Assembly (NCBI RefSeq): GCF_000018785.1
Contig: NC_010163.1
Location: 1,110,001 to 1,142,000, forward strand
DNA: 32,000 nucleotides
Direction: 5' to 3'
Origin: Acholeplasma laidlawii PG-8A
Lineage (GTDB): Bacteria > Bacillota_I > Bacilli_A > Acholeplasmatales > Acholeplasmataceae
Positions within the stretch are counted from its first letter, which is position 1. Each line of letters starts with the position of its first letter. Shown here one piece after another: positions 1 to 32,000 of this stretch. A model generated the notes under the pieces. The model ran no database searches, had not been told where the DNA came from, and saw only the letters and a list, made by a program, of their open reading frames with translations. A program made the position numbers and the translations under genes.

Positions 1-204
1 GGAGATTAGCTAATGATCTCAATTATACTTTGGTTTTTCAATAAAGATTTAAATGTAATTTTAAAGCGTTTTCACAACACAGATATCATTATAACAAACT
101 TTTTATGTTTTGTTAAGCCATTATCGGTATATTGGTTGTTTTTATCAAGATTATGAAAAAATTGTAAGTTTAGATATGTTTTTGAGTGAATATTGATTAA
201 AATA

Positions 205-241
205 ATCAAACCTGAGCTAAGTTTCAGGCTTAACTCAGGTT
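205..241 (-). terminator. Intrinsic terminator downstream of flotillin gene
   Basis: 8-bp stem aacctgag (209-216) / ctcaggtt (234-241), followed on the minus strand by a T-rich tract. Confidence 0.5.
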
Positions 242-260
242 GATTGTTTGATTATTAGTT

Positions 261-1685
261 TTACTTTTTATCTTTTTCAGTTTTTGGTTCTACTGGTTTT
301 GAAGTGAGTTTACCCGATGCATATCCTGCTAACAACGAGGTTAGATCAATACCAGTTGATTCTTGAATAGATGATAAGATTTGAGTGGATGAATTAACGA
401 TATCTCCAACTAACTTAGTAGAGTTACCATCACCATACATAGTGATTTTATCTACTTTAGCAAGTGGTGATGCTGCAGCACCAACAATCTTAGGTAATAC
501 ATCAGAATTTAAGATTAATTCTAAGACCGCTGCATCTTCCATTAACTTCATCGCTTCTGCTTTTTTCTCAATCGCTTCAGCTTCTGCAAGACCTACCGCT
601 TGAATACCCTGTGCACGTTGTTCTTCAGCAAATCTTTGAGCTTCAGCAGCTACTTTAATAGACTCAGCTCGTTTAGCTTCTTCAATATATTTAGCTTCAG
701 CTTCTTTAGAACGAATATAAAGATCAGCTAAAGCCTTTTGTTCAGCAGCATAGCGTTTCGCATCCGCGTCTTTTCTAACGACTGCATCTAAACGTTTTTC
801 TTCAACTTCAATTTCTTTTTGTTTTAATTCAATCTCTTTTGTACGTTTAGCAATCTCTGCTTCTTGAATTGCGATATTTACACTCTTAGATTCATTAGCA
901 CTTTGAATTTGATACGCAGCATCTGCTACCGCTTTTTGTGTATCAGATTTTTGTTTTAAAGCTGATTGACGTAATTCTAAATCTGTATTTTGCTCAGCAA
1001 TTTTTAACTCAGCAGTAATTCTTGCTTCGTTGGCTAATTCTTTTGCTTGCGCTGTTGCAATCTCTACATCTTTTTCAGAGTTTGCACGGGCAATAGAAGC
1101 TTCTTTTCTAATTTGAGTAACATTATCAACCCCAAGGTCTTCAATGACACCATTTTTATCACTAAAGTTTTGAATGGTGATATTAATGATTTCAAGACCC
1201 ATACGGTTCATATCTTGCATTGCAGAGTTATATACTTGTTCTGCAAACTTTTCTCTGTTTTGAACAAGTTCTTTTAACTTCATTTGACCAATGATTTCAC
1301 GCATGTTACCTTCTAATATTTCTTTAGTAACTACACGTATACCTTCTAAGTCTCTAGATAAAAGAATTTGACCAGCTAAACGGATTGAGTCTTCATCTGT
1401 CATAATACGGATGTTTGCTACCCCATCTACAAAGATATTGATAAATTCATTTGTAGGTACAGCAGAATCTGTTTTAATATCTGTTTGAATTAATGATAAT
1501 GGGATCGCATCAATTCTTTCTAAGAATGGAATACGTAATGTACCCTTTCCTATAACTACTCTTGACTTCTTAGGTCCTGTAATAATATATGCTTGGTTTG
1601 GTTTAACCTTAACATAGGATGCTGCAAATAAAACGATCAAAATGACCACAACGGCAATAGATATGCCGATGATGAGTTCTTCCAT
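261..1685 (-). CDS. Flotillin / SPFH (band-7) domain membrane-scaffold protein
   Basis: N-terminal TM helix (ELIIGISIAVVVILIVLFAA), SPFH core, and a long Ala/Glu/Lys-rich coiled coil typical of FloT/YuaG-type flotillins. The track ORF starts at 1754. I prefer ATG 1685, which is preceded by AAGAGGGG about 9 nt upstream. Confidence 0.85.
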   Translation of the reverse strand: MEELIIGISIAVVVILIVLFAASYVKVKPNQAYIITGPKKSRVVIGKGTLRIPFLERIDAIPLSLIQTDIKTDSAVPTNEFINIFVDGVANIRIMTDEDSIRLAGQILLSRDLEGIRVVTKEILEGNMREIIGQMKLKELVQNREKFAEQVYNSAMQDMNRMGLEIINITIQNFSDKNGVIEDLGVDNVTQIRKEASIARANSEKDVEIATAQAKELANEARITAELKIAEQNTDLELRQSALKQKSDTQKAVADAAYQIQSANESKSVNIAIQEAEIAKRTKEIELKQKEIEVEEKRLDAVVRKDADAKRYAAEQKALADLYIRSKEAEAKYIEEAKRAESIKVAAEAQRFAEEQRAQGIQAVGLAEAEAIEKKAEAMKLMEDAAVLELILNSDVLPKIVGAAASPLAKVDKITMYGDGNSTKLVGDIVNSSTQILSSIQESTGIDLTSLLAGYASGKLTSKPVEPKTEKDKK

Positions 1686-1815
1686 ATGTACTTTCCCCTC
1701 TTTCGTATGGTTATGTTTTAACACTTTAGAATAATTATACATGAATTTATACATGATTCCTACTCATTCAATAAAAAATTTTACGTAATTTTTATACTTC
1801 AACTTAAGACAACAT

Positions 1816-1860
1816 AAAAACCCTATAAACTTGTTAAATAAACATACAAATTTATAGGGT
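1816..1860 (-). terminator. Intrinsic terminator downstream of GlsB-family gene
   Basis: 10-bp stem accctataaa (1820-1829) / tttatagggt (1851-1860), with a T-run on the minus strand (plus-strand aaaaa at 1816-1820). Confidence 0.6.
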
Positions 1861-1874
1861 TATTTAGTACTTTA

Positions 1875-2120
1875 TTACCTTTTCTTAAGTGCTTTTAAGA
1901 TACTAATAAATACTATAGCGCCTAGAATAGATATAAAAAATCCTGGCCATGAGATATCAGTTGTTGTAAAGTTTTTAAATCCACTTGCAGCCCAGCCTCC
2001 TAAAAAGGAACCTATAATACCTACTATGATATCTGCAATAAGTCCTCTTTTATCCTTAGTTATCCAACCTGCAACGATACCAGTGATTGCTCCAAATAAA
2101 ATCCAAATCAGTAAATTCAT
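1875..2120 (-). CDS. GlsB/YeaQ/YmgE-family (transglycosylase-associated) small stress membrane protein
   Basis: 81 aa with three Gly-rich TM helices (GAITGIVAGW, GIIGSFLGGW). GGAGG SD 7 nt upstream of the ATG. Confidence 0.8.
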   Translation of the reverse strand: MNLLIWILFGAITGIVAGWITKDKRGLIADIIVGIIGSFLGGWAASGFKNFTTTDISWPGFFISILGAIVFISILKALKKR

Positions 2121-2228
2121 CTTTTCGCCTCCTATATTAACGTACTCCCATTATATGTTAAATAGTATGTATCTCCTAATCATTATACAAATAAAATTTA
2201 CTTTTTATTGGTTTTAATTTTGACATGT

Positions 2229-2260
2229 AAAAAGGTATTTGATTTTTGTCAAATACCTTT
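2229..2260 (-). terminator. Intrinsic terminator ending the lipoprotein/SHOCT/85-aa operon
   Basis: 12-bp stem aaaggtatttga (2231-2242) / tcaaataccttt (2249-2260), flanked by a T-run on the minus strand. Confidence 0.7.
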
Positions 2261-2289
2261 CCTTTGAGAGTCATTAATTTGTTAATTGA

Positions 2290-2547
2290 TTATTCTTTGC
2301 TATTAATAGCATCCACAACCTTGTTAAACTTACTTGTTACCTTTTTGATACCTTTGTTGATATCTTGATTGAGTTTGTATGATGGGTTTTCTTTAAAGAT
2401 TGCTATTACATCATATTTATGTGCATGTATTGCACTTTCAAAATCCCATCCATTTTTTGCTTGATCGTTGATGAGTTCAGCTAACTTTTCTGAACGTAGT
2501 TTTGTATCTTTGACGCCTTTAATGATTTCTGTTTTATACATGATCAT
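2290..2547 (-). CDS. Small hypothetical protein, DUF4177-like
   Basis: 85 aa. The motif LAELINDQAKNGWDFESAI resembles the DUF4177 core (remembered, not searched). A GGGGG SD favours the second ATG (2541) slightly over 2547. Confidence 0.6.
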   Translation of the reverse strand: MIMYKTEIIKGVKDTKLRSEKLAELINDQAKNGWDFESAIHAHKYDVIAIFKENPSYKLNQDINKGIKKVTSKFNKVVDAINSKE

Positions 2548-2610
2548 ATTCCCCCTATATCATGATTTTCTTTAAGACCATCATACCATATTTTATTTGC
2601 AATGTATTCA

Positions 2611-2937
2611 TTAAAAGCCTAATATGCGTTTTCTACTCTCGTGGTATTCTTCTTCAGAAATGATACCTTTATTATAAAGTGATTGTACTTTATTTAGTTG
2701 TGTTTCTATATCATCAGTACTTCTTGATGTACTACTACTACTTGTAACATATGTATTGTCTTCATTCTTAAGTCCAGAAATACTTACAAGTAGTGTTATC
2801 AAGTAGATAATGAATGATACCCATATAAAAGGCATGATGAAAGCTAGAAAAAATGAAAGTATTAACCCAATGATACTGATGACCATTGCTGGTTTCCATT
2901 TCTTTAATACCACCAAAACTATTGCTACTATATCCAT
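2611..2937 (-). CDS. Membrane protein with C-terminal SHOCT domain
   Basis: Two TM helices, a Ser/Thr linker, then LNKVQSLYNKGIISEEEYHESRKRILG, which matches the SHOCT short C-terminal motif. AAGGAG SD. Confidence 0.75.
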   Translation of the reverse strand: MDIVAIVLVVLKKWKPAMVISIIGLILSFFLAFIMPFIWVSFIIYLITLLVSISGLKNEDNTYVTSSSSTSRSTDDIETQLNKVQSLYNKGIISEEEYHESRKRILGF

Positions 2938-2968
2938 TTAGTTAAATCTCCTTTATTATTATTGTTAT

Positions 2969-4963
2969 TTAGTCGATAACTACTTTTGTTCCAATGTATG
3001 CACTAATTTGTTCATAGTTCATCTCATCTTTTTGAATATCAAAAATCGGTATTAGACTTGCATAATCACTTTCTATACGTGATTTTAATGCTGTTGTAAT
3101 ATTTAGTGTGAAGTTAGAAATATTACTATTTTGACTTGTAATGTCTACTGATAATTCATCATACTTTTCTACTTGAATAAATAACATAGGAACTACTTTA
3201 GAAACCTTTGTTAATACATCATTTTCCATGACATAAAAGTATTGAATTCTAAATTCTATATCATATCTTCTGGATGCAGTTTTCAGTGTAAATCCACCAA
3301 ATGATTTTGTCTTAAACGGAGTTGTACCATTGTTGACATAAACTTCTTTAATTTGAGTTTCGGTATCTGTTTCATACTTAATGTTTGTAATACCAGTTTG
3401 GCTATCTAAATTAAACCATAGTGTATTATATTGAATTGAAGATAAAGTCTCCTTGACTTCGTATCCTAAAAGTTTACCAGTAGATTTTTGGTATAACTCT
3501 ACAATCGTTCCACTAAAGCCTAAAATAGCCCCCGCTTTATTTCCTACAACGGATACATATGTATCATCCACTTTAAATTGAGCAGCACTCGATAATGATT
3601 TTCCAGCTACTGTCATGTGTTCATATATTGAACCTTCAATATGTCCATTTTCATCTTCTAAAACTTCAATATAAGAAGTTCTAAATCCTAAATATTTTGA
3701 TGCGATCGTAAAACCATCTTCAAAAACTTCATATTTTACACTATTAGCATCACCAATTTGGATACGGCCATCTTTATCAGAAGTAACCACATTATAGTTT
3801 AATGCTATTTGAACAGTTTGTTCACCAAATACAGGTATATTTGCTGTGTAGTCTACAACGTAACTCAGTACTTCACCTTCTAATGAAATATACACATTAT
3901 ATATGCCTAGTTTAAATTCATAGTTAGAAGTATCATCAGGGTTACTATCTAAATAGTTGTTAAATGCTACAACACTTGCTGAACTTATAGTGTCAATTAC
4001 TGACAATACAGTAAATAAGGTTTCTGCTTGTTCTAGGTTATCTAGTACCATTTGCCATTGTTCACCATATCCACCAAAAGTAATTTGATTAGTATTTACA
4101 AATGTAGCATAATTTGAATTTAATTGTGCTTGTGTCTTTAATACACCACCTGCTTGCATATGTGTAGGTAATATGTCTTGTGGCTTAAATTTATATGTAT
4201 TTAGGAGACTAGATAAGTATTGTCCGATTGCAACTTGTTCATTCCAAATAGCGTAAATTTTCAAATTCGAAGTCATTGTAATAGGCCACTGAACTTCTAC
4301 CTTAGTAGATAAATTCGTGGTCCAACCAGCAAATTTAAATCCTTCTTTTGTAGGATCTTGTGGTTTATTAATTGACATATCTTCATCTACTGTAATTGCA
4401 TTCACAGCTGAGCCGCCATCTACATCAAAAGTTAATGTATAAGTAGGTGTTATATATTGCCAATTTGCATAGAGTGTTAGATCAGATGTAACTTCAATGC
4501 TATTTACTGAATTTCCAGTAAATTCATCTTCTAAATACCATCCCTTGAATTCGTGATTTGCTTTGTTAGGTGTTGGAAAATCACTAAATAACGTACCTTC
4601 ATTAACTTTTCTAGTAACTGTACCTTCTGGGCTATTTGTTACAAATGTTATTGTGTATATATTAACCTTATTAGTCCATTTTGCGTAAATAGTCATATTT
4701 GAGTTCACTACAGTACTTGATGTAGCTTCTTCAGTCTTAGCATTATTTGTATACCATCCAGCAAAATCAAAATTCTCTTTAGTTGTAGTAGGTAGTGTAC
4801 CTAAAGTAGATCCCTCATTGACTGTTTTATTAGATACACTTGTTCCACCGTCAACATCAAATGTAACCGTATAAGTCTTTAATTCAGGAGCCGGTTCATC
4901 TCCACAGGCAACCAGCACAAAGGCAGCCATTAAAAATCCTAATATGATGAAAATTTTCTTCAT
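2969..4963 (-). CDS. Surface lipoprotein with three Listeria-Bacteroides (Flg_new/InlB-B-like) repeats and a large uncharacterised C-terminal domain
   Basis: Signal peptide with lipobox VLVAC|G. Three ~70-aa repeats of the pattern YT(V/I/L)TF..(DGG)...F.GW......(I/L)YA.W. About 420 further aa have no motif I recognise. Confidence 0.85.
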   Translation of the reverse strand: MKKIFIILGFLMAAFVLVACGDEPAPELKTYTVTFDVDGGTSVSNKTVNEGSTLGTLPTTTKENFDFAGWYTNNAKTEEATSSTVVNSNMTIYAKWTNKVNIYTITFVTNSPEGTVTRKVNEGTLFSDFPTPNKANHEFKGWYLEDEFTGNSVNSIEVTSDLTLYANWQYITPTYTLTFDVDGGSAVNAITVDEDMSINKPQDPTKEGFKFAGWTTNLSTKVEVQWPITMTSNLKIYAIWNEQVAIGQYLSSLLNTYKFKPQDILPTHMQAGGVLKTQAQLNSNYATFVNTNQITFGGYGEQWQMVLDNLEQAETLFTVLSVIDTISSASVVAFNNYLDSNPDDTSNYEFKLGIYNVYISLEGEVLSYVVDYTANIPVFGEQTVQIALNYNVVTSDKDGRIQIGDANSVKYEVFEDGFTIASKYLGFRTSYIEVLEDENGHIEGSIYEHMTVAGKSLSSAAQFKVDDTYVSVVGNKAGAILGFSGTIVELYQKSTGKLLGYEVKETLSSIQYNTLWFNLDSQTGITNIKYETDTETQIKEVYVNNGTTPFKTKSFGGFTLKTASRRYDIEFRIQYFYVMENDVLTKVSKVVPMLFIQVEKYDELSVDITSQNSNISNFTLNITTALKSRIESDYASLIPIFDIQKDEMNYEQISAYIGTKVVID
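4244..4873 (-). repeat. Three tandem ~210-nt coding repeats (aa 31-96, 97-168, 169-240 of the lipoprotein)
   Basis: The repeated protein pattern YTxTF...GW...IYAxW appears three times in direct succession. Confidence 0.8.
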
Positions 4964-5054
4964 TTTTTCCTTATCCTTCTTTCTTTTATTTGTTATTTGT
5001 AATAATAAACAATGACTATTAGGTTACTTTTTTAACTTGCCAAACTGAATATAA

Positions 5055-5082
5055 CAAAAAAAGATTCAACAGTGCGTTGAAT
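5055..5082 (-). terminator. Intrinsic terminator/attenuator in the spacer upstream of the lipoprotein gene
   Basis: Minus strand reads attcaac-gcact-gttgaat followed by c+TTTTTTT. The stem is only 7 bp but the U-tract is strong. Confidence 0.5.
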
Positions 5083-5277
5083 AACTATATTATTAGTTGA
5101 TTCTATTTTTCTAAGTATATCCATAATTATCCCCGTTATTAAGCATTTACTTTATTTAATTGTTTATCTTGATTTAATTATAACATGATAATATCATTTT
5201 TTAGTTGACCAAAAGTATAATCTTTAAATCTATATTTAGTTTTCATTTGCTTATTCCCCTAAACAGTTGTTATTACT

Positions 5278-5306
5278 ATTAGATCATTTATATCAAATTG
5301 TGTCAA
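5278..5306 (-). promoter_or_regulatory. Sigma-70-type promoter TTGACA-N17-TCTAAT with TG extension; GATC overlaps the -10
   Basis: The minus strand reads TTGACA (5306-5301), a 17-nt spacer ending in aTGa, then TCTAAT (5283-5278). GATC lies at 5282-5285. Downstream come an AGGGGA SD and a 22-codon mini-ORF. Confidence 0.5.
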
Positions 5307-5322
5307 CAAAGTGATCTGATAT

Positions 5323-5346
5323 AAAAAAAGACCTTAATAAAAGATC
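5323..5346 (-). terminator. Weak intrinsic terminator after the wH-T5orf172 gene
   Basis: Minus strand reads gatctt-ttatt-aaggtc (6 bp including one G-U pair) followed by TTTTTTT. Confidence 0.4.
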
Positions 5347-5360
5347 ATTTATTAATTAAA

Positions 5361-5954
5361 TTAGGAATGTAGATTATAACTTAACATGTCCTCAATTATG
5401 TTAAATATTTCGATACCTTTTTCAACCGGTAGTTTGAAAAACTCTCTTTTTTTGGCTTCAGTTTCTTTTCTTAAACTTGGATTCACTGTATCTATAAATG
5501 AATGAATACCTTTTTCAATTACAAGAGATTCTTTCATTGATTTGGTCTCTATAATCTTTTCCACTTTAAAAGGAAAAGGTACAGATGAATTATATAAAGA
5601 TTTCATTCTATTTTTAATTGAGTTTGTTCTACCTATCTTTACCCAACCAGGAATTGATTCATTTGAAACTAAATACACATAATCTTTTTTGCCTTTTTCC
5701 AATTCAGAGAAGTAAACTGCATCAAGTTTCATTTGATAAACCCCTGGTTCAATTCTATGAATAATTTCAAAGCGATTTAGATTTTGTAACGTTTGTCTGA
5801 TCTTTGCCTCTATATGAAAATTATTTGGATATACAGATTTAAACTCATCAAAAAAAGCATTTATATCCTTTAGTGAGAATATATTATGTTTAAACTTACT
5901 TTTTATGACCGTATAAACAAGATAGTTCCAACCATTTAATCTTTCAACTTCCAT
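5361..5954 (-). CDS. Fusion protein: N-terminal DpnI-C-terminal-like winged helix plus C-terminal T5orf172 (MUG113, GIY-YIG-superfamily) domain
   Basis: The N-terminus (GWNYLVYTVI...FSLKDINAFFDEFKSVYPNNFHIEAKIRQTLQNLNRFEIIHRIEPGVYQM) aligns with my memory of the DpnI wH domain (GW..., F.L.D., NNHIKEKIRQQLQILRD...G.Y). The C-terminus (YVYLVSN...WVKIGRTNSIKNRMKSL...EKGIH...REFFKL) matches the T5orf172 pattern. It has its own promoter, an AAGGGGAG SD and a terminator. Confidence 0.75.
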   Translation of the reverse strand: MEVERLNGWNYLVYTVIKSKFKHNIFSLKDINAFFDEFKSVYPNNFHIEAKIRQTLQNLNRFEIIHRIEPGVYQMKLDAVYFSELEKGKKDYVYLVSNESIPGWVKIGRTNSIKNRMKSLYNSSVPFPFKVEKIIETKSMKESLVIEKGIHSFIDTVNPSLRKETEAKKREFFKLPVEKGIEIFNIIEDMLSYNLHS

Positions 5955-5986
5955 ATAATCTCCCCTTAAAACTATACTTTAATATA

Positions 5987-6015
5987 ATTAGATCATGTTT
6001 TTACTTTTATGTCAA
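5987..6015 (-). promoter_or_regulatory. Promoter of the wH-T5orf172 gene: TTGACA-N17-TCTAAT, TG-extended, with GATC overlapping the -10
   Basis: The minus strand reads TTGACA (6015-6010), a 17-nt spacer ending in aTGa, then TCTAAT (5992-5987). GATC lies at 5991-5994. The architecture is the same as at 5278-5306. Confidence 0.55.
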
Positions 6016-6034
6016 ATTAATTATGTTTTTATAG

Positions 6035-6062
6035 AAAAAACCAATACAAATCACTGTATTGG
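6035..6062 (-). terminator. Intrinsic terminator closing the DpnII operon after the 82-aa gene
   Basis: Stem ccaataca (6041-6048) / tgtattgg (6055-6062), followed on the minus strand by TTTTTT. Confidence 0.65.
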
Positions 6063-6077
6063 CTTATGTTAATCGTA

Positions 6078-6326
6078 TTATAGACTTTGAATTTTTTGAC
6101 TTACCAAACTATCTAATAGTTCAACATCATCATTTTGAGTATATATTTCATATATTTCTTGAATTATTTCTAATAAAGTAGGTTTTACTGCTTCAGTAAT
6201 TTGACCAATATTATTCTCATAATACATCATTACCTTATATGCAATAAATACATGTGTAACATATAAATCTTCATTTTCTAATTGAGATTCTAGTTTTTTT
6301 GTAAAATCTAATAAATCAAATGCCAT
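6078..6326 (-). CDS. Small strongly acidic hypothetical protein, fourth gene of the DpnII operon
   Basis: 82 aa with 15 Asp/Glu versus 5 Lys/Arg, predicted helical. GGAG SD. It starts 37 nt after the dpnB stop, and the terminator comes only after it. A TATAAT also lies in the 37-nt gap. Confidence 0.65.
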   Translation of the reverse strand: MAFDLLDFTKKLESQLENEDLYVTHVFIAYKVMMYYENNIGQITEAVKPTLLEIIQEIYEIYTQNDDVELLDSLVSQKIQSL

Positions 6327-6363
6327 ATCATCATCTCCAGTAAGATGATTATACTATAAATTA

Positions 6364-7215
6364 CTATGTATTAAATAGTTTATGGAGCACTTTATGTTCT
6401 AGATCATATAAGGTATATAAATGTTCTATATCGTTATAAGCTTCCTCTAAATTCTTTTTAGTGGATAACCAGCCTTTTCCATCAGTAATCCAAACAAACG
6501 ATACATTGTCTATCTCTTTGATATCTTTGGCTAGTTTAGCATAACTTCTTGAAGTCTCGTTTAATTTAGAACCACTTGTTCCATAGTAGTTAGTTTCTAT
6601 AAGATATATATGACCCATTTTATCTTTTATCACAAAATCAAAACGCTTGTTTGATTTTGTGTCTTTTAAAGTATTAGATATATCTACACCAAATTCCTTA
6701 TATATTTTACTTGTATTAGCTTCTTCAAGTATGTCTATGCTTGGAATATCTTTCAAGTTCTTTAAAACAATCTGCGACATCATTTTGCCACTTCTATTTT
6801 TTCTACTATTAGTATCTAGTCCAACTTCAACACCAGTGACATAATCTACTAGGTTTTTGATACGTTTATCGTAAAACAAGTCTATAAGTCCTGTTTTTCT
6901 AATAAACTCTATATAATTGACATTCGGATCATAATAGTTGAAATTATAGGATTTCATTACTTCATCTAACACTTGAATGTTGTTTTCCCTAACTGCGAGT
7001 AATACAGGTATAACAGTTATGATATTCGGGTGTTCTTCTAATAACACTTTAAAAGCCTCATCAAAATTATCTTTTCCGATAAGGTAGTTTAATGTATTAA
7101 GTTTTAATTCTATGTGCTCTACTATACTAAAGACTTTTTTAAAATCAACAAAATAATCATATGTTGATAAACCCTCTTTTATAGATTCTATAATGTCATC
7201 AAATGATCTTTTCAT
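6364..7215 (-). CDS. dpnB: Type II restriction endonuclease, DpnII/MboI family (GATC)
   Basis: Matches remembered S. pneumoniae DpnII motifs: LVDYVTGVEVGLDTNSRKNRSG, KRFDFVIK, YGTSGSKLNETSRSY, WITDGKGW and DLEH. The ATGA start/stop overlaps dpnA. Confidence 0.9.
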   Translation of the reverse strand: MKRSFDDIIESIKEGLSTYDYFVDFKKVFSIVEHIELKLNTLNYLIGKDNFDEAFKVLLEEHPNIITVIPVLLAVRENNIQVLDEVMKSYNFNYYDPNVNYIEFIRKTGLIDLFYDKRIKNLVDYVTGVEVGLDTNSRKNRSGKMMSQIVLKNLKDIPSIDILEEANTSKIYKEFGVDISNTLKDTKSNKRFDFVIKDKMGHIYLIETNYYGTSGSKLNETSRSYAKLAKDIKEIDNVSFVWITDGKGWLSTKKNLEEAYNDIEHLYTLYDLEHKVLHKLFNT

Positions 7216-7982
7216 TTATCCACTTCCCCAATGCTTTCTAATCTTTTAATACTCAAATTTAAATAGTCTTTCTCAAAATCAATGCCAATATATTTTCTGT
7301 TTAGCATGATACTAGCTACCCCTGTTGTACCACTACCACTAAATGGATCTAGTACAACATCACCTTCTTTAGTGGATGCTAGTATGATTCTTTCTAGTAG
7401 CGCTAAAGGCTTTTGAGTTGGATGTTTACCTAATCGCTTTTCAGAGGGTTTTGTCAAACTGAAACGCCAAACATCCTTCATTTGTTTATTGTTGTTTAAT
7501 GATTTCATGAGGCTATAATCAAAATAGTTTTTACTACCTTTTTTTCTTGCCCAAAGCACCGTCTCTGTTGAATGAGTGAATGCTTTTCTAGCAAGGTGTG
7601 GTGGTGGGTTTGTTTTTTCCCAAGTGATATTATTAATGATTTGAAATCCCTCTAGTTCTAGACAAACACCGATAATATAAATATTATGAAGTGTTCCAGA
7701 TATCCATATGGTACCTGTATCTTTTAATATCCTTTTACATTTGTTTAACCAAGTAGTGTTATATTTAATCTTTTCTTCAATGGTCATTTCTGTTTTATCC
7801 CAGGTAGCTTTATTGACAGATACCATCTTGCCACCTTGGCAAGTAATACCATTATTAGATAGAAAATAAGGTGGATCTGCAAAAATCATATCCACAGATT
7901 TTTCATCTAACTCATCTAGAATTTCAAAACTGTCTCCTAAATAGAGTTTGGCATTTCTATTATCATAGTATGGTTTATTCAT
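7212..7982 (-). CDS. dpnA: N6-adenine DNA methyltransferase DpnA type (second MTase of DpnII, N4/N6 MTase family)
   Basis: Motifs IFADPPYFLSN, NITWEKTNP, KQMKDVW, GKHPTQKP, ERIILASTKEGD and DPFSGSGTTG are close to pneumococcal DpnA as I remember it. Confidence 0.9.
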   Translation of the reverse strand: MNKPYYDNRNAKLYLGDSFEILDELDEKSVDMIFADPPYFLSNNGITCQGGKMVSVNKATWDKTEMTIEEKIKYNTTWLNKCKRILKDTGTIWISGTLHNIYIIGVCLELEGFQIINNITWEKTNPPPHLARKAFTHSTETVLWARKKGSKNYFDYSLMKSLNNNKQMKDVWRFSLTKPSEKRLGKHPTQKPLALLERIILASTKEGDVVLDPFSGSGTTGVASIMLNRKYIGIDFEKDYLNLSIKRLESIGEVDK

Positions 7983-8802
7983 AGTTAATGATAATGACTT
8001 CTTCTACATTTCCACGACCATTTGGATTTGAATTTACAACACGCTTTGCAGGGACAACATGTATCTTGTAATCTTTATAAAGATTTCTAATAAAGTCTGT
8101 ATTATGATTACTTAACATCACTTTCACACCACGCTTATCCAATGCTTTAAATGTTTCAAATAATCGTATTTGATCTTCTTTATTAAAATCGCCTTGAGCA
8201 TAGGATGTAAAGGAATTTTTATCTTCCCAAGGATCATATGGTGGATCAAAGTACACAAAGTCATCTTTTTTAGCATCCTTAACTACTTCTTCAAAATCTA
8301 GATTGTTTATATAGACCTCATTAGATCTTAAGTAGTAATGAATGCTTGTTATGTTATCTAAATCATAAAGTTTTACCTTATCTCTTTTTCCTGAAGGTAC
8401 ATTATAAAATCCTTTTTTATTGACTCTATATAAACCATTAAATCCTGCTTTATTTAAGTAAATTACTCTTGCGGCTTTTTCAAATGGTTCAAGTGCACTA
8501 TACCCTTCTAATCTGTCCATCTCTCTAACTTCATAATAATATGTTTCATTATGATTCTTTTCATGATGATCTAACTTTAAAAGTAATTTCTTAAATTGTT
8601 CATTATCTTGTAGAGATATGTAAACAGATATTAAATCCTTGTTTACATCATTGATATAGGCTACATTAGGAGCAAACTCAAACAAGACTGCACCAGCACC
8701 AACAAATGGCTCATAATATGCATTAAAGTGATAAGGCATAAGTTCTTTGATATGACTTAACATTTGTCTTTTCCCACCAACCCATTTTAATACCGGTAAC
8801 AT
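7975..8802 (-). CDS. dpnM: Dam-family (D12 class) N6-adenine DNA methyltransferase, GATC
   Basis: Motifs LKWVGGKRQ, EPFVGAGAV and FVYFDPPY. The track starts at TTG 8823. I prefer ATG 8802, which is preceded by an AGAGG SD. Confidence 0.9.
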   Translation of the reverse strand: MLPVLKWVGGKRQMLSHIKELMPYHFNAYYEPFVGAGAVLFEFAPNVAYINDVNKDLISVYISLQDNEQFKKLLLKLDHHEKNHNETYYYEVREMDRLEGYSALEPFEKAARVIYLNKAGFNGLYRVNKKGFYNVPSGKRDKVKLYDLDNITSIHYYLRSNEVYINNLDFEEVVKDAKKDDFVYFDPPYDPWEDKNSFTSYAQGDFNKEDQIRLFETFKALDKRGVKVMLSNHNTDFIRNLYKDYKIHVVPAKRVVNSNPNGRGNVEEVIIINYE

Positions 8803-8831
8803 TCCAACCTCTTTCAATAACAAGAGGTGTA

Positions 8832-8857
8832 TTCCTTAAAGGTACACCTTTAGGGAA
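8832..8857. repeat. 26-bp dyad site L (12-bp half-sites around a central AC); candidate serine-recombinase crossover site
   Basis: Sequence ttccttaaaggt-AC-acctttagggaa. The two half-sites match 11/12. The site lies 29 nt upstream of the dpnM ATG. Confidence 0.6.
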
Positions 8858-8955
8858 TTGTCAGTTTTTCAATAAATATTTCACTAAAGCCACAAACCTT
8901 AATAACTTGATCAATTTTATTAAAAATGATAGGATTAATATATATCACAAAACGA

Positions 8956-8981
8956 GTTAACAAAGGTGTACCTTTTAGGAA
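8956..8981. repeat. 26-bp site R, inverted copy of site L with central GT; candidate recombinase site
   Basis: Sequence gttaacaaaggt-GT-accttttaggaa. Positions 8962-8981 are the reverse complement of 8832-8851 with 1 mismatch in 20. The inner half-site is degenerate. The site lies 72 nt upstream of the recombinase ATG. Confidence 0.6.
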
Positions 8982-9052
8982 AAAAGAGGTATTTTTTTAT
9001 GCCCATTTAATGCTAGAATGGTAACTATATTATTTTAATAGGAGCTAGCATC

Positions 9053-9631
9053 ATGACATACGCATATATAAGAGTTTCTAGTAAGACTCAACTTATTGAT
9101 AGACAACTATCAGAGATACACAAATTAAACATACCAAATAAAAATATCTTCGTAGATAAAGAAAGTGGTAAAGATTTTAATAGAAAGCAATATAAAAGAC
9201 TTAAAAGTAAACTCAAAAAAGATGACCTTGTTGTCATAAAAAGTATTGATAGATTAGGTAGGAACTATCAAATGATCATCGATGAATGGGCATATATCAC
9301 AAGGACTGTAGGTGCAGATATAAGAGTATTAGACATGCCATTATTAGACACTAGATCACACCCAGAAAACTTAGTAGGTAAGTTTATTAGTGATATTGTT
9401 CTACAAATACTTTCTTTTGTTGCAGAAAATGAGAGAGACAATATTAAACAAAGGCAAGCTGAAGGTATTAGAATAGCAAAAGAAAAGGGCATCCACATGG
9501 GACGCCCTAGATATGTTAAGCCAGATAATTTTGATGATATCGTTAGTTCATTTAAAAATAAACAAATAAGTCTTAATGAAGCCATTTCAACACTAGAATT
9601 ATCTAAATCAACGTTTTATAAGTATTTATAA
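9053..9631 (+). CDS. Small serine recombinase (resolvase/invertase family with C-terminal HTH)
   Basis: Motifs YIRVSS (catalytic Ser), DRLGRN, ENERDNIKQRQAEGIRIAKEKG and GRP, plus a C-terminal HTH (LSKSTFYKYL). AGGAG SD. An extended -10 TGcTAGAAT lies at 9011-9019. Confidence 0.9.
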   Translation: MTYAYIRVSSKTQLIDRQLSEIHKLNIPNKNIFVDKESGKDFNRKQYKRLKSKLKKDDLVVIKSIDRLGRNYQMIIDEWAYITRTVGADIRVLDMPLLDTRSHPENLVGKFISDIVLQILSFVAENERDNIKQRQAEGIRIAKEKGIHMGRPRYVKPDNFDDIVSSFKNKQISLNEAISTLELSKSTFYKYL

Positions 9632-10006
9632 TTTTTCAATAATAGGTAAATCAGCTGCTGCAAAATCATAGTCAGCCATTTCTTCCTTAGTTAAGAATTT
9701 TGTATCTAAGTGTTCATTGGGTTTAAATTCACCCGAAACATATTCAGCAAAATATGCATGTAATGTAATGATAAATGAGTTATACTCATGAACTACAGTA
9801 GTCAAAAAGTCAGTTACTTTAATTTCAACATTAAGTTCTTCTTTAATTTCTCTAGCTAATGCTTCTTGATGTGTTTCACCTGGTTCAACTTTACCACCAG
9901 GAAACTCCCATTTACGTGCAAGTTCGCCTTGGTCTTTTCTTTGTGCAGCAAAATACTTATTATCTTTTTTTATAACAGCTGCTACGACTTCAATTTGTTT
10001 TTTCAT
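9626..10006 (-). CDS. NUDIX hydrolase, MutT/NudG-like (deoxy)nucleoside-triphosphate pyrophosphohydrolase
   Basis: Nudix box GGKVEPGETHQEALAREIKEELNV, about 126 aa. The true start is ATG 10006, with an AAGGAG SD 7 nt upstream inside the REase 3' end. The track start at 10102 is an over-extension. Confidence 0.85.
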   Translation of the reverse strand: MKKQIEVVAAVIKKDNKYFAAQRKDQGELARKWEFPGGKVEPGETHQEALAREIKEELNVEIKVTDFLTTVVHEYNSFIITLHAYFAEYVSGEFKPNEHLDTKFLTKEEMADYDFAAADLPIIEKL

Positions 10007-12950
10007 TTTCTTTCTCCTTCGTGTAATCATATGTAAGTCTTTGATAAATATCATTTGGTACTCTATGTTCAAATTTAAGTTTAAACGAAATTGGTGCTTC
10101 ACCCACGTATTCTTCTACAAAAACTTTCCCTAAATAAGTAAAGTCTCTACTATAGCCTTTACCCTTAGTTGCTTCTGTTGCAGATTTTCTAACAAATAAG
10201 TGGAGGTTAAACCCTAATTCTTTATGGTTAACTAAATTCTTACCTGTTTCATTTGTGGTTCTTGTAGAACCAGGTGATTGCCAGTGGAATGTATTTTGAT
10301 CTATAAAATAGTCATCATAGTTAATACTATCATGTACATCGCCTTTTACCAAATTAACTGTTAAGTAATATTCTTTTTCAATTCTAATTAAGCCTGACAT
10401 TAATAGCCCTGACACATTTTTATCAAACAATGACAGTGTATAGATTTCAGTCTTAGAATACTCATGATAAAGATCTACAAATGGATAAGGTGCCACTTTT
10501 CTATCAAACTCATGATGATATCTAGCAAGACCATAACTAATTGTATTGTTGATAATATCTGTGTATCTAACGTTTTCAAAAATATTACTAAAATCATCGG
10601 ATACTCTGATTTGACTATTTGATTTTTCTATAACCTTTATATTATTCTTTTTATCCGTTACTGAACCAAATTCTAGGAGTAGGTTTTTTACCGAGTGATT
10701 AAAGCTATCCAGGTTAGGGTTATCAATGTATTTTTTCATTTTTGAAAATAATTCATTCATTTCTAGTGCTTTATAATGAGTTAGTTCCCTTAATATTGCA
10801 TATTCATAAGGGCGTTTAATTGGTAACATACTATCGAGATATCCAATTAATTTAATAAATGAATCGTGTAATGAGGAATCTTCTAAAATACCTTTTTCCT
10901 GTGATGCTACAAAACTAATATAGGATTTTTTCTTTTTTATGAACCTAATCGGATCAAACTCATCAAATGCAAAGTCTGTTAATCTAGGAACACGTCCTAG
11001 ATTTTTCTTTTTATCTAGATATGCTTCCTTTAGATAAGTGATCTCGTTAAAGTCAGTAGCCTCTAATTGTGCTAATATTCTTTCCTTTGATACTTTATTC
11101 AAACTAATAAAAGTATCTCCCGGTATATCAAAGAAATCATTTGCTGTAGATACAATCAAATCATCCTTATCATAGGCTTTATCACCAATAAGTGCAATCG
11201 GAAGTAAAAAGTTCTTGTTATGGTTTGCAATAAAGTCTAATACTGTTAAATATTCTTTATCTTTATATTTTCTTAAACCTCTACCAAGTTGTTGCGTGAA
11301 AATAATAGATGAATTCGTCGGTCTTAGCATTAGTATCAAATTCACTGATGGTATATCAATACCTTCATTAAATATCTCTACTGTAAATATATAGGATAAG
11401 GGATCATTTGGATCTTCTAATCTTCTAATAGTATCTTCTCTGTCAAGTTCAGCCGTTCCACCAGTTAAGGCAATAGATACTAATCCTCTTTCATTAAAAG
11501 CATTAGCCATATATTCAGCATGGGCAATATTCACACAATAACCAAGTGCTTTGGTCTTATCTCCAGAATGTTTGTACTTTTTAATATTCTCAATAATTAA
11601 CTCTACACGAGCCTTGATATTTAGTTTTTCAGCTAGTTTATCTATTTCAGTATTTAAATTAATATTTTGAATATCCGTTGTTGCATCTTCTATACCAAAA
11701 TAGTGAAATGGTACTACAAGTTCTTTTTCTAAAGCTTGTCTTAATCTAATTTCAACTGCAATCTGATTATCATATAATTCATAAATATTTCTAGAATCGG
11801 TTCTTTCGGGTGTCGCTGTCATACCTAATAAAAACTTAGGTGTAAAGTAACTTGTGATTCTCTGATAACTATCTGCAGCACTACGATGTGCCTCATCTAT
11901 AATAATATAGTCAAAATAGCTAGGATCAAATAGGTTTAAGTTATCAATTTTAGAAATAGTTTGAACAGATGCAAAAAGATAATCACTTTCTAAATCTTTT
12001 TTAGAACCTACAAATTCACCCATTGATACTTCAGGCATAATTGTTTTGAATGTTCTAAGTGCATCCCTTAATATTTTTCCTCTATGTACAACAAATAATA
12101 CCTTTTTAGGTCTTAACTGGAAAACATCAAATGCAGATAGGTATGTTTTACCAGTTCCAGTGGCAGCAATAATAAGTGCTTTATTACCCCCACTATTTCT
12201 AATGTTATTTAGGCCCTCTAAGGCCATTTCTTGCATTTCATTAGGTTTTATTTCATTAACATCTACTTGTTCAATAAAATCTTTAAGTTCGTTATTTTCA
12301 TCGATATTAAATCCTTGCATCGCATCCACAATCTCGTGATCAGGATTTCTCTTGATAAATTCAAAAAAGAAGTCAAGCATTGCCTTTTTGCCTTCATCAA
12401 CCATTCTTTTACTCTCATAGAGTGTTTTATATTCTTTTATGACTTTAGGTGTTAATTGTAGGGATTTAGGGTCATTAAATAATTCATCAAAGTTATCGAT
12501 GATATTTTCTTTAGTTTTGTCATCATTTTTGGCAACATACTTCAAATTCCACTCGTGGTTATTTTTAAGTGCATACTGAGTCATATTACTTGAACCAACT
12601 ACAATTTCAAAATGATTTCCCATATCGAATATATATGCTTTTGTATGAAACTTTCTAATACTTGTTAAAGCATCATATAGTTTTGCCTCTATATAGTTTT
12701 GGTCACCTATCATTTCAAGTGCTCTAGGTGTAGTACCAAACTCATAATTAGTTGTTATAAGTTTTCCTTTGACACCTCTTTTACCTGCATCTATAAGATC
12801 ATCTATGATGAGTTGCAAGCCAGAGTCACTAATAAAAGCCACGCTAAAAGAAAAACTTTGACATCTTTTCAAAGCATCTTTTAAATAATGATAAAAGCTT
12901 GATTTTAAATTGTTCGTAAGAAGTTCTACGGGTTGTTGATTTATTTTCAC
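9990..12950 (-). CDS. SauUSI-like Type IV modification-dependent restriction enzyme: N-terminal PLD nuclease, SF2/ResIII helicase, C-terminal DUF3427 (SRA-like) domain
   Basis: PLD HxK motif FHTKAYIFD...GSSNMT. Helicase motifs AATGTGKT (I), IIIDEAHR (II), GMTATPER (III) and QQLGRGLRK (VI). The C-terminal FHWQSPGSTRTT...HLFVRK...YLGKV is typical of DUF3427. GTG start with a GAGGT SD. Confidence 0.8.
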   Translation of the reverse strand: MKINQQPVELLTNNLKSSFYHYLKDALKRCQSFSFSVAFISDSGLQLIIDDLIDAGKRGVKGKLITTNYEFGTTPRALEMIGDQNYIEAKLYDALTSIRKFHTKAYIFDMGNHFEIVVGSSNMTQYALKNNHEWNLKYVAKNDDKTKENIIDNFDELFNDPKSLQLTPKVIKEYKTLYESKRMVDEGKKAMLDFFFEFIKRNPDHEIVDAMQGFNIDENNELKDFIEQVDVNEIKPNEMQEMALEGLNNIRNSGGNKALIIAATGTGKTYLSAFDVFQLRPKKVLFVVHRGKILRDALRTFKTIMPEVSMGEFVGSKKDLESDYLFASVQTISKIDNLNLFDPSYFDYIIIDEAHRSAADSYQRITSYFTPKFLLGMTATPERTDSRNIYELYDNQIAVEIRLRQALEKELVVPFHYFGIEDATTDIQNINLNTEIDKLAEKLNIKARVELIIENIKKYKHSGDKTKALGYCVNIAHAEYMANAFNERGLVSIALTGGTAELDREDTIRRLEDPNDPLSYIFTVEIFNEGIDIPSVNLILMLRPTNSSIIFTQQLGRGLRKYKDKEYLTVLDFIANHNKNFLLPIALIGDKAYDKDDLIVSTANDFFDIPGDTFISLNKVSKERILAQLEATDFNEITYLKEAYLDKKKNLGRVPRLTDFAFDEFDPIRFIKKKKSYISFVASQEKGILEDSSLHDSFIKLIGYLDSMLPIKRPYEYAILRELTHYKALEMNELFSKMKKYIDNPNLDSFNHSVKNLLLEFGSVTDKKNNIKVIEKSNSQIRVSDDFSNIFENVRYTDIINNTISYGLARYHHEFDRKVAPYPFVDLYHEYSKTEIYTLSLFDKNVSGLLMSGLIRIEKEYYLTVNLVKGDVHDSINYDDYFIDQNTFHWQSPGSTRTTNETGKNLVNHKELGFNLHLFVRKSATEATKGKGYSRDFTYLGKVFVEEYVGEAPISFKLKFEHRVPNDIYQRLTYDYTKEKENEKTN

Positions 12951-12985
12951 GTCTACCTCATAAATTCTTGTTAACTTTATTTACA

Positions 12986-14128
12986 TTAAATACCTAAATA
13001 ATCATATACACCTTTAACACCATCTACTTCAGTGTCATTGGATATTGATTTTAATCGCTTTTTAGTATTCTTAACTTTAAAGACTTGTTTTAGTATTCTA
13101 ACAAACCACGCCCATGGTAAAAGCCATGGGTGTTTTTTTAAGTAAGTATAAGTTTCTTTGATTCTATCTCTACTCGGGAAAACTTCGCTAAAGAAGAACC
13201 CTAATTTAGATTTTTTAAGTCTTGTTTGTTCGTGCGTTCTTTTTGTTAGATACATATCATGTTTAGTACCAGATCCGTGAATACCACTATTCATGATGTA
13301 ATCTATGACGTGGTAGTCTTGTTCTTGTGGTTTTATTTGATTGGTAAATATTTGATTTAGTCTGATAACTTTATCATTAAAGTCTTTTAAGTTATAAGTT
13401 ATTAGGTATTCATTTAATTTATTCAAATCCATAATAGACTCATAATACTCAAAATACACCTTCATATCTAGTAAACTACGAATACCTACACCTGAGGTGC
13501 GTATATGTCTAATTAAATGTGTTAATAGATAAACATATTCGAAAGCTGGTTCTAACTTATAAGTATAACCATCTACTTGATATACGTGATCCCACACATT
13601 TTTAAGTAGTGCTTCATTTTCATATTCATTGCTAGAAGTGATACTTTGGTGTAGTTCTATAAAGTTACCATCAGCTGTTTCATAAACATGATGATGTGAG
13701 GTAGCACTTTTAAATTTGTAGTTATGCTTAATTAATACTTTTTTAGCCACATCAAACATATCAAGTGGTACAACAACATCAATATCACCCATACCACGCA
13801 TATAACTTTCAGGATACAACTCTTTTAAGTGACTACCCTTCAAGAATACATGTTTAATCTTATGAGTGTTAAAAAGGCTTTTTAAATCCTTAATGATAGC
13901 TTGTTGCTGGATATCTTTAGATACAAAAGCACCAAATGCTTGCAACAGCATTTGGTGATATTTTGGCGTCTTAAAACTGGACTTATCGATTGTCTCAAAT
14001 AAAAGTCCTACTAATCCGTTTTCGAATATAATTTTTGTAAGTTCTAACTCATCTTGACTATCAAACTTATAGGTTTCTTTCTTAAAACTTAAATCAAGTA
14101 AGTGATATATGAGTTCATTTTGCATCAA
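12986..14128 (-). CDS. Pol-beta-superfamily nucleotidyltransferase (NTP_transf_5 / 'uncharacterised nucleotidyltransferase' type)
   Basis: Motifs FLKGSHL...RGMGDIDVVVP and IELHQS, plus a Trp-rich C-terminal helix (HPWLLPWAWFVRIL). It starts 14 nt after capD and ends 35 nt before the REase gene. Confidence 0.65.
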   Translation of the reverse strand: MMQNELIYHLLDLSFKKETYKFDSQDELELTKIIFENGLVGLLFETIDKSSFKTPKYHQMLLQAFGAFVSKDIQQQAIIKDLKSLFNTHKIKHVFLKGSHLKELYPESYMRGMGDIDVVVPLDMFDVAKKVLIKHNYKFKSATSHHHVYETADGNFIELHQSITSSNEYENEALLKNVWDHVYQVDGYTYKLEPAFEYVYLLTHLIRHIRTSGVGIRSLLDMKVYFEYYESIMDLNKLNEYLITYNLKDFNDKVIRLNQIFTNQIKPQEQDYHVIDYIMNSGIHGSGTKHDMYLTKRTHEQTRLKKSKLGFFFSEVFPSRDRIKETYTYLKKHPWLLPWAWFVRILKQVFKVKNTKKRLKSISNDTEVDGVKGVYDYLGI

Positions 14129-14142
14129 TATATAATTATCCT

Positions 14143-16023
14143 CTACTTGTTGTTTGGAACATATGATGAAACTATTTGTGATACATGTAGTTTCACTTCA
14201 TCATTTGTTAAAGACTCTAGATTATCTAATAAGTGTGTTGTTAATTCAACATTTAAATGATTACCATTACCATTTTCAATGAAGATTAATTTGTTTTCTG
14301 TTTTATGAATATTTGGATCATTTACATCCAGTAGAAGTTCTTCATAAAGTTTTTCACCTGGACGAAGACCAACGACTTCAATTTTAATATCTTCATCAAC
14401 TCTGTATCCTGCTAAGCGGATCATCTTTTCAGCAAACTCATAAATTTTAACTGGTTCACCCATATCTAAAATAAATAACTCACCATTTTTAGCATAAGCA
14501 CCACACTGTAAAATTAATGAAACTGATTCAGGAATCGTCATAAAGTATCTAGTGATTTCTTTATGCGTTACAGTGACTGGGCCACCATCTTCAATTTGTT
14601 TTTTAAATAGTGGAATTACTGAACCGTTAGAACCTAGTACATTACCAAATCTAACCGCCGTAAAGCTTGTTTCACTATGTTTTTGTTCATTAAAGATAAT
14701 GAGTTCAGCAAAACGTTTTGAAGCCCCCATAATGTTTGTAGAACGCACCGCTTTATCACTACTTACTAAGACGAATTTTTTAACGCCGTACTTCGTAGAA
14801 AGTTTTGCTGTATTCATAGTACCTAAAACGTTTGTTCTAACGGATTCTACAGCACTATCTTCCATTAAAGGTACATGCTTATAAGCTGCTGCATGAAATA
14901 CAATGGTTGGTTTAAATTCTTTAAAGATTTCTTCTAATCTCACTTTATTATAAACACTACCAATACGTACATCTAGTTTTGGATATTGTTTACTGGAATC
15001 TTTATACACTTTACGATTTAATTCCATTTGAATTTCATAAGCATTATTTTCATAAATATCAAAAATAATTAATTGTTTTGGATTCAGTTCAAATATTTGT
15101 CGACATAACTCGCTACCAATAGAACCCCCGCCACCAGTGACTAAGACAACTTCATCACCGATAAAGTCTCTAATTCCTTTGTTATCTAGTTTAATAACTG
15201 GTCTATTGAGTAAATCTTCAACTTTTAAATCTACTAACTTCGATACTTCATTTTGGTTTACATCTTCAATTAAGTTTAATTTCTTAACCTTAATGTGTAG
15301 TTGAATCAAGCTGTTTACAAGTTCATGGAATCTATGTTTTGGAAAGTTTTTGATTGCGATAATGACTTCTTGAACTGCGTATCTACCTACAATTTCTTTG
15401 ATATTATCTAAAGTACCTAATATCGAAATACCCATAATTTGTCTTCCGACTTTTTCTTTATCATCATCAACAAATCCAATAAGCACATTGTTTAAAGATT
15501 TATTTTTGTATATTTCTTTAACCACCATTTCACCAGCAGAACCTGCACCAATAATCAAAGTTCTAACGCCTGTTTCATGGGAAACTTTTAATCTAAGACG
15601 GTATGCAACCAAACTAGTTGTTCGTCTGATAATACGTGGTATGATCATCCCGGTTATTTCAATCAATGTGATTGTAATAAATGCAGACTCTGACATCACT
15701 TCTATATTGAACAAGAATATTGCTAGTACTAATAAAATATTTGTACCAGTTACAACAAGAATCATTCTAAAGAAATCCTCAAATGAAGCATACTTAGAAA
15801 TAATTCTATAAATCCCAAATATTTGGTTTAATAAAATTTTGGCTGGTATGATAAATGCAAAAGCTAACCATAGTGCTTTATGGTCATAATTGAGTTCAAT
15901 ACCTCCGCCCATGTTTTTAAATACCCAAATAGTTAGGTAATAGGATATAACTATGGTTGCTATATCGTATAATACATATTTATAAACTTTTAAAAAAGCC
16001 ATAAACTTCTCTTTTCTTGACAT
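14143..16023 (-). CDS. capD: CapD/PglF/WbpM-type membrane-anchored NDP-sugar 4,6-dehydratase (polysaccharide biosynthesis protein)
   Basis: Four N-terminal TM helices and two Rossmann motifs (LIIGAGSAG, VTGGGGSIGSE). The catalytic region contains SSDKAV...ASKR. I prefer the ATG at 16023 with an AAGGGGAG SD over the track start at 16068. Confidence 0.85.
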   Translation of the reverse strand: MSRKEKFMAFLKVYKYVLYDIATIVISYYLTIWVFKNMGGGIELNYDHKALWLAFAFIIPAKILLNQIFGIYRIISKYASFEDFFRMILVVTGTNILLVLAIFLFNIEVMSESAFITITLIEITGMIIPRIIRRTTSLVAYRLRLKVSHETGVRTLIIGAGSAGEMVVKEIYKNKSLNNVLIGFVDDDKEKVGRQIMGISILGTLDNIKEIVGRYAVQEVIIAIKNFPKHRFHELVNSLIQLHIKVKKLNLIEDVNQNEVSKLVDLKVEDLLNRPVIKLDNKGIRDFIGDEVVLVTGGGGSIGSELCRQIFELNPKQLIIFDIYENNAYEIQMELNRKVYKDSSKQYPKLDVRIGSVYNKVRLEEIFKEFKPTIVFHAAAYKHVPLMEDSAVESVRTNVLGTMNTAKLSTKYGVKKFVLVSSDKAVRSTNIMGASKRFAELIIFNEQKHSETSFTAVRFGNVLGSNGSVIPLFKKQIEDGGPVTVTHKEITRYFMTIPESVSLILQCGAYAKNGELFILDMGEPVKIYEFAEKMIRLAGYRVDEDIKIEVVGLRPGEKLYEELLLDVNDPNIHKTENKLIFIENGNGNHLNVELTTHLLDNLESLTNDEVKLHVSQIVSSYVPNNK

Positions 16024-16307
16024 ATAATCTCCCCTTAAATGTCTTTTTATATTGATATCCCACATCAAATAACACTGAAATACTTTTGATTAGTCATCAA
16101 TCAGTTTTTTATATACTAAAAGTATATCATATATTTCGCTAGAATGCATAACTAAAATACAATCTACTATTTCAAATCAGATAAAGGCATCATGATGCTT
16201 TTATGTTGGGACCAATTTACCAAATAAATCATGTGATTGATGATAAACTTAGGTATCATTTTACAGTGTTTGGCTTTAAGTTTTATATGAAATGCTTTTA
16301 TAAGGAC

Positions 16308-16340
16308 AAAAAAAGAGGATTGTCGTTAGATAATCCTCTT
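16308..16340 (-). terminator. Intrinsic terminator of pfkA-pyk operon
   Basis: Stem aagaggatt (16313-16321) / aatcctctt (16332-16340), followed on the minus strand by TTTTTTT. Confidence 0.75.
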
Positions 16341-16357
16341 ATGAGTTGTTTAATTAA

Positions 16358-17710
16358 TTATTTGATTTCTAATAATTTAGTTGAACTATTAGTTACTTCT
16401 AATACGAAGTCACCTTCAACCAAACCTAATTTATCTAAGAACTTAGACGCTTCATCTTTACTTAATACTGGGTATACACCAAAGTGAAGTGCTAACGCTC
16501 TAGCTTCTTTAGCATTTTTTACAACAGCAATGTTAATTGCTTGTGTATGGTATGCTGCAAATGATTTAGCTACATCAACGCCTGTTGTAATTACAACATC
16601 TACTTCATACTCTAATACTAATTTAGCTGCTGATTGAGCGATTGCATCAATATTAGAATCTCCCATGAAGTAACCATCTAAGAACACTTCATAGTCTAAT
16701 GTTGATTCAGCTTTTGCATCAATACTTGCCATTTTTTTAACTGATTCAATTGGGTAATCACCAGCTGCTGATTCACCACTTAACATTGTTGCAGAAGTTC
16801 CTTCTCTAACTGCGTTAAATACGTCAGATACTTCAGCTCTTGTTGGGCGTGGGTTTTTTTGCATAGATTCAAGCATTTGAGTAGCAACGATTACTACTTT
16901 ACCTAATTCTAAACATTTGTCGATCATTTCTGATTGGTACATTGGTACTAATTCACCTTCAACTTCGATACCTAAGTCTCCACGTGCAACCATGATACCA
17001 TCAACAACATCTAAAATGTCATCTAGGTTATCCATACCTTCTTGGTTTTCAATTTTAGCAATAATTTGAACGTCTTTACCACCGTTGTTATCCAAGATAT
17101 CACGAACAGCTTGAGCATCTTCGCCACGTCTTACAAAACTTGCAGCAACAAAGTCATAACCCATAGTTGCAGCAAATTTAATATCACTTGCATCTTTTTC
17201 GGAAATGAAAGGCATATTTAGAACAACACCTGGAATGTTTACACCACGTCTTGATTTTACTGTATGTGTGTTTAAAGCTTTAGTTACTAATTCATTATTT
17301 TTAGTATCTTTTTCAATCACTTCTAATGTTAGGTAACCATCATCAACAGAAACGAATTCTCCTACTTTCATATCGTCAAATAAACCTGGGTATGAAACAG
17401 AGAATCTTTCTTTGTTTCCTAATACTGGTGTAAATCCGATTCTAACGATTGAATTTTTTTGGATTTCTACTTTACCATCAAATTCGTGTGTACGAATTTC
17501 TGGTCCTTTAGTATCAAGTAAGTAAGCAACGTGTGTGCCTAACTCCTCGTTAATTGATTGAATCGTTTTTAAACGGTTCCCGTGTTCTTCATAGTCTCCG
17601 TGTGAAAAGTTAAAGCGTGCTACGTTCATACCAGCTTTAACAAGTTGTGTCATGACTGCTTTATCTTCTGATGCAGGTCCTAATGTACAAACAATTTTTG
17701 TTTTTCTCAT
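16358..17710 (-). CDS. pyk: Pyruvate kinase
   Basis: Motifs MRKTKIVCTLGPAS, NFSHG, MVARGDLGVE-type (MVARGDLGIEV) and GESAAG. I prefer the start at ATG 17710 over the track start at 17728. Confidence 0.95.
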   Translation of the reverse strand: MRKTKIVCTLGPASEDKAVMTQLVKAGMNVARFNFSHGDYEEHGNRLKTIQSINEELGTHVAYLLDTKGPEIRTHEFDGKVEIQKNSIVRIGFTPVLGNKERFSVSYPGLFDDMKVGEFVSVDDGYLTLEVIEKDTKNNELVTKALNTHTVKSRRGVNIPGVVLNMPFISEKDASDIKFAATMGYDFVAASFVRRGEDAQAVRDILDNNGGKDVQIIAKIENQEGMDNLDDILDVVDGIMVARGDLGIEVEGELVPMYQSEMIDKCLELGKVVIVATQMLESMQKNPRPTRAEVSDVFNAVREGTSATMLSGESAAGDYPIESVKKMASIDAKAESTLDYEVFLDGYFMGDSNIDAIAQSAAKLVLEYEVDVVITTGVDVAKSFAAYHTQAINIAVVKNAKEARALALHFGVYPVLSKDEASKFLDKLGLVEGDFVLEVTNSSTKLLEIK

Positions 17711-17745
17711 ATTTTTTTTACCTTTCATTTTTTCTTTTTTTGTAA

Positions 17746-18696
17746 TTATCTTAATTTCTTAATGAGATCATATAGCTCAACGCGTTCTTTTGGATGGTTG
17801 ATGATATCAGATAATGGTGATGTTACTAGTTTATCATCTTTTATACCAACACATTGTCCACTCACACCTTTGGCAAGCATTTCGACTGCAAATGCACCCA
17901 TACGTGATGCTAAGATACGGTCTTCAGCAATTGGTGTTCCACCTCTTTGGATATAACCAAGTACTGTTGCTCGTGAACTAAATCCAGATTTGATTGAGAT
18001 TTCAGCAGCAAGTTTATGCACATCAAATTGTTGTTCAGTGACAACAATGATGGCATGGCGTCTGCCTTCTTCATTATGTTTTTTTAATGTTGAAATTAAC
18101 TTATCTTTATTAATTGGGTTTTCTGGTGTAATAATGAACTCAGCACCACCACAGATACCTGCATATAATGCTAAATCACCTGATGTTCTACCCATAACTT
18201 CAATAATACTACAACGTCTATGTGACGATGATGTATCTCTTAGTTTATCTATTGCTTCTACAATTGTATTTAATGCAGTATGGAATCCGATTGTATAATC
18301 TGTTCCATAAACGTCATTATCAATTGTTCCAGGAATAGCTATGGTTTGGAATTCTAGTTCATGGAGTGCTTGAGCACCTCTGTAACTACCATCACCACCA
18401 ATAACGATTAAAGCATCAATACCACGATTACGTAGATTATCGATTGCTACCATTTGAACTGGTACTTCTTTAAACTCAGATACTCTTGCAGTACCCAGTT
18501 TTGTACCACCAATGCTTAACATACCTGAAACATCTTTGGCAGCTAGCGGTATAAAACGATCTTCTAAAAGACCTCTATAACCATCCATAATACCAAACAT
18601 CTCATGACCTTCTGCAATACCTGTACGCACAATTGCACGAATTGCTGCGTTCATTCCAGGTGCATCGCCGCCAGAAGTTAAAACTGCTATTTTCAT
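17746..18696 (-). CDS. pfkA: ATP-dependent 6-phosphofructokinase
   Basis: Motifs MKIAVLTSGGDAPGMNAAIR, IGGDGSY (Gly at the E. coli 104 position), PGTIDND (Gly at 124) and MGR. Classic pfkA-pyk operon arrangement. Confidence 0.95.
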   Translation of the reverse strand: MKIAVLTSGGDAPGMNAAIRAIVRTGIAEGHEMFGIMDGYRGLLEDRFIPLAAKDVSGMLSIGGTKLGTARVSEFKEVPVQMVAIDNLRNRGIDALIVIGGDGSYRGAQALHELEFQTIAIPGTIDNDVYGTDYTIGFHTALNTIVEAIDKLRDTSSSHRRCSIIEVMGRTSGDLALYAGICGGAEFIITPENPINKDKLISTLKKHNEEGRRHAIIVVTEQQFDVHKLAAEISIKSGFSSRATVLGYIQRGGTPIAEDRILASRMGAFAVEMLAKGVSGQCVGIKDDKLVTSPLSDIINHPKERVELYDLIKKLR

Positions 18697-18969
18697 ATGT
18701 CATACCTCCTTATACGCCGTTACATATTATATCATGTTTTGTGCAAGAAATTGTGCAAAATCATGAATATTTCTTCCAATGAATAAATTATTCTAAATTA
18801 AGGGAAAACTCATGGTCGTTTTACAACAATTTACATGAATTGAACACTTTCTTATGACAAATGTTGTAATAATTGAACATTTAACGCTTAAGTGTTTGCA
18901 ATAAAGGGTATTCTTTGATAAACTTATTAGTGGAAATTTACTAATAAATAATAAAAAGGACGGTATACT

Positions 18970-20214
18970 ATGAAAAAATTAGTTGGTGCTGCACTCTTAG
19001 GACAATCTGGAGGTCCAACCTCAGTGATTAACGCCTCAGCAGCAGGTGTATTTTTAGAGAGTTTAAAGCATGATGAGATTACAGAAATCTATGGTGCTCA
19101 ACACGGTATCAAAGGTATCTTAGATGAAAACTTCTATGATATTAGAAAAGAAGATGTTGAAGAATTAGAAAGATTAAAGTATACTCCATCATCTGCAATT
19201 GGTTCAGTAAGATACAAATTAAAAGATTACAAAAAAGATCCAACAGACTATAATAAATTATTAGAAATCTTTAAAAAATATAACATTCGTTATTTCTTCT
19301 ACAATGGTGGAAATGACTCAATGGATACATGTTTAAAAATTTCTAAATTTATGAAAACAGCTGGTTGGGAAATGCGCGTTGTTGGGGTACCTAAAACAAT
19401 CGATAACGACTTAGCAGGTATCGACCATTCACCTGGATATGGTTCAGCAGCTAAATACGTTGCAACTTCTATCATGGAATTATACTTAGATGCTACAGTT
19501 TATAACACACAACAATTCATTATTGTTGAAGTAATGGGTAGAAATGCTGGTTGGTTAACTGCTGCTGCTGCACTTGCTTCAGTTGGTGGTGTTAAACCAG
19601 ACTTAATGTATTTACCAGAAACTCCATTTGATATGGACAAATTCTACAACCAAGTAGGTGAATTACTAAAAACTGGTAAATCAGTATTTGTAGTTGTATC
19701 AGAAGGTATTAAAACTGCTGAAGGTAAATACATCCCTGAATATGAAACAGAAATCGCTCGTGATGCATTCGGACATGCGAACTTAGGTGGTACTGCAAGT
19801 GTACTTGCAAACCACGTAGGTGAAAAATTCGGTGTTAAGACTCGTGCTATCGAATTCTCATTATTACAAAGATCAGCTGCTCACATTGCATCTCAAACAG
19901 ATATCAATGAAGCATTCAAAGTTGGACAAATTGCTGTTAAAAAAGCAATCAATGGTACAACAAACAAATTTGTAGGTATCCAAAGAGTTCCTGGGGATAA
20001 ATACAAAGTGAAGTATCCTCTACTTCCATTAAAGATTGTTGCTAACGCAGAACGTAAAGTACCATTAGAGTGGATCTTACCTGATGGACAAGGTTTAACT
20101 CAAGACTTTATTGATTATGCATTACCATTAATCCAAGGTGAAACTAAATTAGAAAAAGTAAACGGGTTACCTCGTTTTGCTAAATTAAATAAAGTTTTAG
20201 CACCTAAAAAATAA
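18970..20214 (+). CDS. pfp: Pyrophosphate-dependent phosphofructokinase (PPi-PFK)
   Basis: PFK fold (GGPTSVINA, MGR). It has GGNDS (Asp at the position equivalent to E. coli Gly104) and VPKTIDND (Lys at Gly124), the residue pair associated with PPi rather than ATP use. Confidence 0.8.
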   Translation: MKKLVGAALLGQSGGPTSVINASAAGVFLESLKHDEITEIYGAQHGIKGILDENFYDIRKEDVEELERLKYTPSSAIGSVRYKLKDYKKDPTDYNKLLEIFKKYNIRYFFYNGGNDSMDTCLKISKFMKTAGWEMRVVGVPKTIDNDLAGIDHSPGYGSAAKYVATSIMELYLDATVYNTQQFIIVEVMGRNAGWLTAAAALASVGGVKPDLMYLPETPFDMDKFYNQVGELLKTGKSVFVVVSEGIKTAEGKYIPEYETEIARDAFGHANLGGTASVLANHVGEKFGVKTRAIEFSLLQRSAAHIASQTDINEAFKVGQIAVKKAINGTTNKFVGIQRVPGDKYKVKYPLLPLKIVANAERKVPLEWILPDGQGLTQDFIDYALPLIQGETKLEKVNGLPRFAKLNKVLAPKK

Positions 20215-20225
20215 GTTCTAAATTG

Positions 20226-20264
20226 TAGAAGCCTAACCAATTTCGGTTAGGCTTCTTTCTTTTT
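20226..20264 (+). terminator. Intrinsic terminator of pfp
   Basis: 12-bp stem agaagcctaacc / ggttaggcttct with a 6-nt loop, followed by ttcttttt. Confidence 0.8.
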
Positions 20265-20334
20265 AAACGCTTCTAAAGTCTTTTCATCTTATATTTGATA
20301 CAATATATATAACAATAAAGGAGCCAACTTACTT

Positions 20335-21672
20335 ATGATGCATGAACACTTAACATCTATTTATAATGAATTACAGACTAAATATAGTTATCAAAAAGAG
20401 TATCTTCAATCTGTATATGAATTCTTTGAATCTATTTCAGAGGTTATTGAAGAAGATCCTAGAATCATTGAAACAAATATTATACGTAACATTGTAGAAC
20501 CAGATCGTATTATCACCTTTAAAGTTCCTTGGGAAGATGATAAAGGTGCTAGACATGTAAATACAGGTTACCGAGTACAGTTTAACCAAGCACTAGGTCC
20601 ATATAAAGGTGGTATTAGATTTACACCTAAAGTCAATGAATCCATACTAAAATTTTTAGGATTTGAACAAACCTTTAAAAACAGTTTAACAGGTATACCT
20701 TTAGGCGGGGCTAAAGGTGGCGCTGATTTTGATCCAAAACATAAAAGTGACCAAGAGATCCTAAGATTTTGTAGATCTTATATGATGGAACTACATAAGT
20801 TTTTAGGTCCCAACATGGATATTCCAGCAGGAGACCTAGGGGTTTCACAAAAAACAGTCGGTTATATGTTTGGGATGTATAAACGCTTAACTCAAAGACA
20901 TGAAGGCGTATTTACTGGTAAGGGCACTAAATATGGTGGTTCCTTAGCTAGAACTGAAGCTACAGGTTACGGTATTATTTATATGGTACTTGCTGCTTTA
21001 AAAACTTACTTTCAAACAGATTTAAAAGACAAAATAGTTATTATATCCGGTAGTGGTAATGTTGCCATACATACAGGGTATAAGGCTCAAGCAATGGGTG
21101 CTAAAGTGGTTGCTATGTCTTCTATTGATGGTGTGATACACCATGAAACTGGTATTGACGTGTCTTACTTAGAATATATTAAAGATAATAATTTATCAAT
21201 TAAAGATTATACTTTACGTTATCCTTCGGCAATTTTCGCAGAAAATCCTAAACGCATTTGGGAAATTAACTGTGATATTGCACTACCTTGTGCAACCGAA
21301 AATGAATTAGATTTAGAGGAAGCTAAAAAGTTAGTAGATAATGGCATTATGTTACTTGCAGAGGGTGCGAATATGCCAACTACTTTAGATGCTACACACT
21401 ATTTTCTTGATAACAACATTCTATTCATTCCAGGTAAGGCATGTAATGCAGGTGGTGTATCGGTCAGTGGACTAGAGATGCAACAAAATGCATTACATAC
21501 TTATTGGGATTTTGATACAGTTGATCAAAAACTACAAACTATCATGAATCGTATTTTCGAAGATATGTATGAAACTGCTAGAAGTTATGGCGATGATAAA
21601 AATTTAGTTAAGGGTGCAAATATTTTATCCTTTAAACGAGTTTATCAAGCTATGCTTGAACAAGGTCTATAA
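20335..21672 (+). CDS. gdhA: NADP-specific glutamate dehydrogenase
   Basis: Motifs GPYKGGIRF and GGAKGG, a Rossmann motif GSGNVA, and typical hexameric GDH length (445 aa). Confidence 0.9.
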   Translation: MMHEHLTSIYNELQTKYSYQKEYLQSVYEFFESISEVIEEDPRIIETNIIRNIVEPDRIITFKVPWEDDKGARHVNTGYRVQFNQALGPYKGGIRFTPKVNESILKFLGFEQTFKNSLTGIPLGGAKGGADFDPKHKSDQEILRFCRSYMMELHKFLGPNMDIPAGDLGVSQKTVGYMFGMYKRLTQRHEGVFTGKGTKYGGSLARTEATGYGIIYMVLAALKTYFQTDLKDKIVIISGSGNVAIHTGYKAQAMGAKVVAMSSIDGVIHHETGIDVSYLEYIKDNNLSIKDYTLRYPSAIFAENPKRIWEINCDIALPCATENELDLEEAKKLVDNGIMLLAEGANMPTTLDATHYFLDNNILFIPGKACNAGGVSVSGLEMQQNALHTYWDFDTVDQKLQTIMNRIFEDMYETARSYGDDKNLVKGANILSFKRVYQAMLEQGL

Positions 21673-21676
21673 AAAG

Positions 21677-21720
21677 AAGCATAATCTTATGATACTCGTA
21701 ACTTAAGATTATGCTTTTTA
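21677..21720 (+). terminator. Intrinsic terminator of gdhA
   Basis: 13-bp stem aagcataatctta (21677-21689) / taagattatgctt (21704-21716), followed by a T-run. Confidence 0.8.
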
Positions 21721-21764
21721 TGTTATAATTTTTATTAACAAATGAAAATGAATGAGGCTTAACT

Positions 21765-23216
21765 TTGAAAGAAAAAATTGAACAACAATTAGGTGGACGT
21801 ATATTCCCGGTCTTAATGATAGGTATATCATTTATGATTTGGTCTTACAGATATTTTGTACCTACAGAACACTTGATGGTGATCTCATTTTTTAGTTTAT
21901 TCTTATTAAGCATACCGTTTTTTCTAATATCCTTTTTCTATAAGAACACAATTTATACCTTACCAATTATATTTGGTTTGGTATTTTCTTTAGGTATACA
22001 TAATATGAATTTGGACACTTTTGATTTGGCACTTATCGGATTTTTAAATATTGGTTTAATCATTATTGGTATGATCGTTCATGTCATTAAGTTTAGACCA
22101 CAGTTTAAACTAAAAACTTTAGGTGCTTCTATGATTATCGTATCTATTAGTTTTATCTTACCTGAGTTTGCAAAACCATTTGTACCTGTAGGTATGATGT
22201 TATCCTTATTAGGTGTCTTATATTTAATTATATATCTATATTACGCCAATACCATAGTTGGTAATCAATTACACTATTTAATGCGTATCTTCATGTTAAC
22301 GGGTCTTATGTTAACATTCCAGTTAATCTTAATGTGGTATGACGGATTTCTAGCTTGGGAAGGTACAGACTTTTTACTAGATTTCATGAGCATGTTTAAT
22401 CTAGGTACAGGTAGTGTACCTGGTTGGGGTAATATAAATGATTTAACTATCCATGTAGTTCTCTTCTCTGCAAGTGTTATTTATTACTTATATAAATACC
22501 CAACAAAACTATTCCCTTGGTTATACTTAGCATTTTCTGCCTTTTGGATTTATGTATCCAATGCCAGAGGTTCCATGGTCACTGTTTCAGTCCTAGGGTT
22601 GGGTGCAGTTGTTTACGCAGTATTCAAACGTAATAAAAGACAACTTATAAACTTAATTATTACTGCAATTATTGGTGGTATAGTCATTCTAGTGTTTTTA
22701 CCCACTGTACAACAAATATGGGACTCATTCTTTAATACAATTGATTTTGATAATCCAGACTCCATGTTAAGTGGTAGACTCACCCTTTGGTTCTATCATG
22801 AAGACTCTGCTTGGTTATCCTTCCTAAAACATCCAGTTGTTGGCACTGGTTGGTATAATCAAATATGGATATTAGGTGAAGCTGAAAACCGTATTACGAT
22901 TTACCACTCAACATTTTTCCAAGTGCTTGCAACTGGTGGTGTAGTAGGTATTGGAGCACTCATTTATCAATTCGTATGTATTGGTCGTATCTTTATTAAA
23001 AATATACGATTTAAAGCCGTTTCAGCATTCTTACTAACCTATGTATTAAGTCAACTTCATGGCTTGCTTGATAATACTCAGTACATGATTCACTTTTCTG
23101 TGATCACTTATATTACCTTTGCCGTATTTGACAATTTAGGTAGTGAAGATGACTTCGTACCTAAGGAACTTCAAGTTTCAAAAACACCTCATGATCCAAA
23201 CATAAAAACCGTGTAG
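21765..23216 (+). CDS. O-antigen ligase/polymerase-like (Wzy_C family) polytopic membrane protein
   Basis: At least 10 TM helices. A loop carries NARGSMV and the late motif YHSTFFQVLATGGVVG, typical of the O-antigen ligase family. TTG start with a GAGG SD. Confidence 0.6.
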   Translation: MKEKIEQQLGGRIFPVLMIGISFMIWSYRYFVPTEHLMVISFFSLFLLSIPFFLISFFYKNTIYTLPIIFGLVFSLGIHNMNLDTFDLALIGFLNIGLIIIGMIVHVIKFRPQFKLKTLGASMIIVSISFILPEFAKPFVPVGMMLSLLGVLYLIIYLYYANTIVGNQLHYLMRIFMLTGLMLTFQLILMWYDGFLAWEGTDFLLDFMSMFNLGTGSVPGWGNINDLTIHVVLFSASVIYYLYKYPTKLFPWLYLAFSAFWIYVSNARGSMVTVSVLGLGAVVYAVFKRNKRQLINLIITAIIGGIVILVFLPTVQQIWDSFFNTIDFDNPDSMLSGRLTLWFYHEDSAWLSFLKHPVVGTGWYNQIWILGEAENRITIYHSTFFQVLATGGVVGIGALIYQFVCIGRIFIKNIRFKAVSAFLLTYVLSQLHGLLDNTQYMIHFSVITYITFAVFDNLGSEDDFVPKELQVSKTPHDPNIKTV

Positions 23217-23235
23217 ACTCAATGTGTCTACACGG
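23209..23235. terminator. Bidirectional terminator between convergent genes
   Basis: 10-bp stem ccgtgtagac (23209-23218) / gtctacacgg (23226-23235), with a T-rich flank on the plus strand. Confidence 0.7.
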
Positions 23236-23241
23236 TTTTAT

Positions 23242-24348
23242 TTATCTTAAGGATTCAAATGTTATAAATTCTTTATGAAAACTTTCTGCTACATCTTTTT
23301 GAGTGATGTATCCTTTATAGGTATTGAGTCCTTCATTGATCGAAGGATTTTCTTCTACTGATTTTTCTAAACCCTTATTTGCAATCTCTAGTCCAAACTT
23401 TAAAGTTGCATCATTAAGTGCAATCGTTGCTGTTCTAGGTACAATACCTGGCATGTTAGCTACACAATAATGTGTAATACCAGAAACTTTAAAGACTGGT
23501 TCTGAGTGTGTAGTTGGTCTACTTACTTCAGTTGATCCACCTTGATCGATTGCGATATCGACAATCACAGTACCTTTTTTCATATCTTTATAATATGCTT
23601 TTTTAATGAGTTTTGGTGCCTTCTTACCAGGTAATAGGACACTTGAAATCACTAAATCTGCATCTTTTAATGAAGCAATAATATTTGCTTCATTAGATAT
23701 GAGTGTTGTTAATTTAGGATAGATTTGTTTTAAATCGTCTAATCTTTTCTCATTAATATCTAGAATCGTGACATCACTGCCTAATCCGTAAGCATTTTGA
23801 AGTGCTGCACTACCTGCAACACCGGCACCAATAATAGTAACTTTTGCAGGGTTGACACCTGTTACACCAGAAATTAATAACCCATTTCCACCATTGTTTT
23901 TATATAAGAATCTAGCGCCTTCTAAAACAGATAGTCTACCTGCAACCTCACTCATAGGTTTTAATAAAGGTAGCCCTGTTTCATCACGTACAGTTTCATA
24001 AGCGATGGATGATACGCGTTTCTTTAACAATGTTTTTAATAAGGGTTCATCTGCCGCTAAGTGCAGATATGTAAATAGAATTTGACCGGTTCTAATGAGT
24101 GGATACTCACTACGAACTGGCTCTTTAACTTTAATAATCATTTTTGACTTATGCCAAACTTCTTTTGCACTGTCTATAATGACAGCGCCTCTTTTTTTAT
24201 ATGCTGCATCGCTAAACCCTGAGGTTTTGCCTGCACCACTTTCTACCAAGACTGTGTGTCCTGCTTTTACATAAGCTCTAACAGCATCCGGTGTTAACCC
24301 AACTCTATCTTCACTCTCTTTTACTTCTCTAACTAATCCAATAATCAT
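23242..24348 (-). CDS. ald: Alanine dehydrogenase
   Basis: MIIGLVREVKESEDRVGLTP, a Rossmann motif IIGAGVAG, and 368 aa length match the AlaDH/PNT family. Confidence 0.85.
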   Translation of the reverse strand: MIIGLVREVKESEDRVGLTPDAVRAYVKAGHTVLVESGAGKTSGFSDAAYKKRGAVIIDSAKEVWHKSKMIIKVKEPVRSEYPLIRTGQILFTYLHLAADEPLLKTLLKKRVSSIAYETVRDETGLPLLKPMSEVAGRLSVLEGARFLYKNNGGNGLLISGVTGVNPAKVTIIGAGVAGSAALQNAYGLGSDVTILDINEKRLDDLKQIYPKLTTLISNEANIIASLKDADLVISSVLLPGKKAPKLIKKAYYKDMKKGTVIVDIAIDQGGSTEVSRPTTHSEPVFKVSGITHYCVANMPGIVPRTATIALNDATLKFGLEIANKGLEKSVEENPSINEGLNTYKGYITQKDVAESFHKEFITFESLR

Positions 24349-24368
24349 GTGTTTTACTCCTTTATAAT

Positions 24369-25367
24369 TTATTTGGAAATAAGACCCCTGGCTCTTGTAT
24401 ATTGTTTCGGTAATAATTGATCGTCTAATTGAAATATAAAATATGGTTCTTTTAATAATTTACGGCCAAAATACGCCATATCCATTGTGCCATCTAAAAT
24501 AGCGGCTTCTGCCAGTAGCGGATCATCAATTTGTCCACCGCCTATCGTTACTAGGCCAGTTTCCTCTTTAATAATCTTTGCATAAGGCAGTTGGTATCCC
24601 GGATAATCTTTTACAGGTGTAGGTAGAATACCTCCACTTGATACGTTTACGATATCAATTTTATCTTTAAATGTATTTAAAATACTTGCCCAATCATAAG
24701 GTGTCATCCCTAGATCGTGATACTCGTATCCTGATACTCTAATTTGAAGAATTTTTTCTTTTGGAAAATAAAGTAATACTTCATCAATAATTTCTTTTAA
24801 GAATAAAGTACCATCTTTATATTTATCTGTTCTTTGATTTGTAACATCAGATATAAATTGTGCAATTAAATACCCATGTGCACCGTGAAGCTCAATACTA
24901 TCAAAACCTGCCTCATTGGCACGACGTGCTGCTTGGCCAAATGCTTTAACAATTTCTTTAATACCCTCTTCATCCAACATCTTAGGGGTCAAATTCTTAT
25001 CTGAAAAAGGTACATCTGTACTAGATACAATATTGTCGGTGCGAGATTTTCTACCTGCATGAGAGATTTGAACACCAATTTTTGCACCATACTTGTGTAC
25101 TGCATCTACGATTTTCTTTAGTGGTGCTACATGTTTATCATCCCATAAACCTAAATCTTCATAACTAATACGTCCATTTGGTAATACTGCAGTAGATTCA
25201 AGCATAATATAACCTACACCACCGATTGCTCTTGTGACATAATGTACATAGTGAAAATCAGTTGCTACTCCATCTTGTTTTTCTACAGAATACATACACA
25301 TAGGGCTCATCATCACACGGTTTTTAAACTCTGTATCTTTAACCTTAATTGGTTCTAATAGTTTCAT
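24369..25367 (-). CDS. namA: NADPH dehydrogenase, YqjM/NamA-type old yellow enzyme
   Basis: Motifs KNRVMMSPMCMYS, HAGRK and ELHGAHGYL are collinear with B. subtilis YqjM as I remember it. GGAGGT SD. Confidence 0.85.
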   Translation of the reverse strand: MKLLEPIKVKDTEFKNRVMMSPMCMYSVEKQDGVATDFHYVHYVTRAIGGVGYIMLESTAVLPNGRISYEDLGLWDDKHVAPLKKIVDAVHKYGAKIGVQISHAGRKSRTDNIVSSTDVPFSDKNLTPKMLDEEGIKEIVKAFGQAARRANEAGFDSIELHGAHGYLIAQFISDVTNQRTDKYKDGTLFLKEIIDEVLLYFPKEKILQIRVSGYEYHDLGMTPYDWASILNTFKDKIDIVNVSSGGILPTPVKDYPGYQLPYAKIIKEETGLVTIGGGQIDDPLLAEAAILDGTMDMAYFGRKLLKEPYFIFQLDDQLLPKQYTRARGLISK

Positions 25368-25454
25368 ATGTAACCTCCACTTACTTCTATTTTAACATGC
25401 GCTATATCATTAGATTACCCAAATCACTTAAAAATCAATCCCGTAGTAATTGAA

Positions 25455-25477
25455 ATCCACCGTCATTAACGGTGGAT
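25455..25477 (-). terminator. Terminator-like hairpin; putative expression platform of the purine riboswitch
   Basis: 9-bp stem atccaccgt / acggtggat with a 5-nt loop, followed on the minus strand by tttcaatt. It lies 35 nt downstream of the aptamer and 88 nt upstream of the namA ATG. Confidence 0.55.
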
Positions 25478-25511
25478 GGATTGTTTATTTTAATTCATTT
25501 TAAGAAGGAGT

Positions 25512-25585
25512 ATGTACGTAGTCTTAGTTTATCGGAACTAAGGTAGAAACTTAACTACCGAATATTAGTTAATTATACGGTACAT
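25512..25585 (-). promoter_or_regulatory. Purine riboswitch aptamer, guanine-type (RF00167-like)
   Basis: The minus-strand RNA is AUGUACCGUAUAAUUAACUAAUAUUCGGUAGUUAAGUUUCUACCUUAGUUCCGAUAAACUAAGACUACGUACAU. It folds as:
- P1 of 9 bp with one bulged C.
- J1/2 UAA.
- P2 UUAACUA/UAGUUAA.
- J2/3 GUUUCUAC, identical to B. subtilis xpt.
- P3 CUUAGUU/AACUAAG.
- L2 ending in GG opposite L3 starting with CC.
- J3/1 A-C-U, with C at the specificity position. Confidence 0.8.
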
Positions 25586-25600
25586 AAGATACATGTTGAA

Positions 25601-25629
25601 ATTATAACCTATTCACATAAAATTGTAAA
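25601..25629 (-). promoter_or_regulatory. Promoter TTTACA-N17-TATAAT driving the riboswitch leader
   Basis: The minus strand reads TTTACA (25629-25624), a 17-nt spacer, then TATAAT (25606-25601). The aptamer P1 begins 16 nt downstream. Confidence 0.6.
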
Positions 25630-25645
25630 GCCTAATGTTTTACAA
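25622..25645 (-). terminator. AT-rich terminator hairpin after zur
   Basis: 8-bp stem attgtaaa (25622-25629) / tttacaat (25638-25645), followed on the minus strand by tttta. The stem is weak (1 GC pair). Confidence 0.4.
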
Positions 25646-25675
25646 TAATTTAGATTATCAAAACTTCACATAATC

Positions 25676-26041
25676 TTATTCTTGACAGTTTTTACATATA
25701 CCGTAAAGATTTAAATCATGATGTTGAACTTCAAATCCGTAAGTAATTTTAATTTCTTCTATCAAACTATCGATATGACAATCAAACTCATATTTCTTAT
25801 GACAATTCTCACACACCATGAAATGGTGGTGTTCAGCTTCATTTAAATAGTAATACGCTGTATTGTCTAAGTAATTTCTAGAAACCAGTGCATCTTGATG
25901 AAATATTTCTAAGGTTCTATAAATGGTAGACAAATTAAGTTTTTCTCCACCGAGTGCGTTATATATGTCATCAGCACTTTGAGGCTTTTTAGCTCTTTTT
26001 AAAGTATCATAGACCATTTGCCTTTTAGTTGTTAGCTTCAT
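25676..26041 (-). CDS. zur: Fur-family zinc uptake regulator
   Basis: Winged-helix N-terminus, CENCHKKYEFDCH plus a C-terminal CKNC Zn site. It is the last gene of the Zn ABC operon and abuts the permease stop. Confidence 0.8.
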   Translation of the reverse strand: MKLTTKRQMVYDTLKRAKKPQSADDIYNALGGEKLNLSTIYRTLEIFHQDALVSRNYLDNTAYYYLNEAEHHHFMVCENCHKKYEFDCHIDSLIEEIKITYGFEVQHHDLNLYGICKNCQE

Positions 26042-26857
26042 TTATGTAACCCTCCTAAATATAACTTTTTTAATAATAAACAAGACAAGAAATACAAGTG
26101 TATATAATATGACAATAATACTTCCTGCAGGTTGCTTCATGATGTGTGCAAGAATTAGTCCTGTACTAATGACTAAGGTTGACACCACACTTCCAATAAT
26201 CATAAGATCTGGAAATCTTCTTGCAAATAAATTTGATGTTACAACAGGAAATATCAGTAAACTAGAAATTAATAAAACCCCAATACTACGTACACCAATA
26301 ACTACAAATACTCCAGTTAGGGCTGCAAATATGTAATTATATAAATCCACTTTAATACCACTGAATTTTGCATGTTCATAATCAAAGGTAATACTAATAA
26401 GTTTTCTATAACTTAGGATAATGAATAATAACGTTAAACCTAGTAACGCAAGTGTTAAATAAACATCCGCTTCACTTCTAAACCATAAGTTACCAGATAT
26501 TAAACTTTCTAAGTCAATACTAGAATTGGTATATCTAATTAAAATTAAACCGATTGCAAAACCGACACTAGATACAATACCGATTGCACTATCTGCGTGT
26601 ATTTTTGTATACCTAATAAGCCATCTTATAAATATCGATGCTACAATGACAATCGGTATAGCAATATAAAATGGGTTATCTATAAAAAAGATACCAACAA
26701 CTAGTGCAGCAAAACTTACATGACTTAGTCCATCTGCGATTAAACTTTGTTCATTTAATACAACAAAAGGACTTAATAAACTTGCTGTAAGTCCAAGGAG
26801 TAAGACAATCATAATACCATACTTTAGGGTATCAAAAATCAATAATAGATCAGTCAT
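26042..26857 (-). CDS. znuB: Zinc/manganese ABC transporter permease (ABC-3 family)
   Basis: 8-9 TM helices. The ATG at 26857 overlaps the znuC stop (ATGACTGA), indicating translational coupling. The track start at 26878 is probably an over-extension. Confidence 0.85.
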   Translation of the reverse strand: MTDLLLIFDTLKYGIMIVLLLGLTASLLSPFVVLNEQSLIADGLSHVSFAALVVGIFFIDNPFYIAIPIVIVASIFIRWLIRYTKIHADSAIGIVSSVGFAIGLILIRYTNSSIDLESLISGNLWFRSEADVYLTLALLGLTLLFIILSYRKLISITFDYEHAKFSGIKVDLYNYIFAALTGVFVVIGVRSIGVLLISSLLIFPVVTSNLFARRFPDLMIIGSVVSTLVISTGLILAHIMKQPAGSIIVILYTLVFLVLFIIKKVIFRRVT

Positions 26858-27545
26858 GATGGTGGCCCTCGTGTTCAAATTTGTTGTAGTCTATGTATGT
26901 ACCAAAGAATTTAATTTCTTGATCCACATACATGACTAAACTATTTTCCAAAATAACATCTGTTAAATCATGTGTAATATGAATAATCGTTAGATTGTTA
27001 TTTCGTCTAATGTCTTTAATCAGTTCATAAAAATATTCTCTAAAATTAGGATCAAGTGCACTAGCAGGCTCATCTAATATGAGTACTTCTGGATTTGATA
27101 TTAAACTTCTAATTAAATAAATACGTTGTAGTTGACCACCGGATAAGTGACTTACCTTTTCATTTAATAGCGATGTATCTAACTTCATTTTAGTTAACCA
27201 CTCAACGATGAGTGCTTTATCACTTTTAGATATGATAAGGCGTTGTTTGGTAAACCCTGTATAGATAAACTCTAATACGGTTAAAGGGATATTTCTTTTA
27301 ATGGTTAATTTTTGAGGCACATAACCCATGTTTAGATCTTGCATGATGATTTGTCCATGTTTTGGTTTGATTTGGTGAATTAAGCTTTTAATTAAGGTGG
27401 TTTTACCTGCACCATTTGGTCCAACGATGTTTAAAAAGTCATTTTGGTGCACGGTAAAACTTGCATGCTTAATGACGTCTAAATAACCATAAGAAAGGGT
27501 TACATCTTTATATTCAATTAAACAATTTGAACAATTAGGTTTCAT
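26850..27545 (-). CDS. znuC: Zinc ABC transporter ATP-binding protein
   Basis: Walker A GPNGAGKTT, signature LSGGQLQR and Walker B LILDEP. The C-terminal tail is His-rich (EHEGHHHD). Confidence 0.9.
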   Translation of the reverse strand: MKPNCSNCLIEYKDVTLSYGYLDVIKHASFTVHQNDFLNIVGPNGAGKTTLIKSLIHQIKPKHGQIIMQDLNMGYVPQKLTIKRNIPLTVLEFIYTGFTKQRLIISKSDKALIVEWLTKMKLDTSLLNEKVSHLSGGQLQRIYLIRSLISNPEVLILDEPASALDPNFREYFYELIKDIRRNNNLTIIHITHDLTDVILENSLVMYVDQEIKFFGTYIDYNKFEHEGHHHD

Positions 27546-27549
27546 AGTT

Positions 27550-28476
27550 TTAATTTGCCATTTCTAAGTGATTTATATTTCTTTCAATTAATTCATAGTA
27601 ACCAATATTATTTTTATAATCTTCTTTAGATATTTTATGGAAGGTGTGTAGTTCAAGTATTTCTATATTAGGTATTTGTGCTTTAATATAGTTTACTGTA
27701 GTTTGATCAGGTGTTTCTTCCATATACATTGTTGTTATGCCATTATTTTTTAATGCACTAACAAATGCTAGTACTTGAGCACTGGTTGCTTCTGTATTAG
27801 GTGATACATTTTCATCTAGTGCAATAATATTTAAATTAAATGCTTCACTAAAGCCGTTTAGTGCATTATGTCCAATAAAATAAACATCTAAAGGTACTAA
27901 AGTTTCTCTACTATCATGATATGGTGTAATTAGATTGGTAAGTTTATCATAATAGTCATGTGCATTTTCATCAAATACTTGTTTTAATTCCGGATATAGT
28001 TCACCTAAGTAGTCACTTAGATTTTGTACAATTGTTGCTACATAAAACGGATTAGATATAAAGTCAAATCCGTGATCATGGTCATCATGCATATCTTCTT
28101 CATGATCATGCCATGTTTCTTCATCATGTGTTACTTCTAAATTAAGTAACACTTCAAAAGATGTAAAGGCACCATCACCGATGACACTAGATACATTATT
28201 TTCAGATACTAACCAAGGTGATGCATTAATGGATGTATAGATAAAGATATCTGATTTCTTTAAATCTACTAAATCACTGCTACTTGGTTCATAAGTGTGA
28301 TAGTCCATATGGATGGGTTGTAGCGTTTTAATGGTGAGTTCATCACCTGTAACTTGCTTAACAATATCATATGTGAAGTAATCAGATACAACAATATCAT
28401 AATGATATGATGAGCCACAAGCATATAAAATTAATAAAGGTGATAAAATAAAAAGTGTAACAAATAGTTTTTTCAT
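27550..28476 (-). CDS. znuA: Zinc ABC transporter substrate-binding lipoprotein (ZnuA/AdcA, cluster A-I)
   Basis: Lipobox ILYAC|G. An acidic His-rich loop (HDEETWHDHEEDMHDDHDHG) is characteristic of Zn-specific SBPs. Confidence 0.9.
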   Translation of the reverse strand: MKKLFVTLFILSPLLILYACGSSYHYDIVVSDYFTYDIVKQVTGDELTIKTLQPIHMDYHTYEPSSSDLVDLKKSDIFIYTSINASPWLVSENNVSSVIGDGAFTSFEVLLNLEVTHDEETWHDHEEDMHDDHDHGFDFISNPFYVATIVQNLSDYLGELYPELKQVFDENAHDYYDKLTNLITPYHDSRETLVPLDVYFIGHNALNGFSEAFNLNIIALDENVSPNTEATSAQVLAFVSALKNNGITTMYMEETPDQTTVNYIKAQIPNIEILELHTFHKISKEDYKNNIGYYELIERNINHLEMAN

Positions 28477-28492
28477 GTCGAATTCCCTCTTT

Positions 28493-28507
28493 TGCGAATC
28501 ATTTGCA
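28493..28507. promoter_or_regulatory. Zur box 1 (Fur-type 7-1-7 inverted repeat)
   Basis: TGCGAAT-C-ATTTGCA lies inside the longer palindrome cttttgcgaatcatttgcaaaag (28489-28511). It sits just downstream of the znuA -10 (TATAAT, plus 28513-28518). Confidence 0.65.
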
Positions 28508-28535
28508 AAAGTATTATATCACACAAAATAGACTT

Positions 28536-28550
28536 TGCAAACGATTTGCA
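28536..28550. promoter_or_regulatory. Zur box 2 (Fur-type 7-1-7 inverted repeat)
   Basis: TGCAAAC-G-ATTTGCA overlaps the znuA -35 (TTGCAA, 28535-28540). It lies between the putative ogt promoter and the ogt SD. Confidence 0.6.
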
Positions 28551-28567
28551 AAAGAAAGGTGCATGCA

Positions 28568-29035
28568 ATGTTGTATTATGATTTCATAAGCTATGGTGAT
28601 TGGACCTTTACCATTAAAGTGTCCAAAAACGGTTTAAAATCTATTGATATTTATAATCATCAAGACCTTTCAAATTTAACCTTAAACAAAGAAATAACTG
28701 CACCGTATATTCAAATACTTGATAACTATTTTAAAGGTATACCCATACCTAAAGATATTAAACTTGATTTAGAAGGTAGTTCATTTGAAAAATTAGTGTG
28801 GCAACAATTAATTGAGATACCTTACGGAAAGACTGCATCCTATAAAGATATTGCAGTTAGAATTTCAAACCCACGAGCATATCAAGCCGTTGGTAATGCG
28901 GTGGGCAGTAATCCTTTATTGATCGTCATACCTTGCCATAGGGTGATCAAATCAGATGGCAGGTTAGGTGGATTCTCATCAGATATTCAGTTAAAAATAG
29001 ATTTATTACATAAAGAAGGGGGAAAGTATTTATGA
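28568..29035 (+). CDS. ogt: Methylated-DNA-protein-cysteine S-methyltransferase
   Basis: Active site IPCHRVI, with YGKTASYKDIA...NAVGSNP before it. I prefer ATG 28568 with an AAAGGTG SD. The track's TTG 28535 lies inside Zur box 2. Confidence 0.85.
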   Translation: MLYYDFISYGDWTFTIKVSKNGLKSIDIYNHQDLSNLTLNKEITAPYIQILDNYFKGIPIPKDIKLDLEGSSFEKLVWQQLIEIPYGKTASYKDIAVRISNPRAYQAVGNAVGSNPLLIVIPCHRVIKSDGRLGGFSSDIQLKIDLLHKEGGKYL

Positions 29036-29907
29036 AGAAACTTTATGATTTTTATCTAAACCAATTGAAACATACCCATTATGTTGAACTAAATTTTGAG
29101 CAGTTTGGAGATATGCTTACTAATTTAGAATATATTGTACAACGAGTAGATAATGAAATTTGTGGTCTACTCATCTATAGTGTAGATGAGTTTGTAGATA
29201 TCAATTTAGTTATTGGTGAAGCCTCTAGCTATAAACCACTGATTCAGCAACTCATTGATAAGACCACTAAAGATATACGTATTCACTATCATAAGCCTTA
29301 CCACTTAGCATGGTATGCTAAGGAACATATGATTCACCCTAATGAACAAGGGGTTATTTATGATAGTCAGTTACATAAGACCTATCTTGAACTAGGTTTT
29401 AAAGAAACTTCTATTCAAGAAACCTACTTTTTAGATTTAAAACAATTTAAATTAGATAATACAATTAGTGAAAAATTAGAGACACTTAATTATAAAGGTT
29501 ATGACGTGACACTTTATAATCCACTTAAACATAAGGGTATGGATATCTTTTTAACTAAACTTCAAAGTGACTCTTTTAGATACGCGATTATGGCTAATTT
29601 ATCTAGAAAGCGACCTGATCCACTTTTGATTGTGACAAAAGATAATCAAGTCATGGGATTTTCAGGTCCACTATTAATAGCTAACGATTTTAGGGGCATG
29701 TTTTCTGGTATAGAAATCGTGAGTGAAGTACGCGGTCTAGGTTTAGGTAAAATACTTTTCCAAAAACTTTGTCAAACCCTTCAACAAATGGGTGCTAAGT
29801 ATATGACACTTTTTACAGGAAACAAAAACGCTGCTAAATACATATATTTAAGTGCAGGATTTGAAATTGTTCAAAAGTTTGCACTTATGGTGTATGAAAG
29901 ACATTAA
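29032..29907 (+). CDS. GNAT-family N-acetyltransferase (two-domain, 291 aa)
   Basis: The C-terminal acetyl-CoA motif A is VRGLGLGKILFQKL, followed by AAKYIYLSAGFEIV. The ATGA start/stop overlaps ogt. Confidence 0.7.
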   Translation: MKKLYDFYLNQLKHTHYVELNFEQFGDMLTNLEYIVQRVDNEICGLLIYSVDEFVDINLVIGEASSYKPLIQQLIDKTTKDIRIHYHKPYHLAWYAKEHMIHPNEQGVIYDSQLHKTYLELGFKETSIQETYFLDLKQFKLDNTISEKLETLNYKGYDVTLYNPLKHKGMDIFLTKLQSDSFRYAIMANLSRKRPDPLLIVTKDNQVMGFSGPLLIANDFRGMFSGIEIVSEVRGLGLGKILFQKLCQTLQQMGAKYMTLFTGNKNAAKYIYLSAGFEIVQKFALMVYERH

Positions 29908-29912
29908 TAAAA

Positions 29913-29946
29913 ACAGGTGAAGTCATATGAATATGATTTCTCCTGT
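29913..29946. terminator. Bidirectional terminator between the GNAT gene and the ABC-F gene
   Basis: Long imperfect hairpin acagg-t-gaagtcatat...atatgatttc-t-cctgt, with T-runs flanking on both strands. Confidence 0.65.
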
Positions 29947-29953
29947 ATTATTT

Positions 29954-31537
29954 TTATCTGTTTTCTAAGTATGTTTCATAATCAACGATATGTTCAATGA
30001 ACTTACCTGCTTCATCAATTTCAAATAAGCGTGTAGCTGTTGTTGACACTAATTGATGATCTTGTGTAGTAAATAATAACACACCTTTAAATTCTTGTAA
30101 GCCTTTATTTAGTGCTGTAATAGATTCCATATCTAAGTGGTTGGTTGGCTCATCAAGGATAAGTGTATTTTTTTCTTCAATCATAAGTCTAGACATTAAG
30201 AGTCTTACACGTTCTCCACCACTTAGTACATTAATTTTCTTTAAAGCGTCTTCGCCACTAAATAGCATACGTCCCAAAAAGCCTCTTACATATGTATTTT
30301 CTTTGTTTTTAGAATAATCTGTTAACCAGTCAACCATCACGGTTGGCTTTTTAAATTCAAAGTTGTTATCTTTTCTAAAGTAACCTTTAATAACAGTCTC
30401 GCCCCATTTAAATGAACCAGCATCTGGTGTATCTACTTCATTTAAAATGTTGAATAAGACAGTTGCTGCTTTATCGTTTAAACCAATAAATGCAACCTTA
30501 TCTGTTTTACCTAATGTAAATGTTACATTGTCTAAGACTTTTACACCATCAATTGTTTTAGATAAGTTTTCCACTTTTAAGATATCATCACCTAAAGATT
30601 TTTCATACTTAAAGTTAATATATGGATATCTTCTTGTACTTGGTCTAATTTCTGTTAACTCAATTTTTTCTAATGCTTTCTTTCTTGATGTTGCTTGTTT
30701 AGATTTAGAAGCATTCGCGCTAAAGCGAGAAATAAAGTCTTGTAATTCTTTAATTTTTTCTTCACTCTTTTTGTTTTGTTCTTTAGCTTGTCTTAACATT
30801 AATTGACTAGACTCATACCAAAAATCATAGTTACCAGCATAAAGAGTTACTTGTTTATAGTCAATGTCTGCAATGTGTGTACACACTTTGTTTAAAAAGT
30901 ATCTATCGTGAGATACAACAATGACTGTATTTTCAAAATCCATTAAAAAGTTTTCTAACCATAACACAGCTTTAGTATCTAAGTGGTTGGTTGGCTCATC
31001 TAGTAATAAAACATCTGGTTGATCAAATAAACTTTGAGCAAGTAATACTTTAACCTTATCATTGCTTGATAAGTCTTTCATAAGTTCATAATGCTTTTCA
31101 ACATCAATACCTAATCCAGTGAGTAAAATAGCTGCATCAGACTCGGCATTCCAACCGTTCATATCATCAAATAAACTTTCTAGTTCTCCAGCTTTAATAC
31201 CGTCTTCTTCACTAAAATCAGGTTTAGCATAGATTTCATTTTTTTCTATCATGATTTGGTATAACTTTTTATTACCCTGAATTACTGTATCAATGACAGT
31301 AAACTCATCATATTTAAATTGATCTTGTTCTAAAAAAGATAATCTCTGATTTTGGTCCATAGTAATGGTACCTCTTGTAGTAGGTAACTTACCAGCCAAT
31401 ATTTTTAGTAACGTAGATTTACCGGCACCATTAGCGCCAATAACACCATAACAATTACCTTTAGTGAATTTTAAATTGACATCTTCAAATAAGATATCTT
31501 TACCGATTTGATACGTAACATTTGACACATTTAACAT
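29954..31537 (-). CDS. ABC-F family ATPase (YbiT-like, two NBDs, no TMD)
   Basis: NBD1 has GANGAGKST and LLLDEPTNHLD. The linker contains SRFSANASKSKQATSRKK. NBD2 has LSGGERVR and LILDEPTNHLD. I prefer ATG 31537 with a GGAGGT SD; the track start at 31576 is an over-extension. Confidence 0.85.
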   Translation of the reverse strand: MLNVSNVTYQIGKDILFEDVNLKFTKGNCYGVIGANGAGKSTLLKILAGKLPTTRGTITMDQNQRLSFLEQDQFKYDEFTVIDTVIQGNKKLYQIMIEKNEIYAKPDFSEEDGIKAGELESLFDDMNGWNAESDAAILLTGLGIDVEKHYELMKDLSSNDKVKVLLAQSLFDQPDVLLLDEPTNHLDTKAVLWLENFLMDFENTVIVVSHDRYFLNKVCTHIADIDYKQVTLYAGNYDFWYESSQLMLRQAKEQNKKSEEKIKELQDFISRFSANASKSKQATSRKKALEKIELTEIRPSTRRYPYINFKYEKSLGDDILKVENLSKTIDGVKVLDNVTFTLGKTDKVAFIGLNDKAATVLFNILNEVDTPDAGSFKWGETVIKGYFRKDNNFEFKKPTVMVDWLTDYSKNKENTYVRGFLGRMLFSGEDALKKINVLSGGERVRLLMSRLMIEEKNTLILDEPTNHLDMESITALNKGLQEFKGVLLFTTQDHQLVSTTATRLFEIDEAGKFIEHIVDYETYLENR

Positions 31538-31616
31538 AATAAAAAAACCTCCAACATGATAAACCTTACATATCATATCACAAGTGGAGGTTTTATTCTA
31601 TTTATATGTTATATTT

Positions 31617-32000
31617 TTATACAATCCATGTTAATAATTGATAAATCAGTGGTGCAGCAATCACAGTTAAGAGCCCTGTAATGATTAATGATAGAGTTGC
31701 AACGGATGCATCAAGATCACCATATTCAATCGCTTTGGTTGTACCTACTGCATGAGAGGCAGCACCTAAGGATAAACCACGTGCAATTGGGGATGTAATT
31801 TTAAATAATTTAAAGATAGGTGGTGCAATTAGTATACCTAACACACCTGTTAACACAACAATAACAACCGTTAAGTTTTTAATACCGCCTAGGCTTTCAG
31901 ATACTGCCATAGCAATCGGTGTAGTTACTGACTTAGGAATCATCGTTGCAATCATTTCATCTGTCGTATGTAGGATAAATACAATACCTGCAATGGTTAA
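31617..32000 (-). CDS. lrgB: LrgB/CidB-family membrane protein, C-terminal part (5' end outside window)
   Basis: KSVTTPIAMAVSESLGG and hydrophobic helices. The reading frame stays open upstream of the track's Met, through to position 32000. Confidence 0.75.
   Translation of the reverse strand, partial: LTIAGIVFILHTTDEMIATMIPKSVTTPIAMAVSESLGGIKNLTVVIVVLTGVLGILIAPPIFKLFKITSPIARGLSLGAASHAVGTTKAIEYGDLDASVATLSLIITGLLTVIAAPLIYQLLTWIV

Follow-up and report, generated by a model that had tools for sequence, protein, structure and literature searches.

The nuclease ABX81690.1 of Acholeplasma laidlawii is, judging from its sequence, a member of the characterized wH–GIY-YIG family of m6A-dependent type IV nucleases, with a predicted Gm6ATC-directed specificity, and its gene lies in a module that is conserved in Acholeplasmatales. 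We lean towards the reading that the wH–GIY-YIG nuclease is the cargo of this module, in which DpnII is switched by an invertase and the nucleases are expressed only while GATC in the host chromosome lacks methylation; the two opposed restriction systems would probably alternate. The family was characterized in 2024 and the architecture alone was already known, so that the context is the new part of this new member. The features below lie in the window, which is the whole 32,000-nucleotide stretch of A. laidlawii PG-8A DNA that was analyzed.

5178–5246, minus strand: 22-codon remnant MKTKYRFKDYTFGQLKNDIIML of a GmrSD_N/DUF262 type IV gene, found by translation
5278–5306, minus strand: second copy of TTGACA-N15-GATCTAAT, found by motif search
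5323–5346, minus strand: weak hairpin (GAUCUU...AAGGUC) and T-run containing a GATC, just past the nuclease stop codon
5361–5954, minus strand: wH–GIY-YIG nuclease gene, 197 aa (A. laidlawii ABX81690.1)
5394–5681, minus strand: T5orf172/GIY-YIG domain (PF10544), residues 92–187
5733–5933, minus strand: DpnI_C winged helix (PF17726), residues 8–74
5987–6015, minus strand: promoter-like motif TTGACA-N15-GATCTAAT upstream of the nuclease gene
6010–6015, minus strand: −35 of this promoter-like motif
6038–6065, minus strand: terminator-like hairpin and T-run that ends the dpnM–dpnA–dpnB–orf82 unit
6078–6326, minus strand: orf82, 82 aa, acidic (pI 4.1), between dpnB and the nuclease gene
6364–7215, minus strand: dpnB, DpnII-type GATC restriction endonuclease, 283 aa (PF04556, E = 1.7e-101; PADLOC REase_II)
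7212–7982, minus strand: dpnA-type N6-adenine methyltransferase, 256 aa (PF01555, E = 4.6e-62; DPPY and FSGSG motifs)
7975–8802, minus strand: dpnM, Dam-family GATC methyltransferase, 275 aa from the ATG at 8802
8832–8857, no strand: dpnM-proximal hix-like site, a 26-bp imperfect palindrome with the core AAAGGT-AC-ACCTTT at 8838–8851
8852–8961, no strand: invertible segment of 110 bp, containing a conserved predicted promoter
8956–8981, no strand: recombinase-proximal hix-like site with the core AAAGGT-GT-ACCTTT at 8962–8975
9053–9631, plus strand: small serine recombinase, 192 aa, divergent from dpnM (PF00239, E = 5.6e-25)

Both halves of the fusion that had been predicted from the sequence were recovered in the Pfam search. 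DpnI_C matches residues 8–74 with an E value of 4.2e-13 and 49.7 bits against a cut-off of 23, and T5orf172 matches residues 92–187 with an E value of 3.1e-16; the MUG113 branch, also proposed, follows at 4.3e-9. The sole PDB sequence match to ABX81690.1 is to residues 189–254 of R.DpnI (E = 4e-4). In a Foldseek comparison of the AF2 model (pLDDT 79), the best matches are the DpnI structures 4kyw and 4esj, with an RMSD of 1.2–1.5 Å over about 70 columns and 34% identity, and the C-terminal half of the model matches Slx1 GIY-YIG nucleases with a probability of 1.0. The DpnI-like pattern noticed earlier in the recognition helix is real, as the sequences HIEAKIRQTLQNL in ABX81690.1 and HIKEKIRQQLQIL in DpnI illustrate. 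Four of the five residues of the DpnI methyl pocket (E228, K229, R231, Q232 and Q235) are kept as K51, R53, Q54 and Q57, and these four are invariant across the aligned wH–GIY-YIG family. At the position equivalent to E228, the A. laidlawii clade has Ala50, and Apa233I and the lineages L004 and L013 have an acidic residue (D/E); thus, the specificity of ABX81690.1 could differ.

In the alignment, the GIY-YIG family invariants Y94, K106-I107-G108-R109 and R170-E171-F172 are all retained in ABX81690.1, as is R116, which is present in at least 90% of the aligned sequences. The dN/dS value of the nuclease gene is 0.11 in comparison with L002. Since all of the catalytic-domain invariants are kept under this selection, neither the MutH- or SeqA-like sensor nor the pure methylation-state regulator, both of which had been considered for this protein, finds support. 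The winged helix is instead predicted to dock on methylated GATC, and the GIY-YIG domain to cut nearby. ABX81690.1 shares the winged-helix fold and the methyl-pocket helix with R.DpnI; however, the arrangement that characterizes R.DpnI as a type IIM enzyme, a PD-(D/E)XK domain N-terminal to the winged helix, is absent from ABX81690.1, in which the winged helix is N-terminal and the GIY-YIG nuclease C-terminal. No PD-(D/E)XK match was obtained for the protein by Pfam, PDB sequence search or Foldseek. Among PADLOC profiles, PDC-S57 matches the T5orf172 domain strongly (E = 3e-24), but the match covers the nuclease domain only (profile positions 3–104 of 221), and PDC-S57 carries this domain at its N-terminus with an unlike C-terminal part, whereas ABX81690.1 has it C-terminally.

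The original prediction knew of no characterized protein with this architecture, a statement that is now outdated. Helbrecht et al. (2024; PMC11037411) purified the wH–GIY-YIG enzymes Ahi29725I and Apa233I and found that they are Gm6ATC-dependent type IV nucleases, which cleave Dam+ DNA in vitro and leave Dam− DNA uncut. With Apa233I (P0034, WP_026653965.1), ABX81690.1 shares 50% identity over 186 residues (E = 5e-63). It has the same two-domain architecture and length as the two enzymes, and the K-x-R-Q-x-x-Q recognition helix and all of the GIY-YIG invariants are common to them; the difference lies in the alanine at the E228-equivalent position. The same paper treats the wH–GIY-YIG enzymes as stand-alone, reports that genome-level Dam conflicts are rare and notes that a different specificity could avoid methylase conflicts; its main text makes no mention of a DpnII linkage. 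The linkage of the nuclease gene to a switchable DpnII module appears to be unreported. A type IV gene would be expected to stand alone without a conflicting methyltransferase, but dpnM and dpnA lie 1.3–2.9 kb upstream of the nuclease gene on the same strand. Because the native locus of Apa233I is likewise DpnII-linked, with the same DpnII/orf8x/recombinase module as in A. laidlawii, linkage is a property of the clade and gives no ground for excluding ABX81690.1 from the family.

The DpnII cassette is complete in the window, with full-length, end-to-end matches to PF02086, PF01555 and PF04556 in one operon. DpnM (PF02086, E = 2.6e-62; TIGR00571 dam, E = 1.4e-81) contains the DPPY and FxGxG motifs and is annotated at 275 aa in A. 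laidlawii records. The dN/dS values are 0.06–0.07 for the dpn genes and 0.06–0.31 for all of the module genes, which are all under purifying selection. The nuclease gene had been placed directly downstream of dpnM–dpnA–dpnB; adjacency to an intact cassette is borne out, but orf82 (6078–6326) and the hairpin at 6038–6065 intervene. The orf82 product is predicted to form four helices (AF2 pLDDT 80); it has no family match in Pfam, NCBIfam, PADLOC or PHROG, and its AF2 model has no fold match in the PDB. The 24 named clusters of its homologues are all from Acholeplasmatales, and every context inspected lies inside the module. The gene is conserved with a dN/dS value of 0.31, and the orf82 proteins have a pI of 4.1–5.1 against 9.3 for the nuclease. 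Co-occurrence and opposite charge make orf82 a candidate antidote, or it may be an immunity factor. A literature search on GATC methylation, the proteome and phase-variable DpnII in A. laidlawii returned nothing relevant.

The genomic association with DpnII cassettes that had been anticipated takes the form of a conserved module, present in the Apa233I locus and in at least five other Acholeplasmatales lineages. The order is a serine recombinase, two hix-like sites, dpnM–dpnA–dpnB with an acidic orf8x, a terminator, TTGACA-N15-GATCTAAT and the nuclease, and the same gene order is found in A. laidlawii, in three metagenomic lineages (83%, 65% and 55% identity), in A. equifetale and in A. palmae, the source of the Apa233I locus. 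About 13 unlinked lineages also exist, with at least 3.5 kb of upstream flank, and these lack DpnII, orf82 and the GATC promoter. In Haploplasma axanthum the same recombinase, sites, DpnII, orf86 and GATC promoter are combined with a different cargo, AIPR and a PLD–DpnI_C wH nuclease, which is a different methyl-GATC reader fusion. Some copies are disrupted: in the sequenced strain of A. equifetale the nuclease gene is a pseudogene, its linker interrupted by a stop codon, and dpnM is split, and individual A. laidlawii assemblies carry a truncated nuclease, DpnII or DpnM. In an NJ tree most linked nucleases fall in one clade, but the A. equifetale nuclease groups with L043, which is unlinked; a single clade of all linked nucleases has a bootstrap of only 22/200, and the tree is compatible with one origin or with several. 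A PLD–helicase–DUF3427 type IV-like enzyme adjoins the A. laidlawii locus, and the surroundings are a defence island.

The nuclease gene appears to be monocistronic, as proposed, with the promoter-like motif at 5987–6015 on one side and the hairpin and T-run at 5323–5346 on the other; this hairpin was read from the sequence and lies below the G+C threshold of the terminator scan. A hairpin equivalent to that at 6038–6065 occupies the same position, between orf82 and the nuclease gene, in all linked loci. The extended −10 of the nuclease promoter-like motif is TGaTCTAAT, with the GATC at 5991–5994. The window holds two copies of TTGACA-N15-GATCTAAT, where 0.01 would be expected. The motif is found before type IV-like genes and is limited to linked loci: every DpnII-linked locus has it, and none of the confirmed unlinked loci does. 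L019 and L024 also carry it, and their flanks are too short to classify linkage. In L020 the second copy stands before a GmrSD_N gene that is intact and encodes 581 aa, and the remnant MKTKYRFKDYTFGQLKNDIIML in the window is comparable with the GmrSD_N N-termini of L020 and L004, MKSQYKFKDYTFGQLKDEITMPDFQRS; the GmrSD_N/DUF262 gene is thus intact in related modules and only a remnant in the window. Dam-methylation-sensitive promoters, such as pIN of the IS10 transposase, have a GATC in the −10. In sequence, the nuclease promoter-like motif resembles promoters of this type, as its −10 or extended −10 region includes a GATC. The literature search turned up no description of methylation-licensed expression of a methyl-dependent nuclease, in which the gene would be on only in the absence of methylation from the cell's DNA.

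The recombinase gene is present in every module for which the flank is available, and its closest solved relatives are the Sin/Bin3 'DNA-invertase' (E = 2e-26) and γδ resolvase. The arms of the hix-like sites are 20 nt long and 95% complementary, and the central dinucleotide of the recombinase-proximal site is inverted relative to that of the dpnM-proximal site. The core AAAGGT-AC/GT-ACCTTT has three matches in the window against 0.07 expected, two of them exact at the switch and one with a single mismatch at 20689–20702. The dpnM-proximal site is conserved in all modules and is one of the inversion breakpoints. Within the segment, only the promoter block TTGAyy-N17-TGaTAsGAT is conserved across species; in the window it reads TTGATC (8907–8912)-N17-TGaTAGGAT, with the −10 at 8930–8935, and points towards the recombinase gene and away from dpnM. 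Two of nine A. laidlawii genome assemblies, GCA_002252075.2 and GCA_001729645.1 (L082 and L086), have an exact inversion of the segment between identical flanks; the seven other records have the window orientation. L082 has no mismatch to the window over the 930-bp nuclease region. The two Logan contigs of SRR7081816 stop at the first base of the core that the sites have in common, one of them at the dpnM-proximal site, and breaks are thus seen at both cores; a population of mixed orientation would be expected to give this picture. Since both orientations occur among A. laidlawii assemblies, the switch is real; the non-laidlawii assemblies show the recombinase-facing orientation only. The orientation of the switch showed no consistent pattern with the gene disruptions in the A. 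laidlawii assemblies, in which some frameshifts may be sequencing errors. A weak σ70-like match outside the segment (9059–9032, minus strand) could drive dpnM constitutively; this match and the single orientation outside A. laidlawii count against the module model set out below.

The switch resembles the Hin/hix and Bacteroides Mpi-type invertons in its adjacent serine recombinase, in its inverted 26-bp imperfect palindromes with a 2-bp core and in the occurrence of both orientations in nature. It differs in that the segment is very short (110 bp), that it is predicted to control a type II restriction–modification operon coupled to methyl-dependent nucleases and that the recombinase is closest to Sin/Bin3, not to Hin/Gin.

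That a nuclease for methyl-GATC should lie next to a GATC methylase is paradoxical and calls for an explanation, as the original prediction recognized. Of the roles that it offered, the best fit is the effector that comes into play upon a change in methylation or a flip of the DpnII switch, given the segment found inverted in natural assemblies and the conserved promoter GATC. In the module model that we favor, the serine recombinase would invert the 110-bp promoter segment beside dpnM and so turn DpnII on or off. With the promoter facing dpnM, dpnM–dpnA–dpnB–orf82 would be on, the chromosome would be GATC-methylated and DpnII would restrict unmethylated invaders. With the promoter facing the recombinase, as in the window and most assemblies, DpnII would be off and the chromosome unmethylated. 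In this state the promoters of the methyl-dependent nucleases, all of which have a GATC in the extended −10, would be active, and the nucleases would restrict DNA with Dam methylation, such as that of phage coming from siblings in which DpnII is on. While the cell's own DNA is methylated, the methylated promoter GATC would silence the nucleases, and orf82, co-transcribed with the methylases, would neutralize leftover nuclease after an off-to-on flip. We infer the 'on' orientation from the one consensus-level promoter in the segment, and we likewise infer the repression of the nuclease promoter by methylation and the role of orf82 as a neutralizer of the nuclease.

More tentatively, at somewhat less than an even chance, the one locus could act as a toggle that moves reversibly between two restriction states, each excluding the other, with an epigenetic interlock and orf82 as the antidote. 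One state would be DpnII, with the cell's own GATC methylated and unmethylated GATC cut, and the other would be the methyl-dependent nuclease set (wH–GIY-YIG, GmrSD-like or PLD-wH). As the interlock, the type IV genes behind GATC −10 promoters would fire only after the cell's own chromosome has lost methylation. Against the module model stands the danger that a type II endonuclease poses in itself when it is turned on in a cell whose chromosome is unmethylated. A further point against it is that the depletion of GATC in the window is only moderate, with an observed/expected ratio of 0.66, although this is the lowest among palindromic 4-mers. Avoidance of GATC as a protection was rejected: 80 sites remain in the 32 kb, several of them 9–31 bp apart, so the depletion cannot protect the genome.

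Another way out of the paradox, which we consider unlikely, is a toxin–antidote or abortive-infection arrangement, in which DpnII would be constitutive, the genome methylated and the nuclease held inactive by orf82 until phage shut-off or module loss led to orf82 decay. The freed nuclease would then destroy methylated host DNA together with host-modified phage DNA, and this would close the classic loophole of a phage that escapes restriction and is then modified. The confinement of orf82 to modules, directly between DpnII and the nuclease gene, is in keeping with this arrangement, as are the acidic orf82 set against a basic nuclease and the intactness of all genes under purifying selection. 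However, the conserved terminator and separate promoters part orf82 from the nuclease gene, unlike in typical toxin–antitoxin pairs. The invertible promoter, the fixed GATC in the nuclease promoter and the GmrSD-like gene that shares the nuclease promoter motif would all be left unexplained.

We regard it as less probable still that the winged helix of the linked clade no longer licenses cutting at fully methylated GATC, in which case there would be no conflict with DpnM and the targets may be m6A in a different context, hypermodified phage DNA, or sites methylated on one strand or on neither. The change of the E228 equivalent, which lines both methyl pockets, to alanine in A. laidlawii, L002 and L020 speaks for such a shift, and conflict avoidance through a different specificity is raised by Helbrecht et al. 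(PMC11037411). Against it, Apa233I from the same linked module cuts Dam+ and not Dam− DNA, D/E is kept in L004, in the A. equifetale pseudogene copy and in the H. axanthum PLD-wH protein, the other four pocket residues are invariant, and an E-to-A exchange enlarges the pocket and does not block it. As the A. laidlawii, L002 and L020 clades have alanine and the linked L004, L013 and Apa233I have D/E, there is no clean correlation between this residue and DpnII linkage, and specificity change was rejected as the sole explanation. Chance adjacency in a defence island, or a non-functional partner, with no functional coupling at all, is very improbable. The PLD–helicase–DUF3427 type IV-like neighbor and the disrupted copies in A. 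equifetale and individual A. laidlawii assemblies would suit it, but the disruptions are scattered and in part may be sequencing errors, and all genes have dN/dS values of 0.06–0.31. Moreover, order, promoter motif, terminator and recombination sites recur down to 47–50% protein identity, the Haploplasma module recurs with a different wH nuclease, and the identity range of 47–98% argues against one recently transferred element. This conserved synteny largely refutes chance adjacency.

Across genera, Apa233I and related enzymes are firmly tied to the very methylase that produces the DNA they cut, and the same module holds a demonstrably flipping inversion switch and a GATC-bearing promoter. If the module model is true, a cell can carry modification-based and modification-dependent restriction for the same site without self-killing. 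It would offer a concrete case of DNA methylation as a safety interlock for a nuclease, and a form of bet-hedging defence at the population level, in which phage that have escaped and become modified would no longer profit from the loophole in restriction–modification systems. If the toggle is true, a clonal population would at all times include some cells that can restrict phage coming from siblings in one state and some that can restrict phage from the other. In the cassette model of Lacks for Streptococcus pneumoniae, the DpnI state cuts methylated GATC and the DpnII state cuts unmethylated GATC. The Acholeplasma module shares this logic of opposed cutting; however, DpnI and DpnII of S. pneumoniae are alternative alleles in different strains, whereas both activities are predicted to reside in one Acholeplasma locus with an inversion switch, and the toggle would be a one-genome version of the pneumococcal polymorphism. 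A. laidlawii is cultivable and strains in both switch orientations exist, so the model is directly testable.

The protein under study is encoded as follows:

5361-5954, minus strand: wH-GIY-YIG nuclease ORF, 197 aa

It was predicted to join a DpnI-type winged helix (wH) to a T5orf172 domain, and both Pfam profiles as well as the sequence and structure of DpnI bear this out. Residues 8-74 match DpnI_C (PF17726, 'Dam-replacing HTH', E 4.2e-13), and residues 92-187 match T5orf172 (PF10544, E 3.1e-16) and also MUG113. The sole solved structure matched by sequence is R.DpnI, at its residues 189-254. An AlphaFold2 model from 31 homologues (pLDDT 79) shows two domains and a disordered linker at 79-87; its top Foldseek matches are the DpnI-DNA complexes 4kyw and 4esj (rmsd 1.2-1.5 Å, 34% identity), and its second domain is matched by Slx1 GIY-YIG nucleases. 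After correction of a 3-residue offset in the PDB chain, A50, K51, R53, Q54 and Q57 align with the five DpnI methyl-pocket residues (E228, K229, R231, Q232 and Q235). Four of these positions are invariant among 31 family members; the first is Asp or Glu in most members and Ala in the A. laidlawii clade. All GIY-YIG invariants are present, and comparison with an orthologue of 83% identity gives a dN/dS of 0.11. The most fitting place for the protein (A. laidlawii ABX81690.1) is the wH-GIY-YIG m6A-dependent nuclease family, as a new member whose activity is presumably methyl dependent.

The original prediction, whose author was aware of no characterized protein of this architecture, is outdated on that point. 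Helbrecht, Heiter, ..., Bochtler and Xu (Front Microbiol 2024, PMC11037411) purified Ahi29725I from Acholeplasma hippikon and Apa233I from A. palmae J233 (WP_026653965). In that study, both cut Dam+ and not Dam- DNA, with cleavage outside the site (distance N1-23 for Ahi29725I), and Apa233I also cuts hemimethylated sites. One homologue in our set, P0034, is exactly WP_026653965.1 (Apa233I), with 50% identity to the window protein (E 5e-63). The main text of PMC11037411 places only EcoRI-like methylases near wH-GIY-YIG genes and makes no mention of DpnII linkage; in its account, Dam conflicts are infrequent coincidences at the level of the genome (20 of 1141 genomes), which another specificity or tight regulation might avoid.

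In the window, dpnM (Dam family), dpnA and dpnB (DpnII) are full-length and lie upstream of the nuclease gene on the same strand, with intact DPPY and SAM-binding motifs in the methylase genes. Together with the domain matches, this makes the earlier observation correct, except that the nuclease gene does not follow directly: the acidic 82-aa orf82 and a terminator-like hairpin intervene. It was also rightly said that a methyl-GATC nuclease beside a GATC methylase means that something else is going on; the paradox is real and conserved. The neighbouring proteins of the window were used to search 57 further genomic and metagenomic loci that encode members of the family. One gene order, with a divergent recombinase, then dpnM, dpnA, dpnB, a small acidic ORF and the nuclease, is seen again in A. 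laidlawii, in A. equifetale ATCC 29724 (nuclease 52% identical), in A. palmae J233, which is the native locus of Apa233I, and in metagenomic lineages with nucleases 83-85%, 62-65% and 55% identical. In about 13 other lineages (at least 3.5 kb of upstream sequence each), none of the module neighbours is present and the nuclease gene lies among helicases and HNH nucleases, as expected of stand-alone type IV genes. In Haploplasma axanthum, the recombinase, its sites, the DpnII cassette and the small ORF are all kept, and other genes come after them:

6360-8922 of the H. axanthum locus L091 (AUAL01000011.1): module with swapped methyl-reader cargo, the GATC promoter being followed by AIPR and a PLD-DpnI_C wH nuclease

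The PLD-DpnI_C wH protein is another methyl-GATC reader fusion treated in the text of PMC11037411, so the swap indicates that the DpnII cassette is coupled with methyl-GATC readers as such and not with one gene.

Several modules are disrupted. That of A. equifetale ATCC 29724 (L013, 6980-10627) is decaying, with an in-frame stop in the nuclease interdomain linker and dpnM split into ORFs of 74 and 182 aa. Individual A. laidlawii strains (L080, GCA_001650335.1; L081, GCA_001729655.1; L086, GCA_001729645.1) have between them a DpnII shortened at the N terminus (265 aa), a nuclease that lacks its C-terminal end (185 aa, WP_069586312.1) and a split dpnM with a split PLD-helicase. Such decay fits a costly combination, and part of it may be sequencing error, for example at homopolymers.

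In every locus with the nuclease gene beside a DpnII cassette, a hairpin terminator downstream of orf82 is followed by TTGACA-N15-GATCTAAT, always 29 nt, which has TG at -15/-14 and reads as an extended -10 promoter with GATC at -14 to -11. Among all fetched loci, this motif is confined to DpnII-linked modules, bar two short contigs with flanks too small to judge linkage. The window holds two copies versus 0.01 expected, the second being:

5278-5306: GATC promoter motif preceding a 22-codon GmrSD_N/DUF262 remnant

The GmrSD_N/DUF262 gene is intact (549-581 aa) behind the motif in two compared loci, L020 and L004. A. palmae has an intact copy downstream of the nuclease gene, and no second motif was detected at that locus; in Haploplasma the motif precedes AIPR and PLD-wH. 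The promoter in front of these modification-dependent nuclease genes thus carries the target site of the methylase next door. On the simplest view, methylation silences the GATC promoters, which it could do by a direct effect on sigma binding or via the wH protein itself. The nucleases would therefore be made only in cells with an unmethylated chromosome, hence an unmethylated promoter. The opposite sign of regulation may apply.

Two recombination sites, both 26-bp imperfect palindromes, are found in the interval from dpnM to the recombinase gene:

8838-8851: core of the site near dpnM, AAAGGT-AC-ACCTTT
8962-8975: core of the site near the recombinase gene, AAAGGT-GT-ACCTTT

Their central dinucleotides are in inverted orientation, as in hix sites. 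Both are kept in every module, spaced by 124 bp in most and by 114 bp in the L092 lineage. The 110-bp segment between the sites has the window orientation in seven of nine A. laidlawii genome assemblies; in GCA_002252075.2 and GCA_001729645.1 it is precisely inverted and the flanks are unaltered, the former assembly being otherwise identical to the window across the 930-bp nuclease region. Contigs 4 and 5 of the Logan assembly of SRR7081816 respectively start and end at the initial base of the shared core and the segment is absent from both, which is what is expected of a de Bruijn assembler with both orientations present. Of the explanations originally offered, a flip of the DpnII switch is the best supported. 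Between species, conservation in the segment is confined to blocks that make up a promoter-like element, TTGAyy-N17-TGaTAsGAT (8907-8935, plus strand), which faces the recombinase gene in the window and would face dpnM once inverted. A weak promoter-like match also lies outside the segment and could drive dpnM. From consensus matching, we infer DpnII to be switched off in the window.

The segment promoter itself contains GATC (compared in L020, L013, L061 and L091), which lies in the -35 in A. laidlawii; in other species it overlaps the -10 at its 3' end (TAsGATC). Methylation by DpnII may thus feed back on DpnII expression as well. A hairpin immediately downstream of the switch (ACCTCTT-N8-AAGAGGT, 8807-8828) sequesters the dpnM ribosome-binding site and may delay or tune methylase translation; it is kept in the A. 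laidlawii, L002 and L020 lineages and absent in A. palmae and A. equifetale. Far from the module, a one-mismatch core (ACAGGTATACCTTT, 20689-20702) could be chance or a further recombinase target.

Conserved synteny excludes chance adjacency of DpnII and nuclease. A changed specificity of the linked-clade nuclease is suggested by A50, but the biochemistry of Apa233I contradicts this for the clade. DpnII could instead be permanently on, in a toxin-antidote or abortive-infection design, which would not account for the switch or the GATC promoter.

For orf82 we propose, with fairly low confidence, a role as an antidote that covers the dangerous off-to-on transition. It is acidic (pI 4.1-5.1) whereas the nuclease is basic (pI 9.3), and it shares a predicted transcription unit with the methylases, parted from the nuclease gene by the terminator. 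The predicted fold is a four-helix bundle (pLDDT 80), for which no structural relatives were found. The ORF is under purifying selection (dN/dS 0.31), and the window copy is 100% identical to an A. laidlawii protein. Homologues form 24 clusters, the named ones all from Acholeplasmatales, and lie inside the module in every context inspected.

The pairing of DpnII with methyl-GATC nucleases, recombinase-switched and GATC-interlocked, is a variant of phase-variable restriction that the searched literature does not describe and that lends itself to testing. The protein itself is a new member of a known family.

The module has the following neighbours:

9626-10102, minus strand: Nudix gene, overlapping the PLD-helicase-DUF3427 gene
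9990-12950, minus strand: PLD-helicase-DUF3427 protein, 986 aa (PADLOC mREase_IV, E 6e-152)
2969-4963, minus strand: lipoprotein with Flg_new repeats, 664 aa, downstream of the module

The PLD-helicase-DUF3427 and Nudix genes stay together next to the module in loci of the A. laidlawii type, so the region is a defence island in which several enzymes are modification-dependent. Among palindromic tetramers, GATC is the most strongly depleted in the window (80 observed versus 122 expected under a Markov model, ratio 0.66), as would fit intermittent GATC-directed restriction. The lipoprotein differs in length among A. laidlawii strains (553 versus 664 aa); in the window lineage it directly follows the second GATC promoter and the gene remnant, and thus might now be under that promoter.

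Follow-up and report, generated by a model that had tools for sequence, protein, structure and literature searches.

Sites of the hix/gix type are 26 bp long, with two 12-bp half-sites around an asymmetric 2-bp centre, and lie in inverted orientation. In the 32,000 nucleotides of Acholeplasma laidlawii PG-8A that we analyzed (the “window”), there is a locus that shares with the Hin/Gin/Cin/Pin systems a small serine recombinase gene beside invertible DNA and inverted 12-2-12 sites, and with Hin a promoter within the segment that is turned toward or away from an operon. It differs from Hin and Gin in having the recombinase gene outside the segment and in the length of that segment (about 110–124 bp vs. 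about 1–4 kb). We did not identify a recombinational enhancer of the Hin/Gin type (Fis-bound) at the A. laidlawii locus and Mollicutes are not known to have Fis. The closest solved relative of the recombinase is Sin/Bin3 (2r0q, 2.1e-26), followed by the gamma-delta and Tn3 resolvases, whereas Gin is distant in sequence (1e-9). The beta recombinase can invert as well as resolve, aided by an HU-like protein; however, the Sin and beta systems work at res/six regions (a crossover plus an accessory site), mainly in dimer resolution, while A. laidlawii has two isolated dyads 124 bp apart, both of them crossovers, and the product is a promoter inversion. The Mpi recombinase of Bacteroides fragilis is also similar, being a serine recombinase that produces ON/OFF phase variation by flipping promoter segments of <250 bp between inverted repeats, but Mpi has many distant targets and the A. 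laidlawii recombinase one local target beside its gene, in another phylum and with other controlled genes.

For the genes that appear to be controlled, two further comparisons are close. A pneumococcal strain has either the DpnI or the DpnII cassette, at the same locus. A. laidlawii has the same opposition, between a system that would methylate GATC and cut it when unmethylated and a system that would cut GATC only when methylated; its DpnM, DpnA, and DpnII are homologous to the pneumococcal ones, and its winged helix is of the DpnI type. It carries both systems, however, in one island together with the inverton, so that the alternation would take place within a clone. [quoted passage not shown] Type I and III phase variation is well known, but in the literature that we searched there is no account of a whole classical type II operon being switched by an inverting promoter; a term search of a 2025 review on phase variation, in which type I and type III systems are named, found no type II case. 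Nor did an earlier account turn up in literature searches on Acholeplasma together with inversion, GATC, or methylome.

The 110-bp segment between two 26-bp sites (IRL and IRR) is an active invertible promoter of A. laidlawii. We consider it probable that the explanation as a whole is correct, namely that the recombinase flips a promoter (P_inv) and thereby turns on and off a GATC R-M system, next to which lies a nuclease with predicted activity on methylated GATC. The elements of the inverton are:

8832–8857, no strand: IRL, the recombination site adjoining dpnM, TTCCTTAAAGGT-AC-ACCTTTAGGGAA, a 12-2-12 dyad
8838–8851: the left 14-bp core, AAAGGT-AC-ACCTTT, a perfect reverse complement of 8962–8975
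8852–8961: the invertible segment, 110 bp between the cores, with P_inv, a −10-like element on the opposite strand, and a run of T following the inner arm
8956–8981, no strand: IRR, the recombination site adjoining the recombinase gene, GTTAACAAAGGT-GT-ACCTTTTAGGAA, a 12-2-12 dyad
9053–9631, plus strand: a small serine recombinase of 192 aa (Pfam Resolvase PF00239, 5.6e-25, residues 3–146)

The outer half of IRL (8832–8843) is fixed and its inner half (8846–8857) travels with the segment; the fixed outer half of IRR is 8970–8981. The IRR core (AAAGGT-GT-ACCTTT, 8962–8975) and the left core form a perfect inverted pair of 14 bp, 124 bp apart from start to start, and a repeat search returned both the longer arms (8832–8851 and 8962–8981; 20 nt, 95% complementary, spacing 110 nt) and an internal dyad within IRL (13 nt, 92%). 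At one mismatch or fewer, AAAGGTRYACCTTT occurs three times in the window, where 0.07 occurrences are expected; three were reached in none of 100 shuffles. An earlier note on this DNA had reported the 20-nt match with one mismatch, the 12-2-12 dyads, and the flipped AC/GT centres, all of which are present. It had also called the right site an inverted copy of the left; this holds for the outer half-site and core, but the inner half-sites (GTTAAC in IRR, AGGGAA in IRL) do not match, and the repeat consists of outer half-site and core only. The central AC of IRL (8844–8845) is the presumed 2-bp overlap. The A and B alleles (below), which differ only outside the identical 14-bp core, place the crossover somewhere inside it.

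The dyad of IRL was also considered as a terminator, because a plus-strand scan flags its hairpin (−14.6 kcal/mol) together with TGTCAGTTTT; we rejected this, as there is nothing upstream to terminate in orientation A. A T-run follows the hairpin in three of four species, and the two together are possibly an insulator that moves with the promoter. In strains without the island the right island boundary falls within IRR, from which came the idea that the recombinase excises or integrates the island; a partner site at the left boundary was not found, and as a simple explanation this idea too was dropped.

The window is in what we call orientation A, with P_inv directed at the recombinase gene, as are nine of the 12 A. 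laidlawii assemblies in all (the window, L001–L003, L005, L011, L050, L067, and L071). The other three (L004, which is PG8RMel; L006, which is PG8R; and L052) are in orientation B, with the exact reverse complement of the 110 bp. The junctions of the B allele read TTCCTTAAAGGT-AC-ACCTTTGTTAAC ... TTCCCTAAAGGT-GT-ACCTTTTAGGAA, and in each of the three the switch lies exactly within the 14-bp core. PG8B (LVCP01) is the stated parent of PG8R (LZGF01) and PG8RMel (NELN02) (PMC5668537, PMC5764945); the parent is in orientation A and both laboratory derivatives are in orientation B. Within the PG8 lineage, A and B strains have 2–6 differences across 5.2 kb of flanks (flank identity at least 99.9%), and orientation B was seen too in a lineage 8.4% diverged. 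In run SRR7081816, one contig ends on the last base of the IRL core and another begins on the first base of the IRR core; SRR6333588 shows an equivalent break, as does a further Acholeplasma assembled with SPAdes. The last base of contig L068 is 8851, and contigs L007, L053, and L012 begin at 8962 or one base off.

The inversion that the earlier note predicted has therefore been found, with the predicted junctions and as an event that arose in one laboratory pedigree; the comparison of the spacer in close strains, which it had proposed, gave the difference between PG8B and its derivatives, and the two forms occur together in a single read set, where the SRR7081816 assembly breaks at both cores. 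As a conservative alternative, the same note had offered res/six-like resolvase subsites, used for resolution or autoregulation, with the differences in orientation then being assembly artefacts. The relationship of the recombinase to Sin and then to the gamma-delta and Tn3 resolvases would suit this alternative, as would the palindromic nature of both sites and the fact that strains without the island retain IRR alone, as a single dyad before the recombinase gene, which fits an operator. Yet the inversion is exact, with unchanged flanks, across assemblies that differ in technology and assembler (454/Newbler, another laboratory derivative from that parent, and a Logan assembly), the junctions lie inside the cores, one run has its graph broken precisely at the two cores, and a homologous system elsewhere shows both orientations. 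The Logan assembler uses a k-mer of 31, and inverted repeats of 14–20 bp are shorter than this and so should not confuse the assembly. We regard this alternative as exceedingly improbable, and as the sole explanation it is refuted, since both sites serve as inversion crossovers. The accompanying caveat, that 124 bp is too short for inversion, is contradicted by the inverted alleles themselves and by invertons of 95–130 bp beside homologous recombinases.

The recombinase reading frame at 9053–9631 begins 72 nt past IRR, as had been proposed. It has the features of a small serine recombinase, with an N-terminal catalytic domain whose active serine lies near residue 10, a C-terminal HTH region, and a size within about 180–200 aa. 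Its YIRVSSKTQ aligns to YARVSSLDQ of Sin and YARVSTSQQ of gamma-delta resolvase (the catalytic-serine motif), the alignment to gamma-delta resolvase runs over residues 3–191 and covers the C-terminal domain of the latter, and several homologues carry PF02796. Membership in the Mpi family was rejected (NCBIfam NF009949, 55.8 bits vs. a cut-off of 272), as was a known plasmid res region, a distant plasmid search with 8700–9700 having returned only weak matches to recombinase genes; the locus is chromosomal. Homologous recombinases (56–66% identity) adjoin pairs of inverted repeats 95–130 nt apart, and one segment linked to such a homologue (TTGACA-N17-TGCTATAAT) was found in both orientations. 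From its adjacency and the type of site, the 192-aa protein is presumably the invertase of the segment.

Alternatively, the inversions could be real and the recombinase uninvolved, with the host producing them across the short inverted repeats by homologous recombination or by template switching during replication. In favor of this, the inverted allele of PG8RMel also has a T-to-A change in the outer arm of IRL, after which the two outer arms are identical; such a change resembles conversion and is not expected of a serine recombinase. Against this alternative stand the length of the perfect repeat (just 14 bp), the 12-2-12 geometry with its asymmetric centre (AC at IRL, GT at IRR), kept in five lineages while the spacer diverges, the repeated occurrence of homologous recombinases beside similar repeat-flanked promoters, and the recurrence of switching in a single laboratory lineage. 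We therefore think it very unlikely that the host alone flips the segment, and take inversion by the recombinase as the preferred reading. In this mechanism IRL and IRR would be occupied by dimers of the recombinase, and the segment would be inverted through exchange of strands at the central AC/GT.

On the side of IRL, the genes are those of a DpnII-type operon, with overlapping reading frames on one strand:

7975–8802, minus strand: dpnM, a GATC N6-adenine methyltransferase (Pfam MethyltransfD12, 2.4e-62)
7212–7982, minus strand: dpnA, the second methyltransferase of the operon (Pfam N6_N4_Mtase, 4.6e-62)
6364–7215, minus strand: dpnB, a DpnII-family restriction endonuclease (Pfam DpnII, 1.7e-101)

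The S. pneumoniae DpnM (2dpm) matches the product of dpnM at 1e-71, and from homology we infer GATC specificity for the three genes. Among the 4-bp palindromes of the window, GATC shows the strongest depletion (O/E 0.65). As the first gene of the operon, dpnM starts at 8802, only 29 nt from IRL, and this gap holds the SD, which leaves the operon no room for a promoter of its own. This agrees with the view of the earlier note that there is no fixed promoter between the left site and the dpnM SD. A 289-aa call of dpnM on a Logan contig of A. palmae was tried as a marker of orientation and discarded, since its GTG lies inside the core and is present in both orientations.

The promoter elements in and beside the segment are:

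8907–8935, plus strand: P_inv, with −35 TTGATC (8907–8912), a 17-nt spacer, and extended −10 TGaTAGGAT (8927–8935)
8942–8944, plus strand: the transcription start of P_inv, from 5′-end-enriched RNA-seq of strain PG-8A
8940–8948, minus strand: the opposite-strand −10-like element TGaTATATA, which faces dpnM in orientation A, as read from the sequence
9011–9019, plus strand: P_rec, a fixed extended −10-like element (TGCTAGAAT) before the recombinase gene, likewise read from the sequence

A simple consensus promoter scan did not call P_inv in either orientation (score 8/12), but its −35/17/−10 architecture is kept in A. equifetale, A. palmae, H. axanthum, and the metagenome contig L064, and a +1 at 1118943 is assigned to ACL_1085 in PG-8A (PMC5138195 Supplementary Table 1). 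We placed this start on the sequence by fitting three neighbouring minus-strand starts to their TATAAT boxes, assuming that LS483439.1 and CP000896 are locally the same, with an uncertainty of 1–2 nt; it lies 6–8 nt past the TAGGAT box. Of the promoters that the earlier note had placed on both strands, the plus-strand one thus has a mapped start, but the PG-8A map lists no minus-strand start at TGaTATATA, which is possibly a weak second promoter; in L064 a perfect TGTATAAT occupies the corresponding position. Similarly, the extended −10 that it had given the recombinase gene is there, and A. palmae and H. axanthum have related elements (TGTTAAAAT) in the corresponding position, but this P_rec has no start listed in the same map. 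The −35 of P_inv includes a GATC, which may give feedback on the switch or on the level of R-M.

In orientation B, P_inv would be turned toward dpnM, the leader would be about 70 nt long, and GATC restriction-modification would be switched on; we infer this ON state of dpnM from the geometry. For orientation A, the map lists no start site for dpnM-dpnA-dpnB (ACL_1082–1084), which counts as negative evidence, since the map has 607 sites and there are about 1,380 genes (PMC5138195). The supplementary proteome and SNP files of the PG8 derivative strains contained nothing on the DpnII genes. In dpnM of PG8R there are two apparent homopolymer deletions, which may be genuine frameshifts or sequence errors.

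A different reading accepts the inverton as real and makes tuning of the recombinase its main function: dpnMAB would be on in both states through read-through or a weak promoter, and at most the level of R-M would shift, not the methylome. The sole mapped start of P_inv does read into the recombinase gene, and in orientation A dpnM could be fed by read-through from the co-directional genes upstream (NUDIX and PLD-helicase) or by the opposite-strand element, whose perfect L064 counterpart speaks for this reading as well. Orientation A is moreover that of most assemblies, including all the reference genomes of other species, and an ON/OFF switch would then mean an R-M system that is mostly silent. 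However, besides the unlisted dpnM start, the RNA predicted to enter dpnM in orientation A sequesters the SD (−20.6 kcal/mol, z −3.4), the linkage of inverton and dpnM is kept in five lineages, and the island holds a predicted methyl-GATC-dependent nuclease with an active promoter, which argues against constitutive GATC methylation. We think that tuning of the recombinase is unlikely to be the main role, though less so than the two alternatives above, and we favor the switching of dpnMAB.

This nuclease, overlooked in the earlier note, alters the biological meaning of the switch. It lies downstream of dpnB with a small acidic protein:

6078–6326, minus strand: an 82-aa acidic four-helix protein, conserved 3′ of dpnB in five lineages (36–48% identity)
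5987–6015, minus strand: the promoter of the nuclease gene, TTGACA-N17-TGATCTAAT, with a GATC (5991–5994) inside the extended −10
5361–5954, minus strand: a winged-helix and GIY-YIG nuclease of 197 aa (Pfam DpnI_C 4.2e-13 and T5orf172 3.1e-16)

The 197-aa protein shares its winged-helix and GIY-YIG architecture with Ahi29725I and Apa233I, and is 50% identical to Apa233I (WP_026653965.1) over 186 residues. Gm6ATC-dependent cleavage has been demonstrated for both of these enzymes, and Apa233I cleaves Dam-methylated DNA and spares unmethylated DNA (PMC11037411). The window nuclease is accordingly predicted, by homology, to be a Gm6ATC-dependent type IV restriction enzyme. Its transcription starts at about 5978 (ACL_1080 in the PG-8A map), and TGATCTAAT, with the GATC in the extended −10, is invariant in all five module-bearing lineages and occurs upstream of neither of two homologues that are not linked to DpnII. 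The complete module (recombinase, inverton, dpnMAB, small acidic protein, and winged-helix nuclease) is found in these five lineages, that is, in A. equifetale, A. palmae, H. axanthum, and contig L064 as well, and the nuclease in the A. palmae copy is Apa233I itself.

The gene for the 82-aa protein has a strong promoter of its own (−10 TATAAT ending at 6348, start about 6341); the start, listed under ACL_1081, has a coverage of 7–11. The protein matches no Pfam or NCBIfam family and has only nine relatives among 1.8 billion representatives; for its AlphaFold2 model (pLDDT 82), no PDB fold match below E 2.8 was found.

Taken together, a cell in orientation A would be unmethylated and armed with the methyl-GATC-dependent nuclease, and a cell in orientation B would be GATC-methylated and DpnII-armed, with methylation of the nuclease promoter silencing the nuclease. 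The two complementary restriction states would then coexist in a clonal population, comparable to the DpnI and DpnII strains of pneumococcus. We suggest, though tentatively and with somewhat less than even confidence, that the module is a self-contained restriction toggle, in which the inverton sets DpnII on or off, the GATC in the −10 of the nuclease gene senses methylation, and only unmethylated cells make the nuclease. Loss of expression of a type II system normally does harm (post-segregational cutting), and switching one on beside a methyl-dependent nuclease should harm too. Since PG8RMel, in orientation B, keeps both dpnMAB and the nuclease gene intact, some safeguard must exist; the conserved 82-aa acidic protein may buffer the dangerous transitions.

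The authors who characterized these nucleases asked how one genome can accommodate a methylase together with a nuclease directed against the methylated product; in the passages that we searched, their report treats Ahi29725I and Apa233I as stand-alone enzymes, and its section on this conflict mentions no adjacent DpnII-type operon or inverton (PMC11037411). Coupling of the inverton to the nuclease offers an answer to this puzzle, and Apa233I, their own test enzyme, sits in such a module. If the toggle is true, every clone would consist of DpnII-like and DpnI-like subpopulations, and neither methylated nor unmethylated phage would sweep through. It would represent a new defence strategy, with complementary restriction states maintained within a clone, and a natural case in which switching by DNA inversion and an epigenetically controlled promoter are interlocked.

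Because its sites are minimal (26 bp) and its segments only about 110 bp long, the recombinase clade may also serve as a compact genetic switch. A. laidlawii is both a common contaminant of cell cultures and a model mollicute, and the switch predicts that its clones will differ from one another in transformability and phage sensitivity.

Between a DpnII-type operon and a small serine recombinase gene lies a 110-bp segment that inverts, and with it a promoter, P_inv, that faces the recombinase gene in one orientation and dpnM in the other. The recombinase gene lies 250 bp from the operon on the opposite strand (+ vs -), and downstream of dpnB, on the operon's own strand, follow genes for an acidic protein and a nuclease:

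5361-5954 (-), winged-helix nuclease, 197 aa, a DpnI-type winged helix fused to GIY-YIG/T5orf172
5987-6015 (-), nuclease promoter TTGACA-N17-TGATCTAAT, the same element being found in contigs L013, L054, L056 and L064
6078-6326 (-), 82-aa acidic protein, four-helix, following dpnB in all five lineages that carry the module
6364-7215 (-), dpnB of the DpnII-type operon (Pfam 1.7e-101)
7212-7982 (-), dpnA of the same operon (Pfam 4.6e-62)
7975-8802 (-), dpnM of the same operon (Pfam 2.4e-62; match to pneumococcal DpnM, 2dpm, 1e-71)
8832-8857, IRL, the recombination site on the dpnM side between dpnM and the recombinase gene, TTCCTTAAAGGT-AC-ACCTTTAGGGAA
8956-8981, IRR, its partner on the recombinase side of the same interval, GTTAACAAAGGT-GT-ACCTTTTAGGAA
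9053-9631 (+), small serine recombinase, 192 aa (Pfam Resolvase 5.6e-25)

The earlier note had described two inverted dyad sites between dpnM and the recombinase gene, and a repeat search confirmed them: the arms are 20 nt long, 95% complementary and 110 nt apart, with a perfect inverted core of 14 bp; the core motif (at most one mismatch) has three occurrences in the 32 kb, where 0.07 would be expected. Since the gap between IRL and the start codon of dpnM is only 29 nt, SD included, there is no space in it for a fixed promoter.

We gathered all available contigs that carry a gene for the recombinase, DpnM or the 82-aa protein, whether identical or nearly so. Nine distinct A. laidlawii assemblies (the window, L001, L002, L003, L005, L011, L050, L067 and L071) are in orientation A, with P_inv toward the recombinase gene; in three others (L004, L006 and L052) the 110 bp between the cores are exactly reverse-complemented within the same flanks, giving orientation B. 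The B junctions (left TTCCTTAAAGGT-AC-ACCTTTGTTAAC, right TTCCCTAAAGGT-GT-ACCTTTTAGGAA) match exactly those predicted by exchange within the cores; the inversion that the note had predicted is thus found in all three, with its junctions inside the cores. Orientation A predominates among the assemblies and is that of every reference genome that represents the other species. A pedigree of laboratory strains (PMC5668537, PMC5764945) holds both:

LVCP01, PG8B, laboratory parent, orientation A
LZGE01, PG8S, PG8B derivative, orientation A
LZGF01, PG8R, ciprofloxacin-selected derivative, orientation B
NELN02, PG8RMel, melittin-selected derivative, orientation B

The pedigree strains show 2-6 differing positions across 5.2 kb of flanking DNA. 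A lineage diverged by 8.4% has orientation B and one diverged by 1.4% orientation A; since orientation differs both within the pedigree and among diverged lineages, inversion has occurred repeatedly, including in the laboratory.

Both orientations also coexist within a single sequencing run, SRR7081816. In its Logan assembly, the dpnM-side contig (19.9 kb) stops with the final base of the IRL core and the recombinase-side contig (60.5 kb) opens with the initial base of the IRR core; breaks at both cores are the mark that a bubble in the assembly graph leaves. The repeat alone should not cause such a break, because the graph words are longer than its 14-20 bp. A SPAdes assembly of another Acholeplasma likewise breaks at IRR, and so does SRR6333588, in a contig common to four samples.

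In PG8RMel a T-to-A change at window 8837 (L004 5785), in the outer arm of IRL, accompanies the inversion, and with it this arm comes to match the outer arm of IRR perfectly; over 5.8 kb, PG8RMel has only one other difference from the window, and A is the allele of the diverged lineages. The change looks like conversion, and simple serine-recombinase exchange does not explain it. Immediately after the recombinase gene (9626-12950, -) come a NUDIX (MutT-like) gene and one for a 986-aa PLD + DEAD/ResIII helicase + DUF3427 protein, a pair also present, further away, in H. axanthum; with these genes beside the recombinase gene, the region resembles a defence island. In dpnM of PG8R (L006, orientation B, sequenced by 454) two homopolymers have each lost a single T (window 8385 and 8413, 28 nt apart), and the PLD-helicase gene of this strain is also split; both are probably 454 errors, and the deletions, if real, would mean an inactivated dpnM in an ON-orientation strain. 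Strains 8195 and JADNRS01 are without a whole 6-kb island (window 2946-8962 vs L039 5784-5910 and L051) comprising a surface protein, the nuclease, the 82-aa gene, dpnBAM, IRL and the segment; it is exactly within the IRR core that homology picks up again. One dyad is kept before the recombinase gene in these strains, and at the island's left boundary, as defined against these strains, no partner site exists. Elsewhere in the window, a purine riboswitch aptamer lies at 25499-25601 (-) (Rfam RF00167, 47.7 bits vs a gathering score of 37).

Fisunov et al. mapped PG-8A transcription start sites by 5'-end-enriched RNA-seq (PMC5138195); near the locus their table gives minus-strand starts for ACL_1079, ACL_1080 and ACL_1081, a single plus-strand start, 1118943, assigned to ACL_1085, and no start for ACL_1082-1084. 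We placed these starts on L001 (LS483439.1, an orientation-A chromosome of PG8 type), calibrating on the three minus-strand starts, 808 and 363 nt apart, each of which was required to lie 6-7 nt past a -10 box. A single register satisfies all three starts, each of which is an A: two lie 6 nt past a perfect TATAAT and the third 8 nt past TCTAAT. By this calibration of our own, the plus-strand start falls at window 8942-8944, 6-8 nt past the TAGGAT of TTGATC-N17-TGaTAGGAT and ~110 nt before the recombinase ATG, with a coverage of 0.6-1.9. The plus-strand promoter TTGATC-N17-TAGGAT, first picked from the sequence, is thus active though weak, and in orientation A it transcribes into the recombinase gene. 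Sequence and public data, as far as they go, establish the inverton and its promoter.

Once inverted, P_inv faces dpnM, and the PG-8A map, as negative evidence, lists no start for the dpnM operon in orientation A. An opposite-strand -10-like element at 8940-8948 (its counterpart in L064 is a perfect TGTATAAT), or read-through from genes upstream, might feed dpnM in that orientation. We infer that inversion switches the dpnM operon on, and ON/OFF control of the DpnII operon by inversion is likely.

The dpnM leader (window 8802-8860, -) has features of its own: ACCUCUU, 8 nt upstream of the SD (AAGAGGT), can base-pair with it, and the RNA predicted for orientation A forms the IRL hairpin and an SD-sequestering hairpin (-20.6 kcal/mol, z -3.4), while in the predicted orientation-B leader the anti-SD is paired instead with an arm derived from IRR (UAACAAAGGUGU; z -1.3). 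The SD-sequestering feature is not conserved in A. palmae.

Judged by its sequence, the recombinase is Sin-like, its closest solved relative being Sin/Bin3 (2r0q, 2.1e-26), followed by the gamma-delta and Tn3 resolvases; Gin is a distant match (1e-9), and the Mpi model scored far under its cut-off. The protein is identical to ones recorded for A. laidlawii, and its gene is on the 1.50-Mb chromosome LS483439.1. It resembles the Hin-type invertases, however, in the geometry of its sites and in its inversion product. Homologues with 56-66% identity, in other Mollicutes and in metagenome genomes of gut Firmicutes, have inverted-repeat pairs 95-130 nt apart directly upstream of their own recombinase genes. 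In one group a canonical promoter, TTGACA-N17-TGCTATAAT, lies in the segment, and L025 is opposite in orientation to L027 and L049 (Clostridia metagenome genomes, distant recombinase homologue at ~60% identity, inverton ~100 nt: L025 1522-1646, L027 721-853, L049 926-1060). The genes near these homologous invertons vary (a Dam-class methylase with GmrSD, an SNF2 helicase, an HD protein, surface proteins). The clade appears to be a family of promoter invertases whose invertons are very short, and adjacency argues that the neighbouring recombinase flips the A. laidlawii segment.

Two Acholeplasma enzymes of this winged-helix nuclease type, Ahi29725I and Apa233I, cut Dam-methylated DNA and leave unmethylated DNA uncut (PMC11037411), and the window nuclease is 50% identical to Apa233I (accession confirmed). 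With the DpnII operon beside this 197-aa relative, the island combines a GATC methylase with a nuclease predicted to attack methylated GATC, an apparent genetic conflict. The Apa233I paper discusses avoidance of genomic conflict, and its sections on this point leave the DpnII/inverton neighbourhood unmentioned (PMC11037411). Five lineages share the whole module (recombinase, inverted repeats with P_inv, dpnM, dpnA, dpnB, small protein, and, downstream of the operon, a winged-helix nuclease of the Gm6ATC-dependent type IV kind), with these nucleases (coordinates: L054 3323-3931; L056 1354-2139; L064 4919-5698):

A. laidlawii (window), winged helix + GIY-YIG
A. palmae J233, Apa233I itself
Haploplasma axanthum, AIPR plus PLD-winged-helix protein
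Metagenome contig L064, AIPR plus PLD-winged-helix protein
A. equifetale, winged helix + GIY-YIG; nuclease and dpnM appear frameshifted

No other 4-bp palindrome in the window is as strongly depleted as GATC (80 observed vs 123 expected from trinucleotides, O/E 0.65), and GATC recurs in both promoters of the module. P_inv carries it in every lineage, within the -35 in A. laidlawii (window 8907-8912) and at the 3' end of the -10 (TAGGATC or TACGATC) in the other four (L054, L056, L013 and L064), which suggests that methylation may feed back on the switch promoter. TTGACA-N17-TGATCTAAT precedes the nuclease gene or operon in 5/5 lineages, with a variable spacer sequence and an invariant GATC within the extended -10 that arises from a non-consensus C; its start is mapped in PG-8A and is weak. 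Two nuclease homologues that do not adjoin a DpnII operon (L059 and L061) have neither the promoter element nor a GATC in the 140 nt upstream. The nuclease promoter is a candidate for methylation sensitivity.

Dam methylation is known to silence some promoters whose -10 region contains GATC, such as that of the IS10 transposase, and on this precedent we propose, as a well-motivated hypothesis, a toggle between the DpnII operon and the methyl-dependent nuclease: in orientation B, DpnM methylation would shut the nuclease promoter off, and in orientation A the unmethylated nuclease promoter would be on. The literature searched yielded no prior description of the inverton or the toggle. The main difficulty is cell survival through the transitions, and the conserved 82-aa protein is a candidate for buffering them. 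It is strongly acidic, with 15 D/E vs 5 K/R, its gene has its own strong TATAAT promoter, and it has only 9 relatives among 1.8 billion representatives and no family or fold match in family and structure searches. Under the proposed toggle, a population would contain the two complementary restriction states side by side; in pneumococcus, DpnI and DpnII strains are likewise complementary, whereas the A. laidlawii proposal would place both states within one clone.

Follow-up and report, generated by a model that had tools for sequence, protein, structure and literature searches.

The closest described counterpart of the element reported here is the guanine-I riboswitch of the xpt-pbuX leader in Bacillus subtilis (RF00167), a three-way junction with a UAUAAU, GUUUCUAC and A-C-U core and a specificity C. 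It has its own sigma-70-type promoter and a downstream hairpin, and works through a classical antiterminator/terminator OFF platform. [quoted passage not shown] Riboswitches are also found to act in trans. The SAM riboswitches SreA and SreB of Listeria have a known trans target, and still regulate their downstream genes in cis (PMC8079631). The literature searched contained nothing relevant that links guanine or purine riboswitches to a flavin oxidoreductase, to Acholeplasma or to phosphonate.

The locus compared here with these systems lies in a stretch of 32,000 nucleotides of the Acholeplasma laidlawii PG-8A genome (the window, whose positions are used below), and is read on the minus strand. 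A spacer of 308 bp (25368-25675) separates a zur-like gene for a Fur-family regulator (25676-26041) from a namA-like gene (24369-25367, ABX81706.1, presumably locus tag ACL_1096) with a GGAGG Shine-Dalgarno (SD) sequence at 25378-25374. The zur-like gene is the last of an upstream znuACB-zur unit, and all relatives conserve it as the left anchor of the locus. As the earlier note had described it, the spacer is free of open reading frames: none of at least 20 amino acids is present on its minus strand, and a small leader ORF is likewise absent. The assignment of the downstream genes to a YqjM-type old yellow enzyme (OYE) and an alanine dehydrogenase (ald), made there from the letters alone, agrees with most of the database comparisons. 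The OYE scores 225 bits against PF00724, its best solved-structure matches are 3krz, 3gr7 and 1z41 (YqjM, 274 bits), and the PMCMY motif (P22-M23-C24-M25-Y26) is invariant; its score of 360 against the NCBIfam NamA equivalog NF010047 is under the cutoff of 431. The ald gene (23242-24348, ABX81705.1) starts 20 nt past the OYE gene, and its product scores 451 bits against TIGR00518 (cutoff 392). Both proteins are functionally unrelated to a guanine-type ligand. In this the window is unlike xpt-pbuX, since a flavin oxidoreductase and an alanine dehydrogenase with a promoter of their own follow its aptamer.

Judged by sequence and covariation, the spacer holds a genuine guanine/hypoxanthine-type (guanine-I) riboswitch aptamer. 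The search with the Rfam Purine model RF00167, suggested by the earlier note, gave 47.7 bits against a gathering score of 37 over the full model (25601-25499), and the Purine family won the Rfam clan competition. The aptamer (25511-25586) consists of P1 (25586-25576 with 25520-25511), P2 (25572-25566 with 25557-25551), J2/3 GUUUCUAC (25550-25543), P3 (25542-25536 with 25529-25523) and J3/1 AC (25522-25521). It shares the junction, the core and the specificity C with xpt-pbuX; this C (C74), which selects guanine, hypoxanthine or xanthine, is found at 25521, so the canonical guanine-type core read earlier stands. Relatives were gathered by exact-protein contig look-ups and by a DNA-pattern scan of metagenomes, in which 56 of 67 matches were chance occurrences inside unrelated sequence. 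Their aptamers score 41.4-73.1 bits. J1/2, J2/3 (GUnUCUAC) and J3/1 are canonical, and the pocket positions are invariant in 13 relatives, except for the flipped-out position 3 of J2/3 and position 3 of J1/2 in L085 and L093. Across eight distinct relatives both sides have changed in seven of 17 pairs, with a covariation score of 0.372 against 0.129 for shuffled alignments (a value that 0 of 500 shuffles reached); paired cells make up 94.1%, compared with 82.2% in the shuffles, and slid controls reach at most 0.12. The loops depart from xpt-pbuX as the earlier note had pointed out. L2 has 8 nt (AUAUUCGG; 9-10 nt in relatives) and L3 has 6 nt (CCGAUA), one more and one fewer than in the classic loops, and P1 carries a 1-nt bulge. 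Loop lengths are non-canonical over the whole set (L2 6-10 nt, L3 5-7 nt), and all sequences keep the GG in L2 and the CC in L3, which in the window may be available for a loop-loop contact like that of xpt-pbuX.

Like xpt-pbuX, the aptamer in the window has a sigma-70-type promoter of its own (25601-25629). The -35 box TTTACA (25629-25624), the 17-nt spacer and the -10 box TATAAT (25606-25601) are those first noticed in the sequence; they fit 11 of 12 consensus positions. The 5'-ERS table for A. laidlawii PG-8A lists a minus-strand transcription start site (TSS) at 1135595, with a coverage of 283/147 in the two control replicates, and another at 1135383, with a coverage of 21/16 (PMC5138195). 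At a window-to-genome offset of +1,110,001, verified with six other TSSs, these are positions 25594 and 25382, exactly 212 nt apart. The first lies 7 nt past the riboswitch -10 box. The second is roughly 10-fold weaker and lies 7 nt past the -10 box (25394-25389) of a namA-proximal extended -10 promoter, TGTTAAAAT (25382-25397, with the TG at 25397-25396), and a -10 box at this position is common to all OYE-ald relatives. An independent namA promoter, which the earlier note had suspected, thus exists, only at TGTTAAAAT (25397-25389) and not at TGATATAGC (25409-25401). Since the 5' signal of the riboswitch promoter is about 10 times that of the proximal one, even 10% read-through would matter for namA-ald, an observation that counts against regarding the riboswitch as an orphan.

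The gene order differs in outgroup relatives, where the same riboswitch, also adjoining zur, precedes an ABC transporter of the phnDCEE type. The order riboswitch, PhnDCEE, OYE-ald is found in L087 (A. equirhinis), L094, L155 (of OYE, its contig shows just the start) and L090 joined with L099. The OYE-ald pair, beyond the transporter, has a promoter of its own, and hairpins followed by -10 boxes part phnE from OYE. PhnC and PhnE exceed their NCBIfam cutoffs, and the solved proteins nearest to the PhnD-like binding protein bind phosphite or phosphonate, with scores of no more than 58 bits. Unlike that of xpt-pbuX, the ancestral target would be a PhnDCE-family ABC importer and not a known purine gene. 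The transporter is missing in the window, and no protein labelled A. laidlawii is among the best 120 PhnD homologues. The direction of gain or loss rests on neighbour joining with one or two proteins, in which the transporter-less layout is monophyletic and the outgroups are transporter-bearing. A single deletion explains this layout because it forms one clade. The synteny comparison that the earlier note had called for therefore backs one of its options, a riboswitch orphaned by a rearrangement.

Two broader associations were considered and rejected. The riboswitch and PhnD are not universally linked, since L164 and L165 are without the riboswitch and L161 has it. Nor did a general association of purine riboswitches with OYE appear: none of 79 other OYE loci has a purine aptamer upstream of the gene. 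A profile search of contigs with the OYE alignment (at least 600 matches) gave mostly distant OYEs of Bacillales, and A. granularum was the sole member of the clade among the matches listed.

Downstream of the aptamer lies a GC-rich terminator-like hairpin (25455-25477; 9-10 bp, -14.5 kcal/mol, z = -4.2). The stem is stable, in keeping with the terminator-like hairpin read earlier from the sequence, and the tail falls short. It is an interrupted U-tract, UUUCAAUU when the closing U of the stem at 25455 is counted, and the eight post-stem bases UUCAAUUA have U at only four positions, short of the T-run that the terminator scan demands on the minus strand. The orthologous hairpins of L087 and L094 pass the scan, and that of L152 would do so by eye. 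Compensatory changes in L100, L092 and L152 indicate that the hairpin has been kept.

Coupling between aptamer and hairpin was assessed from the predicted pair probability of the terminator in the free leader and with P1 enforced. The transporter-bearing leaders have a clear predicted antiterminator, and enforcing P1 raises the terminator probability from 0.05 to 0.76 in L094, from 0.14 to 0.99 in L087 (A. equirhinis) and from 0.12 to 0.90 in L099, a classical OFF platform like that of xpt-pbuX. Folding predicts no such coupling in any of the six transporter-less leaders. The probability is 0.98 in both states in the window (0.982), 1.00 in both in L100, L152, L092 and L085, and 0.72 in both in L093. 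Thus the window, unlike xpt-pbuX, has no predicted antiterminator, and its hairpin is uncoupled from P1. In leaders of the laidlawii sub-clade no structure competes with the hairpin (ddG 0-1 kcal/mol; 0.0 for truncated transcripts of the window), which suggests that the window hairpin acts as a ligand-independent terminator-like element. When transcripts of L085 and L093 are cut off at the loop of the terminator, its 5' arm pairs with the P1 5' strand (ddG 6.3 and 4.3 kcal/mol). Real switches can be kinetic, and cis control may persist in this sub-clade. Two further pairings were discarded. The antiterminator that the earlier note had proposed, UACCGU of the P1 5' strand with ACGGUG of the terminator 3' arm, gives -20.1 kcal/mol when enforced, about 10 kcal/mol worse than the best fold (aptamer plus hairpin, -30.3 kcal/mol), and is absent from L100, L152 and L092. 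A pairing of the post-hairpin AAUUACUACGG with CCGUAUAAUU, seen in the minimum free energy structure, involves sequence past the point of termination and is unconserved.

Directly 3' of P1 is a conserved CU-rich tail, CUCCUUCUU (25502-25510), which resembles an anti-Shine-Dalgarno sequence and is identical in the window, L100, L152, L092, L108, L085, L093, L094 and L155. Its pairing with the SD region of namA (-9.1 kcal/mol) is unremarkable, ranking seventh of the 23 SD regions in the window. Pairing is strong only in L092 and L108, where ACAUACUCCUU, made up of the P1 3' strand and the tail, matches the SD region of OYE over 10-11 nt (-15.6 and -14.5 kcal/mol); for the window, L100, L152, L085 and L093 the match is ordinary. 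A general anti-SD mechanism through CUCCUUCUU was therefore rejected.

Several explanations have to be weighed for an aptamer in this position. It could be a neutral leftover of the deletion that has no present function, as the loss of the cognate genes and of the antiterminator might suggest, together with the L092-type aptamer, which has a U-C mismatch in P1 and scores only 41.4 bits under permissive filters. Against such decay stands the 93-nt block that begins at the TSS and ends with CUCCUUCUU; it is 99% identical to L100, 96% to L152, 90% to L092/L108 and 81% to L085/L093. Since the fourfold sites of OYE are only 42-46% identical (compared with L100, L152 and L092/L108 only), the block appears to be still under selection; the leader that flanks it is only 42-62% identical. 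Moreover, compensatory pair changes have occurred inside the transporter-less clade, where P2 position 6 is U-A, A-U or C-G and several P3 pairs have changed on both sides, and the promoter is strong and active in vivo. On these comparisons purifying selection acts on the aptamer block, the promoter and the hairpin alike, and decay is very unlikely and strongly disfavoured. Such strong conservation of an aptamer without an evident output is left unaccounted for when the riboswitch is regarded simply as an orphan. Even less probable is the ligand variant raised in the earlier note, an aptamer for a derivative of guanine (for example 8-oxoguanine, xanthine or 2'-deoxyguanosine) that would suit an oxidative-stress enzyme. 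In Bacillus, enzymes of the YqjM type are linked to stress, and the window shares with the guanine-class variants the scaffold and an atypical gene association, to which the altered loop lengths can be added. Unlike those variants, it has no substitution in the pocket: the joining regions are canonical and invariant across the 13 relatives, the clan competition favours the Purine family, and in sister species a transporter is under the control of this aptamer. This makes a change of ligand highly improbable.

A new regulon member would be a riboswitch that was co-opted after the deletion to control namA-ald in cis, with guanine altering the continuation, stability or translation of the transcripts from 25594 by a kinetic or non-canonical mechanism. 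The two genes are on the same strand, with nothing else downstream in cis. The conservation of aptamer, promoter and hairpin, the weak U-tract and the greater strength of the upstream promoter would all suit such control. With its likeness to the P1 3' strand, the 5' arm of the terminator in L085 and L093 can capture the P1 5' strand of truncated transcripts, and the complementarity of ACAUACUCCUU to the OYE SD in L092 and L108 resembles an add-type translational switch. However, the laidlawii sub-clade leaders lack a competitor of the hairpin, the window, L100 and L152 (like L085 and L093) show no more than ordinary complementarity to the SD, namA retains a conserved and experimentally active promoter of its own, and the insulating hairpin is itself maintained. 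The absence of the association from the other OYE loci points the same way. Together with the failed antiterminator, these results weaken an explanation that the earlier note had put forward, and cis co-option is rather unlikely.

The account favoured here, with a confidence slightly better than even, is that the guanine riboswitch was orphaned by the loss of its cognate operon, has been maintained since, and is probably not a classical attenuator of namA-ald. The ancestral locus would have consisted of zur, then a promoter, aptamer, antiterminator/terminator and phnD-phnC-phnE-phnE (the ABC importer), then a hairpin, a separate promoter and OYE-ald. In this ancestor, guanine binding would have closed P1 and freed the terminator 5' arm from the P2-3'/J2-3 strand, stopping transcription before the transporter. 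In the A. laidlawii lineage both the transporter genes and the antiterminator would have been deleted. RNA polymerase would now start at 25594, at the strong promoter, and transcribe an aptamer that presumably still binds guanine. The hairpin (25477-25455) would form whatever the state of the aptamer, and most transcripts are predicted to stop at it, giving an RNA of about 140 nt, although the poor U-tract should allow some leak-through. Expression of namA-ald would come mainly from their own promoter (TSS 25382). If the hairpin does form regardless of the aptamer and namA-ald do rely mainly on that promoter, the riboswitch is probably not a classical attenuator of these genes. Given the purifying selection on aptamer block, promoter and hairpin, the predicted short RNA must retain an aptamer-dependent role. 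The most likely route would be the P1 3' strand and the CU-rich tail, with their availability gated by P1 closure.

The role of an orphaned but maintained riboswitch could be more specific. The RNA of about 140 nt from 25594 might be a free-standing guanine-sensing regulatory RNA, in which P1 closure gates the pairing of P1-3'/CUCCUUCUU with SD regions, either that of namA on leak-through transcripts or those of other mRNAs in trans. A terminated riboswitch-derived sRNA, one of the options in the earlier note, appears to fit the anatomy, with a mapped promoter and TSS and a predicted 3' end. Similar to SreA and SreB, a leader with its own promoter that is predicted to end at a terminator could persist as a small RNA, and it has the single-stranded pyrimidine-rich stretch 3' of the aptamer that is seen in trans-acting riboswitch RNAs; the candidate trans-pairing stretch may be GUACAUACUCCUUCUU. 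In contrast to SreA and SreB, the cis target in the window is gone and the short RNA is so far a prediction, and no specific trans target was found within the 32-kb window. A free-standing regulatory RNA is distinctly unlikely. If true, it would be a case of a natural riboswitch converted into, or caught turning into, a ligand-gated sRNA.

Riboswitches are usually taken as labels of the gene that follows, and the window shows that such a reading can mislead. The association with an oxidative-stress enzyme and an alanine dehydrogenase would be a deletion scar, and namA-ald should not join the purine regulon on position alone. An orphan aptamer without a coupled expression platform is a tractable natural system for the selection that acts on orphan riboswitches, and A. 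laidlawii and A. equirhinis form a matched pair, with orthologous leaders that are predicted to be without and with a working switch. No description of a PhnDCE-family ABC importer under guanine control was found in the literature searched. Such control may mean that the importer has a substrate not yet recognised, or that Acholeplasma connects the scavenging of purines with that of phosphorus. Linked to the idea of a free-standing regulatory RNA is the possibility that the PhnD-family importer controlled in the sister species carries a purine-related substrate.

The spacer between zur and namA, which contains no open reading frame of at least 20 codons on the minus strand of 25368-25675, holds a full-length match to the Rfam Purine family (RF00167, 25601-25499(-)). 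Its score of 47.7 bits lies above the gathering score (37) and confirms the guanine-class riboswitch claimed in the earlier note; there is no other Rfam hit within the 32-kb window. All elements lie on the minus strand: P1 pairs 25586-25576 with 25520-25511 (one bulged C), P2 pairs 25572-25566 with 25557-25551, and P3 pairs 25542-25536 with 25529-25523. These helices are connected by J1/2 (25575-25573, UAA), J2/3 (25550-25543, GUUUCUAC) and J3/1 (25522-25521, AC), and capped by L2 (25565-25558, AUAUUCGG) and L3 (25535-25530, CCGAUA). The nucleotide that selects guanine-type ligands, 25521, is C. Within this known family the aptamer is unexceptional, and any Rfam-based annotation would flag it. 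It is preceded by a promoter matching 11 of 12 consensus positions (25629-25601(-); TTTACA, 17 nt, TATAAT) and followed by a hairpin at 25477-25455(-) with a folding energy of -14.5 kcal/mol (z = -4.2), the tail of which, UUCAAUUA, falls below the T-run criterion of a terminator scan on this strand. On the plus strand, the same hairpin (25455-25477) is scored as a terminator with the tail GGATTGTTTA; no plus-strand gene converges there.

The first downstream gene encodes a YqjM-type old yellow enzyme (OYE; ABX81706.1) with a PF00724 match and 3krz, 3gr7 and 1z41 as best solved relatives; it scores 360 on the NamA equivalog model, under the cutoff of 431. The second encodes alanine dehydrogenase (AlaDH; ABX81705.1; TIGR00518, 451 against a cutoff of 392). 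Upstream lie znuA-like, ATPase, permease and Fur-family (zur-like) genes. Four A. laidlawii assemblies share an identical riboswitch leader. In three A. laidlawii assemblies other than the window's (L002, L003 and L004), a G-to-T change at position 2528 turns zur codon 68 from GAA to a stop, leaving 67 of 121 aa (the equivalent window position falls within 25676-26041); the leader is unchanged in these. Elsewhere in the window, a T5orf172 and DpnI_C protein (5361-5954(-)), a 986-aa PLD-nuclease/ResIII-helicase/DUF3427 protein (9990-12950(-)) and an NTP_transf_5 nucleotidyltransferase (12986-14128(-)) may form a defence or mobile cluster.

Primary 5' ends of PG-8A in rich medium were mapped by 5'-ERS (Fisunov et al. 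2016, PMC5138195), and the supplementary table lists two minus-strand starts for ACL_1096: 1135595 (coverage 283/147 in control, 86/81 in heat shock) and 1135383 (21/16 and 10/12). With a genome-to-window offset of +1,110,001, which places six other listed starts 20-80 nt upstream of window ORFs, these fall at 25594, 7 nt past TATAAT, and at 25382, 7 nt past the TAAAAT of the extended -10 box TGTTAAAAT (25397-25389). This establishes both promoters, with that of the riboswitch about ten times the stronger, and gives namA a start of its own beyond the hairpin. Such a start had been suggested earlier; the promoter is TGTTAAAAT, not the proposed TGATATAGC. Mapped PG-8A starts (1128719(-), 1128933(+)) also exist for the pfkA-pyk pair (17746-18696(-), 16358-17728(-)) and the divergent, longer phosphofructokinase homologue (414 aa, 18970-20214(+)).

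Looking up exact proteins and scanning metagenomes for a pattern yielded orthologous loci. All have zur as the left anchor and OYE-ald as the right one, and in each layout the OYE start is preceded, at 20-35 nt, by a -10 box. Layout A (zur, riboswitch, hairpin, OYE-ald) is found in the window, A. granularum (L005) and the contigs L118, L100 and L152 (OYE identity 78% for both), L092, L108 and L147 (84-85%), and L085 and L093 (74-75%). Layout B inserts phnD-phnC-phnE-phnE between the riboswitch and a hairpin with -10 box, and occurs in L094, L155, A. equirhinis (L087), L130, and L090 joined with L099 and L148. Layout C (L095) has a terminator and promoter before OYE-ald, without riboswitch or transporter. 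Neighbour-joining trees of OYE, alone or combined with AlaDH, group the layout-A loci into a single clade, with L094, L087 and the pair L090 and L095 as successive outgroups. The most parsimonious account is that riboswitch and transporter formed an ancestral unit and that the transporter was lost once, at the root of the A. laidlawii clade. No A. laidlawii-labelled protein occurs among the 120 best PhnD homologues, and in 79 other OYE loci the OYE gene is never preceded by a purine aptamer. In A. hippikon-type genomes (L088, L096), an OYE homologue follows RNase J, without ald; nearby, a TPP riboswitch (70 bits; L088 757-864, L096 2754-2860) precedes a YuaJ thiamine transporter, an ordinary association.

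The layout-B proteins exceed NCBIfam cutoffs for PhnC, PhnE and the phosphate/phosphite/phosphonate binding-protein subfamily, and the closest solved relatives of the transporter are phosphite/phosphonate binders (at most 58 bits). The riboswitch precedes PhnD-PhnC-PhnE-PhnE at L087 269-371 (genes 462-3919), at L094 1852-1955 (genes 2048-5510), and in L155 and L099/L148; in the distant contig L161 (reverse complement, about 4940-6805), a 73-bit purine riboswitch precedes PhnD-PhnC. A purine riboswitch with a predicted working antiterminator/terminator precedes an ABC importer in sister Acholeplasma lineages and one distant contig. The riboswitch is missing from two other PhnD homologues, L164 and L165; the L164 transporter and a 5'-nucleotidase gene are divergently arranged. 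No description of a PhnDCE-type importer as a purine-regulon member was found in the literature searched.

Coupling of aptamer and hairpin was examined by folding. In transcripts truncated at the terminator loop, the layout-B terminator 5' arm (e.g., GACUUUUAACCAC) pairs with the P2-3'/J2-3 strand (GUGGUUAAGUC), and keeping it unpaired costs 5.4 kcal/mol in L094 and 8.9 in L087; no competitor for this arm was seen in the window or L092 (0.0 and 1.0 kcal/mol). In leaders extending to the U-tract, enforcing the P1 core raises terminator pair probability from 0.05 to 0.76 in L094, 0.14 to 0.99 in L087 and 0.12 to 0.90 in L099. The values do not move in layout A: 0.98 in the window, 1.00 in L100, L152, L092 and L085, and 0.72 in L093. 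Forcing the antiterminator proposed earlier, UACCGU with ACGGUG, yields -20.1 kcal/mol, compared with -30.3 for the fold with aptamer and hairpin; this pairing is not conserved. In L085 and L093, the terminator is a different, strong one; in truncated transcripts its 5' arm is able to sequester the 5' strand of P1 (6.3 and 4.3 kcal/mol), and a kinetic switch may operate in this sub-clade. Just past the window hairpin, AAUUACUACGG (25441-25451(-)) can pair with CCGUAUAAUU (P1 5' strand and J1/2), a pairing present in the minimum-free-energy fold of the leader (155 nt). It lies beyond the predicted termination point, and L100, L152 and L092 do not conserve it.

On balance, the guanine aptamer has probably been orphaned but selectively maintained, no longer attenuating namA-ald. 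The earlier interpretation holds in part: rearrangement was one of the origins considered, and it is the branch favoured by synteny and trees, since layout-B relatives keep the transporter that layout A lacks; the proposed antiterminator and a change of ligand found no support. An altered ligand can scarcely be credited: all guanine-I pocket positions, read from the window sequence, are canonical, and known specificity variants are defined by joining-region substitutions (PMC9295807), so no ligand change is indicated. Genuine cis control of namA-ald is rather unlikely, as the hairpin is predicted to form equally with P1 free or enforced and namA has its own mapped start. Leak-through from the riboswitch promoter, ten times the stronger, could still add to namA-ald expression.

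A neutral relic is very improbable. The 93-nt block from the transcription start to CUCCUUCUU is identical to the window at 92/93 positions in L100, 96% in L152, 89-90% in L092/L108 and 81% in L085/L093, whereas OYE fourfold-degenerate sites are 42-46% identical in the comparisons without L085 and L093; the leader outside the block is 42-62% identical in all six. Compensatory changes occur in P2 and P3, also inside layout A (P2 position 6 is U-A, A-U or C-G), with both sides changed in 7 of 17 pairs and a covariation score of 0.372 against 0.129 in shuffles. The promoter hexamers are kept, and the hairpin is preserved through the variants CCACCG/CGGUGG, CCACUG/CAGUGG and CCACC/GGUGG. Together, these features argue for continued selection.

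One hint at what the maintained aptamer might still do is the CU-rich CUCCUUCUU (25502-25510(-)), directly 3' of P1, which nine lineages share unchanged and which is similar to the 16S rRNA 3' end (the anti-SD sequence). The P1-3' strand and tail together complement 10-11 nt of the OYE SD region in L092 and L108 (-15.6 and -14.5 kcal/mol); in L092, ACAUACUCCUU (about 693-703) is the exact 11-nt complement of AAGGAGUAUGU (about 842-852). No such exact complement was seen in the window. SD pairing is ordinary in the window, L100, L152, L085 and L093 (-6.5 to -9.1 kcal/mol), the window namA ranking 7th of 23 SD regions. In order, the locus has a strong promoter, the aptamer, a stretch rich in CU and A/U that is single-stranded, a hairpin predicted to be constitutive, and an operon with its own promoter. 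Such an anatomy suits a small RNA with separate termination better than it suits attenuation of namA-ald.

New here are an evolutionary explanation for the odd neighbours of this riboswitch, a predicted loss of coupling alongside continued selection, and a PhnDCE-type transporter as the probable ancestral target.
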